Assembly (NCBI GenBank): GCA_964425635.1
Contig: CAYRMT010000002.1
Span: 1-34,958 of the forward strand
Length of the DNA: 34,958 bases
Source: an uncultured Gammaproteobacteria bacterium
GTDB taxonomy: Bacteria > Patescibacteriota > Microgenomatia > UBA12405
Reading direction: 5' to 3'
Shown: positions 1-34,958 of the stretch, one piece after another
Layout of the letters: every line of letters begins with the position of its first letter
Numbering within the stretch: the stretch's first letter is position 1
Translations under genes and position numbers: made by a program
Notes under the pieces: generated by a model
Database searches by the model: none
What the model saw: only the letters and a program-made list of their open reading frames with translations
Told to the model about the DNA's origin: nothing

Positions 1-2
1 CC

Positions 3-1157
3 GACAATGTCGTCAAACGACGTGATGTCGTTGGTATCGACGGTTCTATTATTACTCATCCTACCGTTTGGCAAGCCTCTGGTCATGTTAAGAATTTTGC
101 CGATGTTATGGTTGAATGTAAATCATGCCATAAAAGATTTCGTCCCGACCTTCTCGACGATCCATCAAAATGTCCAGAATGTGGCGGTCAATTTACTGAA
201 GGTCGTAAATATAATATTTTATTTGAAACCAAAATTGGTGTTATTGAAGGTGAAAAACAACACGCTTATTTAAGGGGAGAAGCTTGTCAAACTATTTATC
301 TTGATTTTAAAAACATTGTCGATTCTTGCCGCGTCAAAATTCCTTTTGGTATTGCCCAAATCGGAAAAGCTTTCAGAAATGAAATCACTCCCAAAAACTT
401 CCTTTATCGCACCCGTGAATTTGAGCAATGGGACATTCAATATTTTGTCCATCCAACTGAAATGGATAAATGGTTTGAATACTGGAAAGAAAATCGTATG
501 ACTTGGTATAAAAAAATATTTAATGATTCCAAAAATTTAAGATTTAGAGAACACGCCAAAGATGAATTAGCTTTTTATGCCAAAAAAGCTTTTGATATCG
601 AATATAACGCTCCCTGGGGCTGGGCAGAAATGGAAGGAATCCATTGGCGTTCAGACTATGATTTAACTCAACATTCCAAATTCAGCAAACAAGATCTTTC
701 TTACCTCGATCCAGTCACCCACGAAAAATATCTACCCCACATCACCGAAACCTCCGGCGGTGTCGATCGCAGTTTCTTTTTTATACTTCTCGATGCTTAT
801 CAAGAAGAAAAAACAGAATCAGGTGAAATTCGTACCGTTTTAAAAATAAACCCCAAGATTTCTGCCTATAAAATGGCCATTCTTCCACTTGCTGCCAACA
901 AACCAGAATTAATCAAAAAAGCTGAAAATATTTTTGGGAAATTAAATGAAAAATATTCAGTTGATTGGGATGATAGCAGTAATATAGGTAAAAAATATCG
1001 TCGTCAAGATGAAATTGGTACTCCTTGGTGTCTAGTTGTTGATTATCAAACCCTAGACGACAACACTGTTAGTATTCGTGATCGAGACACTATGAAGCAA
1101 ATTCGAATCAAAACCGATGAAGTTGACAATTGGTTGGAAAAACAGTTAAATAAATAG
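3..1157 (+). CDS. glyQS: glycine--tRNA ligase (GlyQS type), 5'-truncated at window edge
   Basis: The frame is open from nt 3 (DNVVKRRDVVGIDGSIITHPTVWQASGHVKNFADVMVECKSCHKRFRPD), so the ATG at 108 is internal. The WxASGHV motif, CxxC..CxxC insert and C-terminal anticodon-binding region (KKYRRQDEIGTPWCLVVD) are typical of class II GlyRS. Confidence 0.9.
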   Translation, partial: DNVVKRRDVVGIDGSIITHPTVWQASGHVKNFADVMVECKSCHKRFRPDLLDDPSKCPECGGQFTEGRKYNILFETKIGVIEGEKQHAYLRGEACQTIYLDFKNIVDSCRVKIPFGIAQIGKAFRNEITPKNFLYRTREFEQWDIQYFVHPTEMDKWFEYWKENRMTWYKKIFNDSKNLRFREHAKDELAFYAKKAFDIEYNAPWGWAEMEGIHWRSDYDLTQHSKFSKQDLSYLDPVTHEKYLPHITETSGGVDRSFFFILLDAYQEEKTESGEIRTVLKINPKISAYKMAILPLAANKPELIKKAENIFGKLNEKYSVDWDDSSNIGKKYRRQDEIGTPWCLVVDYQTLDDNTVSIRDRDTMKQIRIKTDEVDNWLEKQLNK

Positions 1158-1158
1158 T

Positions 1159-1872
1159 ATGAAGAAACCAATAATAATTTTTATTTCAATTGGTATTGTT
1201 GTTTTAGTTCCATTAATTTTATTCCTAAATTTAGGTAAAAAAAATACATCTGATAATAAAACTGTTACCAAAACCACTACTCAAGCTACAAAAAAGATTG
1301 AATTATCAGCCGACGAAAAACCCTATATTAATCTTATTCCAAGTTCTGAAGGCCACAATTTAACATTTAAAATTAAAGATATCCCTACTAAATTTACCAC
1401 CGCTGAATACGAATTAATTTATACCGCCAAAGACGAAAATATAGAAATTGAAAAAGGAGTCAGTGGCACAGTTGAACTATCCGGAGGTACCCTTGAAAAG
1501 GATCTTTTATTAGGCACCGCTAGTTGTACTAATGGTTGTAAATACAAATATGATGAAGGTGTTACTGGAGGAATTCTAAATATAACCCTAAAAACAAATA
1601 ATAAGGAGTATTTTTCATATGAAACCCCATTTGTTCTGACAAATTCGGCCGATATTAATAAAGAAAAGAAAATAACTCTAGCTGAAGAAAATTTTATTAT
1701 CAACTGTACTACCACTTCTAAAAGTGACTTCTTCGTTGCTCTCAAAAATTTCCAATCAACTTATTCTGTCTTCTCGAGTGGTAATGGTAAAGGCAAAATC
1801 ACTTCAATAGAACCCACCACTATTACCAAAACAGATCTCACTTCAATAACTGGTGACTATACTTCCCAATAA
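1159..1872 (+). CDS. hypothetical N-terminally membrane-anchored protein
   Basis: 237 aa ORF starting 2 nt after the glyQS stop and overlapping the rsmH start by 1 nt. One N-terminal hydrophobic helix (IIIFISIGIVVLVPLILFL) is followed by a T/K-rich linker and a soluble domain. I recognise no family. It occupies the slot where mraZ usually sits. Confidence 0.6.
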   Translation: MKKPIIIFISIGIVVLVPLILFLNLGKKNTSDNKTVTKTTTQATKKIELSADEKPYINLIPSSEGHNLTFKIKDIPTKFTTAEYELIYTAKDENIEIEKGVSGTVELSGGTLEKDLLLGTASCTNGCKYKYDEGVTGGILNITLKTNNKEYFSYETPFVLTNSADINKEKKITLAEENFIINCTTTSKSDFFVALKNFQSTYSVFSSGNGKGKITSIEPTTITKTDLTSITGDYTSQ

Positions 1873-2738
1873 TGGATTTCCATACCCCTGTCTTATTAAC
1901 CGAAACCATTGACCTTCTTGATGTCCAAAAAAATAAAATTTATATTGATTGTACTCTTGGTCATGGTGGCCACACCATAGAAATTCTCAAAAGAGGCGGT
2001 ATTGTTTACGGTATAGATCAAGATCCAAAAAATTTAGAAATCGCCACCAATCGAATCAAAGAGGCAGGTTTTGAAAAACATTTTTTTCCAATTCATAATA
2101 ATTTTAATCAATTAGAAAATATCGTTATTAACGATATTAAACAAAAGATCAATGGTTTAGTCATCGATCTCGGCCTTAGTCAAAATCAACAAACTGATCA
2201 AGATAGAGGATTTTCGTTCAACGACAAAAATTCTCTCGATATGAGATTAGACCCAGAAAATCAAGAACTTACCGCTGAAGAAATTATTAATACCTATGAC
2301 TATAATGAACTTTTCGAGATTTTTAGTAAGTACGCCCAAGAAGTGTATAGTAAACCACTAATTCTAAAAATAATCCGTGAACGTCAAAAAAAACCTATCA
2401 GAACAGCCACAAGACTGGCAAATATTATTCGAGATTACTATAAAGAACATCATCATCAATCTAAAATTGATCCCAGCACCAAAATATTTTTAAGTTTAAG
2501 AATCATAGTCAATGACGAATTCAACAATTTAAGAGACATTCTTAATCAAAGTCTAAAAATTGTTATTCCAAACGGTAACGTTTGTATTATTTCTTTTCAT
2601 TCTGGAGAAGATAGAATCATTAAACAATTTATAAAAGATCACAATTTCCCCTCAAAGCCAATCAAACCCTCTTTTGCTGAAATCAAAAAAAATCCTCTCT
2701 CTCGCTCAGCCACTCTAAGATCGTATAAAATAGTATAA
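1872..2738 (+). CDS. rsmH: 16S rRNA (cytosine1402-N4)-methyltransferase RsmH/MraW
   Basis: HTPVLLTETIDLL, DCTLGHGGHT, DLGLSQNQ and ISFHSGEDRI motifs, plus first position in the dcw cluster. Confidence 0.95.
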   Translation: MDFHTPVLLTETIDLLDVQKNKIYIDCTLGHGGHTIEILKRGGIVYGIDQDPKNLEIATNRIKEAGFEKHFFPIHNNFNQLENIVINDIKQKINGLVIDLGLSQNQQTDQDRGFSFNDKNSLDMRLDPENQELTAEEIINTYDYNELFEIFSKYAQEVYSKPLILKIIRERQKKPIRTATRLANIIRDYYKEHHHQSKIDPSTKIFLSLRIIVNDEFNNLRDILNQSLKIVIPNGNVCIISFHSGEDRIIKQFIKDHNFPSKPIKPSFAEIKKNPLSRSATLRSYKIV

Positions 2739-2739
2739 G

Positions 2740-2997
2740 ATGTTAAACAAACCTCTTTTTTTATTTATCTTTTCTCTAATAATTATTCAAGTAATTTTTT
2801 CATTTTTTTATTCCAGTGAAATTATCAATCAAAACAATTTAATTAATCAAAATCAGACCAATCTCCAATTACTCAAAATTAAAAATCAAGAATTAGAAAA
2901 AGAATTAGCCACTCTTTCATCATTATCAAGAATCGAGGCCACTGCCAGTCAAAAAAATTATAAAAACTTAAAAGAAACTATTAATATTCAAAACTAA
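2740..2997 (+). CDS. FtsL-like small bitopic cell division protein
   Basis: 85 aa with an N-terminal TM helix followed by a coiled-coil (LQLLKIKNQELEKELATLSSLSRIEATA). Lies between rsmH and ftsI as in canonical dcw clusters. Confidence 0.6.
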   Translation: MLNKPLFLFIFSLIIIQVIFSFFYSSEIINQNNLINQNQTNLQLLKIKNQELEKELATLSSLSRIEATASQKNYKNLKETINIQN

Positions 2998-2998
2998 A

Positions 2999-4651
2999 GT
3001 GCAAAATTCAAGACCAAAAATATTATCTATTGCCCTAACTTTTTGTTTTATGGTCGTTTCTTTTCGTTTTTTTTATTGGCAAGTTTTAAAAGCTCCAGAA
3101 TTAAAAGAAAAAGCTAAAAATCAAACTTATAAACTTGAAAAAATATTGCCAGAACGCGGGAAAATATATTCTTCCGACAATTTTCCTCTGGTTCTCAATC
3201 AAACAACCTATCAGCTTTCCCTTTATAAACCAAATTTTAAAGAAGATTTGAATACAATTTTAGACAAAATCGAACAAGTCTATACAAACTTTAAAACTGA
3301 AAATAGCGAAGCTCTAGAAAAATTTAAAAATAATCCCAACCAAAAATGGATAACCTTCAATTCTGCTCTAAATGAAAAACAAAAAGATTTACTTAATATA
3401 CCTGGAATTGAATTTCAAAAAATAGAAAAAAGATTTTACCCAGAAAATTCTATGGCTAAAGATATTTTAGGAACCATCGGTAAAGATTTTAGTGGAAACC
3501 AAATTGGATATGGCGGACTAGAAGCTTTTTATCAAAAACAATTACAGGGAAAAACCGGTTTTATTTGGGGACCTCAAGATGCCACCGGAAAAACTATTTT
3601 AAATAAAAAAAACTGGAGTTCTGATGCCATCAATGGTAGAAATATTTTTACCAACATCAATCGCAGTGCTCAATTTTATGTAGAAAAACTTCTTCAAAAA
3701 GGCATTAATGATTTCTCTGCTGATTCCGGTTCAATTACCATCATTCAACCAAAAACTGGAGCGATTTTAGCTATAGCCTCTCTTACCGCCACCAGTTCTG
3801 CTACCCCAAGTTCAATTAGAAACCCAGCTATTTCTGACCTTTTCGAACCTGGATCAATTTTTAAACCATTAGTAGTTTCTATGGCTCTCGACACCAAAAC
3901 CATCGACACTAATTATACTTGCATCAAATGTAACCAACCTCATATTATTGGCAAATACAATATCAGTAATTGGGACAATGAATTTCACGCTAACTCTAGT
4001 CTTCAAGATATTATAAAAAATTCCGATAATATCGGCATGAGTTATATTATTGCCAGACTTGGCCTTGATAATTTTTTAAATTATTATCAAAAACTAGGAC
4101 TCACCCAAAGAACTGGTATTGATCTTCAAGGCGAAGCCAAACCAACCGTCAAAACCGAATGGCCAGAAATTGATTTAGCCACCGCTTCTTTTGGACAGGG
4201 GGTTGTTGTTACTCAAATCGGGATGCTTCAAGCCTTCAATGTTATTGCCAACGATGGTATTTTGGTTAAACCTAAAGTTGTCAATTATTTCACCGAAAAT
4301 AATAAAATTATTAAAAATAAAAATCAAAAAGAAACACAAGTTTTTAACCCACAAACAATAAAAGAAATTAAATCTATTTTAAAATATTCAGTCGAAAACG
4401 GTGTTGTGGCTAAAATGAAACCAGAAAATCTTGAAGTTTGTGCTAAAAGTGGCACTGCACAAGTAGCTATTAGTGGTAGTTATGAAAATAATTCTTCAAC
4501 CATTGCTTCATACATTGGTTTTTCACCTTGTTATAATCCTAAATTTACTATGATTGTGACTATTAATAACCCAAAAACATCACCTTGGGGATCAAGTACA
4601 GCCGCTCCAATTTGGTATGAATTGGCATCAAAATTAAACGATTTGTTATAA
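2999..4651 (+). CDS. ftsI: penicillin-binding protein 2 / FtsI-type peptidoglycan D,D-transpeptidase
   Basis: GTG start, N-terminal TM helix, and transpeptidase motifs SIFK (SxxK), SDN (SxN) and KSGT. Confidence 0.9.
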   Translation: MQNSRPKILSIALTFCFMVVSFRFFYWQVLKAPELKEKAKNQTYKLEKILPERGKIYSSDNFPLVLNQTTYQLSLYKPNFKEDLNTILDKIEQVYTNFKTENSEALEKFKNNPNQKWITFNSALNEKQKDLLNIPGIEFQKIEKRFYPENSMAKDILGTIGKDFSGNQIGYGGLEAFYQKQLQGKTGFIWGPQDATGKTILNKKNWSSDAINGRNIFTNINRSAQFYVEKLLQKGINDFSADSGSITIIQPKTGAILAIASLTATSSATPSSIRNPAISDLFEPGSIFKPLVVSMALDTKTIDTNYTCIKCNQPHIIGKYNISNWDNEFHANSSLQDIIKNSDNIGMSYIIARLGLDNFLNYYQKLGLTQRTGIDLQGEAKPTVKTEWPEIDLATASFGQGVVVTQIGMLQAFNVIANDGILVKPKVVNYFTENNKIIKNKNQKETQVFNPQTIKEIKSILKYSVENGVVAKMKPENLEVCAKSGTAQVAISGSYENNSSTIASYIGFSPCYNPKFTMIVTINNPKTSPWGSSTAAPIWYELASKLNDLL

Positions 4652-4664
4652 TTGAATACTTTCA

Positions 4665-5966
4665 ATGGTTCAAAAATTCAAAAACGTCCTTATACATTTA
4701 CCAAAAAGTTTTTTTTACAATTTAAAGTACGGTTTTCCAAGTAAAAAATTAACTTTAATTGGTATCACTGGAACAGACGGCAAAACTACTACCTGCACCC
4801 TAGTTAATGAAATATTAAAACAATCTGGGCTAAAGACTGGATTAATTACTACTATTGGTGCAAAAATTGGGGATAAAGAAATAGATACTGGGTTTCACAC
4901 CACCACACCAGACCCGTCTATTCTTCAAAAAATTTTCAGCGACATGGTGAAAGCTGGCATTACTCATGTTGTCTGCGAAGTCACTTCACACGCCCTTGAT
5001 CAATATCGTTTTTGGGGTTGTAACTTTGAAATTTCTGGTATCACCAACACTTCACACGAACACCTTGATTATCATAAAAATTTAGAATCGTACATTGGAA
5101 CTAAATCTAAACTTTTCTCAATTTCTAAAAGCGCTATTCTGAACAAAGACGATCAATCGTTCGACTTAATAAAAAAACAAATTAAAATTCCTTTTAAAAC
5201 ATTTGGTATAAAAAAAACCTCAGATTATCAAGCCCAAAAAATTAAATTAGACTCAAATTCATTAAGTTTCCATGTTAATGGCCAAAAATTTATCACCGAT
5301 AGTAATTATGAATATCAAGTTTACAATATCCTTTTAGCAACCGCAATTTGTTATAAACTAGGAATAAAATCAGAAATAATTCAACAGGTAATAAAGCATT
5401 TTCCAGAAACAAAAGGTCGTCGAGAAGAAGTCCAAAATGAACTCAAATTTAAAACCATTATCGATTTTGCTCACACCCCATTTGCTCTTGAATCATCGCT
5501 TTCTTCACTCAAAAAAACTAATCCAGGAAAAACTATAGTCATTTTTGGAGCCACTGGTGGGCGAGATCAAAGTAAACGCCCAATAATGGGGGAAATCGTT
5601 TCTAAATTGGCCAATATAGCGTTAATCACATCCGACGACACCAGAAATGAAAAAATAGAAAATATCAACAAACAAATAATAAATGGTATTGATCCCAAAA
5701 AATCAGAACTAATTGATTATCAAGAAATTAAAAATAAAAAACAAATTCAAAAAGTAATTGAATTATCTAATAAAAAATTTATATATTTCAATATTCCCAA
5801 TCGTCAAGACGCATTTAATTTGGCCATAAAATTAGCTCAACCAGACGATGTCGTTATTGCTTGCGGTAAAGGCCACGAAACTACTATTCTTCACGGAAAT
5901 ACCGAGTATCCCTGGTCAGAAGCAGAGGCCTTCAGAACCGCTTTCAGGCTTCGAAAAACAAAATAA
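4665..5966 (+). CDS. murE: MurE-type Mur ligase (UDP-MurNAc-L-Ala-D-Glu:diamino acid ligase) lacking most of the N-terminal domain
   Basis: P-loop GITGTDGKTTT, HALDQYR, TNTSHEHLDYH, DFAHTP, GATGGRDQSKRP, TSDDTRNE (equivalent of the MurE DNPR motif) and GKGHE. Only about 35 residues precede the P-loop. Confidence 0.85.
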   Translation: MVQKFKNVLIHLPKSFFYNLKYGFPSKKLTLIGITGTDGKTTTCTLVNEILKQSGLKTGLITTIGAKIGDKEIDTGFHTTTPDPSILQKIFSDMVKAGITHVVCEVTSHALDQYRFWGCNFEISGITNTSHEHLDYHKNLESYIGTKSKLFSISKSAILNKDDQSFDLIKKQIKIPFKTFGIKKTSDYQAQKIKLDSNSLSFHVNGQKFITDSNYEYQVYNILLATAICYKLGIKSEIIQQVIKHFPETKGRREEVQNELKFKTIIDFAHTPFALESSLSSLKKTNPGKTIVIFGATGGRDQSKRPIMGEIVSKLANIALITSDDTRNEKIENINKQIINGIDPKKSELIDYQEIKNKKQIQKVIELSNKKFIYFNIPNRQDAFNLAIKLAQPDDVVIACGKGHETTILHGNTEYPWSEAEAFRTAFRLRKTK

Positions 5967-5967
5967 T

Positions 5968-6558
5968 ATGACAAAATTTAATTTAAAAAATACCAAAAGT
6001 ATTGATCAAAATTACCAAAATGGTCTTCTTCCTCAAAGGAATGACAAAAATTTATTTTATTCCCAAACCAGTTGTCGGTCTAATTTAAAAAATTTCAACT
6101 TAAGTTCTGAAAATCGTCGAATTTTAAGAAAAACAGAAGATTTCACCTTCGAAAAAATAAATCTAAAAGATTTCAACTACGATTCAAAAATTCAAAAAGA
6201 AATTACCATCTGGATAAAAACACTCGGTTGGAATTTTCCAGTCAGTTCAATAAAAAATGTTTTTAAAAACCATATTTTTAATTATCTTTACATATGGAAA
6301 GATGAACAAAAAAATATCATTGCCTATTCTCTTTGCTATTTTTCAAAAAACATTAGTCATATTGCCTATGTTTTTTATAATCCAGAATTCACCCATGGAA
6401 ATCTACCTATCCGTTTAGTTTTACAAGTCATCATCGACAGTCAAGAATTAGGTTTAAATTTTTGTTATCTCGGTCGCTTCTCTAAAAACACCGGTTTTTA
6501 TAAACGTAACATGCCAGGTTTTGAATATTATAAAGATAATCAATGGACTAAATTATGA
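5968..6558 (+). CDS. arginyl/leucyl-tRNA--protein transferase (ATE/Bpt) family homolog, minimal form
   Basis: The first ATG outside murE is at 5968, 1 nt after the murE stop; the 5848 start in the ORF track lies inside murE. Resembles Bpt/ATE: FNLSSENRRILRK (like the ATE_N LSRSQRR segment), and SHIAYVFYNPEF...LPIRLVLQVI...GLNFCYLGRFSKNTGFYKRNMPGFEYY...QW (like ATE_C FYDPE...YLGY...YK..F.P.E). ATGA overlap with the next gene. Confidence 0.6.
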   Translation: MTKFNLKNTKSIDQNYQNGLLPQRNDKNLFYSQTSCRSNLKNFNLSSENRRILRKTEDFTFEKINLKDFNYDSKIQKEITIWIKTLGWNFPVSSIKNVFKNHIFNYLYIWKDEQKNIIAYSLCYFSKNISHIAYVFYNPEFTHGNLPIRLVLQVIIDSQELGLNFCYLGRFSKNTGFYKRNMPGFEYYKDNQWTKL

Positions 6559-7928
6559 AAATACACATTTTAGGAATCGCCGGCACCATGACTGCTTCTC
6601 TAGCTGTCGCCCTTAAAAGAGAAGGTCACATTGTTTCTGGTTCCGACCAGGAAAAAATATATCCACCTATTAGTACTATCCTTAAAAAAGCCAATATTAA
6701 AATTAATTCATCCAAAATTGATTCCGATATAGATTTAGCTATCATCGGATCATCGTTCTCTAATTTTAAAAGAACTAAAGAAGAATTTGATCAAATTAAA
6801 AAATTAAAAATCAAATATGTTTCTGCCAGTGAATTTGTTGCTCAAAATTTGGGTAAAGAAAATTCAATTTTAATCGCTGGAACTTATGGTAAAACCACTA
6901 TTTCCTCCCTTGTTTCTTGGATTTTCGATCAAGCCAATTTAAAACCTAACTACATGTTTGGCGGGAAAGCCTTAAACCGCTTCCCATCAGTCAATAATTC
7001 ACCATCAAACTGGTCTATTATTGAAGCAGACGAATCAATTAATGGCCTCGATACTCAAGCTAAATTTTTATACTACCCGGTTAAATTTTTACTTTTAACC
7101 AGTGCTGATTGGGAGCACAAAGATTCTTATTCCACTGAAATCGAAAACTTTAATGCCTTCAAAAAATTAATTTTAAATATCCCCAAAGACGGCATTTTGT
7201 TTATCAATTCAAAAGGATATCAAACTAAAGAATTAAGTCTTTATTCAAAATCAAAAATAATTACCTACAATTCATCCACATCAGACTATTTTATTAAAGA
7301 TATAAAAATTAAAAAAAATTATACTATTCTATTCTGTCAAACTCCTAAAAATATTATTGAAATTAAAACCAAACTTATTGGTCAATTTAATTTTGAAAAC
7401 ATTTTGGCTGCCATTACTATCACTGATAGTTTAAACATTCCTCAAACTAAAATTAAACAGGCTATCTTAAAATTTAAGGGTATCAATCGTCGAATCGAAA
7501 AAATTTATGATTATAAAAAAATTATAATTTTTGACGATTTTGCCCAATCTCCCAATAGAATTAAATCAACGATTGAGGCTGTAAAATTACATTTTCCTAA
7601 AAACAAAATAAAAGTTTTATACCAACCCCACGCTTCTTTTATTCAACACAAAAAAAGTTTAAAAGAATTCAAAAACGTTTTTGATTCAGTTTCTGAAGTT
7701 GTTTTATCAAAATTAAGTTTTAATAATAAAATTAAAAAAAACAATCGTGTCACTGCCAAAAATTTTAAAGAGGTTATAGGTGATAAATTAATTTATCTTC
7801 CTGTTGACGAAGATATCCCTTCCTTTTACCAAAAAAATTTAACCCCAGGTGACATATTAATCAATATGAGTTCTGGTGGTTTAAGTGGAAATAAAATCAT
7901 CAAATCAATTATTAATTCTTTAAAATAA
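6555..7928 (+). CDS. mpl: Mur ligase of the Mpl/MurC family, closest in appearance to UDP-N-acetylmuramate:L-alanyl-gamma-D-glutamyl-diamino acid ligase (Mpl)
   Basis: N-terminus MKIHILGIAGTMTASLAVALKREGHIVSGSDQEKIYPPISTILKKANI, P-loop GTYGKTT, IIEADESI...KFLYYP, ADWEHKDSY, and C-terminus GDILINMSSGGLSGNKII. From memory these parallel E. coli Mpl (YPPMS, IIEADEYD, MSNGGFGG) better than MurC. Mpl versus MurC specificity cannot be settled by eye. Confidence 0.8.
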   Translation: MKIHILGIAGTMTASLAVALKREGHIVSGSDQEKIYPPISTILKKANIKINSSKIDSDIDLAIIGSSFSNFKRTKEEFDQIKKLKIKYVSASEFVAQNLGKENSILIAGTYGKTTISSLVSWIFDQANLKPNYMFGGKALNRFPSVNNSPSNWSIIEADESINGLDTQAKFLYYPVKFLLLTSADWEHKDSYSTEIENFNAFKKLILNIPKDGILFINSKGYQTKELSLYSKSKIITYNSSTSDYFIKDIKIKKNYTILFCQTPKNIIEIKTKLIGQFNFENILAAITITDSLNIPQTKIKQAILKFKGINRRIEKIYDYKKIIIFDDFAQSPNRIKSTIEAVKLHFPKNKIKVLYQPHASFIQHKKSLKEFKNVFDSVSEVVLSKLSFNNKIKKNNRVTAKNFKEVIGDKLIYLPVDEDIPSFYQKNLTPGDILINMSSGGLSGNKIIKSIINSLK

Positions 7929-7931
7929 TTT

Positions 7932-9260
7932 ATGTCCAGATACATTATTAATGGCGGCAAACCACTCAAAGGTGAGGTTTCGATTAGAGGTGCTAAAAAT
8001 GCCAGCTTTAAACAAATAATTGCTTCCATGCTAACCAATCAAACTGTCCGATTAAATAATGTTCCTCAAATTTCTGATGTAAAAATAACCACCAGTATTG
8101 CCAAAAATCTTGGTTGTCGAATAACTCAAACAGGGGATCATAGTCTTGAATTAACTACTCAAAAAATTATTAATTCTACTGTTCCTAGTGGTACTGGTGA
8201 AAAATCTAGATCATCATTTATGTTTGTTGCTCCTTTACTTACCAGAACTGGAACCGCCATCGTTCCAATTCCAGGTGGTGATAAGCTTGGCGATCGACCA
8301 TTGGACCGTCTTTTCGACTGTTTCTCTCAAATGAATATTAAAGTGTCTGAAAACGAAAACATTATTACTTTTAATACTGACAAAATTATTGGTACTCACT
8401 ACACTTTTACCAAACCATCACACACCGTCACTGAAGCTATTATCATGACTGCCGTTCTTGCCAACGGTGAAACAATCATTGACAATGCCGCCCTTGAACC
8501 AGAAATTGACGATTTAATTTTAATGTTAAATCAAATGGGGGCTAATATTCAAAGAGATTCCCAAAATAATAAAAGAATAGTTGTTCAGGGAGTTTCTAAA
8601 TTGAACGGAATAGAACACAACGTAATTTGTGATCGAAACGAAATTGTCACTTTTGCTTGTGCTGCCTTAGCCACCAAGGGCTCCGTTTCTATTTTTAGAG
8701 TCAAACCAAGCGTTGTTCAAACATTTTTAGAAATTATTAAAAAAATGGGAGCCAAAGTTAAAACCGGTAATGACGAAATTTATGTTGAATGGGTTAAACC
8801 ACTAACCAGTATTAATATTGAAACCGAACCAGAACCAGGATTTATGACCGATTGGCAGGCAATTTTTTCAGTCCTTTTAACTCAAAGTGTCGGTTGTAGT
8901 TCCATTATTGAAAAAGTCTATCCTAGTCGATTTCAACACATCGAAAATCTTAAAAAAATGGGAGTTAAAGTTAATTTTTTCAATCCAGAAATAAATAATC
9001 CCAAAGAATACTATCAGTTTAACCCAGAAAGTGACCGATTAGAATATTTCCATGGTGTTAAAATTTATGGCCCAACTAAATTAAAACCAGCCAATTTCAT
9101 TATTAAAGATCTTCGGGCAGGAGCTTCAGCTACAATTGCTGCTTTAACCGCATCAGGAAAATCAACTATTGATGGAGTTGAATATATTGAACGCGGATAT
9201 GAAAAATTAGCCGAGCGTCTTTGGTCTTTAGGTGCTAACATAGAATATATAAAAACATAA
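7932..9260 (+). CDS. murA: UDP-N-acetylglucosamine 1-carboxyvinyltransferase (MurA), Asp-type active site
   Basis: Full-length enolpyruvyl transferase: ISGAKNA-like IRGAKNAS, the active-site loop PIPGGDKLGDRPLD, and the C-terminal LRAGASATIAAL and ERGYEKL motifs. Confidence 0.95.
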   Translation: MSRYIINGGKPLKGEVSIRGAKNASFKQIIASMLTNQTVRLNNVPQISDVKITTSIAKNLGCRITQTGDHSLELTTQKIINSTVPSGTGEKSRSSFMFVAPLLTRTGTAIVPIPGGDKLGDRPLDRLFDCFSQMNIKVSENENIITFNTDKIIGTHYTFTKPSHTVTEAIIMTAVLANGETIIDNAALEPEIDDLILMLNQMGANIQRDSQNNKRIVVQGVSKLNGIEHNVICDRNEIVTFACAALATKGSVSIFRVKPSVVQTFLEIIKKMGAKVKTGNDEIYVEWVKPLTSINIETEPEPGFMTDWQAIFSVLLTQSVGCSSIIEKVYPSRFQHIENLKKMGVKVNFFNPEINNPKEYYQFNPESDRLEYFHGVKIYGPTKLKPANFIIKDLRAGASATIAALTASGKSTIDGVEYIERGYEKLAERLWSLGANIEYIKT

Positions 9261-9264
9261 TTTT

Positions 9265-10299
9265 ATGATTCATTTATACTTAGGTCTACTTCTCTTTTCT
9301 TTTTTAATAACCAGTATTTTGGTTGTCCCTTTTATTAATCTCCTTTATAAATTTAAATTTCAACGACAAACCCAAAAAACTACCGATTTTCAAAACAAAA
9401 GAGCTACTATTTTTGACAAATTTCACAACCAAAAATCAGGCACGCCAGTCGGTGGTGGCTTATTGATCATCGTTACTGTTTCTATTCTTTTTATTTTACT
9501 TTTCCCTATTCTCAAATTTTCCAAAATTTTTATTTCATCAAACTACACCATCACTCACGAAATCGCCATTCTATTTTTTACTTTTATCAGTTTTGGATTA
9601 CTCGGTCTTTACGATGACATTCTAAAATTTTTTGGATTCAAAAAAACCGGATTTTTCGGATTGAGAATGATCTATAAGTTAATATTACAATTAATAATTT
9701 CCCTAATCATTTCTCTAATGATTTATTTTCAACTAAGAATTGATTTTATCTATTTGCCCTTTTTTGGAGTTATTAATTTAGGGTGGCTTTTTATTCCAGT
9801 TTCAGTCGTTTTTATTACTGGGTTTGCTAATTTCTTTAATATCACCGATGGTCTTGATGGTTTATCATGCGGTCTTCTAATGTTTGCTCTTTTTGCTTTT
9901 TGGATTCTTGCCAGCACTTCAATGGACACTGTTCTTTCATCTTTTTTAGCCCTCTGGATTGGATCTCTAATTGCATTTCTTTATTTTAATGTTTACCCAG
10001 CCAGAATCTGGCTCGGCGATGTTGGTTCGCTTTCTTTTGGTGCCACTTTTGCCGTAATTGCTTTACTTCTAGGCAAAGTGGTTCCTTTACTTATTGTTGG
10101 GTCCCCATTTATCATTGAAGGATTATCCAGTACTATTCAATTATTCAGTAAAAAATATTTTCACAAGAAAATTTTTCCAGCTGCTCCAATTCATTTAACT
10201 CTTCAAAATTTAGGATGGGAAGAGCCAAAAATTGTTTTTAGAGCTTGGTTGGCTGGAATTATATTAGCAGTTTTTGGACTATGGTTAGGACTAAATTAG
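9265..10299 (+). CDS. mraY: phospho-N-acetylmuramoyl-pentapeptide transferase (MraY)
   Basis: Polytopic membrane protein with the NITDGLDGL, GDVGSL and QLFSKK..KIFPAAPIHL motifs. Confidence 0.95.
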   Translation: MIHLYLGLLLFSFLITSILVVPFINLLYKFKFQRQTQKTTDFQNKRATIFDKFHNQKSGTPVGGGLLIIVTVSILFILLFPILKFSKIFISSNYTITHEIAILFFTFISFGLLGLYDDILKFFGFKKTGFFGLRMIYKLILQLIISLIISLMIYFQLRIDFIYLPFFGVINLGWLFIPVSVVFITGFANFFNITDGLDGLSCGLLMFALFAFWILASTSMDTVLSSFLALWIGSLIAFLYFNVYPARIWLGDVGSLSFGATFAVIALLLGKVVPLLIVGSPFIIEGLSSTIQLFSKKYFHKKIFPAAPIHLTLQNLGWEEPKIVFRAWLAGIILAVFGLWLGLN

Positions 10300-10820
10300 A
10301 ATTACAACAAGAGATAGAAAAATATATTGGCCTACCTTATAGTAAAAATATTCTTAAAGACAGAAAAATAATCAAAGAACAATTTCTTGGAGGTAAGGGT
10401 AATTGTCTCCAAATTGCCACTGAAACCATCAGGCTCGCTCAAAAACAAAAAATAGATTTAACTAAATTAAACAATCAAGAATTTTATAATTTCCAAAAAA
10501 AGAATCATATTGGTATCGATTGCTCTGGTCTTGCTTGCCAATTATTAAACTTTTATTTTAGTTCTGAATTAAATCCTCGCAAAACTTCTGCCAATATGCT
10601 CACTTCCGCTCCAATTTCCAAAAAAATAAAACCAAACGAAATTAAAACAGGGGATTTGGTTCGACAAAAAAACGGTCATCACGTTTTATTTATAATTGAA
10701 AAAGAAGGCGATAAAATTCTTTATGTCGACAGCTCTCGCGAAGGCAGGGGAGTCAAATATAGTGTCGCCAATATCACCGACAAATCATTTATCCATCAAG
10801 GCTTTTTTAGATTGAATTAA
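10281..10820 (+). CDS. NlpC/P60-family cysteine peptidase-like protein, no signal peptide
   Basis: The first ATG is at 10281; the 10245 start in the ORF track is a TTG deep inside mraY. GIDCSGLACQLL carries the nucleophile Cys and GDLVRQKNGHHVLFII the His, matching the NlpC/P60 DCSGf / GDLvf..HVgiy pattern. The hydrophilic N-terminus suggests a cytoplasmic location. Confidence 0.65.
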   Translation: MVRTKLELQQEIEKYIGLPYSKNILKDRKIIKEQFLGGKGNCLQIATETIRLAQKQKIDLTKLNNQEFYNFQKKNHIGIDCSGLACQLLNFYFSSELNPRKTSANMLTSAPISKKIKPNEIKTGDLVRQKNGHHVLFIIEKEGDKILYVDSSREGRGVKYSVANITDKSFIHQGFFRLN

Positions 10821-10824
10821 TCTA

Positions 10825-10983
10825 TTATTTCTCTTCAATTAATTCCCTGTATTTCAACGGTTTTAAAGATAAAATCTCAACCTCAGTTCCACATTCAGGG
10901 CACTCAATTATATCTCCAACCATCGTGGCTTCTATTAATTCAATTTCTGTTTTACAATCAGGACAAATAACTTTTTCGTTCAT
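10825..10983 (-). CDS. LysW-like zinc-ribbon small protein (candidate amino-group carrier protein); absent from the supplied ORF track
   Basis: My translation gives 52 aa: MNEKVICPDCKTEIELIEATMVGDIIECPECGTEVEILSLKPLKYRELIEEK. It has an ATG start, a TAA stop and two CPxC knuckles. The layout mirrors Thermus LysW as I recall it (CPECGAEL...GELVVCEDCGAELEV..LDPLRL + acidic tail), but the tail ends EEK rather than EDWGE. Confidence 0.55.
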   Translation of the reverse strand: MNEKVICPDCKTEIELIEATMVGDIIECPECGTEVEILSLKPLKYRELIEEK

Positions 10984-11023
10984 ATTTTATTAAAATTAAT
11001 AACTAGTATAATTAAACTATTAT

Positions 11024-11845
11024 ATGGCAAATACACCTTTAATTAAATTAGAAAATGTTTATCTCAAAAGAGAAGACTTAAACGAAACTGGTTCTGCTAA
11101 AGATCGGGCTATGTTTTTTCAAATCGAAAATTTAAAAAAACAGGGTTTTAAAAATGCCGTAATTTCTAGTACTGGTAATGCTGCTATTTCTGCTGCCCAT
11201 TTTTGCCATTTAAATCAAATTGATTTAACTATTTTTGTTTCACCAAAAATCAATAAAGCTAAATTTGATTTACTTAAAAAAGATGGTGGTCAAATTTTTA
11301 TTACTGATCAACCCATCAGTGAATCTATAAAATTTTCCAAAAAAAATCATACTTATCTTCTTCGTCAATCAACCGATCCTAGTGCCCTAATTGGCTACCA
11401 AGAAATCGGCAAAGAATTAATGAATGAATTACCCCAAATTACCAGTATTTTCATCCCAGTTGGTAGCGGTACTACTCTTTTAGGAATCTCCCAAGTACTG
11501 CCATCATCAGTAAAAATCTATGCCATTCAACCAGCTAGCAATTGCCCCTTGTCTAAATTTTTTGATTCAAACTACCAATCAGAAACAGAAAATATAACCG
11601 ATGCCTTATCTGCTAAATTTCTTCCTTTAAAATCTCAAATAATTTCAACCATCAAAAATAGTGGCGGAACTGGTTTAGTTATTCAAAATAATGAAATTTT
11701 AGAAGCCCAAAAAATACTAGATTCAAATGAAATTAAAACATCTCTTGAGGGTGCCATGGCTTTAGCAGGCTTTAAAAAAGCTATCAAAAATAACCTAAAT
11801 ATTGGTAATTATCCAGTCATAATTTTAACCGGATGTCAAAGATAA
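11024..11845 (+). CDS. fold-type II PLP-dependent enzyme, threonine synthase / Trp-synthase-beta (PALP) family, short form
   Basis: TPLIKLENVYLKREDLNETGSAKDR carries the PLP lysine, followed by ISSTGNAAISAAHF and IPVGSGTTLLG (phosphate-binding loop). At 273 aa it is shorter than typical ThrC. Confidence 0.75.
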   Translation: MANTPLIKLENVYLKREDLNETGSAKDRAMFFQIENLKKQGFKNAVISSTGNAAISAAHFCHLNQIDLTIFVSPKINKAKFDLLKKDGGQIFITDQPISESIKFSKKNHTYLLRQSTDPSALIGYQEIGKELMNELPQITSIFIPVGSGTTLLGISQVLPSSVKIYAIQPASNCPLSKFFDSNYQSETENITDALSAKFLPLKSQIISTIKNSGGTGLVIQNNEILEAQKILDSNEIKTSLEGAMALAGFKKAIKNNLNIGNYPVIILTGCQR

Positions 11846-12939
11846 ATTTAGAAAAAATTATCAACAATTCTCCTTATATTTTCTTTTTTTTAGTGGTCGA
11901 TAAATATTTAGACATTGATATCCCTAAATTAAAAAACTTTGAAAAAATCTATCTTTCAGACTATCCGTCGATCAAAGAAAAAAACAGTGGCAAATTATTA
12001 TCAAATTCAAAAGTTATTGATTTTATTCTTAAAAAATCTCAAAAAGCCAAACTCACACCTGCTATCATTCCTTTCAAACCATCTGCCAAAATTGACTTGA
12101 TTTGTCAAAAAAATAATTGGGTAAGTATTAGTAATCCAGGCCCCATTAATCGTTTTTTGGAAGACAAAATTAAATTTGCCAAACTTTGTCAAAAATATAA
12201 ATTATCAACTATTCCTTTTTCTATCGATACTTTCTCACAAAAAAATTTTTTGAAATACCAAAAGCTGTACGGTAAAAAATTAGTTATTCAAACCCATTTT
12301 GGTTGGGCAGGTAATAGTACATTTTCGGCCGAATCTTGGGATGAAATTAAAAACAAAATTTCTTCTGGTATCATCGTAAAATACAGTCCTTTTATTCAAT
12401 CTTCTTACTCTTTACTAAATAATTGCTGTCTTACCAAATTTGGTTTAATTCAAAGCCCGCCCGCCCTTCAATACACCGGAATTTCTCCATACACCAAAAA
12501 TCCTTTTACCACCGTCGGTCGCCAATGGCCATCCTTTGCTCCATTAAAAACAAAAGGTGAAATTAATAAAATAACTGAAAAATTCGGTAAAATTTTAAAA
12601 GAAATTGGCTACAAAGGTTTTTTTGGTCTCGACTTTTTGGTCTATAAAAACAAAGTTTTTTTATTAGAATGCAATCCTCGTTTAACTGCCTCTTTTGGTT
12701 TTTACACAACAATAGAAGAAAAACAAAATATTACCCCTCTCTTTTATTTTCATCTTGCCGAATTTTTAAAACTTGATTATCAAATCGATATTAAAAAAGA
12801 AAAGACCAGATTTAACAATAAAAAAATTATCGGTTCAGAACTAACTCCTAAAGATAAAAATAATCATACCTGTCAAAAATTAAACTTTAATTTTCCTTTA
12901 TCAAAAACCACTAATCCTATTTCTCTAAAAATTAAATGA
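11833..12939 (+). CDS. ATP-grasp family carboxylate-amine ligase, specificity unknown
   Basis: C-terminal ATP-grasp core: KLVIQTHFGWAGNSTF, GYKGFFGLDFLVYKNKVFLLECNPRLTASFG. Overlaps the upstream PLP gene by 13 nt and the ftsW start by ATGA. Does not look like Ddl or a Mur ligase. Confidence 0.7.
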   Translation: MSKINLEKIINNSPYIFFFLVVDKYLDIDIPKLKNFEKIYLSDYPSIKEKNSGKLLSNSKVIDFILKKSQKAKLTPAIIPFKPSAKIDLICQKNNWVSISNPGPINRFLEDKIKFAKLCQKYKLSTIPFSIDTFSQKNFLKYQKLYGKKLVIQTHFGWAGNSTFSAESWDEIKNKISSGIIVKYSPFIQSSYSLLNNCCLTKFGLIQSPPALQYTGISPYTKNPFTTVGRQWPSFAPLKTKGEINKITEKFGKILKEIGYKGFFGLDFLVYKNKVFLLECNPRLTASFGFYTTIEEKQNITPLFYFHLAEFLKLDYQIDIKKEKTRFNNKKIIGSELTPKDKNNHTCQKLNFNFPLSKTTNPISLKIK

Positions 12940-14102
12940 AAGAAACTAAATCCCCACTTTTATTTTTAGTTTTCAGTTTGGTCTTTATTGGACTAATTTT
13001 TATTTCCATCTCATCATTAAGTGAAGCCAGCTCATCAATTGGAGACAAATTTTTTTACATTAAAAAACAAGTATTTTGGCTAATTTTAGGAATATTTTCT
13101 TTTTATATAACTTCCAAAATAAATATTAAAACCATTAAAAAATTTTCTTTCGCTCTTTATACTATTTCCATCCTTGGACTAATATTAGTTTTAATTCCAA
13201 GTTTAGGCAACGAAGCCCTCGGTGCCAGACGCTGGCTAAATTTAGGTTTCACCAGTATTCAACCTTCAGAAATTTTAAAATTAACCTCCATTATTTATTT
13301 TTCTTTTCTTTTTTCAAAAAAAGAAAATCTTCATATAAAAAATCTTATTTTTTATCTTGGTTTGCCATTCATTTTAATAATTATCGAACCAAATTTAAGC
13401 ACCGCTATTTTAATTTCAGCTATTGTCAGTTCCATTTATTATCTTTCTGGAGGAGATATTGTCCCTTTGTTTAGTATTTTTAGTATTATTCTAATTGTCA
13501 GTATTCCCTTAATTTTTTTATCACCATACAGATCAGCCAGATTAAAAACTTTTTTAGAACCGCAGCAAAATCAAGAAACTTCCTCATATCACAGCAACCA
13601 AATAATTTTAACCCTATCTTCTGGAGGAATTTTTGGTAAAGGTTTTGCCAATTCAGACCAAAAATACAAATTCCTTCCTAAAATTTCCACCGATTCAATC
13701 CTTGCTGTTATTGGTGAAGAAGTTGGTTTTATAGGAATTTTTGCAGTTCTTTTAATTTATCTTTCTTTAATAAATTATCTTTTAAAATTTTCTCAAACAA
13801 TCGACGATCCATTTCAAAGTTTAATAGTATCCGGAAGCGCCTGTTGGATTGCTTATCAAAGTTTAATCAATATTTCTGCCATCACTGCTCTTATTCCACT
13901 CACCGGGGTCACTCTTCCATTTATTTCCTATGGCGGCTCTTCACTTATTACACTTTTTGTCGTTATTGGTCTGGTTAGAAATATCGAAAAAAACCAAAAA
14001 AAATTGTTATACTCAAAGAGTGAACAAGACAAAAAAGACGATCATAATCACCGGAACACATCTAACACCAGCCCTAGAACTAATTCGTCAATTGAAAGCT
14101 GA
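12936..14102 (+). CDS. ftsW: SEDS-family peptidoglycan glycosyltransferase FtsW
   Basis: Ten-TM-type protein with RWLNLGFTSIQPSEILKL, SDSILAVIGEEVGFIG and LPFISYGGSSL motifs, at the dcw position before murG. The hydrophilic tail overlaps the murG start region. Confidence 0.9.
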   Translation: MKETKSPLLFLVFSLVFIGLIFISISSLSEASSSIGDKFFYIKKQVFWLILGIFSFYITSKINIKTIKKFSFALYTISILGLILVLIPSLGNEALGARRWLNLGFTSIQPSEILKLTSIIYFSFLFSKKENLHIKNLIFYLGLPFILIIIEPNLSTAILISAIVSSIYYLSGGDIVPLFSIFSIILIVSIPLIFLSPYRSARLKTFLEPQQNQETSSYHSNQIILTLSSGGIFGKGFANSDQKYKFLPKISTDSILAVIGEEVGFIGIFAVLLIYLSLINYLLKFSQTIDDPFQSLIVSGSACWIAYQSLINISAITALIPLTGVTLPFISYGGSSLITLFVVIGLVRNIEKNQKKLLYSKSEQDKKDDHNHRNTSNTSPRTNSSIES

Positions 14103-15096
14103 TAAAAAAAATGATTGGCAAATAAATTACATCGGTCGAAAAAATAATTCTAGTGTCGACAAAAATCCTTCGATTGAATCAAAAATTATCCCAAAAACAG
14201 GTATTAAGTTTTATTCAATTAATTGTGGTAAATTTGATCGCCGTTGGGTTCCTAATACTATTAAAGGTCTTCCGCAAACCATTAAATCATTATTTGAAGC
14301 CTCAAAATTAATCAAAAAAATAAAACCAGACATAGTTATTTCCTTTGGTGGATACGTTTCTGTTCCGGTTATTATTAGTAGTTTTTTTAGAAAAATACCA
14401 TCAATTACCCACGAACAAACTTTAACCAACAGCTTAACCACTAAAATCAATAGTTTTTTTGTCAACAAAATCGCTCTTTCTTTTAACAATCAGCAACAAA
14501 AAGAAAAACTACCAAAAAACAAAATTGTTGTTACAGGAAATCTCTTAAGGCAAGAATTGTTTCACCCTCAAAAAAATAAAATAGGGGACAACATCGACAT
14601 TTTTATAACTGCTGGCAATCAAGGCTCTCATGTAATAAATATTTTAATTAAAAAAATTCTTCCTGAATTAAAAAATTATTATATTATTCACCAAACAGGT
14701 AAAAAAGATTTTTTTAGTTTTAAAAAATTAACTAAAATTCATCCTAAATATAAAGTTTTTGATTATCTAGAATCAAAAGATATGGCCTATGTTTTAAACA
14801 AGACAAAACTAGTTGTTGGCCGTTCCGGCGCCAACACTTGTCAAGAAATTGTCGCCCTAAACAAAAAATCTATTTTAATTCCCCTAAAAATCAGTCAACA
14901 AAATGAACAATTACTAAATGCTCTTTGGGTTAAAGAAAAAAACCCAAAAAATACCCAAATTTTAGAAGAAAAAGATATTACTGAAAAAAATATTTTAGAA
15001 AAAATTAAAAAATTAATTACCAATAAAAACAAAAAAAACATTTCTAAAAACACTGATAACCTAAAACTTTTAAATTTAATCCATGAAATTCTTTAA
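14020..15096 (+). CDS. murG: undecaprenyldiphospho-muramoylpentapeptide beta-N-acetylglucosaminyltransferase (MurG)
   Basis: GT28 features: N-terminal beta-strand plus loop IIITGTHLTPALEL (degenerate form of GGTGGH..PAL), FGGYVSVPV, GRSGANTCQEIVALNKKSILIP. The frame is open from the ATG at 13930, deep in ftsW. I favour the GTG at 14020 (VNKTKKTIIITG), but the start is uncertain. Confidence 0.85.
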   Translation: MNKTKKTIIITGTHLTPALELIRQLKADKKNDWQINYIGRKNNSSVDKNPSIESKIIPKTGIKFYSINCGKFDRRWVPNTIKGLPQTIKSLFEASKLIKKIKPDIVISFGGYVSVPVIISSFFRKIPSITHEQTLTNSLTTKINSFFVNKIALSFNNQQQKEKLPKNKIVVTGNLLRQELFHPQKNKIGDNIDIFITAGNQGSHVINILIKKILPELKNYYIIHQTGKKDFFSFKKLTKIHPKYKVFDYLESKDMAYVLNKTKLVVGRSGANTCQEIVALNKKSILIPLKISQQNEQLLNALWVKEKNPKNTQILEEKDITEKNILEKIKKLITNKNKKNISKNTDNLKLLNLIHEIL

Positions 15097-15466
15097 AATT
15101 TTTCTTTTTATTGTCTTTTTTATAAGTCTTTCATTTTCCATATATTCATACAACATTTCTTCTGTAGAAAAAATTAATCCAGTTTCTGATAAAAACAATT
15201 TTTATTTTCAATTAGAACATGGTTTTAAAATTGCTCAAATCAATAATACAAATAACCTTATTAAGGATTATCAAAATCAATTAGAATTCTATATAATTAA
15301 TGAAAGCAATAACCCGACAAAAATTATTTTGTCTACTCAAAAAAATCCTTATTGGCAAATTGCTTCTTTACAAGAAATTTTAAAAGTAGCTAAAATTAAC
15401 AATAAACAACTACAATTAGTTGATCTCAGTATCAACCATCCATATGCAACATTCAAAAATAATTAA
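15083..15466 (+). CDS. minimal FtsQ/DivIB-like bitopic protein (no obvious POTRA domain)
   Basis: 127 aa with an N-terminal TM helix. Sits in the ftsQ slot between murG and ftsA. The C-terminal [15 protein letters not shown] resembles the FtsQ iDLRf.n.v.v segment. Assignment rests mostly on position. Confidence 0.45.
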   Translation: MKFFKIFLFIVFFISLSFSIYSYNISSVEKINPVSDKNNFYFQLEHGFKIAQINNTNNLIKDYQNQLEFYIINESNNPTKIILSTQKNPYWQIASLQEILKVAKINNKQLQLVDLSINHPYATFKNN

Positions 15467-16700
15467 TGTAATCGATATCGGTACTTCAAAAGTAACCACA
15501 CTAGTTGGACAATATCTAGACACTGAAGACAAATTTAATATAATTGCTGTTTCTTCAATTCCATCCCTTGGTTTTCGTAAAGGCCAAATAATAAATTTAG
15601 AACAAGCCTCTCAAACCATCACTCAAAGTATTGAATCTGCTGAGAGAATGGCTGGTTTTCAAATAAATAGTGCCCATATTTCTATTTCCGCTCCCCACAT
15701 CGAATCAATTAATTCTCATGGTGTTGTTGCTATTAGTAATCCAAATGGCGAAATAGATATCAACGATATCACTCGTGTTACCGAAGCTGCTAAAGCTATT
15801 TCTTTACCAAGTGGTAAAGAAATAATCCACATCATCCAAAGAAAATTCACTGTCGACGGTCAAGAAGGAGTCATCGATCCTATCGGAATGAACGGCATTA
15901 GACTTGAAGTTGAGGCAAATCTAATTTTAGCTTCTAGCCCAGCTCTTAAAAACCTTAAAAAATGTCTTGAAGATATTGGTATTAAAGTCGAATCCTTAAC
16001 TTATACTGGTCTCAGCACTGCCACCGCTGCTTTAACCGACACTGAAAAAGAACTCGGTGTCGCTCTTGTTGATATTGGTGGAAGTATTACCAATATCACT
16101 ATTTTTATCGAAGGTTCGCCGGTATTTTCATCTGTTGTTCCAATTGGTGCCAACAATGTTACCAACGACCTAGCCATTGGTCTTCGATTTTCAATTGAAG
16201 ATGCTGAAAAAATAAAATTAAAATTGGCTAAATTATTTGAAAATAAAAAATTCGAAGACGAAGTTGAATTGTCTCATTTTGATATTCATTCTGAAGATAA
16301 GAAAAAGATTTCTCTCCAGACTGCCATCAATGGTATTATTAAACCTCGATTAGAAGAAATATTTAATTTAATATATGCCCAAATTGAGTCCAGTGGTTTT
16401 CATCAATCAATTCCCGCTGGAATCGTTTTAACTGGTGGTGGTGCTATGACTGTTAACGCAAAAGAAATCTGCAATCGAACTATTCCTCTCCCATTAAGAA
16501 TTGCCAATCCACCAAAAGTAGGTGGTATAGTTGATGATATTATGAATCCAGCTTATACTAGCACTATTGGTCTTTTACTTTATAATAAAAATGCTAAAAA
16601 AAGCAGTGGTTCAAGTACTAAAGGTATAAAAACCCCAAAAATTTCCATGGGCGGAGTTTTTGAAAAGATCAAAAAAATACTAGAACCGCTCTTACCCTAA
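15444..16700 (+). CDS. ftsA: cell division protein FtsA
   Basis: Actin-fold motifs VIDIGTSKV and [16 protein letters not shown], and a C-terminal amphipathic helix [15 protein letters not shown]. The ATG at 15444 is preferred over 15420. Confidence 0.95.
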
Positions 16701-16702
16701 AT

Positions 16703-17881
16703 ATGGGATTAATTAAAACTCTTACCGGACAATTTGCCAAAATAAAAGTCATCGGAGTCGGTGGCGGTGGTAATAATGCTATTAATTCAATGATAGCCGA
16801 AGATGCCATTAAAGGTGTCGATTTTATCGCTGTTAATACCGATTCTCAAGCTCTTTTAAATTCTCTTGCTTCCATTAAAATTCAAATTGGTGAAAAATTA
16901 ACCAAGGGTCTTGGCGCTGGTGGTAACCCTCAAATGGGACAAAAAGCTGCCGAAGAATCAAAAGAAAGAATCAAAGAAGTTCTACAAGGCATCGATATGG
17001 TTTTTGTCACTGGTGGTATGGGTGGCGGCACTTGTACTGGGGCCGCTCCAGTTATCGCTCAAATTGCTAAAAAAGAACTAGGGATCCTAACAATCGGTGT
17101 TGTCACTAAACCATTTTTATTTGAAGGCACTCGACGTATGACCAATGCCGAGGAAGGAATTTCTCAATTAAGAGAAAACGTTGACACTCTTATTGTTATT
17201 CCCAACCAAAAGGTTATGGAGGTCGTCAATAATAAAGCCACCCTTTTAGAGGCCTTTAAAATTGCCGATTCTGTCTTAAGTAAAGGAACCAAAGCTATTG
17301 CTGACTTAATCACTGTTCCCGGATTAATAAATCTAGATTTTGCCGATATTAAGGCTGTTATGAGTAACGCTGGTTCTGCCCTTATGGGCACCGGTGAGGC
17401 CGAAGGTGAAAATAGAATTCAAAAAGCTGTCGAAGATGCCGTTGATTCTCCTTTGGTCGAAGTCAATATTGAAGGGGCTAGGGGAATCCTGATTAATGTT
17501 ACTGGTGGTCCCGACATCACCATGGCCGAGATTGAAGAAGCAGCCAGAAACATCACTGAAAGAACAGCCCCAGATGCCAATATTATTTTCGGAGCCACTA
17601 TCGACAAAGAACTTAAGGGTAAAGTTAAAATTTCCGTTATTGCCACAGGCTTTGACACCAACCGTGCTAGTCTTTATCAACATATTAAAAAACCACAACC
17701 AACTTTAATAAATTTACCTAATCAACCAAAAACTGAAACTCCAGAAGTCAAAAAAACAACCGAACCAAATGAACTAAATAATAATCAAATAAATGAATTC
17801 TTAAAAAATAAAGAAGTTCCTACTGGTATCGACATTATCGATGAATATGACATCCCCGCTTTTTTAAGAAAAAATAAATAA
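16703..17881 (+). CDS. ftsZ: cell division GTPase FtsZ
   Basis: [11 protein letters not shown], the tubulin signature [16 protein letters not shown], and the C-terminal peptide DIPAFLRKN. Confidence 0.97.
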
Positions 17882-17950
17882 AAAACGGCCAAAAACTAAA
17901 AACAAATAACACCTTTCGGTATCAAATGCCTCAGCTTTCAGCCGTTATTT
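17881..17950 (-). terminator. structured intrinsic terminator / 3' element, copy A of a ~70 nt direct repeat
   Basis: On the - strand RNA an outer stem AACGGC/GCCGUU encloses the hairpin UGAUACC-GAAA-GGUGUUA and is followed by a U6 tract. It begins 1 nt after the stop of the 183 aa gene and also abuts the ftsZ stop. Confidence 0.5.
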
Positions 17951-17951
17951 C

Positions 17952-18503
17952 CTATGGGTGTCCAACAAAATACATATTTTCTGCTCTTTTGATAGTTCCT
18001 CCTGTTAAATCAGACATTTTTTCATCACATTGCAATAAAAGATTATCTGATTTAATCAAAAATTCGTAATCTTTTGGAACATAAATCCAAACAGCTCCCT
18101 TAGAAATCACATATTTTTTTTCGTTAAAAATAACAACTCCTCTAGAAATAAACCCATCTGATTGTTTAATTTGATCATCCCCTGGTAATACCAAATTAGA
18201 ATCTACTGACGCAATCAAAATCGACCCTTTTGGAATAACCCCATTAATTGAACTCATTTTTTGCCAACCAGGAACGATATCTACTGTTCTAGGACCAAAC
18301 AAAAAATTAACTAAAAAAGCTCCAATACAAGACAGGCTCAAGATTAAAATAATTGTTAATAATATACCTATTTTTTTCACAAATAAACACTTCCTTTCAT
18401 TTTTGGACACCAATTTTTCAAGAGCTTCTTTTATATCAAAACTCAAAAGCTTAATCATGAGTTTTATAAAAGATTGTATTAGTTTAATAACTTTCGTCAC
18501 CAA
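17952..18503 (-). CDS. hypothetical membrane-anchored protein
   Basis: 183 aa ORF from a GTG start (alternative ATG at 18458). One TM helix (IGILLTIILILSLSCIGAFLVNFLF) and a C-terminal soluble domain of about 110 aa with no family I recognise. It has its own near-consensus promoter and terminator. Confidence 0.6.
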   Translation of the reverse strand: MVTKVIKLIQSFIKLMIKLLSFDIKEALEKLVSKNERKCLFVKKIGILLTIILILSLSCIGAFLVNFLFGPRTVDIVPGWQKMSSINGVIPKGSILIASVDSNLVLPGDDQIKQSDGFISRGVVIFNEKKYVISKGAVWIYVPKDYEFLIKSDNLLLQCDEKMSDLTGGTIKRAENMYFVGHP

Positions 18504-18513
18504 ACTACCCTAT

Positions 18514-18542
18514 AATATATCATATAAATATTAATATGTCAA
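18514..18542 (-). promoter_or_regulatory. sigma70-type promoter for the 183 aa gene
   Basis: On the - strand: TTGACA, 17 nt spacer, TATATT, with a TGn extended -10 (TGATATATT). The -10 element ends 10 nt before the GTG at 18503. Confidence 0.5.
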
Positions 18543-18543
18543 G

Positions 18544-18611
18544 AAAAACGGCCAAAAACTAAAACAAATAACACCCTTCGGTATCAAAGTTTCAGCTTTC
18601 AGCCATTATTT
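18544..18611 (-). terminator. structured intrinsic terminator / 3' element, copy B of the ~70 nt direct repeat
   Basis: About 90 percent identical to 17881-17950. On the - strand: outer stem AAUGGC/GCCGUU (U.G wobble), inner hairpin UGAUACC-GAAG-GGUGUUA, then a U5 tract. It starts 1 nt after the stop of the 38 aa ORF. Confidence 0.5.
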
Positions 18612-18612
18612 T

Positions 18613-18729
18613 TTATAAATACTCGAGAAGTGGACTATGGCCTATATATAAAACATAAACACTAATTAGTCCCACCACTAAAACCATTACTATCATGCCA
18701 ACAATAAAAACCTTACAATCGTTTTCCAT
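18613..18729 (-). CDS. candidate 38 aa single-TM micro-protein; absent from the supplied ORF track
   Basis: My translation: MENDCKVFIVGMIVMVLVVGLISVYVLYIGHSPLLEYL. ATG start, TAA stop, and a GAAAGGAG Shine-Dalgarno-like motif about 12 nt upstream, which is rare in this window. Immediately followed by terminator copy B. Confidence 0.4.
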   Translation of the reverse strand: MENDCKVFIVGMIVMVLVVGLISVYVLYIGHSPLLEYL

Positions 18730-18893
18730 CTCAAAAAAACACTCCTTTCTATTTCCAAACACCTAAATTTCAAGTATCATTTTTGTGTAACAATTTAGAA
18801 GCTTTTTTCCAAATTAAAAAACACGATCTTATCGTATCACTTATTATTTTCCAAATCAACATATTAGCTTTAACTATAGTGTAAAATACTACT

Positions 18894-21713
18894 ATGTCTA
18901 AATTTAAAAATCTTCCAAATAATATCAATTTTCCTTCAATGGAAGAAGAAATCAATTCTTTTTGGAAAGAAAATAAAATTTTTGAAAAATCAGTTGATCA
19001 AAGATCAGACGACAATGCCTACACTTTCTACGATGGCCCTCCATTCATAACTGGTTTACCTCATCACGGACATTTATTATCCAGTATCGCCAAAGACATT
19101 ATTCCTCGTTATCAAACAATGAAAGGTAAAAAAGTTAAACGAGTTTGGGGTTGGGATTGTCATGGTCTTCCTGCTGAAAATAAAGTTGAAGAAAAACTTG
19201 GTTTAAAATCTAAAAAAGATATCGAAGCCCTCGGTATAAAAAAATACATCGATGAATGTTATGCCTACGTTCAAAACGTATCTCAAGAATGGCCCTGGTA
19301 TATTGATCATGTCGGTCGTTGGGTAGATTATGAAAATGCCTATAAAACCATGGATTTAAATTTCATGGAGAGTGTTATGTGGACATTTTCCGAAATTTAC
19401 AAGAAAGGTTTAATTTACAAAGGCCGCCGCATTTCTCTATATTGTCCTCGATGTTCCACCCCACTTTCTAATTTTGAAATTGCTATGGATAATTCCTACA
19501 AGGAAGTTGAAGATCCAGCCATTTCCATTAAATTTAAATTAAAAGATCGAGATGCTTATATTTTGGCTTGGACCACCACCCCCTGGACTCTTCCGGGAAA
19601 TTTAGCCCTAGCTGTCAATAAAAACGAAACTTATGTTGAAGTTTCTGTAAATCAAGAAAGTATAATCTTAGCCAAAGATAGGATTGAATCTGTTTTAAAT
19701 AATCAAGAATATAAAATAATTAAAGAATTTAAAGGTCAAGAATTAATTAACCTTTCTTACGAACCTCTTTATAAATTTTTCGAAACAACAGAAAAAGATT
19801 ATAAAATCTATCATGCCAATTTTGTTTCTATGGCCGATGGTACTGGAATTGTTCATATCGCTCCAGGTTTCGGTGAGGATGATTCCGCTTTAGGTAAAGA
19901 AAATAATTTATCAGTTATTGATCATATTGATGATGAAGGAAAAATAATTGATAAAGTCACACCATTTGTCGGTCTTTTTGTTAAAAAAGCTGACCCCTTA
20001 ATTATTGATGATTTAAAAAACAGAAATTTACTTTTTAAAGAAGAAAAAATAATCCACAGTTATCCTTTCTGTCATCGATGTGCCACTCCATTAATCTACA
20101 AATCACAAACTGCTTGGTATCTCAATGTTCAATCTATAAAAAATGATATGAAGACTACTAATCAAAAAATTAATTGGATTCCAGAACACATCAAAGATGG
20201 TCGTTTTGGACAAGGAATTGAATCTGCTCCAGATTGGTGTCTTTCTCGATCTCGTTACTGGGCATCACCAATTCCTGTTTGGGAATGTGATTGTGGTGAA
20301 ATTTATGTTCCTGAATCAATTGCTGATTTAGAAAAAAGATCAGGTAGAAAAATAACCGACCTTCATAAACCAGAAATTGACGAGGTTGCTATAAAATGCT
20401 CTAAGTGTGAAAAGGAAGTTCACCGAGTTCCAGAAGTTTTAGACGGCTGGTTTGAGTCTGGTGCCATGCCTTATGGTGAACGTCATTATCCATTTGAAAA
20501 CAAAGAACAATTTGAAAAAGAATTTCCAGCTGATTATATAGTTGAGTATATTGGCCAAACTCGTGGTTGGTTTTACACTCTTCATGTTTTATCAAATGCT
20601 CTTTTTAAATCAGAATCTTTCAAAAATTGTGTTGTCACCGGTACTATTATGGGCACCGATGGCCGTAAAATGAGCAAACTCTTCAAAAATTATCCTGACC
20701 CAAAAGTAGTTCTTCAAAAATATGGTGGTGAAGCTATGCGTCTCTATTTAATGAGTGGCGTCATTATGGTCGGTGAAAATATGAATATGAACGAAAAAGA
20801 AATAGAAGATAAAGTTAAATTTGTTCTTCTGCCTCTTTGGAATTGTTTTAAATATCTCACCACTTATGCTCAAATGCACAATTGGACTCCAAACTTAAAT
20901 TCTATTAACGGCTCTACCAATATTCTTGATCAGTGGATTATTACCAGAACCGATCAATTAACTCAAGAATTTGCCCAAGAATTAGATAAATATATTATTC
21001 CCAATGCTGTTAAATTAATAACTCCTTACATCGAAGATTTATCTCGTTGGTATATTCGTCAATCACGAGATCGATTTGTTAATGGAGATAAAGAAGCTCT
21101 TCAAACTTTATGGCAAGTTCTTGTTCAATTTACTAAAACAGCAGCTCCATTAATACCATTTATCACTGAATATTTTTATCAAAATTTAGTTTTACCTTTT
21201 GATTCAAAAGCCTTAGAATCTGTTCACTTAGAACTTTATCCAGAAACAAAACCAATTAATCAACAATTATTAATTGATATGGTTTATGTTCGAGAAATTT
21301 GTGAGCAGGGGAACATGATAAGAAAAACTAATAATCTAAGTACTAGACAACCCCTATCAAAAGCCATTATTAATAATTCTCAAAAAATAGATCTAAATTT
21401 AAATTTAATTGAAATTATTAAAAATGAATTAAACATTAAAGATGTCGAAATTATTTTAGGAAAAAATAATTTAACAGTCAGTCTTGACACCAATATTACT
21501 CCCGAATTAAAAGCTGAAGGTGATGCTCGTGATTTAATTCGCCAAATTCAAAGTCTTCGTAAAGAAAAACAATTAAATCTAAAAGATCAAATTAAAATTT
21601 TTGCACCAACCTGGCCAGTTGAATTTGAAAAAGAAATTTTAAACAAAACATTAGGGGTTAGTATTGAAAAATCAGAAAATGTCACGATCTCTATGGCTAC
21701 CAACACTAATTAG
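18894..21713 (+). CDS. ileS: isoleucine--tRNA ligase, eukaryote-like (type 2) form
   Basis: YDGPPFITGLPHHGHLL (HIGH region) and KMSKLFKNYPDP (KMSKS region) match the eukaryote-like pattern YDGPPFATGLPHYGH / KMSKRLKNYPDP. Also has a CP1 editing domain (TTTPWTLPGN) and CxxC pairs. Confidence 0.95.
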   Translation: MSKFKNLPNNINFPSMEEEINSFWKENKIFEKSVDQRSDDNAYTFYDGPPFITGLPHHGHLLSSIAKDIIPRYQTMKGKKVKRVWGWDCHGLPAENKVEEKLGLKSKKDIEALGIKKYIDECYAYVQNVSQEWPWYIDHVGRWVDYENAYKTMDLNFMESVMWTFSEIYKKGLIYKGRRISLYCPRCSTPLSNFEIAMDNSYKEVEDPAISIKFKLKDRDAYILAWTTTPWTLPGNLALAVNKNETYVEVSVNQESIILAKDRIESVLNNQEYKIIKEFKGQELINLSYEPLYKFFETTEKDYKIYHANFVSMADGTGIVHIAPGFGEDDSALGKENNLSVIDHIDDEGKIIDKVTPFVGLFVKKADPLIIDDLKNRNLLFKEEKIIHSYPFCHRCATPLIYKSQTAWYLNVQSIKNDMKTTNQKINWIPEHIKDGRFGQGIESAPDWCLSRSRYWASPIPVWECDCGEIYVPESIADLEKRSGRKITDLHKPEIDEVAIKCSKCEKEVHRVPEVLDGWFESGAMPYGERHYPFENKEQFEKEFPADYIVEYIGQTRGWFYTLHVLSNALFKSESFKNCVVTGTIMGTDGRKMSKLFKNYPDPKVVLQKYGGEAMRLYLMSGVIMVGENMNMNEKEIEDKVKFVLLPLWNCFKYLTTYAQMHNWTPNLNSINGSTNILDQWIITRTDQLTQEFAQELDKYIIPNAVKLITPYIEDLSRWYIRQSRDRFVNGDKEALQTLWQVLVQFTKTAAPLIPFITEYFYQNLVLPFDSKALESVHLELYPETKPINQQLLIDMVYVREICEQGNMIRKTNNLSTRQPLSKAIINNSQKIDLNLNLIEIIKNELNIKDVEIILGKNNLTVSLDTNITPELKAEGDARDLIRQIQSLRKEKQLNLKDQIKIFAPTWPVEFEKEILNKTLGVSIEKSENVTISMATNTN

Positions 21714-22674
21714 TTTATTAATCCTTTTTTGTATTAATATTTTAATGGTCAGTTCAGTGGCCCCAAGTTTGGTCGGTAAACAATTAATTGCTTGGGGAAT
21801 TGGAATAATTTTATTTTGCGTCGGCAAACAAATAAATTTAAAACAATTAAGTTCCTACAAATGGCCAATTTTTATAGTTTGTAATATTTTTTTATTCTTA
21901 CCAATTATATTAAATAGTATTACTCGCGGTTCCCGTAGATGGATTTATATTGCCGGACAAACCATTCAACCATCAGAATTCGTTAAACCTTGGCTCATGT
22001 CATTTTTGGCTAATACCAACTTTCCTCTGCTTCATTTTATACCCGTAACTATTATCATGGCCCAACCAGATCTTGGGAGTGCTATTTCCGTTTTCTTTTT
22101 AATTATTCCTGTTATTTTATATAATAAAAAGTTACTTCGATTGTCGATCGTTTTGGGATTAATTTTTATTTTAGTTTCACCATTAATTTATAGATATGGT
22201 CTTCATGATTATCAACAAAAACGAATAAGTACCTTTTTAAATCCAAAAGCTGATCCTCTAGGCGAAGGCTATAACGTTATTCAATCCCAAATTGCCATTG
22301 GGTCTGGTGGCATTTTTGGCAAAGGTTATAAAAAAGGAACACAAGGACAATTACTTTTTTTACCCGAAAAACACACCGATTTTATGTTTGCAACCACCGC
22401 TGAAGAATTAGGCCTAATTGGTATTTCCATTGTTTTATTCGCTTATTTTCTATTAATCAACACCCTTTTTAATAAAGCTTTTTCCACTAAAAATCGCCCT
22501 CTTTTTATCTTTACCCTCGGCATTGCCATTCAAATCTGGATGCAAGCTTTCGTAAATATTGGTATGAATATCGGCCTGCTTCCAGTCACTGGCATACCTC
22601 TTCCTTTTATTTCCGTCGGAGGTTCTTCACTCATGGCTTTATTGTTTTCACTTGGAATCGTCTACTCTTCCTAA
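21664..22674 (+). CDS. rodA: SEDS-family protein (RodA/FtsW/SpoVE), second copy
   Basis: GSRRWIYIAGQTIQPSEFVKP, HTDFMFATTAEELGLIG and LPFISVGGSSL motifs. The start overlaps the ileS 3' end (alternative ATG at 21679). The rodA label is given only because ftsW is already assigned in the dcw cluster. Confidence 0.85.
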   Translation: MKNQKMSRSLWLPTLISLLILFCINILMVSSVAPSLVGKQLIAWGIGIILFCVGKQINLKQLSSYKWPIFIVCNIFLFLPIILNSITRGSRRWIYIAGQTIQPSEFVKPWLMSFLANTNFPLLHFIPVTIIMAQPDLGSAISVFFLIIPVILYNKKLLRLSIVLGLIFILVSPLIYRYGLHDYQQKRISTFLNPKADPLGEGYNVIQSQIAIGSGGIFGKGYKKGTQGQLLFLPEKHTDFMFATTAEELGLIGISIVLFAYFLLINTLFNKAFSTKNRPLFIFTLGIAIQIWMQAFVNIGMNIGLLPVTGIPLPFISVGGSSLMALLFSLGIVYSS

Positions 22675-22684
22675 TATCTTTATC

Positions 22685-22712
22685 TTGCTTAGATTTTTTC
22701 CTATGCTATAAT
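22685..22712 (+). promoter_or_regulatory. sigma70-type promoter of rplU-rpmA
   Basis: TTGCTT (22685-22690), 16 nt spacer, TGcTATAAT extended -10 (TATAAT at 22707-22712). The ATG at 22721 lies only 8 nt downstream, implying a leaderless or near-leaderless mRNA. Confidence 0.5.
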
Positions 22713-22720
22713 CAAAAAGT

Positions 22721-23035
22721 ATGAAATACGCAGTTATTGCCATCTCTGGCACCCAACATCAAGTTGAAGAAAATCAAAAAATTGTTGTCGATAATTTAAA
22801 TCTTAAAGAAGAAGAAAAATCCTCAACTGATCAAGTTTTATTGACCGTCAATGAAGATAAAGTTACAGTTGGAACACCAACAGTCAAAGGTGCTTCTGTT
22901 GAATTCAAAGTTTTAAAAAACTTTCAAGGTGAAAAACTTAAGGTTTTTAAATATAAATCAAAATCTCGTTATCGTAAAACCACCGGTTTCAGAGCTCAAT
23001 TAACTGAAATCGAAATTACTAAAATTAATTTCTAA
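22721..23035 (+). CDS. rplU: 50S ribosomal protein L21
   Basis: MKYAVIAISGTQHQVEEN... FKYKSKSRYRKTTGFRAQLTEIEI is typical of bL21. Confidence 0.95.
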   Translation: MKYAVIAISGTQHQVEENQKIVVDNLNLKEEEKSSTDQVLLTVNEDKVTVGTPTVKGASVEFKVLKNFQGEKLKVFKYKSKSRYRKTTGFRAQLTEIEITKINF

Positions 23036-23038
23036 AAC

Positions 23039-23320
23039 ATGGCACATACAAAATCACAGGGTAAAACCAATCAAAAATCAAACCGACCCGGACAAAGAAG
23101 GGGGGTAAAAGTTTTTGGTAGTCAAAAAATTAATGTTGGCGAAATTATAGTTCGACAAGTTGGTTCCAGTTTTCACGCTGGTAAAGGCACTAAAACCGGT
23201 AAAGATTTCACTATCTATGCCATAAGACCAGGTGTTGTGAAATTCTTGAAAAAATTCGGCAAAAACATTGTTTCTGTAGTCAAAGCTGAAAAAACTAAAA
23301 AAATAGTCACCAAAGCATAA
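23039..23320 (+). CDS. rpmA: 50S ribosomal protein L27
   Basis: MAHTKSQGKT...RRGVKVFGSQKINVGEIIVRQVGSSFHAGKGTKTGKDFTIYA is typical of bL27, and it follows rplU. Confidence 0.95.
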   Translation: MAHTKSQGKTNQKSNRPGQRRGVKVFGSQKINVGEIIVRQVGSSFHAGKGTKTGKDFTIYAIRPGVVKFLKKFGKNIVSVVKAEKTKKIVTKA

Positions 23321-23395
23321 ATTTCAATTTGACGTATTCTGCATCACTTTTTCTCACTTTTTTCACGAGCCTTTTCATAGTAATCTTTTACTACT

Positions 23396-24235
23396 ATGAT
23401 GAAACAGGTTACCCAAATTCCAACTAATCAATTAGAGCCAAATCCATTACAGCCCCGAGGTATTATCAACCAAGAGTCAATTTCCGAATTAATCGAGTCT
23501 ATTAAAGAGCATGGAATACTAGAACCACTCATTGTCGCTAAAACTCCAGCCGGATACCAAATAATTGCCGGAGAAAGGCGCTGGCGTTCCGCTAGAGCCC
23601 TTAAATTAGAATACGTTCCAGCCATTATCAAAGAAAGCACTCCACAACAAATGTTGGAAATGGCCATAGTTGAGAATGTTCAACGAAAGGATCTAAACCC
23701 AATGGAACGAGCTAAAGCATTTTTAAGACTTAAAGAAGAGTTTAGTTTCGATAACAACCAAATAGCCAAAAGAGTTAGCAAAAGTGTCCCTTATGTTATT
23801 AATTGTCTTAAATTATTAACTCTCCCAGATGCTATTAAGGATGGACTTTTGTCTGGCCTCATCAGCGAAGGTCATGCTCGTGCCTTATCCAGCATAGGAG
23901 ACACCAGATTAATGATCGAAGCCTATAAAATTATTTTAAAAGAAAAAGCTTCTGTTCGTCGTGCCGAAGACATTGCCAGAAGAATGAGAAAAAAAATTGA
24001 AGAAGGCGATGTTCCAATCACCAAGGAGAATTTACCTCAATTTTTAAAATCAAAAATTGACAACATCAGTCAAGACCTACAATCTGTTTTTAACAAAAAA
24101 ACCACTTCTGTAAAAATTATTCAAACTAATGTTTTAACCAAGGTAACTTTTCAATTTAAAGGACCAATCGACCAAAGATTTGACGAACTAAAAAACCTTT
24201 ATAAACAAATCTGTAATAAGGATCTACAAAATTAA
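23396..24235 (+). CDS. parB: ParB/Spo0J-family chromosome partitioning protein
   Basis: IPTNQLEPNPLQPR, GILEPLIV, the YQIIAGERRWRSA box, and an HTH region (NQIAKRVSKSVPYVINCLKLL). No parA/soj is adjacent in this window. Confidence 0.9.
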   Translation: MMKQVTQIPTNQLEPNPLQPRGIINQESISELIESIKEHGILEPLIVAKTPAGYQIIAGERRWRSARALKLEYVPAIIKESTPQQMLEMAIVENVQRKDLNPMERAKAFLRLKEEFSFDNNQIAKRVSKSVPYVINCLKLLTLPDAIKDGLLSGLISEGHARALSSIGDTRLMIEAYKIILKEKASVRRAEDIARRMRKKIEEGDVPITKENLPQFLKSKIDNISQDLQSVFNKKTTSVKIIQTNVLTKVTFQFKGPIDQRFDELKNLYKQICNKDLQN

Positions 24236-24831
24236 AACTTAACTTTTGGAACTAAACCCACCGAAGATATTGGCCAATATTTAAAAAACGCCTTTCCTAC
24301 AATTAATTCCTTTTTAATTGGACCAAATTCTCGACCATCTCTAGAATGTTGCCTATTGTCACCAAAACATAAATATTCACCACTAGGTACTATTTCTTCT
24401 TCACCCTCTTTAGAATATTCCCCCTCAACAGTGACAACTCCATTTGGTAAAAAAGTTTGATCTAATAATTGTCCATTCAAATAAACTTGACCTTCTCTAA
24501 CCATCACTCTATCACCAGGAACACCAATAATTCTCTTAATATACTCACATTCATCGGCAGCACAAGGCTCACTTGAAGGAGCTTTAAAAATAACCACATC
24601 TCCTCTTTGCGGTTCACCCAAATAATAAGAAATTTTTTCTGTTAATAAAAATTCTTTATCCACAAAATTTGGCAACATAGAACTTCCTTTTACCTCATTG
24701 GGCTGAGCCACAAAAAGATACAATAACACAAAAACTGCCAAGGCCAAAACAATCGATTGAATAAAATCTAAAATAAAACCACCAATCGACCCTCTCTGAT
24801 TTTTATAAATTTCACTCTTCATAATTATCAA
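24232..24831 (-). CDS. lepB: signal peptidase I
   Basis: TM anchor, GSSMLPNF (catalytic Ser), GDVVIFK, KRIIGVPGD (catalytic Lys) and GDNRQHSRDGR boxes. Confidence 0.9.
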   Translation of the reverse strand: MIIMKSEIYKNQRGSIGGFILDFIQSIVLALAVFVLLYLFVAQPNEVKGSSMLPNFVDKEFLLTEKISYYLGEPQRGDVVIFKAPSSEPCAADECEYIKRIIGVPGDRVMVREGQVYLNGQLLDQTFLPNGVVTVEGEYSKEGEEEIVPSGEYLCFGDNRQHSRDGREFGPIKKELIVGKAFFKYWPISSVGLVPKVKF

Positions 24832-24854
24832 TTATAGTGGAATTTTGGTTGACT

Positions 24855-24863
24855 TGGTATAAT
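24855..24863 (+). promoter_or_regulatory. extended -10 promoter for tRNA-Val
   Basis: TGGTATAAT (TGnTATAAT) ends 12 nt before the mature tRNA 5' end. Confidence 0.5.
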
Positions 24864-24875
24864 CTAATTCATCAA

Positions 24876-24949
24876 GGTTGTTTAGCTCAGTTGGTTAGAG
24901 CGTTCCGTTCACATCGGAGAGGTCACAGGTTCGAGTCCTGTAACAACCA
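24876..24949 (+). tRNA. tRNA-Val (anticodon CAC)
   Basis: Manual cloverleaf: acceptor GGTTGTT/AACAACC, D arm GCTC-AGTTGGTTA-GAGC, anticodon arm TTCCG-TTCACAT-CGGAG, T arm ACAGG-TTCGAGT-CCTGT, discriminator A. CCA is not encoded. Confidence 0.9.
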
Positions 24950-27361
24950 CTTCTTAAAAAAATCCTTATTGTAAGCTTTAACTAAAACCTCCGTACCATA
25001 ATTCAATGCAGTAAAATTATTCGCGCATACGTCAACATAATTTTTCTGTTTTATTTCATTTTGATTTAACTCCAAAATTTCATTCATTTTCTGATAACTT
25101 ATTGCTGCACTTTCATTAATTTTAAAATTTCTTTTATTTCTATTTAATTTAATCAAACTATCAATCAAATCTTGATAACCATCAACAATTTTAAAACCTT
25201 TATTTGCCTCGTTTTTTGAACAACCAGTAACCAAAGACAACCAAACAGTTGCATTATTAATAATTTTTCCACTAATAATTGTTTCGTCCTTTCCTTTCCT
25301 AAAATCAAAAACATTTCTTATTAAAATTCTAGGCTGATTTTTGTCTAAAGATTTTAAAGCTTCCTTTAATTCTCTGCTATTTTTATTCGAGATCAATAAA
25401 GAGTTGATATCCTCTTTTATTAAAGATTTCAAAAATGAAATATTATTTTTATCATTAATAATTTTCCCATCAACTGGATTAATTTTAATATTATTAATCT
25501 CTCCATTAGAAATATTTTTTTCTAAATAAGACCAATTACTATTATCCGTATTTCCAAACACCACATGTATTAAACCATCACCATTCCCAACCAAATTAAT
25601 ATTACAAGATTTATAATTTTTATTTTTTATCATCACAAAACCATCATTATCGTTAACAGGGGATTCGTTGTCGCATTTAACCGAATAATCTACAGGAGAA
25701 CCAACAAAAACTACTAAATTATTACTCAAATCTTGAGATTCATTAATTATATCGACTTGACTCAAACCAATCTCAGTTATTACCTGATCAATTGTCTTAT
25801 CAATAATTTCTCTATGTCTACTTTTTATTTCAACAAAATTAGCCTTTCCATAATTCGCACTTTTAACCAAAACTGTACCATCTCCACTAGTCGAATACAA
25901 AAACTTATTAATTCTTCCATCCGGCCAAATCCCTAAAACATTATCAAAAACATTATTATTTTTAAGCTCAACCGAATCAATTGTTTTAAAATCACTACCA
26001 ACAAATAATTTTAAATTTATTCCAGAATTAGTATTGTTAATATTTTTATTTTTCAGAAAAGTATTATTCGTCTCCAATTTATCATTGCTCAAAATTTTCC
26101 CATTTTTACGTATATAATCAAAGGTAGGTAACAAATCTTTAATTACTGGCATATATTTTCTAACAGCTTCCATGTCTGTCTTAGTGGTTAATCCTTGAAT
26201 TTTTAATAAAATTTCTGAAGCAATCGAACCTATATTAGATAAATCGGATATTTGGCCACCATTCCAAACTTCATAAGCATTAACAGAACCTAAATTAGGA
26301 CTTCCTAAACTAATAACCTTTTCTAGTCTTGAATCATCACTATTATCCTCCGCCCAAATTCTTGAAACCAAACCACCCAAACTATGTCCAATCAAAATAA
26401 CTTTTTCATCATTTCTAATTTTTTGATTAATAAAATTATCCAAATCAGTAACAGTTTCATTTACTGATTTTCTCCAATCATAATTCCAAATATAAAAATC
26501 AATATTTTCTTCCAGGCCATTTTTCTTCAACGCATCCACTAAACCATTAAAATCTTTAACAAATGGCGTCATTTTCCACTGATCAGCACCAACTGATTTG
26601 TTGTAAACAATTGCATCTGTGTTCCAACTCGCCCCAAGCCCAGGAATAATAATTATCTTCGGCTTAACAGTAGAAGATTCAACATCATCATAGACAAAAT
26701 CCCCAACAATTAAATTATCAAACAAGTTTTTAGTTGGTCTTTGATAATAACTACCACCCCAATTATAAAAACCAAAACTCCCCGTTAAAATTGGATCATT
26801 TTCATCATTAATATTAATTATTAAAATTGAATCAAAATAAACCTTTATATTAGAATTATTTGCTTCAATTTTAATTTTATGTACTTCATTTTGAGTCAAC
26901 TTTATTTGATTTAGATCCGTAAATGTTGATAATTTCTTATATCCACCACTAGAGTTGTACTTCCATAAAACTATTTCTCCACCATCCTGAGGCCAAAATG
27001 AATCCTTAAATCTCAAATTTAATAAATAAAATTTATTTCTATCCTCAGAGACTCTAAAAACAATATTTTGATCAACACCACTTTCATTTAAAGAATCAAG
27101 CCTCATCGAATAGTCCGGTAAATTCCAAAAAGACTTAGCTAATAAAAAAGAATAACCACCATGCATTACCTCTCCTACAATCTGTTTATCGACAATTTTC
27201 CAACTTTCCTGACCAGAATTACCAGCAACAAAAAGCCAATTATCTAAACTATTTTCATCAAAGTTATCAGAAAAATAATTAACAGCTTCAATTTTTTTAA
27301 CACTACATATAAATGATAAAATTAAAAAGAAAATTAAAAATATTTTTGTTTTAATACACAC
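24923..27361 (-). CDS. secreted LamG/concanavalin-like lectin domain + LCAT-like alpha/beta-hydrolase (lipase/phospholipase-acyltransferase) multidomain protein
   Basis: GTG start and a signal peptide (KIFLIFFLILSFICSVKKIEA). The N-terminal ~220 aa beta-sandwich region (DNWLFVAG..WKIVDKQIVGE) is followed by KIIIIPGLGASWN, NYDWRKS (the YDWR signature of the LCAT family), nucleophile elbow LIGHSLGGLV, SGDGTVLVKSA (Asp) and SRHREII (His). The C-terminal ~270 aa is unassigned. The last 27 nt overlap tRNA-Val on the opposite strand. Confidence 0.75.
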   Translation of the reverse strand: MCIKTKIFLIFFLILSFICSVKKIEAVNYFSDNFDENSLDNWLFVAGNSGQESWKIVDKQIVGEVMHGGYSFLLAKSFWNLPDYSMRLDSLNESGVDQNIVFRVSEDRNKFYLLNLRFKDSFWPQDGGEIVLWKYNSSGGYKKLSTFTDLNQIKLTQNEVHKIKIEANNSNIKVYFDSILIININDENDPILTGSFGFYNWGGSYYQRPTKNLFDNLIVGDFVYDDVESSTVKPKIIIIPGLGASWNTDAIVYNKSVGADQWKMTPFVKDFNGLVDALKKNGLEENIDFYIWNYDWRKSVNETVTDLDNFINQKIRNDEKVILIGHSLGGLVSRIWAEDNSDDSRLEKVISLGSPNLGSVNAYEVWNGGQISDLSNIGSIASEILLKIQGLTTKTDMEAVRKYMPVIKDLLPTFDYIRKNGKILSNDKLETNNTFLKNKNINNTNSGINLKLFVGSDFKTIDSVELKNNNVFDNVLGIWPDGRINKFLYSTSGDGTVLVKSANYGKANFVEIKSRHREIIDKTIDQVITEIGLSQVDIINESQDLSNNLVVFVGSPVDYSVKCDNESPVNDNDGFVMIKNKNYKSCNINLVGNGDGLIHVVFGNTDNSNWSYLEKNISNGEINNIKINPVDGKIINDKNNISFLKSLIKEDINSLLISNKNSRELKEALKSLDKNQPRILIRNVFDFRKGKDETIISGKIINNATVWLSLVTGCSKNEANKGFKIVDGYQDLIDSLIKLNRNKRNFKINESAAISYQKMNEILELNQNEIKQKNYVDVCANNFTALNYGTEVLVKAYNKDFFKKWLLQDSNL

Positions 27362-27388
27362 AATTTAAATGTAAATTATTTATCAAAT

Positions 27389-28249
27389 ATGTCAACAAGT
27401 GAAAATACCAGTTTAATAATAGTAAATTACAATTCCTCACAAAATACAAATAAATTGCTTTTATCTCTTAAAAAATATTTTTATTTGGGTATAAACGAAA
27501 TTATTATTGTTGATAATAATTCTAAAGATATCAAAAATTTAAACACAAACGATTCAAGGGTAAAACTAATTAAAAATAATAAAAATTTTGGATTTGCCAA
27601 GGCTGTAAATCAAGGAATTAAAGAATCAAGAAATAATTTTTTAATTTTATTAAATCCAGATACCACCATTATCAATGGTAATGTTTTAAAAACTATTAAA
27701 CTAATTAAAGATGATAAAAATATCGGAGTAATAGGAGGAAAAATAAAATATAAACATAAAAAAATATTCACAGCTAACAACACTCCAACATTTTTGACTG
27801 GTCTTTTTGAATTTACAAATCTCAAAAAAATATTCCCTAATAATAAATACACCTCAAATTTTTGGCCAGAAAAAAATCAAAAAATAACAAAACCAATAGA
27901 AGTATCGGGGATTTGCGGCGCTTATTTGATTTTTAGAAAATATGATAAAAAAAGGAAAATAAATTACTTTAATGAAGATTATTTTTTATATTTAGAAGAT
28001 TTAGATTTTTGTTTAGACATGAAATCTAAAGGTTTCAAAATCATTTTTGACCCGAGATCAGAAGTGTTTCATATAGGTGGAGCAAGTAGTAAAAATAAGT
28101 ACAATATGGCACTAAATCACTGGTATAAATCAAGAAAAATATTCTTTAAATCGCATTTAAACAGGTTTGAAGGTATAATATTAAATATAATATTCACAAT
28201 AGAAGAAATAATTTTAAAAACCCGCCTATCGATATTAAACCATGATTAA
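27389..28249 (+). CDS. family 2 glycosyltransferase
   Basis: SLIIVNYNS, EIIIVDNNSKD, FGFAKAVNQG and LLNPDT (DxD-like) motifs. Confidence 0.85.
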   Translation: MSTSENTSLIIVNYNSSQNTNKLLLSLKKYFYLGINEIIIVDNNSKDIKNLNTNDSRVKLIKNNKNFGFAKAVNQGIKESRNNFLILLNPDTTIINGNVLKTIKLIKDDKNIGVIGGKIKYKHKKIFTANNTPTFLTGLFEFTNLKKIFPNNKYTSNFWPEKNQKITKPIEVSGICGAYLIFRKYDKKRKINYFNEDYFLYLEDLDFCLDMKSKGFKIIFDPRSEVFHIGGASSKNKYNMALNHWYKSRKIFFKSHLNRFEGIILNIIFTIEEIILKTRLSILNHD

Positions 28250-29015
28250 AAAACGACACATCTCCATTCTTCTTCTCACTAAAAACGAAGAATCAAACCT
28301 TCAAAAATATTGGACTTGGTTGGATCAATCTAAAACCATCAACGAGATAATCGTTATTGACGATAACTCCACCGACAAAACCAAAGAAATTTTAAAAAAA
28401 TTAGAAACTAAAAAAGTCAAAATTAAAATTTTTGAAAGGGGATTGGAAAATAATTTTTCCGACCAGCGTAATTTTGGCATCACTAAGACCAGTAATAATT
28501 GGATCCTCTGGCTCGATGCCGACGAGAAACCAAGCAAGAGTTTAATCCGATTTTTAAATCATATCGATAATCTTCAATATAAAAATTACGCATTCAAAAG
28601 GAATGATATTTTCATTGGCCACGAATTAAATCATGGCGAAAATGCCAACCAATATTTTCTAAGATTTTTCAACAAAAAATACGGTTGCTTTGCAAGAGCA
28701 GTTCATGAAGTTTGGCAAACTCCAAATAAAATTGAATATAAAAAATTACACATTCATCATTATCCACATCAATCTTTAAAATCTTTCATCAAAAAAATAA
28801 ATTTCTACACTGACATTCGTGCCCAAGAATTATACGATCAAAATCAAAAAAGTAATTTGTTCCAAATAATTTTTTACCCTTTCGGTAAATTTATCCAAGA
28901 CTATTTCTTTAAACTTGGATTTTTAGATGGCACTTCCGGAATTATTATGGCTCTTGGCATGAGTTTCCATTCATTTTTAGTCCGAGCTAAACTATGGCAT
29001 TTGTCACACCAATAA
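28242..29015 (+). CDS. family 2 glycosyltransferase (LPS-core KdtX/WaaE-like type)
   Basis: ISILLLTKNEESNL, EIIVIDDNSTDKT and WILWLDADE motifs. Overlaps the upstream GT2 gene by 8 nt. Confidence 0.85.
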   Translation: MIKKRHISILLLTKNEESNLQKYWTWLDQSKTINEIIVIDDNSTDKTKEILKKLETKKVKIKIFERGLENNFSDQRNFGITKTSNNWILWLDADEKPSKSLIRFLNHIDNLQYKNYAFKRNDIFIGHELNHGENANQYFLRFFNKKYGCFARAVHEVWQTPNKIEYKKLHIHHYPHQSLKSFIKKINFYTDIRAQELYDQNQKSNLFQIIFYPFGKFIQDYFFKLGFLDGTSGIIMALGMSFHSFLVRAKLWHLSHQ

Positions 29016-30070
29016 TTTATTTATCCACAATCATTGCCTTCTTTTTCGGCCAATTATTAAGAGTTGATATAAAAGGTATTTCATTTCCTTTAATAGATGT
29101 CTTTATTGCCGTTATTTTTTGTCTAAATATTTTTCAAAAAATAAAAACCAATGAATTTAAGGTAAAAAATAAATATTTACTTTATTTCTTAATTTTTGCT
29201 TGGCTCAGTTTTATTTTTAATTTCTTCAGATATCATTTTGACGTAATCAAACCAATTTTATATTTATTTCGACTAACTTTTCTACTCTCATTTTTTATTT
29301 TTCCACCAAAAATAGATAAAAAAATAAAAAGATTTTTCTATTTAATTATTTTCAGTAATGTCATTTTTGGTCTAGTTCAATATTTTTTCTGGCCAGATTT
29401 TACTAATTTCAAATATCTAAATTGGGATCCCCATTTATATCGTTTAATCAGTACCTTTTTTGATCCAACTTTCACTGCTTTAATCTATTTATTTTTCATC
29501 ATCATTGTATTTTTAAATAAAAAAATTCCTTTTAGAAAAACAATTTTAGTAATTTCATATCTAGCTATGGCTTTAACTTATAGTCGTTCCAGCTACATTT
29601 CTTTTTTTATCGCTTTCTCTTTTATTGCCTATCAAAAAAAGAATTTTAAAATTTTTATTTTCAGTTCTCTTTTAATTTTTTCCACTATTTTTTTATTACC
29701 CCGTTTTGAAGGCGAGGGGACCAAGCTTGAGAGAACTTCCTCTGTTTCGGCAAAAATTGAAAACTACAAAGAAGGGTTCCGTTTATTTTTAAAATCTCCA
29801 ATCATCGGTCATGGTTACAATAATCTTCCATATATTCGTCAAATCGACAATCCTAACTCTCACGCCAATTCTGGATTTGACGGATCACTAATGACGATTC
29901 TAACCACATGCGGCATAATCGGCATAATTCTTTTTATTTTAGGAATCAAAAACATTTTTGTTCAAAGCGGATTAACAACAAAAACAATTCTTATCTCTGT
30001 TTTAATTCATTCCCTTTTTGCCAGCTCACTTTTATATCCCTGGATCCTAATCTTCTTTATTTTTATTTAA
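28994..30070 (+). CDS. O-antigen ligase / Wzy_C-like polytopic membrane protein
   Basis: About 10 TM helices, with the characteristic loop ALTYSRSSYISFFIA and periplasmic-type loops containing GHGYNN and HANSGFD. Confidence 0.7.
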   Translation: MAFVTPIIYLSTIIAFFFGQLLRVDIKGISFPLIDVFIAVIFCLNIFQKIKTNEFKVKNKYLLYFLIFAWLSFIFNFFRYHFDVIKPILYLFRLTFLLSFFIFPPKIDKKIKRFFYLIIFSNVIFGLVQYFFWPDFTNFKYLNWDPHLYRLISTFFDPTFTALIYLFFIIIVFLNKKIPFRKTILVISYLAMALTYSRSSYISFFIAFSFIAYQKKNFKIFIFSSLLIFSTIFLLPRFEGEGTKLERTSSVSAKIENYKEGFRLFLKSPIIGHGYNNLPYIRQIDNPNSHANSGFDGSLMTILTTCGIIGIILFILGIKNIFVQSGLTTKTILISVLIHSLFASSLLYPWILIFFIFI

Positions 30071-30783
30071 ATATCGTAAGTTATGGAGATCGTCTTTTTA
30101 GACTCATTTAAAGCTGTATCTTTTACTACTATTTGAATATCGTTCTTACCAGAATTTAATTGTATCTTAAGTTTAAAATTACCATCACTATCAACTACTG
30201 CTACCTTACCATTAATTGTCACATTCACTCCTTTTTCACTCTTTCCAGCAACATCAAAATCGGCCGAATCAACCGTTAAAGAATCTTCGCTTGGATTAGA
30301 CATTGTCAATTCCGGCGGTACGGTATCAAAAACAACTGAGACCACTTTTGAAAGCTCACTGCTTCCACCTTTTTCTTTAGTAGCTTTTGCTGAAAAATTA
30401 TTTTCTCCATCACTTAATTCCACATTTCCAAAAGAAAAATTTCCATCCGTTGTAACATCGGTCTTGCCAATCGATTGATCATTTTTAAGTAATTCCACCA
30501 CTGACCCTGCTTCAGCAAAACCATCTATTTGAATTTGACTACTACTCGTTGCCTCAAACGGAACTATCAAACGTGGAGCCAATGGAGGCACAATATTTTC
30601 GTTTGCAGTTTCTTTTTGACTTTTAGTATTACCCAAAAGAATCGAAAATTTAATTAAAAGAGGCAATCCAAAAACAACAATTAATACAAAAACAACAACT
30701 GTCAAAAAACCCATAAAAACGGTTTTTTTAGTTATCTGTTCATCCTTTTTTCTTTCTAATCTCGATCTTTTAAATTCTGGCAT
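30067..30783 (-). CDS. membrane-anchored surface protein with tandem bacterial Ig-like domains
   Basis: Basic N-terminus plus a TM helix (VFMGFLTVVVFVLIVVFGLPLLI). Two repeats follow with the pattern G.A..G..V.....G......DG.F......L..G.N (for example VTTDGNFSFGNVELSDGENNF and VVDSDGNFKLKIQLNSGKNDI). Confidence 0.55.
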   Translation of the reverse strand: MPEFKRSRLERKKDEQITKKTVFMGFLTVVVFVLIVVFGLPLLIKFSILLGNTKSQKETANENIVPPLAPRLIVPFEATSSSQIQIDGFAEAGSVVELLKNDQSIGKTDVTTDGNFSFGNVELSDGENNFSAKATKEKGGSSELSKVVSVVFDTVPPELTMSNPSEDSLTVDSADFDVAGKSEKGVNVTINGKVAVVDSDGNFKLKIQLNSGKNDIQIVVKDTALNESKKTISITYDI

Positions 30784-30870
30784 ACGTTTTTATATTATAC
30801 ATCATTTACATAATCCCTCCTTTTTTAAGGGAGGGGAAGTCAAAATTTTGGACTGGGTGGGTTTCACAAG

Positions 30871-30943
30871 AGCCGAAGGGGAGATTTGAACTCCCGACCC
30901 CAGCTTTACGAAAGCTATGCTCTACCAACTGAGCTACTTCGGC
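30871..30943 (-). tRNA. tRNA-Thr (anticodon CGT)
   Basis: Reverse complement GCCGAAG-TA-GCTC-AGTTGGTA-GAGC-A-TAGCT-TTCGTAA-AGCTG-GGGTC-GGGAG-TTCAAAT-CTCCC-CTTCGGC-T folds as a canonical cloverleaf. Confidence 0.9.
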
Positions 30944-30948
30944 GTGTG

Positions 30949-31019
30949 AGCGGCTAAAGAGAATCGAACTCTCGACCTATCCTTGGGAAGGATATGTTTT
31001 ACCACTAAACTATAGCCGC
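30949..31019 (-). tRNA. tRNA-Gly (anticodon CCC)
   Basis: Reverse complement GCGGCTA-TA-GTTT-AGTGGTA-AAAC-A-TATCC-TTCCCAA-GGATA-GGTC-GAGAG-TTCGATT-CTCTT-TAGCCGC-T. Lies 5 nt upstream of tRNA-Thr, so the two are probably co-transcribed. Confidence 0.9.
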
Positions 31020-31027
31020 ACCAAAAT

Positions 31028-31036
31028 ATTTTATCA
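31028..31036 (-). promoter_or_regulatory. extended -10 promoter for the tRNA-Gly/tRNA-Thr pair
   Basis: On the - strand TGATAAAAT (TGnTAAAAT) ends 8 nt before the tRNA-Gly 5' end. There is no good -35 element. Confidence 0.4.
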
Positions 31037-31039
31037 CGC

Positions 31040-31609
31040 CTATAGCTTTGGTATCTTAATTGTCATTCCAATTTCCAACAAACCAGCGTGTGGGATTATT
31101 GCTTTATTTTCTTTCCAAATATTTACCCACTTATACCCATCACCATAAGCATTGACTGCAATTTTCCATAAATTATCACCTCTAACTACTTTGTAGTCAC
31201 TTCCTTGATCAATTTTTTGACTAATTTTTTCTGTGGTCGGATTAGAAGTTACAGATGTTTCTATTATTGGCATTTTTAATTTTTGACCAACATAAAGCAC
31301 TGATGCATTTTTAAGATTATTTGCTTTTGCAATTTTTGACCAAACATAACCATCATTATATTTTTTCTCTGCAATTTTCCATAAATTATCACCTTTAACC
31401 ACGGTATAAGAATTTTCATCTTCTTGTTTTTGTTTAATTGCCTCTTCTGATAAAGTAATATCACTAGCCCCAGGAATTTCAACTGTACCCTTCTTTCTTT
31501 GAATAAAATTAAAAATCAAAGATACTATCACCACCATAATTGCCAACCCCAACAACATACTCACAAATTCTTCTGAAGATTTAAAATATTTTTTACCTGC
31601 TTTAAACAT
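31040..31609 (-). CDS. membrane-anchored protein with two LysM peptidoglycan-binding domains
   Basis: ATG at 31609 (the 31630 start in the ORF track is a TTG). TM helix LLGLAIMVVIVSLIFNFI, then two LysM repeats: YTVVKGDNLWKIAEKKYNDGYVWSKIAKANNL...VGQKLKMP and YKVVRGDNLWKIAVNAYGDGYKWVNIWKENK...IGMTIKIP. Confidence 0.85.
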   Translation of the reverse strand: MFKAGKKYFKSSEEFVSMLLGLAIMVVIVSLIFNFIQRKKGTVEIPGASDITLSEEAIKQKQEDENSYTVVKGDNLWKIAEKKYNDGYVWSKIAKANNLKNASVLYVGQKLKMPIIETSVTSNPTTEKISQKIDQGSDYKVVRGDNLWKIAVNAYGDGYKWVNIWKENKAIIPHAGLLEIGMTIKIPKL

Positions 31610-31693
31610 ATTTTTTATTATAAACAGCAACTAATAATTTTTGCTGAACTTATAATAATGTACAAAACAATTTTAAAATAGTCAATGTAGCTA

Positions 31694-31996
31694 TTACTTT
31701 CTTGTTCTAATTTCTATTTCAGAAAAAATATTTTCTCCTAAACTTCCAATAAATTTACATATGTTTCTAGTAAAAATCTCTAATGGTTCTATATTCAACC
31801 TATAAATTCTTTGTTTTCCTAAAACACGATTTTCTACCAACTTTGCTTTTCTTAAAATAGACAAATGATTAGATAAAGTTGCCTGAGTTATGTCAAAATT
31901 TTTCAACAACTCATTTACCGACATTTCCTTATTTTTTAACAAGGTTAAAATCCTCCTTCTATTAATATCGGCCATCGCCTTAAATATTTTATCCAT
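31694..31996 (-). CDS. ArsR/SmtB-family winged-helix transcriptional regulator
   Basis: FKAMADINRRRILTLLKNKEMSVNELLKNFDITQATLSNHLSILRKAKLV is the ArsR HTH signature. Confidence 0.85.
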   Translation of the reverse strand: MDKIFKAMADINRRRILTLLKNKEMSVNELLKNFDITQATLSNHLSILRKAKLVENRVLGKQRIYRLNIEPLEIFTRNICKFIGSLGENIFSEIEIRTRK

Positions 31997-32082
31997 GCTA
32001 GTATTATATCGACAAACATCAATATATTCAAAGCAATAATATCAACTTGATTATTAAAAATCTTTCAGAGAAAATAAACCAT

Positions 32083-32694
32083 ATGAAAAACTTTGATAAT
32101 AAACAAGAACAAACTTTAGTTATTGTCAAACCAGATGGCGTCCAAAGAGGATTGATTGGAGAAGTGATTAAAAGATATGAAACTTGCGGTCTTAAATTAG
32201 TTGCCTTAAAAATGTTGATTCCTGCCAAAGAATTAGCGCTCAAACATTATTCTACTGATCCAGATTGGGCCTTTAAAAGCGGCACCAAAGCTTTCGAATC
32301 CTACAAATCCAAAGGTTTAACACCTCCAGGAAATGATCCTGTCGAGTTTGCTGAAACTATCAGAAAAAAAATAGCGAATTTTATGAGCAGTGGACCAGTT
32401 GTAGCTATGGTCTGGCAGGGCATGGGGGCGGTTGCTGTCGTCAGGAAGATTACTGGCTCAACTGAACCATTAACCTCAGCTCCTGGCACCATCCGTGGTG
32501 ATTACACTATTGATTCTTATTCAGCATCAGATTTAGACGATCGTGCTGTTAGAAATATTATTCACTCATCCGGTTCTGTTGACGAAGCTTTAAAAGAAAT
32601 TCCAATTTGGTTTGATGAAAAAGAAATATTAAAATTCCGACTCATTTCAGAAGAAATTATCTACGACGTTAACCTCGACGGAATCCTGGAATAA
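32083..32694 (+). CDS. ndk: nucleoside-diphosphate kinase, long form with insertions
   Basis: ATG at 32083 (the 32047 start in the ORF track is a TTG). EQTLVIVKPDGVQRGLIGEVIKRYE, GTIRGDY and NIIHSSGS (catalytic His) motifs. A ~40 aa insertion follows HY, and a second insertion precedes the His. Confidence 0.9.
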   Translation: MKNFDNKQEQTLVIVKPDGVQRGLIGEVIKRYETCGLKLVALKMLIPAKELALKHYSTDPDWAFKSGTKAFESYKSKGLTPPGNDPVEFAETIRKKIANFMSSGPVVAMVWQGMGAVAVVRKITGSTEPLTSAPGTIRGDYTIDSYSASDLDDRAVRNIIHSSGSVDEALKEIPIWFDEKEILKFRLISEEIIYDVNLDGILE

Positions 32695-32701
32695 ACCAAA
32701 A

Positions 32702-33727
32702 TTAAAATTTAGTAAACAATTCAACCTCTCTTTTACTGCCAGTTACTACCGGACTTCTTTGATGAAGCGAACACGGTATCAAATCTAATATTCGATTATT
32801 ACCATCAATTGCCATACCCCCAGCTTGTTCTACAATAAAAGACATTGGATTTAATTCACAATTTAATCTAAGTTTCCCTTCAGACTTTCCGATTTCTTCT
32901 GGATAAACAAAAACTCCTCCTTTAAGTAAATTACGATGAAAATCAGCCACCAACGACCCTATATATCTAGCACCACACTGATCTTCATCTCTCGTTTTTA
33001 AATAATCAATATAGTTCTTAACATTTGAATTCCATTTACCACTATTACCTTCATTAACACTATAAATTTTTCCTTTTTCAGGAATTTTAATTCGAGAATA
33101 ACTTTCTGGTAACACAAATTCGCCCACACTAGGATCTAAAGTAAAACCATAAACTCCATTTCCAGCTGTATAAACCAACATGGTACTGGCTCCATATAAA
33201 AAATATCCAGCACACACTTGATTACATCCCGGCTGAATAAAATCTTTTTCATCAACTAAATCCTTTATGTCAGAAACTCTCTTGTAGATCGCAAAAATTG
33301 AACCTATGGAAACATTGGTATCAAAATTAGAAGATCCATCTAAAGGATCAAACCAAACTATATATTTCCCTTTTTCGTTTGGAGAAAAAGCCACAAAACT
33401 TTCTTCTTCTTCAGACGCAAATCCTGCTACATACGGATTTGAGCAAAGAACTTCTTTAAACTGTTCATTAGCCCTTTCGTCTAATTTTAAAACCGCTTCC
33501 CCTTGGACATTAAATTCTCCGGTTATACCATAAATATCTTTTATCCCCGCAGTATTTACTAAATAAGAAATTGATTTCGCTACTCGTGACAAATCAGTTA
33601 ATATCGATGTTAAAGCACCCGTAGCCTCAGGATGTGAAGCTTGTTCCTTGCGAAAATGTTCCTGAATATTCACAGGAAGATAATTTTTATTTATTTCTTG
33701 ACTATTTACTGCTTTCTCAATAGACAT
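32702..33727 (-). CDS. fbp: class 1 fructose-1,6-bisphosphatase
   Basis: DPLDGSSNFD metal-binding site, GYFLYGAST, RYIGSLVADFHRNLLKGGVF and GKLRLNCELNPMSFIVEQAGG motifs. The ATG at 33727 is preferred over the GTG at 33748. Confidence 0.9.
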   Translation of the reverse strand: MSIEKAVNSQEINKNYLPVNIQEHFRKEQASHPEATGALTSILTDLSRVAKSISYLVNTAGIKDIYGITGEFNVQGEAVLKLDERANEQFKEVLCSNPYVAGFASEEEESFVAFSPNEKGKYIVWFDPLDGSSNFDTNVSIGSIFAIYKRVSDIKDLVDEKDFIQPGCNQVCAGYFLYGASTMLVYTAGNGVYGFTLDPSVGEFVLPESYSRIKIPEKGKIYSVNEGNSGKWNSNVKNYIDYLKTRDEDQCGARYIGSLVADFHRNLLKGGVFVYPEEIGKSEGKLRLNCELNPMSFIVEQAGGMAIDGNNRILDLIPCSLHQRSPVVTGSKREVELFTKF

Positions 33728-33819
33728 CAACGAATAAGATACACCCACATTTTAACCACGTCAACATTTTCACATTCCAAAACACTAAAAATCACCTAAG
33801 ATTAGACAAATATTTAAAA

Positions 33820-34491
33820 CTAATCTAAAACCCTCTTTTTTTTAATTAAGAAAACAAATAAACCAACGATTACCAAGAGTATAAAAAGTTCTATTAGAAA
33901 ACCCAATAAAATACCAAATTTCAAAATAAAATAATTAATTAACAATCCAAAAATAATGAAACCAACTAAAAATCTAACAACATATTTTTCTGAATATTTT
34001 CTAAAAACAAAATCTATCAATGCATTAAAAGTCATTCTTTTTTCTATAGTTTTTATATCTGGAAGACAATCACTTTCAACCCTTTTCCATTTTTGATCTT
34101 TAAAAAAATATTTATTTTCGAAAACGTGACAACCAATATCTGTTAATAAAATTCCATAAGGGGCTCTAATATCTTGACAATATTTATTTAATTGTTTTAT
34201 TGATTCTTCATAGATACCTTCCTTATATTTTTCTATATTTCTGGATAATTTTAATTCGATTACTATCATTGCCCTCTCAAAATTATCATCTGTTCTAACG
34301 ACTATATCTGCACAATTCGACAAAGAATAATCAAAACTTGTAGTAATTGATTGTCTGTCAATCTGGCTTGGTTTAATTTTAAGCAATTTAATTAATCTAG
34401 AAATAACATATTCTTCAAATTCTTTCTCTGACTTGAAATGTCCATCTCCAATTAACCATAAAAGTTGTTGTTTTGTAATTATTTCAGACAT
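33820..34491 (-). CDS. PD-(D/E)xK nuclease-fold protein (type I restriction HsdR N-terminal-like, HSDR_N family) fused to a C-terminal double-TM anchor
   Basis: ATG at 34491 (MSEIITKQQL). SEKEFEEYVISRL...QIDRQ...CADIVVRTDD...MIVIELKLS matches the D...E.K core, and YGILLTDIGCHVFE matches the yG+.TnG..w.f pattern. The C-terminus VVRFLVGFIIFGLLINYFILKFGILLGFLIELFILLVIVGLFVFLI is strongly hydrophobic. Confidence 0.6.
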   Translation of the reverse strand: MSEIITKQQLLWLIGDGHFKSEKEFEEYVISRLIKLLKIKPSQIDRQSITTSFDYSLSNCADIVVRTDDNFERAMIVIELKLSRNIEKYKEGIYEESIKQLNKYCQDIRAPYGILLTDIGCHVFENKYFFKDQKWKRVESDCLPDIKTIEKRMTFNALIDFVFRKYSEKYVVRFLVGFIIFGLLINYFILKFGILLGFLIELFILLVIVGLFVFLIKKKRVLD

Positions 34492-34512
34492 CAATATAAT
34501 TCTACACCTCAT

Positions 34513-34537
34513 CAAAAAATCCCCTAAAATAGGGGAT
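34513..34537 (-). terminator. rho-independent terminator after the GIY-YIG gene
   Basis: On the - strand: AUCCCCU-AUUUU-AGGGGAU, a 7 bp perfect stem, followed by UUUUUG. The stem starts at the stop codon of the GIY-YIG ORF. Confidence 0.6.
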
Positions 34538-34782
34538 TAATCCCAAATTTTATGTCTCTTTGCAAAACCTCGACCAGCTCCAGTTTTTAAATATTGTTCG
34601 AATTCAAAAGCTTTATGTTCACTATCAAAAATAAAACATGATTTTAATTTCCATGGAACATCATTTTTTGTAGCATCAACTTGTTTTGAATTATGTCGTT
34701 TCAATCTATCTTTTATACTATTTGTACAACCAATATAATGTTTATTTTTTAAATTAGTTAGAAAATATACATAATAAAACAC
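34537..34782 (-). CDS. small GIY-YIG nuclease-family protein
   Basis: GTG start. FYYVYFLTNLKNKHYIGCTNSIKDRLKRHN (GIY...YIG plus conserved R and H) and a later E (FEFEQYLK). This type of gene is often found beside tRNA genes. Confidence 0.8.
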   Translation of the reverse strand: MFYYVYFLTNLKNKHYIGCTNSIKDRLKRHNSKQVDATKNDVPWKLKSCFIFDSEHKAFEFEQYLKTGAGRGFAKRHKIWD

Positions 34783-34904
34783 AATTAAATAATATCATAT
34801 AAGCGGGTTTACCGATTTATACGCACTATTTTATAAAATTCGCTTCGATAGGGAATGAGTCAATTTCAAACAATCCACCGCCGCTAAAGCTTTGGCGGAT
34901 AAAG

Positions 34905-34958
34905 CGGGCCCGATGGGATTCGAACCCACGATCTTCCGCGTGACAGGCGGATGTGCTA
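34905..34958 (-). tRNA. tRNA-Asp (anticodon GTC), 5' portion cut by window end
   Basis: Reverse complement ...TCCGC-CTGTCAC-GCGGA-AGATC-GTGGG-TTCGAAT-CCCAT-CGGGCCC-G gives the anticodon arm, T arm, 3' acceptor strand and G discriminator. The D arm and 5' acceptor strand lie beyond nt 34958. Confidence 0.85.

Follow-up and report, generated by a model that had tools for sequence, protein, structure and literature searches.

Two Lineage-Specific Enzyme Units in the dcw Cluster of Candidatus Shapirobacteria and a Possible Alternative to the MurC and MurD Steps

Introduction

The canonical dcw cluster has the backbone order rsmH-ftsL-ftsI-murE...mraY...ftsW-murG...ftsA-ftsZ, and the locus described here shares it, with MurA, MraY, MurG and a MurE catalytic core that are orthologous to those of the canonical Mur pathway. 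It differs in several respects. Related clusters all lack murD and a murC with an L-Ala pocket, domain 1 is missing from MurE, six additional genes have been inserted, and murB, ddl and murF, which sister clusters have, are not found in the window.

The closest described systems each resemble a part of this locus. In the LysW/ArgW carrier pathways of Thermus, Sulfolobus and Thermococcus, and of Streptomyces secondary metabolism, a residue is loaded through its amino group onto the carrier C-terminus, which protects the alpha-amino group, and is then modified and unloaded. The locus shares with these pathways a small acidic zinc ribbon homologous to LysW, whose gene adjoins an ATP-grasp ligase, a modifying enzyme and a hydrolase. 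It differs in the carrier tail (...EEK versus ...EDWGE), the ATP-grasp type (carboxylase/CPS versus RimK/LysX), the hydrolase (NlpC/P60 versus the M20 enzyme LysK), the absence of LysZ, LysY and LysJ, and its context of peptidoglycan synthesis. FemX and MurM, which share a GNAT-like aminoacyl-tRNA transferase fold with the ATE1/Bpt transferases of the N-end rule, are a precedent for tRNA-dependent steps on wall precursors. Mpl, the ligase of wall recycling in E. coli and Psychrobacter, is recognized by a bulky-residue N-terminal loop, GIxGT(F/M), by Tyr35 within IYPP, by an insertion at the Mpl-specific loop and by DDFA (PMC3060825). Finally, a divergent MurD paired with a dedicated system for the D-configuration of residue 2, in the absence of a glutamate racemase, is already known as MurD2/MurL of Xanthomonas (PMC8788868); the proteins are entirely different, as the present locus has no MurL but a carrier, an ATP-grasp ligase, a PLP enzyme and a cysteine peptidase.

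Results and Discussion

The window, that is, the whole stretch of 34,958 nucleotides that was analyzed, carries the dcw cluster of a member of Candidatus Shapirobacteria (CPR/Patescibacteria; Shapirobacteria-type Microgenomatia), with its genes in the order of Table 1. MurA, MraY, MurG, FtsW, FtsI, FtsA, FtsZ and the MurE core are canonical, and two lineage-specific units are built in among them. Unit A runs from the N-domain-less MurE through an ATE1/Bpt-fold aminoacyl-tRNA transferase to an Mpl-like ligase of the MurC family, while Unit B, in the usual murD slot, consists of a cytoplasmic NlpC/P60 peptidase, a LysW-like zinc ribbon, a fold-II PLP enzyme and a carboxylase-type ATP-grasp protein. 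Our re-examination agrees with the gene calls and junctions of a first-pass annotation: a 1-nt gap separates the end of murE (5966) from the next gene (5968), ATGA overlaps lie at 6555-6558 and 12936-12939, the PLP gene (end 11845) and the ATP-grasp gene (start 11833) overlap by 13 nt, and the minus strand carries the 52-aa zinc-ribbon gene (10825-10983). Some starts were corrected, the likely true ones being 5968 for the ATE-like gene, 10281 for the NlpC-like gene and ~14092 for murG, whose longest ORF opens at 13930 and whose later start follows the gene call in L001. A scan of the 35-kb window, covering all ORFs of at least 80 aa minus three short ones overlapping larger genes, plus the 52-aa LysW-like ORF, found no murD, murF, murB, ddl, alr or murI. 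The protein in the ftsQ position gave no Pfam match and no family match.

Table 1. Features of the dcw cluster, with coordinates in the window
Feature	Position	Strand	Basis
rsmH (mraW), first dcw gene	1872..2738	+	PF01795, 272.6 bits
ftsL/DivIC-like small membrane protein	2740..2997	+	weak DivIC match, 20.4 bits; position conserved
ftsI, class B PBP	2999..4651	+	PF00905, 202 bits; PBP_dimer
MurE without N-terminal UDP-binding domain, 433 aa	4665..5966	+	TIGR01085, 346.7 bits (cutoff 257.3)
ATE1/Bpt-fold aminoacyl-tRNA-dependent transferase, 196 aa	5968..6558	+	ATE_C-like; structure comparison
MurC/Mpl-family UDP-MurNAc ligase with Mpl-type motifs	6555..7928	+	HMMs, PDB match, motifs
murA	7932..9260	+	TIGR01072, 419 bits, exceeds cutoff
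mraY	9265..10299	+	TIGR00445, 162.6 bits; PF00953
NlpC/P60-like cysteine peptidase or amidase, cytoplasmic, 179 aa	10281..10820	+	PF00877, 24.1 bits (cutoff 23)
LysW-like zinc-ribbon protein, 52 aa	10825..10983	-	PF21344, 45.1 bits (cutoff 27)
Fold-type-II PLP enzyme (ThrC/CysK-like), 273 aa	11024..11845	+	PALP, 152.7 bits; Lys in SAKDR motif
ATP-grasp ligase, carboxylase/CPS type, 368 aa	11833..12939	+	immediately upstream of ftsW
ftsW	12936..14102	+	TIGR02614, 309 bits
murG	14092..15096	+	TIGR01133, 190 bits
ftsQ-position small membrane protein, 127 aa	15083..15466	+	position conserved
ftsA	15444..16700	+	FtsA and SHS2_FTSA domains
ftsZ	16703..17881	+	Tubulin and FtsZ_C domains

The inserted genes are real and rigidly syntenic throughout a CPR lineage. 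We read 10 kb on each side of the Shapirobacteria-type loci (L001-L087, 80 of them species representatives), and the order is invariant among them, being the same in all 80 of the species-representative relatives fetched, an arrangement that far exceeds chance. Across these 80 genomes the ATP-grasp protein retains 42 to 87% identity, and the median identity of MraY over the lineage is 78%. All six atypical proteins have conserved catalytic motifs and are under purifying selection. Gene fusions further link them to each other and to a Mur ligase, as evidenced by PLP::ATP-grasp (P0395), ATP-grasp::NlpC/P60 (P0319) and, in one lineage, ATE-like::ligase (L093). In other CPR lineages Unit B flanks a divergent MurD: it reads NlpC-MurD-like-LysW-PLP-ATPgrasp in Gottesmanbacteria, in CPR3 and in 15 or more metagenome loci, and the module in the window is this arrangement minus the MurD at the NlpC|LysW junction.

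Sister lineages narrow down which part of the pathway may be altered. The first-pass annotation proposed a non-canonical precursor pathway in which the inserted genes fill the murC, murD, murF, murB and ddl slots; this may hold for the MurC and MurD steps but fails for the other three. In L095 the cluster is murE(dN)-ATE-ligase-murB-murA-ddl-murF-mraY-NlpC-LysW-PLP-ATPgrasp-ftsW-murG, with all canonical genes save murD and a normal murC, and L088 is similar. In the sister-lineage clusters murF scores 287.9 bits and ddl 325.8 bits, the latter above its cutoff. Since murB, ddl and murF stand beside the atypical genes in these clusters, those three are not replaced, and as relatives keep them in the cluster they have most likely moved elsewhere in this genome. 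The same coexistence led us to reject the ATP-grasp protein as a Ddl substitute. Furthermore, murA is kept, its product needs MurB, and no atypical protein is a flavoprotein reductase, so one or more pathway genes must be located beyond the window. The transpeptidase motifs of FtsI (SIFK for SxxK, SDN for SxN, KSG for K(S/T)G) are conserved in 55 orthologues, and intact PBP motifs imply a D-Ala-D-Ala donor; therefore Ddl and MurF are still needed. No cluster carrying the atypical genes contains murD or a normal murC, which leaves the MurC and MurD steps, and possibly D-Glu supply, as the candidate non-canonical part.

In Unit A, MurE matches TIGR01085 only from model position 77 and aligns to residues 101-430 of the E. 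coli enzyme, residues 1-100 being unmatched; DDTR stands in place of DNPR. This N-domain loss, noted in the first-pass annotation, extends to all atypical clusters (399-443 aa, versus about 460-595 aa in complete canonical clusters), while the uridine-binding domain is present in the canonical clusters recovered whole. The ATE-like protein scores 21.8 bits against Pfam ATE_C (E 3e-4, under the cutoff of 25), and its proposed fold is confirmed by an AF2 model (pLDDT 90.4), for which Foldseek returns ATE1 first (TMq 0.65-0.76) and after it only other aminoacyl-tRNA transferases, namely MprF, Sba18 and FemX. It is thus nearer ATE1 than the Fem proteins, lacks the Cys-rich ATE_N domain, and unlike ATE1/Bpt and FemX/MurM is coupled or fused to a Mur ligase. 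The designation of that ligase as Mpl-like is upheld by its motifs and not by its overall HMM score, which favors MurC (242 bits) over Mpl (172 bits, cutoff 388.7), both under their own cutoffs. Its top PDB match is Mpl 3hn7, it carries GIAGTMT, IYPP, the loop insertion and DDFAQS, and it has lost both L-Ala-binding arginines of MurC, Arg377 and Arg380, as in Mpl (PMC3060825), along with the MurC residues Tyr346 and His348; in canonical MurC sequences from other loci the pattern is reversed. The loop sequence differs from the (S/T)AFFDKRSK of Mpl. Unlike Mpl, the ligase is encoded within the dcw cluster, apparently as the sole MurC-family gene, an indication that it serves biosynthesis and not recycling.

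In Unit B, the NlpC/P60-like protein has no signal peptide, and the Cys of its GxDCSG motif and its His are invariant. The LysW-like protein scores 37.2 bits against TIGR01206 (under the cutoff of 53.2) and ends in E-E-K, the terminal Lys being found in 95 of 96 sequences. Among NCBIfam models the PLP enzyme scores best with those for small threonine synthases (~100 bits, far under cutoffs), and its neighbors in the PDB comprise Thr deaminase, CysK, Ser racemase and ThrC. The ATP-grasp protein scores 31.3 bits with ATP-grasp_3 and 103 bits with NF005096; its profile matches in the PDB are CPS and biotin carboxylase, and its AF2 model (pLDDT 91.9) resembles PurK, biotin carboxylase, PurD and PurT (Foldseek TM 0.55-0.63).

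The reading we prefer, tentatively and at somewhat less than an even chance, is that a LysW-type carrier and an aminoacyl-tRNA help to build an L-Ala-D-Glu-diamino acid peptide off the nucleotide, for the Mpl-like ligase to attach afterwards, so that the MurC and MurD steps would be bypassed. We infer each chemical step from family chemistry and gene context. The PLP enzyme would supply D-Glu (step 1), which the ATP-grasp protein would join through its amino group to the carrier C-terminus (step 2), as in the load step of LysW pathways. MurE would extend the carrier-bound N-acyl-D-Glu at its gamma-carboxyl with the diamino acid, no longer needing its UDP-binding domain (step 3), and the NlpC/P60 peptidase would free gamma-D-Glu-diamino acid (step 4). 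The ATE-like enzyme would then place L-Ala from Ala-tRNA on this N-terminal Glu, the type of acceptor used by the ATE/Bpt family (step 5), and the Mpl-like ligase would join L-Ala-gamma-D-Glu-X to UDP-MurNAc (step 6), followed by Ddl and MurF and then MraY and MurG as usual (step 7). Counted in this way, the scheme would use five bond-forming enzymes for five peptide or amide bonds, a tally equal to that of the canonical pathway. If the proposal is true, the first half of the wall peptide is probably made by an undescribed route in these tiny uncultivated bacteria.

Several observations run against this route. The HMM score of the ligase lies nearer MurC, the carrier ends in Lys rather than the Glu of known LysW proteins, and by profile and Foldseek comparison the ATP-grasp protein is not of the LysX/RimK type. 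The likeness of the PLP enzyme to racemases is no greater than its likeness to ThrC and CysK, and a cycle of loading and unloading D-Glu looks unnecessary where the module adjoins a MurD-like ligase. We know of no ATE/Bpt enzyme that accepts D-Glu or uses Ala-tRNA.

An unlikely alternative, albeit one that deserves real weight, is that canonical murC, murD, murF, murB, ddl and murI lie elsewhere in the genome and the atypical genes are accessory. The ATE-like protein would be a functional analogue of FemX/MurM that extends position 3 with a cross-bridge residue, Unit B would only provide MurD with D-Glu or a different D-amino acid or modify its alpha-carboxyl, and the Mpl-like ligase would recycle wall peptides. 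That murB, ddl and murF are necessarily outside the window means the cluster is no full inventory, Unit B adjoins a MurD-like ligase in many lineages, and FemX and Sba18 are among the structural neighbors of the ATE-like protein. Nearly all Microgenomates also encode sortase, an enzyme associated with a Gram-positive-type wall (PMC6744442). However, a single L095 cluster holds every pathway gene except murD and a normal murC, the only MurC-family gene lacks the L-Ala-binding arginines, MurE lacks its UDP domain, and duplicate ligases would be unexpected in ~1 Mb genomes with very sparse metabolism.

Salvage, the core idea of the first-pass annotation, we consider improbable. Here host wall peptides would be imported and trimmed by NlpC/P60, the tripeptide would be re-attached to UDP-MurNAc by the Mpl-like ligase, and the remaining genes would repair or extend incomplete fragments. 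The Mpl-like motifs fit, the cytoplasmic NlpC/P60 protein resembles recycling peptidases such as YkfC, and the CPR lifestyle is episymbiotic with sparse metabolism. Yet MurE, the ATP-grasp protein, the PLP enzyme, the carrier and the aminoacyl-tRNA transferase would be superfluous despite strong purifying selection, and the ORF scan of the window found no peptide transporter in or beside the cluster. A shade more doubtful still is that Unit B is a minimal amino-group-carrier pathway making the position-3 diamino acid, a DAP surrogate, with the carrier shielding the alpha-amino group of the loaded residue, the PLP enzyme catalyzing a beta- or gamma-replacement in the side chain of that residue and NlpC/P60 freeing the product. 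Such protection is the known function of LysW carriers, the closest counterparts of the PLP enzyme (ThrC, CysK and SbnA) are replacement enzymes, and MurE retains the Arg of the DNPR motif that binds the distal carboxylate; the module, however, is linked to the murD slot and MurD-like genes and not to murE, and the ATP-grasp protein and carrier tail are unlike LysX and LysW. The strict first reading, that the inserted genes together replace murC, murD, murF, murB and ddl, draws on the absence of all five from the window and from 87 related loci but is almost certainly wrong, as it is already contradicted by L088 and L095, no atypical protein can supply MurB chemistry while MurA is kept, and FtsI keeps its DD-transpeptidase motifs.

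Although substrate and pathway are unrelated, the P0319 fusion has the same domain pairing as glutathionylspermidine synthetase/amidase, which combines an ATP-grasp ligase and a CHAP/NlpC-P60-type amidase in one protein, the two acting on the same kind of amide bond.

Gene content and order of the cluster

The genes of the window were called by ORF listing together with Pfam and NCBIfam scans of all ORFs of at least 80 aa, except three short ORFs overlapping larger genes. The canonical dcw backbone rsmH-ftsL-ftsI-murE-...-mraY-...-ftsW-murG-...-ftsA-ftsZ is kept, and six atypical proteins are encoded within it. The junctions quoted in the first-pass annotation (a 1-nt gap, two ATGA overlaps and a 13-nt overlap) are correct to the nucleotide, and its reading that murD, murF, murB and ddl are missing is borne out by HMM scans, in which none of these four, nor alr or murI, finds a match among the scanned ORFs of the 35-kb window. 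A test for canonical clusters found no murF, murD, murC, murB or ddl in the window or in 87 related loci. A promoter and terminator scan of 4400-15400, in which sites were no commoner than in shuffled sequence, is uninformative for this AT-rich region (GC ~31%).

Coordinates and profile matches of the cluster genes in the window
Feature	Position	Strand	Profile match
rsmH	1872-2738
FtsL/DivIC-like protein	2740-2997
ftsI	2999-4651
MurE	4665-5966		TIGR01085, 346.7 bits, above cutoff; match begins at model position 77
Weak ATE_C/arginyltransferase-like protein	5968-6558
MurC/Mpl-family ligase	6555-7928		murC 242 bits, mpl 172 bits; each below cutoff
murA	7932-9260
mraY	9265-10299
NlpC/P60-like protein	10281-10820		24.1 bits (cutoff 23)
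LysW-type zinc ribbon, 52 aa	10825-10983	minus	45.1 bits (cutoff 27)
Fold-II PLP enzyme	11024-11845
ATP-grasp	11833-12939
ftsW, murG, small FtsQ-position protein, ftsA, ftsZ	12936 onward

Conservation across the lineage

The contig of the window was found in three sequencing runs, and homologues of its ATP-grasp and ATE-like proteins carry the names Candidatus Shapirobacteria, Woesebacteria or Patescibacteria. Alignment of the ATP-grasp against one genome per GTDB species yielded 80 loci, with identities of 42 to 87%. ORF labelling of the related loci with BLAST and lineage-derived HMMs showed that the order murE(dN)-ATE-like-ligase-(murA)-mraY-NlpC-like-LysW-like(-)-PLP-ATP-grasp-ftsW-murG, where dN marks a MurE without its N-terminal UDP-binding domain, was identical wherever a locus spans it. 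The six atypical proteins contain long runs of invariant residues, at median identities of 50-63% versus 78% for MraY. The cluster is thus fixed in the lineage, and the ordinary gene shuffling that the first-pass annotation named as the deflating alternative does not account for it.

Many species-representative contigs with this CPR cluster, among them L010, L011 and L016-L018, bear the record title 'uncultured Gammaproteobacteria bacterium', and L087 (DATMWB010000015.1) bears that of 'Candidatus Methanoperedens sp.'; either these non-CPR titles are wrong or the bins are contaminated.

Clusters, off-cluster modules and gene fusions in relatives

A profile search of 1.84 billion representatives brought out ATP-grasps of 430-490 aa from Woesebacteria, Gottesmanbacteria, CPR3 and unnamed Patescibacteria, a wider family whose contexts include the full dcw cluster on the one hand and an off-cluster module on the other. 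In L095, an atypical cluster of another lineage, the order is murE(dN)-ATE-like-ligase-murB-murA-ddl-murF-mraY-NlpC-LysW(-)-PLP-ATP-grasp-ftsW-murG-...-ftsZ, and L088 resembles it; its ddl exceeds the cutoff with 325.8 bits, and its murF scores 287.9 bits. The first-pass annotation had placed the atypical genes in the slots of murC, murD, murF, murB and ddl. As the same genes coexist with murB, ddl and murF in L088 and L095, they cannot be replacements for these three, and the strict form of that reading, in which all five are jointly replaced, is contradicted by both loci and highly improbable. The window itself agrees independently for murB, because it keeps MurA, which needs MurB; its FtsI keeps the SxxK, SxN and KSG motifs, so a D-Ala-D-Ala donor is needed. 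Most likely, the window is a compact derivative from whose cluster murB, ddl and murF have departed; these three are likewise gone from the clusters L093 and L135. The murD gene is absent from every atypical cluster, L088 and L095 included.

Gottesmanbacteria, CPR3 and no fewer than 15 additional metagenome loci carry the module away from the dcw cluster, in the order NlpC-like, MurD-like, LysW(-), PLP, ATP-grasp, and its MurD-like ligase matches TIGR01087 at 168-186 bits or more (best E-value 1.5e-76). The module of the window is this one minus MurD, precisely at the junction of the NlpC-like and LysW-like genes, and it sits between mraY and ftsW, the murD slot of the canonical clusters L114-L134. 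The low-GC canonical clusters L111, L115, L122 and L132 were left out of the CPR controls.

Gene fusions point to two functional units: Unit A, comprising MurE(dN), the ATE-like protein and the ligase, and Unit B, comprising the NlpC-like, LysW-like, PLP and ATP-grasp proteins. L093 encodes a 645-aa fusion of the ATE-like protein (residues 1-193) with the ligase (residues 220-644). Two further fusion proteins, PLP::ATP-grasp (P0395) and ATP-grasp::NlpC/P60 (P0319, NlpC/P60 part 62.7 bits), are encoded at loci where a MurD-like gene and a LysW-like gene are also found.

Variations were seen at individual loci. At L088:8142-9984, in a Woesebacteria-type cluster, an inserted SAM methyltransferase gene and a murB on the reverse strand separate the PLP gene from the ATP-grasp gene, and an 81-aa ORF (L088:11342-11587) lies between ATP-grasp and ddl. 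A lone ATP-grasp paralogue at L094:10001-11377 has no LysW, PLP or NlpC genes with it, its neighbours being glycosyltransferases, a NUDIX gene, RadC and a PPDK_N protein, so that the family also has uses beyond the module.

Proteins of Unit A

The window MurE passes the TIGR01085 cutoff of 257.3 bits and contains the central and C-terminal Mur ligase domains (PF08245, PF02875). It lacks the N-terminal uridine-binding domain 1: the alignment begins at E. coli residue 101, leaving E. coli residues 1-100 unmatched, and the ftsI stop lies just 14 nt upstream of the gene. MurE is 399-443 aa long in the atypical clusters versus about 460-595 aa in canonical clusters recovered whole. The DNPR motif reads DDTR, retaining the Arg that, according to the literature, selects a distal carboxylate.

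The HMM scores favour a placement of the ligase nearer MurC (TIGR01082, 242.2 bits, cutoff 335.1) than Mpl (TIGR01081, 171.7 bits, cutoff 388.7; 221.5 bits for the L088 orthologue), with neither cutoff reached. Mpl ligates L-Ala-gamma-D-Glu-diamino acid to UDP-MurNAc. The top PDB match of the window ligase is 3hn7, Psychrobacter Mpl according to the paper of its depositors (PMC3060825). The same paper gives as Mpl-specific a GI(C/G)GTFM loop with a bulky residue, Tyr35 and Phe374-Ala375, as well as an (S/T)AFFDKRSK loop missing in Mur ligases, and lists Tyr346, His348, His376, Arg377 and Arg380 (H. influenzae numbering) as the MurC residues that bind L-Ala. In residue-level alignments the window ligase has GIAGTMT, IYPP and DDFA at the loop, Tyr35 and Phe-Ala positions, and all CPR orthologues have G(I/L)AG(T/S/H)M(T/S), (I/V)YPP and DDFAQS. 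The orthologues carry an 8-9-residue insertion at the position of the Mpl loop; that of the window, SINGLDTQAKF, is similar to the loop in length and lies at the same place but differs in sequence, and the Mpl residue Tyr182 is replaced by Ser. Where MurC has DDYGHH and QPHRYSRT, the window ligase has DDFAQS and PHASFIQ, so that only the His of QPH remains of the L-Ala-binding residues, and in the CPR orthologues PHASF(I/L)Q stands for QPH-R(Y/F)(S/T)RT, both arginines being gone. None of these Mpl-type motifs was found in canonical MurC from other loci. Judged by its motifs, the pocket is thus predicted to be Mpl-like, and the Mpl label of the first-pass annotation finds support at that level.

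For the ATE-like protein, an AF2 model (pLDDT 90.4) searched with Foldseek ranks ATE1 first (human, yeast and K. lactis; TMq 0.65-0.76, probability 1.0), followed by MprF aminoacyl-phosphatidylglycerol synthases, the aminoacyl-tRNA-dependent peptide synthase Sba18 and FemX. The modelled fold is that of an aminoacyl-tRNA-dependent transferase. The protein falls short of the family cutoffs (ATE_C 21.8 bits versus 25; NCBIfam 31.7 bits versus 267) and has no match to the ATE_N domain.

Proteins of Unit B

The AF2 model of the ATP-grasp (pLDDT 91.9) has PurK, biotin carboxylase, PurD and PurT as Foldseek neighbours (TM 0.55-0.63), and sequence and profile searches of the PDB return matches to CPS and biotin carboxylase only. 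As these structural neighbours are generic, they allow no inference of substrate, and assignment as a LysX/RimK-type or Ddl-type enzyme was rejected. Pfam and NCBIfam scans give no match to Dala_Dala_lig_N or Dala_Dala_lig_C, and a role as Ddl substitute was likewise rejected, since a bona fide Ddl adjoins the orthologue in L088 and L095. The Shapirobacteria proteins (365-395 aa) lack some 60-80 C-terminal residues of the 435-460-aa forms in L088, L095 and L135.

The PLP enzyme carries an SAKDR lysine and is roughly equidistant from threonine synthase, cysteine synthase, threonine deaminase and serine racemase, its sequence lying at equal distance from racemases and replacement enzymes. It fails the threonine synthase equivalog cutoffs (best 101.7 bits versus 358), and with threonine synthase it shares solely the PLP-binding Lys and the phosphate loop. 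In the NlpC-like protein the Cys of GxDCSG and a His are invariant and form the Cys-His catalytic pair; no signal peptide was found, and its profile gives marginal PDB matches to Spr/MepS around the catalytic Cys only, which do not indicate specificity.

The LysW-like protein has the globular zinc-ribbon domain of LysW (PF21344) and scores below the LysW equivalog (TIGR01206, 37.2 bits versus 53.2). True LysW ends in ...EDWGE, whereas the C-terminus here is ...E-L-(I/V)-E-E-K (...ELIEEK in the window), the terminal Lys being present in 95 of 96 sequences, from all lineages examined. In LysW pathways the partner LysX/ArgX is a RimK-type ATP-grasp, while that of the window is carboxylase/CPS-like. 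Those pathways also use LysZ/Y/J/K genes; no kinase, reductase or aminotransferase gene was found near the LysW-like gene.

A possible route to the stem peptide

The precursor has five bonds to form, and the L095 cluster encodes five candidate bond-forming enzymes, namely the Mpl-like ligase, the ATE-like transferase, MurE(dN), MurF and Ddl, in addition to MurA/MurB, MraY, MurG and Unit B. Starting from the observed gene content, synteny, fusions, folds and motifs, we infer all substrates and the step order of a route in which the stem peptide would be assembled off the nucleotide, the most likely of the readings considered, though at less than even odds. The PLP enzyme would supply D-Glu, which the ATP-grasp would load, via its amino group, onto the carrier C-terminus. 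MurE, needing no UDP domain, would then add the diamino acid to the gamma-carboxyl of the N-acylated D-Glu, and NlpC/P60 would set gamma-D-Glu-X free. N-terminal Glu is the acceptor class of the ATE/Bpt family, and the ATE-like enzyme may join L-Ala from Ala-tRNA to it; the Mpl-like ligase would attach the resulting tripeptide to UDP-MurNAc, with MurF, MraY and MurG acting as usual.

Weak points of this off-nucleotide route are the terminal Lys of the carrier, an ATP-grasp unlike LysX, a PLP enzyme that is no clear racemase, and the occurrence of the module beside a MurD-like gene, a setting that gives less reason for a carrier cycle. The last would suit an alternative, which we regard as rather unlikely, in which all canonical genes lie elsewhere, the ATE-like protein acts as a branch transferase of the Fem kind, and D-Glu supply to MurD is all that Unit B does. 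FemX is only a distant structural neighbour of the ATE-like protein (TMq 0.52-0.53), which has no Pfam match to FemAB. Salvage of host wall peptides, which an Mpl-like pocket might also serve, is improbable, and the proposal that the product of Unit B is a DAP surrogate for MurE is slightly more so. The off-nucleotide reading, a third stem-peptide route with the tripeptide made on a LysW-type carrier, L-Ala delivered via Ala-tRNA, one-step Mpl-like attachment, and MurC and MurD dispensable in a whole CPR class, is offered tentatively, as rather doubtful in its entirety; that the cluster is a categorically new route is unlikely, yet a real prospect.

Novelty and implications

In walled bacteria MurC and MurD are near-universal, as the cytoplasmic Mur pathway itself is taken to be, and the pathway is a major target of antibiotics. 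The cluster described here, rigidly conserved in a large lineage of uncultivated bacteria, has no ordinary gene for the MurC and MurD steps. The only deviation documented in the literature searched is MurD2/MurL, the closest precedent for a non-canonical early step, although its proteins are unrelated to those of the window. No account of the cluster or the module turned up in full-text literature searches, and the pseudomurein papers deal with archaeal clusters only and do not mention CPR. The component families are all known; their combination, fusions and dcw placement are new. We know of no earlier link to wall synthesis for a LysW-type carrier, an ATE1-fold transferase, a carboxylase-type ATP-grasp or a ThrC-like PLP enzyme. 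Should the inferred route exist, amino-acid chemistry mediated by carrier proteins would extend to primary cell-wall metabolism, ATE/Bpt enzymes would gain a role outside proteolysis, the source of D-Glu in metabolically minimal CPR cells would be explained, and lineage-specific drug and probe targets would be defined. The cluster also matters for annotation, since pipelines can be expected to flag such genomes 'peptidoglycan pathway incomplete' or to mislabel the genes as arginyltransferase, biotin carboxylase or threonine synthase.

Genes flanking the cluster

In place of an mraZ, the stretch upstream of rsmH (window 108-1872) encodes a class-II aminoacyl-tRNA synthetase (domains tRNA-synt_2b and HGTP anticodon) and a membrane-anchored protein of 237 aa that matches no family, and both are kept in Woesebacteria-like loci. 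After ftsZ (18894-24235) follow ileS, a second SEDS gene (rodA-like), rplU, rpmA and parB, in an order kept across the lineage. A tRNA-Val (24876-24950) overlaps an LCAT/alpha-beta-hydrolase gene (24923-27361, minus strand; 812 aa) at its 5' end as given by the longest ORF; its true start probably lies farther downstream than the longest-ORF start. Finally, the Pfam match of the 215-aa nucleoside diphosphate kinase (32047-32694) falls in two separate stretches, which suggests an insertion or an N-terminal extension.

Follow-up and report, generated by a model that had tools for sequence, protein, structure and literature searches.

Directly downstream of murE in a Patescibacteria (CPR) cell-wall cluster lies a gene whose product is a true but divergent ATE/Bpt homolog, and we propose that this protein is a minimal, Cys-less ATE/Bpt descendant recruited by Patescibacteria to cytoplasmic peptidoglycan-precursor synthesis. 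The gene was found in a 34,958-nucleotide stretch of DNA, hereafter the window. We give the proposal as a whole an even chance of being correct; that the protein has a role of some kind in peptidoglycan-precursor synthesis is probable. The proposal rests on observed homology and fold, on the observed conservation of catalytic and tRNA-site residues alongside the loss of N-degron determinants, and on an observed CPR-wide synteny and gene fusion. As an ATE-like enzyme is built into the CPR cell-wall cluster, CPR probably use an undescribed tRNA-dependent peptidoglycan step, and a full-text literature search found no description of the ATE-like family or of the six-gene module to which it belongs. 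To our knowledge, N-degron writing is the only role so far described for ATE/Bpt enzymes. If the proposal is right, the ATE/Bpt family gains a second function, and tRNA-dependent peptidoglycan chemistry would have a second, independent origin alongside the Fem enzymes.

An ATE/Bpt homolog coupled to two Mur ligase genes

The ATE-like protein is encoded by a 196-residue ORF at 5968..6558 on the forward strand, identified by HMM, hhalign and fold comparison. Its ATG lies 1 nt past the TAA of murE (5964-5966) and its stop codon shares the ATGA at 6555-6558 with the start codon of the next Mur ligase gene, just as the first-pass annotation had read them, and the gene is translationally coupled to both neighbors. 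HMM matches bear out the earlier naming of these neighbors as MurE and a MurC/Mpl-type ligase. The upstream gene (4665..5966, forward strand) encodes a UDP-MurNAc-tripeptide synthetase that matches NCBIfam murE with E values of up to 2.5e-109 and in which a DDTR motif replaces DNPR, as in 39 of 39 close loci. The downstream gene (6555..7928, forward strand) encodes a MurC/Mpl-family ligase with an Mpl-type loop, the constant partner of the ATE-like protein by NCBIfam and PDB matches, loop, synteny and fusion.

Comparison by hhalign of the family profile with a canonical Bpt (P0270) gave a probability of 98.4% (E=4.8e-15, 164 columns) for a homology that spans residues 33-196 of the window protein. 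The alignment pairs FNLSSENRRILRK with FQLSRSQKRVLTK, HIAYVFYNPEF with SAVYTFFDPDV, and CYLGRF...FYKRNMPGFEYY..QW with VYLGYY...SYKVNFRPIELL..VWQ, the same segments that had earlier been matched by eye. Seven NCBIfam arginyltransferase models also match the window protein (E=4.6e-8 to 3.6e-3), aligning residues ~35-196 to model positions ~64-244, with a best score of 32.6 bits that falls far short of the equivalog cut-off of 267. The Pfam ATE_C domain (PF04377) matches residues 102-174 with E=2e-4 and 22.4 bits, just below its gathering score of 25, and is matched by 70 of the 79 family members (best 3e-10). In total we found 562 homologs, with a relative present in 513 GTDB species genomes.

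Features that the window protein shares with Bpt (Pfam ATE_N plus ATE_C, COG2935) are an FxLSxxxRRIL helix, an xYxFYDP strand and a YLG strand, together with the catalytic Tyr-Lys and a donor pocket that is hydrophobic and not acidic. Missing from the window protein are the first ~35-60 residues of Bpt, its CxxC/CC metal site and the acidic-substrate Arg of its GFRRSG motif, although the register of this Arg is uncertain. The lack of an N-terminal Cys cluster, already remarked on for the single protein, holds for the family: ATE_N is matched by 0 of 79 members, representatives carry few or no Cys in their first 60 residues, and only the last part of ATE_N, its helix region, is kept. Unlike Bpt, the window protein is encoded in a dcw operon, has a Mur ligase as its partner and was found only in CPR.

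Searches of PDB sequences returned nothing relevant with a close-family profile and only weak GNAT and ATE1 matches with a broad-family profile, and a fold comparison was therefore needed. The AlphaFold model (pLDDT 88.8) consists of an N-terminal β-hairpin/helix subdomain of ~57 residues followed by a single GNAT domain. Foldseek ranked ATE1 as its best PDB match (E=1.7e-8, TMq 0.69-0.73; entries 8tzv, 7tif and 7wg1-4), then MprF and then FemX (1xf8, E=8e-6). L/F-transferase (Aat) is absent from the top 50 structural matches, and its Pfam domain, Leu_Phe_trans, does not match the window protein at E<=1. The FemAB-related Acetyltransf_6 domain is matched by 32 of 79 family members; the FemAB domain itself matches neither the window protein nor any of the 79 members scanned. 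Profile and structure comparisons together thus place the protein among the ATE, Fem and MprF aminoacyl-tRNA transferase folds. The duplicated GNAT fold that the first-pass annotation ascribed to the ATE/Bpt family does not hold, as ATE1 is one GNAT fold (PMC9351520) and the window protein is likewise modeled with a single GNAT domain.

The window protein is like ATE1 in having one GNAT fold, the catalytic Lys and a basic helix for tRNA, but ATE1 is a 500-residue enzyme that also carries a Zn/Fe-S N-domain and a large C-domain and acts on protein N-termini. FemX, FemXAB and MurM, which add residues from aminoacyl-tRNA to UDP-MurNAc-pentapeptide or lipid II, resemble it in their equivalent catalytic Lys, wall-synthesis gene context and structural kinship; Fem proteins, however, contain a pair of GNAT-like domains, sometimes with a coiled coil, and match the Pfam FemAB domain, whereas the window protein has one domain and belongs to the ATE lineage. 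The aminoacyl-phosphatidylglycerol synthase domain of MprF (DUF2156) likewise shares the catalytic Lys and tRNA helix, but its GNAT is duplicated and joined to a membrane flippase, and its acceptor is a lipid.

Conservation of predicted catalytic, tRNA-binding and specificity residues

SSENRRILRK (S46-K55; codons at 6103..6132, forward strand), conserved more strongly in the family than any other motif, aligns to the basic α3 helix of Ate1 and forms a helix at residues 47-55 of the AlphaFold model. Position 50 is Arg or Lys in 77 of 79 members, position 51 is Arg in 76, position 54 is Arg or Lys in 63 and position 55 is Lys or Arg in 70. In klAte1 the corresponding helix binds the tRNA 3′ end, and this helix is found in aminoacyl-tRNA transferases and not in other GNATs (PMC9351520). 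The predicted catalytic Lys belongs to the pair Y178-K179 (codons at 6499..6504, forward strand), which aligns to klAte1 Tyr303-Lys304 and FemX Phe304-Lys305 and is invariant in all 79 members. The K304A variant of klAte1 is inactive, the Lys serving to stabilize the tetrahedral intermediate (PMC9351520). His131 is near-invariant. The site of klAte1 His178, a residue that contacts C75/A76 in FemX and Ate1, corresponds in a low-confidence alignment to T85 of the window protein and is mostly Phe in the family. The pI ranges from 4.95 to 10.1 across the family, and a basic surface is therefore not universal.

These residues bear on the possibility that the protein is a tRNA-independent GNAT, using acyl-CoA to N-acylate a peptidoglycan precursor or an amino sugar. 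Such an enzyme would suit the weak Acetyltransf_1 matches of 11 of 79 members, the GNAT acetyltransferase that is the best PDB profile match by sequence (3d8p, E=2.9e-4) and the xLGxG/A-like β4-α3 turn kept by most of the family. We consider it very unlikely, given that the top conserved motif is a basic α3 helix that other GNATs do not have (PMC9351520), that no member departs from the catalytic Tyr-Lys of the Fem/ATE/aa-PGS class, that the window protein has Pro at the pyrophosphate-binding Gly (N145-L-P147), and that the first-listed structural neighbors found by Foldseek are all aminoacyl-tRNA transferases.

The donor pocket of the window protein is lined by I132, L150, V154 and C166, positions that are Y, M/L, A/T/V and I/V/C/L family-wide, and it matches the hydrophobic Bpt-type version of the pocket, not the acidic Ate1-type. 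At the site where Glu277/Asp277 of ATE1 binds Arg the window protein has Val, and just 4 of 79 members have Glu. The reading of the acceptor also appears to have changed. Arg80 of the GFRRSG motif reads N-terminal Asp/Glu, and in a by-eye register against G19-L-L-P-Q-R24 its site is Leu or Val in 77 of 79 members, with R24 being Arg in 41; this register is uncertain because hhalign left the segment unaligned. Judged from sequence alone, the Arg that reads acidic N-termini is apparently missing from the window protein, and the loss of N-degron determinants with retention of the putative catalytic Lys and tRNA helix would fit a change of acceptor and not a loss of activity.

An ordinary N-degron enzyme, that is, a Bpt-type leucyl-tRNA-protein transferase that marks N-terminal Asp/Glu for ClpS-ClpAP and lies in the dcw cluster by chance, would explain the Bpt homology and the Bpt-like hydrophobic donor pocket, and JGI labels the family arginyl-tRNA-protein transferase. 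Against this stand the absence of ATE_N with its Cys4 site from 79 of 79 members, the Leu/Val at the essential Arg80 site (subject to the register), the scores far short of equivalog cut-offs, and a CPR-wide synteny and Mur ligase fusion that would be unexpected for a proteolysis factor. The window ORFs scanned with Pfam, from 35 kb of the genome, include no Clp gene, and we regard this reading as extremely unlikely. The annotation table of Southlakia epibionticum, a Saccharibacterium without the ATE-like gene, lists no ClpS protein, no ATE_C or PALP Pfam accession and no NlpC, and its Tn-seq tables accordingly hold no essentiality data for the gene.

Pairing with an Mpl-type ligase across Patescibacteria

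Related loci were scanned using family members that contain SSENRRIL; all 80 loci inspected are Patescibacteria-type, and we found none of the family outside this group. The MurC/Mpl-type ligase gene lies directly downstream of the ATE-like gene, within 150 bp, in 40 of 40 close loci, and in 32 of 35 distant Patescibacteria loci it still follows on the same strand, so that the placement seen in the window is conserved in relatives and survives rearrangement. In one lineage, represented by three assemblies, the ATE-like protein is fused in frame to the ligase through a Pro/Ser linker (P0122). A second apparent fusion, of 440 residues (L081), proved to be an artefact of a run of N.

The Mpl-like label given earlier to the partner ligase is supported by its loop, its PDB match and motif comparison. 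Its NCBIfam scores are 242 bits for murC (cut-off 335) and 172 bits for mpl, and its best PDB sequence match is Psychrobacter Mpl (3hn7). The loop length/spacing is 26-27 residues, compared with 20 in MurC, and the class B ligase has the Mpl-loop EGDEYSTAKWDKRAKFMHYRP where PaMpl has EADEYDSAFFDKRSKFVHYRP. The Mpl-type loop and a DDFA(H/Q)xP motif are common to Mpl and the partner ligase, but the (S/T)AFFDKRSK motif of Mpl is only partly retained. The L-Ala-binding arginines of MurC are missing from the window ligase, which reads QPHASFIQ where HiMurC reads QPHRYSRT. No separate MurC gene was seen, and the partner ligase may therefore simply be the MurC of this lineage, and possibly the only one that the organism has. 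We know of no tRNA-dependent step in Mpl recycling.

This pairing raises the alternative that the ATE-like protein builds a peptide for the ligase, transferring L-Ala or Gly from aminoacyl-tRNA onto the free α-amine of a fragment that contains D-Glu. This fragment could be, for instance, a γ-D-Glu-diamino acid taken from the host wall or produced by the ATP-grasp enzyme described below, and the regenerated tripeptide would be coupled to UDP-MurNAc. The Mpl-specific features of the ligase and its lack of the MurC arginines speak for this, as do the strict adjacency of the two genes with a fusion in one lineage, the auxotrophy of CPR, and a cytoplasmic NlpC/P60 protein in the cluster that looks like recycling endopeptidases, for which YkfC provides the analogy. 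The ancestral ATE/Bpt acceptor, moreover, is the α-amine of an N-terminal Glu/Asp (PMC9351520). The stepwise route nevertheless seems intact, because murE immediately precedes the ATE-like gene and a class B locus encodes a MurD-like ligase that scores below cut-off. The Ate1/Bpt Arg that binds the acidic side chain is apparently not conserved, the DKRxK core of the Mpl motif is kept in only 5 of 31 distant ligases, and the ligase may be no more than a MurC. On balance we find this alternative rather unlikely.

An accessory module in the cell-wall cluster

Downstream of the ligase, on the forward strand, lie murA (7932..9260; Pfam EPSP_synthase, 8.6e-77) and mraY (9265..10299; Pfam Glycos_transf_4), the latter found within 8 kb of the ATE-like gene in 31 of 38 distant loci. 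They are followed by a gene for an NlpC/P60-like cysteine peptidase (10245..10820, forward strand; Pfam NLPC_P60, 3.8e-5), the translation of which probably begins at the ATG at 10281. In four lineages this protein has the DCSG catalytic motif and no hydrophobic N-terminus; without a signal peptide it is probably cytoplasmic.

On the reverse strand (10825..10983) is a gene for a LysW-like zinc-ribbon mini-protein of 52 residues that ends in RELIEEK and matches Pfam Zn_ribbon_LysW with 7.4e-12 and 45 bits (gathering score 27). It is present in 59 of 80 related loci, always divergent from and adjoining a gene for a fold-type II PLP enzyme (PALP), and in all 59 the mini-protein ends in Lys, as ...EEK or ...DEGK. 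In the window the PLP enzyme is encoded at 11024..11845 (forward strand; Pfam PALP, 1.8e-44). Its specificity is unassigned, its closest relatives being Thr synthase, Thr deaminase, Ser racemase and Cys synthase, all far under cut-offs. An ATP-grasp carboxylate-amine ligase follows at 11833..12939 (forward strand; Pfam ATP-grasp_3 and NCBIfam PRK06524, 9e-30), and Foldseek comparison of its AlphaFold model (pLDDT 92) gave only a generic likeness to biotin carboxylase, PurK, PurT and PurD that is not diagnostic. Its assignment as Ddl was rejected, a canonical Ddl being encoded in the same class A cluster; the class A locus ends before the expected position of the ATP-grasp gene.

The ATE-like gene co-travels with mraY and the genes for the NlpC/P60-like protein, PLP enzyme, ATP-grasp and LysW-like mini-protein, and in Paceibacteria-type loci mraY and the NlpC/P60-like, PALP and ATP-grasp genes accompany it in a different order. 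The transferase, Mpl-type ligase, LysW-like protein, PLP enzyme, ATP-grasp and cytoplasmic NlpC/P60 form a six-gene accessory module. No murD, murF, ddl or murB was found in the window, but class A clusters with the module also hold canonical murB, ddl and murF (a MurF search returned class A relatives only), and the class B locus with the module also holds the MurD-like ligase. As standard mur genes share these clusters, the module appears to be an addition to the standard pathway and not a replacement for it.

The LysW-like protein suggests a carrier-protein pathway, similar to amino-group-carrier routes, in which the transferase acts on the C-terminal Lys of the mini-protein or on a mini-protein-bound amino acid. 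The ATP-grasp would load the carrier, the PLP enzyme would carry out side-chain chemistry and the NlpC/P60 would release the product, an unusual wall amino acid or peptide. The module does resemble LysW/LysX systems: a single cluster encodes an acidic-tailed zinc ribbon of the LysW family together with an ATP-grasp and a hydrolase, much as LysX and LysK accompany LysW. The zinc ribbon is above the Pfam threshold in the window, adjoins the PLP gene and has its invariant C-terminal Lys, and ATE-family enzymes ancestrally modify proteins. However, it is the ligase and not the LysW-like gene with which the transferase gene is linked, the last residue of the tail is Lys whereas LysW uses Glu, the ATP-grasp has no special likeness to LysX or RimK, and the module is in a dcw setting without a kinase, reductase or aminotransferase. 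The LysW-like protein could also be a divergently transcribed regulator, and we consider a carrier pathway quite unlikely.

Proposed reaction and acceptor

There are no biochemical data, and for the tRNA-dependent precursor step that we prefer, the tRNA dependence, donor class, acceptor and product are all inferred. The SSENRRILRK basic helix would dock the acceptor end of the aminoacyl-tRNA, and the aminoacyl-A76 end would enter the GNAT β4/β5 cleft with its hydrophobic pocket. The nature of this pocket implies a donor that is small or non-polar (of the Gly, Ala, Ser or Leu type) and not Arg. An amine of the muropeptide precursor would then attack the ester, with Lys179 stabilizing the tetrahedral intermediate and His131 as a candidate base. 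The enzyme is envisaged to act alongside the Mpl-type ligase encoded directly downstream.

Three acceptors could be served: a FemX-like branch site, a peptide passed on to the Mpl-like ligase, and a carrier-bound intermediate. We favor the first, in which the acceptor would be the residue-3 side-chain amine of UDP-MurNAc-tri/pentapeptide or lipid II (the diamino acid used by MurE is unknown) and the product a branch or cross-bridge. This choice is tentative and, taken by itself, less likely than not to be right. A meso-DAP wall is usually unbranched, which counts against it, and the strict Mpl-type pairing, the cytoplasmic NlpC/P60 and the LysW-like protein suit the other two acceptors at least as well. 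The suggestion of a cell-wall role in place of protein degradation, made originally from gene placement, has gained support from the conserved synteny, the fusion and the altered N-degron residues; its tRNA dependence is still an inference, and the stem-peptide acceptor that it named is one of the three candidates. Of the two outcomes that the first-pass annotation had listed as contrary to it, a lack of matches to ATE/LFT/Fem folds and a ClpS-ClpAP system combined with variable gene placement, neither was seen as far as the data reached.

A broader possibility is that CPR assemble or salvage wall peptides in a partly tRNA-dependent way, with an ATE-derived transferase that builds or extends a peptide and an Mpl-type ligase that couples it to UDP-MurNAc, the LysW-like carrier, ATP-grasp, PLP enzyme and NlpC/P60 perhaps helping. 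Speculative and improbable as we hold this to be, it would amount to a wall-precursor pathway without a described counterpart and to a first non-proteolytic role for the ATE/Bpt family. The module may explain how auxotrophic epibionts obtain or tailor wall peptides, and the ATE-like gene, conserved across a large part of Patescibacteria, could mark a lineage-specific drug or probe target. Recombinant proteins and muropeptide mass spectrometry would allow the proposed recruitment of an ATE/Bpt descendant to precursor synthesis to be tested directly.

The idea of a dedicated tRNA beside the ATE-like gene was rejected, as neither the window nor any of 23 related loci has a tRNA gene close to it. 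The upstream GlyRS gene was dropped as a hint of a Gly-tRNA donor, its linkage being conserved in Microgenomatia-type loci but present in only 5 of 38 Paceibacteria-type loci; its frameshift in the window is only apparent, the gene being cut by the window start. For two distant family members the genomic context is uninformative: P0204 is found on short contigs, and P0179 is a fusion of an ATE-like protein with PPDK_N and PEP-utilizer domains.

Homology and fold of the ATE-like protein

The ORF at 5968-6558 (+) encodes a 196-residue protein that the first-pass annotation had assigned to the ATE/Bpt family. Pfam, NCBIfam, profile-profile and predicted-structure matches all bear this homology out, although the protein is divergent. 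Pfam ATE_C aligns with residues 102-174 (E=2e-4, 22.4 bits; gathering score 25) and hits to seven NCBIfam arginyltransferase models range from 4.6e-8 to 3.6e-3, with scores far under the equivalog cut-offs. The NCBIfam alignments pair residues ~35-196 with model positions ~64-244, so the ~60 N-terminal residues of a Bpt have no counterpart in the protein. Among 79 diverse family members, ATE_C is matched by 70 (best 3e-10), the FemAB-related Acetyltransf_6 by 32 and Pfam ATE_N by none. Against P0270, a canonical Bpt carrying the Cys motifs that we used as the reference, the family profile scores a probability of 98.4% (E=4.8e-15, 164 columns), and this alignment recovers the Bpt segment pairs previously matched by eye. 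P0270 itself hits the ATE1 proteins of K. lactis and human at ~1e-20.

The AlphaFold model is confident (pLDDT 88.8, pTM 0.87) and comprises an N-terminal hairpin/helix subdomain and a single GNAT domain. Its top PDB matches are ATE1 of human, yeast and K. lactis (E=1.7e-8, TMq 0.69-0.73), followed by MprF aminoacyl-phosphatidylglycerol synthase domains and then Weissella FemX, all of them aminoacyl-tRNA transferases.

Retained and lost functional residues

Residue roles were taken from a study of K. lactis Ate1 (klAte1; PMC9351520) and a yeast ATE1 preprint and were mapped through the P0270-ATE1 and family-P0270 profile alignments, with counts from the 79-member alignment. The klAte1 catalytic residue Lys304, equivalent to FemX Lys305 and preceded by Tyr303 (PMC9351520), corresponds to K179, and Tyr303 to Y178; both are invariant (79/79). 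SSENRRILRK, the most conserved motif in the family, is the counterpart of the basic α3 helix of Ate1, which binds the tRNA 3' end and is reported to be common to aminoacyl-tRNA transferases but missing in other GNATs (PMC9351520). Its positions are basic at R50 in 77/79 members, R51 in 76/79, R54 in 63/79 and K55 in 70/79. Conservation of this tRNA helix and of the Tyr-Lys pair makes it unlikely that the protein is a GNAT working independently of tRNA.

Ser255, Ser273, Glu277 and Tyr289 of the Ate1 Arg-binding pocket (PMC9351520) are replaced by I132, L150, V154 and C166, and across the 79 members these positions hold Y, M/L, A/T/V and I/V/C/L. Such residues predict a hydrophobic donor pocket, as in Bpt, and on this sequence evidence Arg is unlikely to be the donor amino acid. 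The position of Ate1 Arg80, the reader of the acidic N-terminal residue, is apparently Leu/Val in the family, going by an alignment of the 30 N-terminal residues to ATE_N that was made by eye. The protein also lacks the four-Cys metal site, in agreement with the first-pass annotation. From the residues that survive and those that are lost, we infer that the catalytic and tRNA-handling parts are retained and the N-degron-specific parts are gone. His131, on β4, is family-specific (71/79).

Gene order and its conservation

The window covers a division/cell-wall (dcw) region from a Patescibacterium of the Candidatus Shapirobacteria type, and the closest homologs of the protein are Candidatus Shapirobacteria in name. 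A GlyRS (glycine-tRNA ligase) gene (3-1157, +), truncated by the window start, and a 237-aa ORF (1159-1872, +) that is conserved but matches no family lie directly 5' of rsmH, followed by ftsL, ftsI and murE (4665-5966, +). The ATE-like gene is indeed as tightly packed as had been claimed, its ATG lying 1 nt past the murE stop and its own stop overlapping the next start as ATGA. Directly 3' is a MurC/Mpl-type ligase gene (6555-7928, +), then successively murA, mraY, an NlpC/P60-like gene, a 52-aa LysW-like mini-ORF (10825-10983, minus strand), a PLP enzyme (PALP) gene and an ATP-grasp gene; ftsW, murG, a possible ftsQ, ftsA and ftsZ complete the dcw order. No murB, murD, murF or ddl is found in this cluster (1-17881) or across the entire 35-kb window, whereas in L048, a class A relative, the cluster includes murB, ddl and murF. 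The cytoplasmic NlpC/P60-like, fold-type II PLP and non-Ddl ATP-grasp genes (10245-12939, +) occupy the usual place of murD, between mraY and ftsW. GlyRS and the 237-aa ORF stand 5' of rsmH in all Microgenomatia-type loci, an arrangement not conserved in Paceibacteria-type loci; in locus L085, mraZ sits between that ORF and rsmH. Further along (18894-22674, +) are an isoleucyl-tRNA-synthetase-type class I synthetase gene and a second FtsW/RodA-family gene, the called ORFs overlapping by ~50 nt.

The family is small: when 1.84 billion cluster representatives were searched exhaustively with an HMM, only 227 clusters reached E<=1e-3. Scanning one genome per GTDB species with a pattern gave relatives in 513 genomes, and the best 80 loci among these are all Patescibacteria-type. 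Forty-two of the 80 are close, with proteins at least 50% identical and the gene order of the window; the other 38 are distant (28-36% identical) and show two other arrangements, class A (ftsI-murE-ATE-like-ligase-murB-murA-ddl-murF-mraY-NlpC-PALP) and class B (Paceibacteria, Taylorbacteria and similar; ATP-grasp-NlpC-mraY-ATE-like-ligase-LysW-like on the minus strand-PALP). The ligase lies <=150 bp downstream of the ATE-like gene in 40/40 eligible close loci; among the distant loci, 32/35 have it on the same strand further downstream and 30/35 have it within 1 kb. Contig ends notwithstanding, distant loci have mraY (31/38), PALP (29/38), NlpC/P60-like (25/38) and ATP-grasp (24/38) genes within 8 kb. 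Some lineages have an insertion between the ATE-like and ligase genes, either a methyltransferase (class I SAM-like, L079 8629-9318) or a reversed ORF (163 aa, L070 8643-9134, minus strand). In one lineage the two are fused in frame through a Pro/Ser linker (P0122, 645 aa), identically in three assemblies with the same dcw context. This synteny, together with the lost determinants, renders a plain N-degron role unlikely.

The partner ligase

The ligase belongs to the MurC/Mpl family (NCBIfam murC 242-288 bits, cut-off 335; mpl 172-249 bits), and its best PDB match by sequence is Psychrobacter Mpl. It has the extra loop that is Mpl-specific according to Das et al. (PMC3060825; class B EGDEYSTAKWDKRAKFMHYRP versus PaMpl EADEYDSAFFDKRSKFVHYRP), and alignment of the class B ligase with MurC requires a 7-residue gap. 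Counted from E.DE to (D/E)H.D, the ligases of all classes have a spacing of 26-27 residues; Mpl has 27 and MurC 20. The MurC arginines reported to hold L-Ala (PMC3060825) are absent from the window ligase (QPHASFIQ versus QPHRYSRT in HiMurC). No second MurC-type gene is seen within ±8 kb, and the window ligase may be an Mpl-like peptide ligase, MurC, or both.

Proposed role and acceptor

We think it probable that the ATE-like protein is an ATE/Bpt-derived aminoacyl-tRNA transferase, its tRNA dependence inferred without biochemistry, co-opted for the synthesis of peptidoglycan precursors in the cytoplasm, in partnership with the Mpl-type ligase. The acceptor is undetermined. We slightly favor a FemX-like branch, which would be added to stem-peptide residue 3, because we know of no other precedent for tRNA-dependent wall chemistry and because an ATP-grasp/PLP pair would parallel the D-Asp ligase/racemase (Asl/racemase) pairs of enterococci. 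The diamino acid at position 3 is itself uncertain, since MurE has DDTR (as in 39/39 close relatives) at the position of the DNPR motif of meso-DAP-adding enzymes.

The NlpC/P60-like, PLP and ATP-grasp genes accompany the ATE-like gene in every CPR class sampled. Canonical Ddl and MurF share the class A cluster with them, so the module is an addition and not a substitute. The ATP-grasp model is confident but matches only generic ATP-grasp enzymes, and the PLP enzyme is of fold-type II with unassigned specificity. The NlpC/P60-like protein retains the DCSG catalytic motif and lacks a signal peptide, so it is probably cytoplasmic and can be likened to the recycling endopeptidase YkfC. It is also plausible that a peptide is built or repaired and then ligated to UDP-MurNAc, a scheme supported by the Mpl-type ligase, the P0122 fusion, the cytoplasmic NlpC/P60 protein and CPR auxotrophy.

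The LysW-like ORF matches Pfam Zn_ribbon_LysW over threshold (E=7.4e-12), and its gene is present in 59/80 loci (L005-L084) from several CPR classes, every time divergent from the PLP gene. Its C-terminal Lys is invariant (...RELIEEK, ...LLEEEK, ...EIVDEGK), where LysW uses a Glu. The protein may act as a carrier, or it may regulate the wall module, and its presence keeps a carrier-based scheme, with the acceptor on the LysW-like protein, a live alternative to the FemX-like branch.

Annotation and outlying relatives

Members are already annotated as arginyl-tRNA-protein transferase by JGI pipelines and as hypothetical by NCBI; neither the family nor its Mur linkage nor the accessory module is described in the literature that our full-text searches and targeted reading covered. 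The enzyme class (aminoacyl-tRNA transferase, ATE lineage) is known, but the pathway context is new and the substrate is probably new as well. In the cultivated Saccharibacterium Southlakia epibionticum, MurC has no preceding ATE-like gene, and PBP2, mraY and ftsW are contiguous; its genome annotation table has no ATE_C, PALP or NlpC match, and the three appear to be jointly missing. P0179 (L090 8001-10430), a distant member with no Mur genes adjoining, has PPDK_N and PEP-utilizer mobile domains as fusion partners, in an ATP-dependent phosphotransferase-like architecture. Many GTDB representative MAGs (L006, L008, L014, L051 and others) bear the titles 'uncultured Gammaproteobacteria', 'uncultured Candidatus Saccharibacteria' or 'Clostridia bacterium'; their dcw clusters are 60-90% identical to those of Shapirobacteria or Paceibacteria, and the titles look like placeholders or mislabels.

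Follow-up and report, generated by a model that had tools for sequence, protein, structure and literature searches.

To our knowledge, lysine and arginine biosynthesis and a few Streptomyces natural-product pathways are the only settings in which LysW-type carriers have been described. The characterised members of the LysW family are all covalent amino-group carriers, and the canonical attachment site for the cargo of these proteins (AmCPs) is a C-terminal Glu (PMC12998189). The clade described here differs in its invariant tail (E-E-K) and in its partner enzymes, and it keeps a constant position beside the peptidoglycan genes of a large, uncultured and host-dependent bacterial group. No description of a module combining a LysW-like protein, a PLP enzyme, an ATP-grasp ligase, an NlpC/P60 peptidase and MurD was found in a full-text literature search; matching passages in preprints on the Lipocone and on nanohaloarchaeal viruses had no bearing on it.

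The window analysed is a 34,958-nt stretch of contig CAYRMT010000002.1. The original prediction had placed a 52-codon minus-strand ORF in a 203-nt gap, with an ATP-grasp gene about 850 nt away, and its coordinates, sequence and geometry all match the window (Table 1). The gap extends from the end of the NlpC/P60-like gene (10820) to the start of the PLP-enzyme gene (11024), and the start of the ATP-grasp gene (11833) lies 850 nt from that of the ORF. Read directly from the window sequence, the encoded protein is MNEKVICPDCKTEIELIEATMVGDIIECPECGTEVEILSLKPLKYRELIEEK, which has a net charge of about -7 and cysteines at C7, C10, C28 and C31. The ORF lies antisense within a dcw cluster, with FtsI, MurE-like, MurC-like, MurA and MraY genes on one side and FtsW, MurG, FtsA and FtsZ genes on the other. 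The NlpC/P60 gene is convergent with it across a 4-nt gap; the divergent spacing between the LysW-like and PLP-enzyme genes is typically 27-48 nt in relatives. A promoter and terminator consensus scan around the gene gave counts no better than those from shuffled sequence in this AT-rich DNA. The ORF had been taken to be unannotated, which it is not: the same protein is gene-called on 14 public contigs, where NCBI names it 'lysine biosynthesis protein LysW [Candidatus Shapirobacteria bacterium]', and 'alpha-aminoadipate carrier protein LysW' is also in use in the source annotations (NCBI and JGI names).

Table 1. Module genes and flanking features, in window positions.
Feature	Position	Strand	Description
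MraY, upstream module flank	9265..10299	+	public gene call, synteny
NlpC/P60-type cysteine peptidase	10281..10820	+	179 aa (public gene call); longest ORF from TTG 10245
LysW-like gene	10825..10983	-	52 aa, ATG...TAA; predicted LysW-fold zinc-ribbon protein
Divergent intergenic region	10984..11023	.	40 nt separating the LysW-like and PLP-enzyme start codons
Threonine-synthase-like fold-type-II PLP enzyme	11024..11845	+	273 aa; Pfam PALP 152.7 bits
ATP-grasp ligase	11833..12939	+	368 aa; overlaps PLP gene end by 13 nt; Pfam ATP-grasp_3 31.3 bits
FtsW, downstream module flank	12936..14102	+	public gene call, synteny

Comparison with relatives confirmed the LysW-like ORF, as judged from its pattern of substitution, as a genuine and strongly conserved gene under purifying selection. 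The conservation and the synonymous/non-synonymous pattern anticipated for it were both observed: the frame was uninterrupted in 81 of 81 species-level relatives (amino-acid identity 59-98%), mean pS was 0.80 vs a pN of 0.21, and the median dN/dS was ~0.20 among unsaturated pairs. Entropies at the three codon positions were 0.67, 0.42 and 1.34, and the remaining five frames over the same stretch contained 41-407 stops in 66 sequences. With a median identity of 70.6%, the LysW-like protein is conserved at about the level of FtsZ (75%) and FtsA (73%); the corresponding values were 58% for PALP, 54% for NlpC and 53% for ATP-grasp. Homologues of the protein number in the hundreds.

A zinc-ribbon architecture of the LysW kind, also part of the original prediction, was recovered by both profile and structure searches. 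Profile A1 matched the Thermus and Thermococcus LysW proteins in the PDB (3wwl, E 3e-8; 5k2m, E 4.5e-8). A Foldseek search with the AF2 model (pLDDT 85) returned LysW chains as its six top PDB matches, with TM values of 0.69-0.75 against 3wwn_B, 3wwl, 5eio_C, 5k2m and 3vpb_E; the next match had an E value of 0.67. The protein is thus predicted, from sequence and model, to have a genuine LysW-fold four-Cys zinc-ribbon domain homologous to LysW. The hit expected from LysW-type HMMs was obtained with the Pfam domain model PF21344 (45.1 bits vs a GA of 27, E 7e-12), whereas both NCBIfam equivalogs scored below cut-off (TIGR01206 lysW, 37.2 vs 53.2 bits; NF041070 LysW/ArgW, 34.4 vs 75). None of the LysX/ArgX, LysZ, LysY, LysJ and LysK families occurred in any Pfam-annotated neighbourhood of the LysW-like loci. 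A Rosetta-stone search found no enzyme fusions: the long matches to the domain were zinc ribbons in tandem or in multiple copies, or unrelated zinc-finger repeats. The curated scores, the tail and the gene neighbourhood together ruled out a canonical LysW.

The module fills the slot between mraY and ftsW, the usual place of murD. The order mraY, NlpC/P60, LysW-like (opposite strand), PALP, ATP-grasp, ftsW was found in all 80 species-level genomes wherever the flank allows. The divergent linkage of the LysW-like gene to the pair formed by the PLP enzyme and the ATP-grasp, which had been read from this single locus, proved general, holding in all loci long enough to judge (~115, from Shapirobacteria to CPR2), very distant relatives included. 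It held in four distant lineages, at 24 metagenome loci outside any dcw cluster and in three further lineages. The metagenome scan was seeded with a narrower subgroup alignment (A4), the broad E-E-K alignment (A3) being too divergent as a seed. In more than 100 bacteria of the candidate phyla radiation (CPR), the LysW-like gene lies beside the PLP enzyme, ATP-grasp and NlpC/P60 genes and often MurD; its usual flanks are the NlpC/P60 peptidase and, outside Shapirobacteria, MurD. These two conserved partners had not figured in the original prediction.

The MurD assignment was made with TIGR01087 (cut-off 211.95), which the neighbouring Mur ligases exceeded at loci L087 (CPR2, 251.3 bits) and L090 (251.6 bits). 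The Mur ligase occupies the mraY-ftsW slot and adjoins the LysW-like gene at L090 and L116; at L087 the module lies outside a dcw cluster. Among 64 Shapirobacteria-type species, the 20-kb loci contained no MurD-like ORF, and at L088 and L089 there was no adjacent MurD and no NlpC/P60 was seen within 14 kb. At L119 and L120, a relative with an E-E-K tail is paired with an NlpC/P60 alone, and that peptidase is homologous to the one in the CPR2 module (E 4e-22). One further E-E-K-tail relative, on a single 1.1-kb contig, lies beside a D-glutamate-cyclase-like gene (PF14336, 57.7 bits).

Catalytic motifs are intact in all three enzymes of the module. The NlpC/P60 peptidase matched Pfam NLPC_P60 marginally (24.1 bits vs a GA of 23), and its G-I-D-C81-S-G motif and H134 were identical in 96 of 96 orthologues. 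Inspection by eye of its N-terminus found no hydrophobic stretch; the enzyme has no obvious signal peptide and is probably cytoplasmic. The classical 'WGG...DCSG' core is found in the type-B module peptidases (L087, L090, L119). In the PLP enzyme, the PLP-lysine motif N-x-x-G-S-x-K26-D-R and an S-S-x-G-N-A loop are invariant. A PDB search with its profile (A6) ranked threonine synthases first (2zsj, 99.8 bits, then 6cgq, 2d1f and 1uim), and the NCBIfam scores for ThrC, dehydratase and SbnA all fell far below their cut-offs, the best being ThrC with 101.7 vs 358 bits. The phosphate-binding Arg of ThrC (NPxRxEGQK motif) is not an Arg in this enzyme; another invariant Arg, R114, lies seven residues upstream.

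The ATP-grasp ligase has an invariant E279-x-N281-x-R283 motif ('ECNPRLTAS') in alignment A2. It had been likened to LysX/ArgX, a comparison that failed: phmmer and profile searches of the PDB gave no LysX, ArgX or RimK match even at E<=10 and only weak matches to CPS, PurK and pyruvate carboxylase. In a Foldseek search with its AF2 model (pLDDT 92), the top 50 matches were all biotin carboxylase, PurK or PurD, and the best NCBIfam match was PRK06524 'biotin carboxylase' (103 bits vs a cut-off of 684). These PDB sequence searches together with Foldseek ruled out a LysX/ArgX/RimK orthologue; from sequence and predicted fold, the enzyme is biotin-carboxylase/CPS/PurK-like.

The LysW-like protein ends in ...PLKYRELIEEK, following the pattern ...E-L-[IV]-E-E-K, with neither EDWGE nor a terminal Glu. 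From the 'PL' motif to the end there are 11 residues, vs 16 in Thermus and Thermococcus LysW, and in the AF2 model ~four residues extend past the last beta-strand, vs roughly 10 in the LysW arm. The original prediction had remarked on this tail as atypical, and it turned out to be invariant across a large clade rather than a local oddity. In alignment A1, residues E47, L48, E50, E51 and K52 are invariant, and the final tail residues are the most invariant part of the aligned protein. Tails of the E-E-K type were found on 209 of 214 short homologues and are kept down to 35-50% identity; among relatives, E(-1) is sometimes Q or T and the terminal K is nearly invariant. By these alignments the tail marks a large, distinct clade, so far mainly of CPR/Patescibacteria (Microgenomates-type lineages). 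A side effect of convergent overlap with the NlpC gene was ruled out as the origin of this invariance, because the two genes do not overlap in the window and the tail is retained in lineages where MurD, or nothing, lies on that side.

In our view, the LysW-like protein is the dedicated partner of a conserved module for peptidoglycan precursors, consisting of the NlpC/P60 peptidase, the PLP enzyme and the ATP-grasp ligase, with MurD in most non-Shapirobacteria lineages. The synteny suggests that the synthesis of peptidoglycan precursors includes a carrier-protein step not described before, and our preferred, still tentative explanation is a carrier cycle. The LysW-like protein would serve as a carrier or scaffold whose short protruding tail, the last ~four residues with the terminal Lys, is shown to the enzymes. 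The ATP-grasp would charge the tail with an amino acid, most likely on the Lys epsilon-amine via a side-chain carboxylate such as the gamma-COOH of Glu, and attachment by the side chain would keep the alpha-amino-acid end of the cargo free. The PLP enzyme would then edit or epimerise the tethered amino acid, and the NlpC/P60 peptidase, whose family has gamma-D-glutamyl-Lys/DAP amidases as its typical members, would free the product for a Mur-ligase step. The module would thereby supply a stem-peptide amino acid, of which D-Glu or an analogue is the likeliest. That the cargo is D-Glu itself is a rather doubtful refinement of the cycle. An equally doubtful version for Microgenomates-type CPR bacteria has the ATP-grasp tether the amino acid to the terminal Lys, the ThrC-like enzyme convert it on the carrier and NlpC/P60 release it for MurD, in its most specific form as an ATP-driven conversion of L-Glu to D-Glu.

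Several observations argue for the carrier cycle. The globular domain is homologous to LysW, and by analogy a carrier role is suggested by every characterised member being a covalent carrier (PMC12998189). The invariance of the tail, the synteny, the neighbouring MurD and the intact catalytic motifs point in the same direction, and D-Glu chemistry would be a theme common to MurD, gamma-D-Glu peptidases and the D-Glu cyclase. The ATP-grasp resembles a clade with amine nucleophiles and small acids (BC, PurK, PurD, CPS), so that a Lys-amine acceptor fits better than activation of a protein carboxylate; the occasional substitution at E(-1), with K nearly invariant, is a further point in favour. 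Against the cycle, epimerisation would be atypical for the family of the PLP enzyme, because the enzyme is ThrC-like and not racemase-like, and NlpC/P60 enzymes normally cut gamma-D-Glu from an alpha-amine, not an epsilon-amine. Shapirobacteria, including the window itself, and L088/L089 have no adjacent MurD, and a flexible tail of ~four residues is very short beside the LysW arm. The D-Glu version in particular is weakened by its cyclase link being that one short contig.

The brevity of the exposed tail would suit a protein that carries nothing. A zinc ribbon acting as a regulatory or adaptor subunit, its E-E-K tail a pseudo-substrate mimicking the gamma-D-Glu-L-Lys end of a stem peptide, could plug or gate the cytoplasmic NlpC/P60, possibly also MurD or the ATP-grasp, and so shield UDP-MurNAc-peptide precursors or control the salvage of host-derived muropeptides. 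We think this improbable, with real points in its favour: the LysW-like/NlpC-P60 pair stands alone in L119/L120, the invariant opposite-strand placement of the LysW-like gene allows expression independent of the enzymes, and a cytoplasmic gamma-D-Glu peptidase within a precursor-synthesis operon would plausibly need restraint. However, characterised LysW-fold proteins are all covalent carriers, and the PLP/ATP-grasp pair is a closer and more universal neighbour than the peptidase, which is not found nearby in L088 and L089; it is also not obvious why an inhibitor should need an ATP-grasp and a PLP enzyme.

The tubulin Tyr cycle (TTL ATP-grasp and vasohibin peptidase) and pearlin scaffold peptides show that residues encoded at the C-terminus can be cleaved off and later restored, and on this precedent the tail may be read in yet another way, as an AmCP capped with its own product. 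The encoded terminal Lys would mimic the pathway product, as in LysW-gamma-Glu-Lys, the last canonical intermediate, with NlpC/P60 as a LysK-like release enzyme. The peptidase would first remove the encoded Lys and expose a C-terminal Glu, onto which the ATP-grasp would load an amino acid by its alpha-amine. With the cargo still tethered, the ThrC-like enzyme would build on it a diamino acid resembling Lys or DAP, for instance by beta- or gamma-replacement with the cargo side chain as nucleophile, and the peptidase would release it for stem-peptide position 3. Such a scheme keeps the canonical attachment to a C-terminal Glu (PMC12998189) and suits a tail of ...E-E-K in which K is the most invariant residue. 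It also agrees with a PLP enzyme in a replacement/elimination family (ThrC, SbnA and CysK matches) and with NlpC/P60 being the partner found most widely, including where the other enzymes are missing. We nonetheless consider it unlikely: the ATP-grasp is not akin to enzymes of the RimK/LysX/TTL type, which activate protein carboxylates, the Mur ligase conserved beside the module is MurD (position 2) and not MurE, and E(-1), the residue to be loaded, is swapped for Q or T in some species.

That the protein is an ordinary LysW/ArgW serving to make lysine or arginine, as its NCBI and JGI names imply and the above-threshold Pfam match would allow, is very improbable, given scores under both curated LysW models, the absence of the EDWGE tail and C-terminal Glu, an ATP-grasp that is not LysX-like, a context that is always cell-wall genes, and the absence of AA-kinase, semialdehyde dehydrogenase, aminotransferase and M20 hydrolase from every annotated neighbourhood. 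A chance ORF, conceivable for a frame under the usual ORF-track cut-offs in an AT-rich intergenic gap, small ORFs being common in such genomes, is refuted by the 81 intact relatives, the low dN/dS, the third-position-biased variation, the hundreds of homologues and the confident fold prediction, and its probability is negligible.

If the protein is a carrier, it would reveal a new way of making or delivering a stem-peptide amino acid and would account for the missing murD in these dcw clusters. The more doubtful version with tethering to the terminal Lys and release for MurD would, if true, be the first mechanism of the amino-group-carrier type in a pathway other than Lys/Arg or secondary metabolism. 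It would add a peptidoglycan-precursor branch that may stand in for MurI and, in Shapirobacteria, possibly for part of the MurD step. A pseudo-substrate regulator of a cytoplasmic NlpC/P60 would likewise be a new role for the LysW fold. The label 'lysine biosynthesis protein LysW' appears to be a systematic mis-annotation that makes CPR genomes look more capable of biosynthesis than they are. As a small system of four or five proteins, the module is tractable for reconstitution.

Among known systems, LysW/ArgW of Thermus thermophilus, Sulfolobus/Sulfurisphaera and Thermococcus kodakarensis share the four-Cys zinc-ribbon domain with the LysW-like protein (32-48% identity), as well as similar size and strong acidity. 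The placement beside an ATP-grasp and a hydrolase is also shared, so a comparable logic of loading, modification and release is possible. However, the tail here is five residues shorter and ends in E-E-K, not EDWGE. The partners of LysW/ArgW are LysX/ArgX, LysZ, LysY, LysJ and LysK in Lys/Arg biosynthesis, whereas those here are a BC/CPS-like ATP-grasp, a ThrC-like enzyme, NlpC/P60 and MurD in the context of peptidoglycan synthesis in CPR bacteria. In pearlin scaffold-peptide and Streptomyces AmCP secondary-metabolite pathways, a small encoded peptide or protein is a reusable C-terminal handle on which an amino acid is added, modified and cut off. Those pathways employ tRNA-dependent PEARL or LysX-type ligases and make natural products; the present module has an ATP-grasp of another clade and is placed in primary cell-wall synthesis. 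Amino-acid editing and an ATP-dependent ligase or epimerase occur beside Mur genes in Enterococcus faecium Rac/Asl_fm (a racemase and an ATP-grasp side-chain ligase) and in the Xanthomonas MurD2/MurL D-Glu route. These are precedents for supplying a D-amino acid for the stem peptide or installing it there, with ligation onto the Lys epsilon-amine among the reactions; unlike the module here, they are not known to involve a protein carrier, a ThrC-like PLP enzyme or an NlpC/P60. YkfC-type enzymes are cytoplasmic NlpC/P60 gamma-D-Glu-L-Lys endopeptidases, and the module peptidase is likewise an NlpC/P60 protein without an obvious signal peptide, but it is fixed beside a LysW-like protein ending in Glu-Lys and beside biosynthetic rather than recycling genes.

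The original prediction had placed a small ORF on the opposite strand within a dcw cluster, and its position, strand and setting were correct as described. The LysW-like ORF runs from ATG to TAA, encodes MNEKVICPDCKTEIELIEATMVGDIIECPECGTEVEILSLKPLKYRELIEEK and lies within the 203-nt gap between the end of the NlpC/P60-like gene (10820) and the start of the PLP-enzyme gene (11024); the G+C content of the window is about 30%. The gene had been taken as unannotated, which was mistaken: it is called on 14 public contigs under the name 'lysine biosynthesis protein LysW', and a protein identical to its product carries the NCBI source name 'Candidatus Shapirobacteria'. Relatives were collected by a degenerate-pattern scan with one genome per species; 105 were confirmed and 80 kept, nearly all labelled Shapirobacteria or Microgenomates. 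In many of these loci (L011, L013-L017 and others), a contig whose dcw cluster is clearly of CPR type bears the record title 'uncultured Gammaproteobacteria bacterium', likely a taxonomic mislabel of MAGs.

Conservation and substitution pattern both bore out the gene. The ORF was uninterrupted in 81/81 sequences, and its gap-free 46-codon core, analyzed in 66 sequences, gave a mean pS of 0.80 and pN of 0.21, a median dN/dS of 0.20 (unsaturated pairs) and entropies of 0.67/0.42/1.34 at codon positions 1/2/3; the remaining frames of the same stretch were full of stops. The product is under strong constraint, and a chance ORF is effectively excluded by the intact frames, the dN/dS and the stops in other frames. 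Median identity of the relatives to the window protein was 70.6%, near that of FtsA (73%) and FtsZ (75%) and well above that of the PLP enzyme (58%), ATP-grasp (53%) and NlpC (54%). In every locus examined, the LysW-like gene was on the opposite strand. It and the NlpC-like gene converge, with a gap of 4 nt in the window (10820-10825) and 3' ends overlapping by 17-18, 32 or 41 nt in most of the 80 relatives (L007-L086); no terminator-like hairpin was found at this junction in the window or these loci.

Features in the window and in two types of relatives outside the module
Feature	Sequence	Position	Strand	Remarks
ORF matching glycyl-tRNA synthetase	window	108-1157	+	
FtsI	window	2999-4651		dcw-type cluster
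MurE-like	window	4665-5966	+	dcw-type cluster
ATE_C-like small gene	window	5968-6558	+	dcw-type cluster
MurC-like	window	6555-7928		dcw-type cluster
MurA, MraY	window	before the ORF		dcw-type cluster
LysW-like ORF	window	10825-10983	-	
ATP-grasp gene	window	start 11833	+	
FtsW	window	12936-14102		dcw-type cluster, after the ORF
MurG, FtsA, FtsZ	window	after the ORF		dcw-type cluster
Second FtsW/RodA/SpoVE-family gene	window	21664-22674	+	directly after IleRS
tRNA-Val call	window	24876-24950	+	
812-aa protein	window	24923-27361	-	
LysW-like (tail ..FEEPEK), then 295-aa NlpC/P60	L119/L120	7001-8081		same strand
LysW-like (tail ..FEEEEK)	L118	735-1145		MarR upstream, D-glutamate-cyclase-like gene next

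The proposed match to LysW/ArgW carriers stood for domain and fold and fell short at the curated family models and the tail. The product scored 45.1 bits against the Pfam LysW globular-domain model (GA 27), and the family profile retrieved Thermus LysW (3wwl, E 3e-8) and Thermococcus LysW (5k2m, E 4.5e-8) from the PDB. The AF2 model (pLDDT 85) has five strands; its best six Foldseek matches in the PDB were all LysW chains (TM 0.69-0.75), the seventh having an E of 0.67. The predicted LysW fold is a solid assignment. Neither curated LysW model was passed (TIGR01206, 37.2 bits vs 53.2; NF041070, 34.4 vs 75). Canonical LysW function is effectively excluded, and, as a pathway call, the label 'lysine biosynthesis protein LysW', widespread among CPR genomes, is almost certainly an error. 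Some proteins (P0247, P0248, P0265, P0246) carry two or three tandem LysW-type ribbons; in P0247 (103 aa), the ..IEEEK end is present only after the second ribbon.

The tail counts 11 residues from the conserved 'PL' (PLKYRELIEEK), against 16 in the LysW tails of Thermus, PLRLEPAPEEAEDWGE, and Thermococcus, PLTLEELPEVEEDWGE, which the profile alignment covered in part. About four residues (I-E-E-K) stick out past the last strand of the model. The last residue is Lys, versus Glu in the characterised carriers, which bear the substrate on that terminal Glu (PMC12998189). The atypical tail noted in the original prediction proved a fixed feature: E47, L48, E50, E51 and K52 are invariant across 22 diverse homologues. 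Across 81 species, the tail reads ELIEEK in 44 and ELVEEK in 20, the rest being close variants; K is never lost, and E(-1), the Glu before it, is sometimes Q or T. When 1.84 billion cluster representatives were searched exhaustively with the profile, 666 matched; among the best 150, the end is of E-E-K type (..LEEEK, ..IIEEEK, ..FEEEEK) in 43 short proteins and, clearly apart from these, EDWGE-like in 18. E-E-K-type ends were also present in 209/214 short homologues from two word-indexed searches. The E-E-K tail defines a clade.

Divergent transcription from the PLP-enzyme/ATP-grasp pair, as first described, recurred in all 80 species-level loci wherever the flank sufficed, in the order MraY>, NlpC-like>, <LysW-like, PALP>, ATP-grasp>, FtsW>, MurG>. 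The only Mur ligases in the 20-kb Shapirobacteria loci are MurC-like and MurE-like; a MurD-like or MurF-like ligase is absent from 64/64 such dcw loci, where the three-gene set plus NlpC occupies exactly the usual murD slot. The window cluster showed neither ddl nor murB. The MurE-like ligase has just 433 aa, and its alignment to MurE models begins at about position 77-97; it appears to lack the N-terminal UDP-binding domain, for which there is no upstream room because FtsI ends at 4651. The next gene (~196 aa, longest ORF from 5848), between the MurE-like and MurC-like genes, is weakly like arginyl-tRNA-protein transferase (Pfam ATE_C, 21.8 bits, below the GA of 25; NCBIfam arginyltransferase, 31.7 bits), holds the same position in 61 related loci and L088/L089, and may encode an aminoacyl-tRNA transferase of Fem/ATE-like type that acts on the stem peptide.

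The same context is kept by homologues of just 35-50% identity. In L087, a CPR2 bacterium, the order is NlpC/P60>, Mur ligase>, <LysW-like, PALP>, ATP-grasp> with no dcw cluster around; in L090 and L116 these five genes lie between mraY and ftsW, and L088 and L089 have MraY>, <LysW-like, PALP>, ATP-grasp>, FtsW>. The Mur ligase adjoining the LysW-like gene in L087 and L090 passes the MurD equivalog cut-off (251 bits vs 212). Scanning metagenomes with the '..PLEEEK' subgroup added 24 loci; those of sufficient length all read ATP-grasp<, PALP<, >LysW-like, <1.4-kb gene, <NlpC-like, surrounded by FtsEX/PcsB-like, RF2, Nramp, PAP2 and GT4 genes, not dcw. Further lineages are L117 (67% G+C), L121 (with MraY and two FemAB genes) and L122. 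Synteny conserved across lineages with differing surrounding genes argues for a functional unit of LysW-like gene, ThrC-like PLP enzyme and ATP-grasp, usually with NlpC/P60 and often with MurD. Outside this module, L119/L120 (54% G+C) carry an NlpC/P60 gene 40 nt after the LysW-like gene, homologous to the CPR2 module peptidase (E 4e-22), and neither PALP nor ATP-grasp nearby; the D-glutamate-cyclase-like gene in L118 (PF14336, 57.7 bits) was seen on one short contig only.

The PLP enzyme is of fold-type II (PALP, 152.7 bits). The full-length top PDB matches of its family profile were threonine synthases (2zsj at 99.8 bits, then 6cgq, 2d1f and 1uim), which outranked dehydratases, SbnA and Ser/Asp racemases. 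The PLP-lysine motif never varies. The phosphate-binding Arg of ThrC is not kept, another Arg, R114, is invariant, and no curated ThrC cut-off is reached. As judged from sequence, the enzyme is ThrC-like. The ATP-grasp protein (AF2 pLDDT 92) retains the E-x-N-x-R Mg/phosphate motif. Kinship with LysX/ArgX was not upheld: a PDB search with its sequence gave no match to LysX, ArgX or RimK even at E<=10, and its fold resembles biotin carboxylase, PurK and PurD, with weak sequence likeness to CPS and PurK. Among curated families the best is PRK06524, itself uncharacterised, with a score far under the cut-off. The catalytic Cys81 and His134 of the NlpC/P60 protein are identical in 96/96 orthologues, and no N-terminal hydrophobic stretch was seen by eye; the slot is filled by two different NlpC/P60 subtypes, depending on lineage.

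Elsewhere in the window, a second FtsW/RodA/SpoVE-family gene accompanies the dcw FtsW. The first ORF matches glycyl-tRNA synthetase from about model position 129 of 454 only; its N-terminal part is missing, split off or separately encoded, since a stop codon 107 nt from the window start precedes the ORF. The 812-aa protein combines 3-keto-disaccharide-hydrolase-like and LCAT/PGAP1-like alpha/beta-hydrolase domains, and its ORF shares 28 nt at the 3' end with the tRNA-Val call.

We favour a carrier or scaffold cycle that would feed a Mur-ligase step, because LysW-fold proteins are, to our knowledge, only covalent carriers and the invariant part of the present protein is the extreme C-terminus. 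The ATP-grasp would load an amino acid onto the LysW-like carrier, the PLP enzyme would edit this cargo, and NlpC/P60 would unload the product for the Mur ligase. We would tentatively place the cargo, preferably D-Glu or an analogue, on the epsilon-amine of the terminal Lys, since the ATP-grasp comes from a clade in which small acids are joined to amine nucleophiles, E(-1) varies more than K, and D-Glu chemistry is common to the recurring partners (MurD, gamma-D-Glu-type peptidases and the D-Glu-cyclase-like gene). Against this chemistry, the PLP enzyme is ThrC-like rather than racemase-like, NlpC/P60 enzymes normally cut at an alpha-amine, and the window's own lineage has no adjacent MurD. 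Two other readings remain live. The protein may be a 'product-capped' amino-group carrier, in which the peptidase strips off the encoded Lys, leaving Glu at the terminus, and a Lys/DAP-like amino acid is carried; or it may be no carrier at all, serving the cytoplasmic peptidase as a pseudo-substrate regulator or as an adaptor. Full-text literature searches found no description of the module or of E-E-K-tailed LysW homologues. Compared with known systems, the fold, and possibly the logic of a carrier or scaffold cycle, is familiar; the tail, the partner enzymes and the pathway context are new.

Follow-up and report, generated by a model that had tools for sequence, protein, structure and literature searches.

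A LysW-like protein, a PLP enzyme, an ATP-grasp ligase and an NlpC/P60-like protein encoded between mraY and ftsW in Shapirobacteria and related Microgenomates

We describe a gene module that is wired into the gap between mraY and ftsW of the dcw operon in Shapirobacteria and related Microgenomates. In the window, i.e. the whole stretch of 34,958 nucleotides analysed here, which is from Candidatus Shapirobacteria, the module consists of two overlapping genes for a minimal fold-type-II PLP enzyme (PALP) and an ATP-grasp ligase, which are accompanied by genes for a LysW-like zinc-ribbon protein and an NlpC/P60-like protein (Table 1). On the analogy of known carrier-protein systems, we tentatively propose, with a probability of roughly 0.4, that the pair provides the central enzymes of a lineage-specific module with a LysW-type carrier and an NlpC/P60 enzyme, which supplies a D- or unusual amino acid for peptidoglycan.

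Peptidoglycan precursor synthesis is regarded as among the most uniform bacterial pathways, and bacteria of the Candidate Phyla Radiation (CPR) have a reduced metabolism and are almost wholly uncultured. The module is relevant to the source of D-glutamate or of a DAP-type residue in these ultra-small bacteria. If the proposal is true, this would be the first amino-group-carrier-like protein used in cell-wall synthesis and a new pathway for a D- or unusual amino acid of the stem peptide; the four proteins are small, soluble and directly testable as enzymes. Targeted searches of the literature on CPR/Patescibacteria peptidoglycan, ATP-grasp, LysW, murD and racemases gave no description of such a module.

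Table 1. Features of the module and its downstream neighbour, with positions in the window
Feature	Position	Strand	Remarks
NlpC/P60-like cysteine peptidase/amidase	10245..10820	+	PF00877; 191 aa as called
LysW-like zinc-ribbon protein	10825..10983	-	PF21344; 52 aa
AT-rich divergent intergenic region between LysW-like gene and PALP, 40 nt	10984..11023	.	candidate bidirectional promoter
Minimal fold-type-II PLP enzyme (PALP), 273 aa	11024..11845	+	PF00291; ThrC-like loops, without N-terminal domain
ATP-grasp carboxylate-amine ligase, 368 aa, PRK06524-like clade	11833..12939	+	PF02655
FtsW (SEDS polymerase)	12936..14102	+	PF01098, 301 bits

Gene order and its conservation

An earlier note on this DNA, made from the letters alone, had pointed to the PALP and ligase genes, and both open reading frames were found exactly as it described them, together with their junctions. 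The ligase gene starts with the ATG at 11833 and PALP stops at 11843-11845, giving the 13-nt overlap, and the ligase stop TGA (12937-12939) shares an ATGA with the ftsW start (ATG, 12936-12938). With mraY (9265-10299) on one side and ftsW on the other, the pair occupies the canonical murD slot of the dcw operon, as the note had said. Because PALP has 432 homologues and the ligase 535 (E<=1e-3), 125 GTDB stretches contain a gene for a relative of the ligase (80 kept, 42-87% identity), and the AF2 models have high pLDDT (91 for PALP and 92 for the ligase), the gene pair is not a product of chance.

We viewed the orthologous loci as regions of ±10 kb around the matches, and the absence of a Mur gene hereafter means absence from the operon or locus, not from the whole genome. 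The order MraY, NlpC/P60-like, LysW-like (reverse strand), PALP, ATP-grasp, FtsW and MurG was found in 65 of the 67 loci with enough flanking sequence, the NlpC/P60-like gene being directly upstream of the LysW-like gene in these 65, and almost all of the 85 Shapirobacteria-type loci have the module at this position. The peptidoglycan context assumed in the earlier note is therefore essentially invariant across the fetched loci. Functional coupling of the pair was likewise borne out, since overlap of the PALP and ATP-grasp genes is the rule across orthologous loci and fused PALP and ATP-grasp proteins of 780-782 aa exist among the relatives. Relatives of the ligase with a fused C-terminal NlpC/P60 domain occur in other CPR bacteria, including one record named Peregrinibacteria.

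In almost all of 79 loci, the ligase gene shares 1-83 nt with ftsW, commonly 4, 14 or 8 nt. The overlaps on which the note based co-expression of the pair with ftsW and murG are thus real, but the LysW-like gene on the minus strand breaks the operon upstream of PALP, so that transcription of PALP, ATP-grasp, ftsW and murG may begin in the 40-nt divergent region. Most orthologous loci have 34-44 nt separating the LysW-like gene from PALP. A promoter scan of the divergent region in the window gave one promoter-like match (10996-11023), a match count no higher than that of shuffled sequences.

The module also occurs apart from this operon type. In another Patescibacteria lineage (L086-L088), the LysW-like/PALP/ATP-grasp trio is directly beside a bona fide murD (TIGR01087, 258-264 bits; cut-off 212) and close to mraY, although this lineage has no dcw operon. 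In the operons L092 and L097 of a sister lineage, MurA, B, C, E and F are all present with the module in the murD slot, and only MurD is missing. In a sister locus (L098), a canonical Ddl is located between MurA and MurF. Within ±10 kb, none of the 85 Shapirobacteria-type loci has a MurD-, MurF- or Ddl-like open reading frame. A metagenome scan with the MurF of L092 (exact 8-mers) returned two close relatives and unrelated phyla, and is uninformative on the MurF of Shapirobacteria. The Shapirobacteria operon includes MurA and MurC and is missing MurB; since MurB must nevertheless exist, absence of a gene from the operon says nothing about its absence from the genome.

Several neighbours are worth recording. 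MurE of the window scores 366 bits with the DAP-type model NF001126 versus 202 bits with the Lys-type model NF010628; it retains, as DDTR, the Arg of DNPR, which we take to be the MurE motif, and it is shortened N-terminally. An Ate/Bpt-like transferase is encoded in the same operon, and its family profile had no significant match in the PDB. Genes for GlyRS and IleRS flank the operon.

The PLP enzyme

The PALP protein is a member of the fold-type-II PLP enzymes according to its domain (PF00291, 152.7 bits; cut-off 35), Schiff-base Lys26, phosphate loop G147-S-G-T-T and fold. GSAKDR, SSTGNAA and GSGTT, corresponding to the motifs pointed out in the earlier note, show little or no variation among 22 orthologues, with Lys26 and G147-S-G-T-T invariant, and RQSTDP and TS.EG are also conserved. 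Among the NCBIfam models, PRK08329 "threonine synthase" matches best (101.7 bits; cut-off 358), and since only positions 64-336 of this model are aligned, PALP does not have the N-terminal domain of ThrC. The missing domain would fit an active site that is open to a protein tail. The ThrC model TIGR00260 gave 36.8 bits against a cut-off of 167.1. When PALP is compared with ThrC of B. subtilis, STGNTS of ThrC aligns with stGnaa and NPYR with dPsa; GNT and NPxR of ThrC are presumably phosphate-binding residues. We rejected the assignment as threonine synthase on the basis of the scores far under the cut-offs, the absent N-terminal domain and the replaced NPYR.

Foldseek searches with the PALP model gave TM scores of 0.80-0.87 and identities of 17-23% for ThrC, threonine deaminase, OASS and serine racemase alike, and PALP stands at a similar distance from OASS, SbnA and ThrC. 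The PALP profile matched solved serine/aspartate racemases at 41-51 bits, no better than deaminases and OASS. In the loop of PALP, Gly-Asn is preceded by Thr50, not Ser; in the fold-type-II serine/aspartate racemases, we take a second catalytic Ser to precede G-N of the S-S-G-N loop. Structure prediction, which the earlier note had proposed, thus confirmed the folds of both proteins (AF2 and Foldseek), but neither the PDB profile search nor Foldseek assigned a reaction type to PALP. We know of no precedent for a fold-type-II PLP glutamate racemase.

The ATP-grasp ligase

The ligase belongs to the ATP-grasp superfamily according to its Pfam domain (PF02655, ATP-grasp_3, 31.3 bits with a cut-off of 23.2, the one Pfam domain reported), its fold and the Mg/ATP-binding ExNxR motif. 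GFFGLDF and LLECNPRLTAS, corresponding to the motifs claimed from the sequence, proved invariant in 26 aligned orthologues, and so did E279-x-N281-x-R283. The best Foldseek matches of the model are biotin carboxylase, PurK and PurT, with TM scores of about 0.6, identities of 11-17% and a probability of 1.0. For the ligase and all its relatives, the best curated model is PRK06524 "biotin carboxylase" (103.2 bits for the ligase in the window and 88-194 bits overall; cut-off 684). Because these scores are far under the cut-off and Pfam gives no biotin-carboxylase domain, we rejected the assignment as biotin carboxylase. The models for RimK/LysX/ArgX (PF08443, TIGR00768 and TIGR02144) all gave no match to the ligase in the window. 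Concerning Ddl, there was no family match among Pfam and NCBIfam (E<=0.01 and 0.001) and no Ddl structure among the 50 best Foldseek matches, and, the canonical Ddl being in the sister locus, assignment as Ddl was down-weighted.

The statement of the earlier note that neither protein is the canonical enzyme holds, since no NCBIfam equivalog model comes anywhere near its cut-off. Housekeeping orthology of either protein was rejected because the NCBIfam and Pfam searches and the sequence and profile searches of the PDB gave far-sub-threshold or generic matches. The note had held that clear housekeeping orthology together with variable genomic context would speak against its reading; we looked for this combination and did not find it.

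The LysW-like and NlpC/P60-like proteins

The ligase had been called an orphan, but the LysW-like and NlpC/P60-like genes belong with the pair. The LysW-like protein has two CxxC pairs, a pI of about 4.1-4.2 and the C-terminal tail ...PLKYRELIEEK. It has the globular zinc-ribbon domain of LysW (PF21344 Zn_ribbon_LysW, 45.1 bits; cut-off 27) and falls under the cut-offs of the equivalog models TIGR01206 (lysW, 37.2 bits; cut-off 53.2) and NF041070 (34.4 bits; cut-off 75). Every tail that we read ends in Glu-x-Lys and none is of the EDWGE type ending in Glu, which we take to be that of LysW. Glu(-2) and Lys(0) are unvarying among the tails of Shapirobacteria-type loci, where position -1 tolerates Gln or Thr; the tails of other lineages also have EEK at the end.

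We also checked co-occurrence with the LysW-like gene, as had been suggested, and it is conserved: the gene is present, divergent from PALP, in 75 loci, and joins PALP and ATP-grasp in three further lineages (L086-L088, L092 and L095), one of them outside any dcw operon. By analogy with LysX, such a partner argues for ligation onto a protein tail no less strongly than for ligation into the stem peptide. The NlpC/P60-like, PALP and ATP-grasp proteins have a pI of about 9.3-9.5; electrostatic complementarity with the acidic carrier was discarded as evidence because MurE, MurC, MurG and RsmH of the same loci are equally basic.

The NlpC/P60-like protein matches PF00877 at 24.1 bits (cut-off 23), and its membership in this family is also indicated by the D-C-S-G motif with Cys93 and by His146, which are invariant in 23 orthologues. 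It has no signal peptide and is cytoplasmic, and its true start is probably Met13. A search of the PDB with its family profile gave no significant match. In L086-L088, we did not detect an NlpC/P60 partner.

A possible carrier-tethered route

In the route that we propose, the ATP-grasp enzyme would join an amino acid to the C-terminal tail of the carrier by an ATP-driven amide bond, as LysX and ArgX do with LysW; because the ligase is outside the RimK/LysX clade, this loading step is drawn purely from analogy. The PLP enzyme would then act on the tethered amino acid, the alpha-amino group of which has to remain free, and yield the D- or non-proteinogenic amino acid that the MurD/MurE stage requires. 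Our leading guess is that L-Glu would be linked by its gamma-carboxyl to the epsilon-amine of the C-terminal Lys and epimerised to D-Glu. The NlpC/P60 enzyme would finally free the product from the carrier. Members of this family typically cut gamma-D-Glu-Lys/DAP bonds. Release by NlpC/P60 cannot be universal, since the partner was not detected in L086-L088. The module would thus be a supplier of building blocks for peptidoglycan rather than a replacement of a Mur ligase.

Both enzymes keep their catalytic residues (the PLP Lys and phosphate loop, and ExNxR), which is in favour of this route, as are the gene order kept in 65 of 67 loci and two precedents for carrier proteins, LysW/LysX and CysO-MoeZ-CysM-Mec+. 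The trio beside a true MurD in L086-L088 and the module in the murD slot of L092 and L097 link it to the MurD stage, and the fusions of PALP with ATP-grasp and of ATP-grasp with NlpC/P60 indicate coupling of the parts. Against the route, the strand of the LysW-like gene is opposite to that of the other genes, and a free racemase would need no carrier, the rationale for tethering being speculative.

Among the known systems closest in logic are LysW/LysX and ArgW/ArgX of Thermus and archaea, with which the module shares an acidic zinc-ribbon protein, an acidic C-terminal tail and a neighbouring ATP-grasp enzyme. It differs in the tail (Glu-x-Lys, not EDWGE), in the ligase, which is outside the RimK/LysX family, in the partners (a PLP enzyme and NlpC/P60 instead of LysZ, LysY, LysJ and LysK) and in the context, which is the dcw operon and not lysine or arginine synthesis. 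In glutathionylspermidine synthetase/amidase, an ATP-grasp-like synthetase is fused to a CHAP/NlpC-P60-type amidase; likewise, fusions to NlpC/P60 occur among the relatives of the ligase, whereas the two domains are separate genes in the window. By this analogy, the fusions suggest that the same bond is formed and cleaved.

MurD/MurI and the MurD2/MurL of Xanthomonas, alternative D-Glu routes beside murD, are similar in position, and since the module is in or next to the murD slot, supply of residue 2 is plausible. The module has no Mur-ligase fold, MurI-type racemase or MurL homologue, and its chemistry would be PLP- and carrier-dependent.

Alternative readings

The earlier note had proposed supply and ligation of a D- or unusual amino acid for the stem peptide, replacing ddl/alr/murD-type steps. 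The link to peptidoglycan, the coupling of the pair and the non-canonical nature of the enzymes have stood, but the replacement of these steps is not supported, in view of the bona fide MurD beside the module in L086-L088 and the canonical Ddl in the sister operon. In its most direct form, which we regard as somewhat unlikely, the PLP enzyme would act as a free racemase or replacement enzyme and the ATP-grasp enzyme would ligate the product into the nucleotide-linked stem peptide, in place of MurD (with MurI) or of Ddl/MurF (with Alr). The location exactly in the murD slot, the L092 and L097 operons in which MurD alone is missing, and the lack of MurD-, MurF- and Ddl-like open reading frames within ±10 kb in the 85 Shapirobacteria-type loci are in accordance with this, and ATP-grasp enzymes and Mur ligases have acyl-phosphate chemistry in common. 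MurD adjoins the trio in L086-L088, however, a Ddl is present in L098 while the ligase has neither a Ddl model nor a Ddl among its top 50 Foldseek matches, and MurB is missing as well, which makes absence from the operon uninformative. This reading also leaves the invariant LysW-like partner and the NlpC/P60 fusions unexplained.

A branch-forming system is unlikely. Racfm/Aslfm of Enterococcus faecium is a racemase with an ATP-grasp D-aspartate ligase dedicated to the peptidoglycan precursor, and this two-gene precedent suggests that a D-amino acid made by the PLP enzyme might be put on the epsilon-amino group of residue 3 or on the alpha-carboxyl of D-Glu. The LysW-like tail would then be a mimic of the tripeptide, serving as a regulator, decoy or alternative acceptor: the invariant C-terminal Lys of the carrier, with its free carboxylate, resembles the ...Glu-Lys terminus of UDP-MurNAc-tripeptide, and the Ate/Bpt-like transferase hints at a branched peptide. 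The likeness is one of gene pairing; Racfm is PLP-independent and the Racfm/Aslfm system has no carrier or peptidase. MurE of the window, with its preference for DAP-type models and the Arg retained in DDTR, argues against this reading, which also does not explain why the zinc-ribbon protein should be folded and dedicated to the module.

We consider it quite unlikely that the module follows the CysO-MoeZ-CysM-Mec+ system of Mycobacterium tuberculosis, in which a PALP enzyme acts on the ATP-activated C-terminus of a carrier and a protease frees the amino acid. The ATP-grasp enzyme would activate the carboxylate of the carrier or reload Lys on ...Glu-Glu, the PLP enzyme would perform beta- or gamma-replacement with a carrier nucleophile (thiocarboxylate or the epsilon-amine of Lys), and the peptidase would free an amino acid with sulfur or of the diamino-dicarboxylic type, as a lanthionine- or DAP-like surrogate to be used by MurE. 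Each of the four parts has a counterpart in this system, PALP is as near OASS and SbnA as ThrC, MurE looks DAP-type, and CPR bacteria are generally devoid of amino-acid biosynthesis. CysO, however, is ubiquitin-like, ends in Gly-Gly, is activated by adenylation and has a JAMM-type protease, whereas the module has a zinc-ribbon carrier ending in Glu-Glu-Lys, an ATP-grasp enzyme and NlpC/P60. Moreover, the module is with murD, not murE, in L086-L088, no sulfur-transfer gene is nearby, and no ATP-grasp enzyme that makes a thiocarboxylate is known to us.

It is similarly improbable that the module replaces MurI and MurD together, residue 2 (D-Glu or another) being made on the LysW-type carrier and installed by the ATP-grasp enzyme. 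In that case, the shortened MurE may act on a non-canonical intermediate, and peptidoglycan precursor synthesis would have a carrier-protein-dependent branch.

A role outside the cell wall, i.e. RimK-like modification of a small protein or a housekeeping amino-acid pathway travelling with the operon, is very unlikely: the ligase has more distant relatives with unrelated neighbours (L093, L094 and L096) and CPR operons are compact and mixed, as the flanking GlyRS and IleRS illustrate, but almost none of the 85 Shapirobacteria-type loci departs from the fixed position, overlap of the ligase gene with ftsW is nearly universal, and the lineage without a dcw operon shows an independent adjacency to murD, near mraY.

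Gene organization and conservation of the module

The window is AT-rich (GC ~30%), and its plus strand carries a division/cell-wall (dcw) operon, whose gene order was assigned by family matches (Table). A LysW-like gene on the opposite strand lies ahead of the genes for a 273-aa PALP-fold protein, hereafter the PLP enzyme, and a 368-aa ATP-grasp ligase. The earlier note described the 13-nt overlap between these two genes and the ATGA junction with ftsW correctly, and the motifs that it quoted were all found and are all conserved. Family searches of the whole window found no murB, murD, murF, ddl, alr or murI.

Table. Operon genes and other features of the window
Feature	Position	Strand	Remark
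237-aa ORF	1159-1872	+	between GlyRS and RsmH
RsmH	1872-2738	+	dcw operon
PBP2/FtsI	2999-4651	+	dcw operon
MurE	4665-5966	+	dcw operon
Ate/Bpt-like protein	5848-6558	+	dcw operon
MurC-type ligase	6555-7928	+	dcw operon
MurA	7932-9260	+	dcw operon
MraY	9265-10299	+	dcw operon
NlpC/P60-like protein	10245-10820	+	dcw operon
LysW-like ORF, 52 aa	10825-10983	minus	fills gap between NlpC-like and PLP-enzyme genes
PLP enzyme (PALP)	11024-11845	+	dcw operon
ATP-grasp ligase	11833-12939	+	dcw operon
FtsW	12936-14102	+	dcw operon
MurG, longest ORF	13930-15096	+	dcw operon, after FtsW
small FtsQ-like ORF, FtsA, FtsZ, then IleRS and RodA			dcw operon, after MurG
low-GC stretch	24000-27400		
812-aa ORF	24923-27361	minus	within low-GC stretch

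The closest homologues of the PLP enzyme and of the ligase are both annotated as Candidatus Shapirobacteria or Woesebacteria. Among 1.84 billion representative proteins, a search with the ligase profile gave 217 relatives at E<=1e-30, and a relative is encoded in 125 stretches of GTDB (one genome per species), 80 of which we fetched and assigned for synteny by phmmer. The order RsmH-PBP-MurE-AteLike-MurC-(MurA)-MraY-NlpC-<LysWlike-PALP-ATPgrasp-FtsW-MurG-(FtsQ)-FtsA-FtsZ-IleRS-RodA is essentially invariant, and the NlpC-like, LysW-like, PALP, ATP-grasp and FtsW genes occur together in 65 of the 67 loci with enough flank, a co-occurrence with the LysW-like ORF that the earlier note had proposed to examine. 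Between the PLP-enzyme and ligase genes there is in most loci a 4-nt overlap or a 1-nt gap, and the ligase and ftsW genes overlap in nearly all loci; selection acts on the pair, which are real genes in a constant peptidoglycan setting. Many GTDB records with this operon (loci L008, L009, L014-L016 and others) are titled "uncultured Gammaproteobacteria bacterium", which looks like a placeholder or mislabel in public records.

Domain fusions among the ligase relatives give evidence, separate from gene order in Shapirobacteria, that the PLP enzyme and the NlpC/P60 protein belong with the ligase: PALP with ATP-grasp in Patescibacteria (P0300/P0391, and P0392, found later) and ATP-grasp with NlpC/P60 in P0296 (record name Peregrinibacteria), P0319 and P0351; an ATP-grasp-GNAT fusion also occurs (P0363). 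Two contigs that encode PALP-ATP-grasp fusions (L086, L087) and a third with a close relative that is not fused (L088) have the order MurD -> <LysW-like -> PALP(-)ATP-grasp, outside any dcw operon, with mraY ~2-2.5 kb away on the opposite strand in L086 and L087. A sister lineage, L092, in which the ligase reaches 276 bits with the family profile, has MurE-AteLike-MurC-MurB-MurA-MurF-MraY-NlpC-<LysWlike-PALP-ATPgrasp-FtsW-MurG, and L097 has the same order up to its contig end; this type of operon holds all cytoplasmic Mur enzymes but MurD, with the module in the usual murD place. L095 carries the same module, and its Ate-like protein is fused to MurC (3331-5268, 645 aa). Together the PLP enzyme, the ligase, the LysW-like protein and, in most cases, the NlpC-like protein are conserved as a unit. 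This unit is tied to genes for peptidoglycan precursors in three lineages or more: two have it in the murD slot and one has it beside murD.

Properties of the candidate carrier, PLP enzyme and ligase

The LysW-like protein, the candidate carrier, has a LysW globular domain (45 bits; Pfam threshold 27), falls under the lysW equivalog cut-off and has a median pI of ~4.1-4.2. Whereas the tail of true LysW is EDWGE, that of the LysW-like protein ends in Glu-x-Lys: among 75 Shapirobacteria-type loci every tail read has Lys at the end, invariant Glu at -2 and Glu, rarely Gln or Thr, at -1, and EEK also ends the tails read in four loci of other lineages. This conservation suggests that the functional site is Glu(-2) or else the terminal Lys, by its amino or its carboxyl group. 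A LysW-type protein paired with an ATP-grasp ligase is a hallmark of amino-group carrier systems, but the ligase here is of another ATP-grasp clade.

The PLP enzyme is clearly of fold-type II (PF00291, 152.7 bits). Its best curated match is PRK08329, an archaeal-type "threonine synthase", with a score of 101.7 bits against a cut-off of 358. With the family profile, threonine deaminases, cysteine synthase and ThrC all score ~60 bits, and serine racemases 46-51 bits. All curated equivalogs lie far under threshold, and the N-terminal domain is missing, since only positions 64-336 of the PRK08329 model are covered. Against B. subtilis ThrC, STGNTS and NPYR, which bind the substrate phosphate in ThrC, are aligned with stGnaa and dPsa, and with these residues lacking O-phosphohomoserine looks an unlikely substrate.

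The ligase is an ATP-grasp enzyme by PF02655; among curated models PRK06524 "biotin carboxylase" fits it best (103 bits; cut-off 684), and Pfam and NCBIfam gave no Ddl, RimK/LysX or carboxylase signature. The view that neither protein is a canonical enzyme is upheld by these scores. Structure prediction had been suggested for both: the AF2 model of the PLP enzyme (pLDDT 91) fits ThrC, deaminases, OASS and serine racemase equally (TM 0.80-0.87; 17-23% identity in the superposition), and that of the ligase (pLDDT 92) has no more than a general likeness to biotin carboxylase, PurK and PurT (TM ~0.6, 11-17% identity); PDB sequence and profile searches found no solved structure close to the ligase in sequence. 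Distant ligase relatives lie in unrelated surface-polymer or peptide-modification clusters, and therefore the peptidoglycan link belongs to this sub-clade, not to the whole PRK06524-like family. One of them, P0325, lies in a cluster (L094:4075-12930) with a 7TM-transglutaminase protein, a second ATP-grasp protein (ATPgrasp_ST), MATCAP, an N-formylglutamate-amidohydrolase-like protein, a faint Ddl-like protein and GNAT, apparently another kind of system for modifying peptides or polymers.

Possible role of the module

We tentatively favour, with a probability of about 0.4, a carrier-dependent supply of an amino acid, in which the ligase would join the amino acid to the carrier tail by an amide bond, the PLP enzyme would convert it with its alpha-amino group free, and the NlpC/P60 enzyme would release the product. 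Since PLP enzymes require the alpha-amino group to be free, that group could not serve as the tether, as it does in the LysW system; the amino acid would instead be held by the carboxyl or amino group of its side chain, unless the PLP enzyme acted ahead of loading. The most economical specific scheme, to which we give a minority of that probability, is that gamma-tethered L-Glu would be epimerised to D-Glu, freed by a D-specific gamma-glutamyl peptidase and fed to MurD. Amino-acid tailoring by a carrier protein and an ATP-grasp enzyme is a known kind of system and would here have a new setting; targeted literature queries found no description of such a module, and it is less likely to be an altogether new step in the assembly of the stem peptide.

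Among the alternatives to carrier-dependent supply, CysO/CysM-like synthesis of a sulfur or diamino acid for MurE is kept alive by MurE of the window, which looks DAP-type: it scores 366 bits with NF001126 vs 202 bits with the Lys-type model, and has DDTR in place of the DNPR of E. coli. A function outside the cell wall is another candidate. The same look of MurE argues mildly against an Asl/Rac-like branch ligase acting on Lys. Direct ligation into the stem peptide with MurD or Ddl replaced, an idea that the earlier note drew from the absence of these enzymes from the operon, is not our conclusion: the module occurs together with a true MurD (TIGR01087 258-264 bits; cut-off 212) in L086-L088, a canonical Ddl (173 bits to E. 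coli DdlB) lies between MurA and MurF in L098, which is closely related to L092, and MurB too is missing from the Shapirobacteria operon where MurA and MurC are present, so that it must be encoded elsewhere, as MurD, MurF and Ddl can likewise be. The L098 contig (1-3920; MurB-MurA-Ddl-MurF) stops before the mraY-ftsW region.

Neighbouring genes

MurE of the window, L092 (142-1332) and L095 (2003-3334) has 396-443 aa, and its alignment to the MurE models starts only at position ~70-104. It thus seems to lack the N-terminal domain, the one that in the E. coli enzyme binds UDP, and MurF of L092 (5867-7114) likewise begins at model position ~73. The operon's sole other Mur ligase, the putative MurC-type enzyme, scores 242 bits with murC (cut-off 335) and 172 with mpl (292 and 254 in L092), which places it between MurC and peptide-adding Mpl.

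The Ate-like protein (~205 aa), between MurE and MurC in nearly all loci that reach it, matches arginyl/leucyl-tRNA-protein transferases weakly and consistently (ATE_C; NCBIfam arginyltransferase models, E down to 9e-8), and may perform a tRNA-dependent, FemX-like step on the precursor. Since its start as called lies 119 nt inside MurE, translation probably begins further downstream. The MurG ORF, in its longest form, shares 173 nt with FtsW and has its Pfam match from residue 41; the real start is probably downstream, the overlap being an artefact of longest-ORF choice.

The 237-aa ORF, at the spot where mraZ often sits, gave no match in family searches and is kept in loci reaching that far (e.g. 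L027, L051, L053, L061, L066, L080 and L097). In the low-GC stretch GC skew falls to about -0.4 and GC content to 26-28%; its 812-aa ORF has LCAT/PGAP1-like lipase and 3-keto-disaccharide-hydrolase-like domains, and glycosyltransferase and O-antigen-ligase-like genes come after it.
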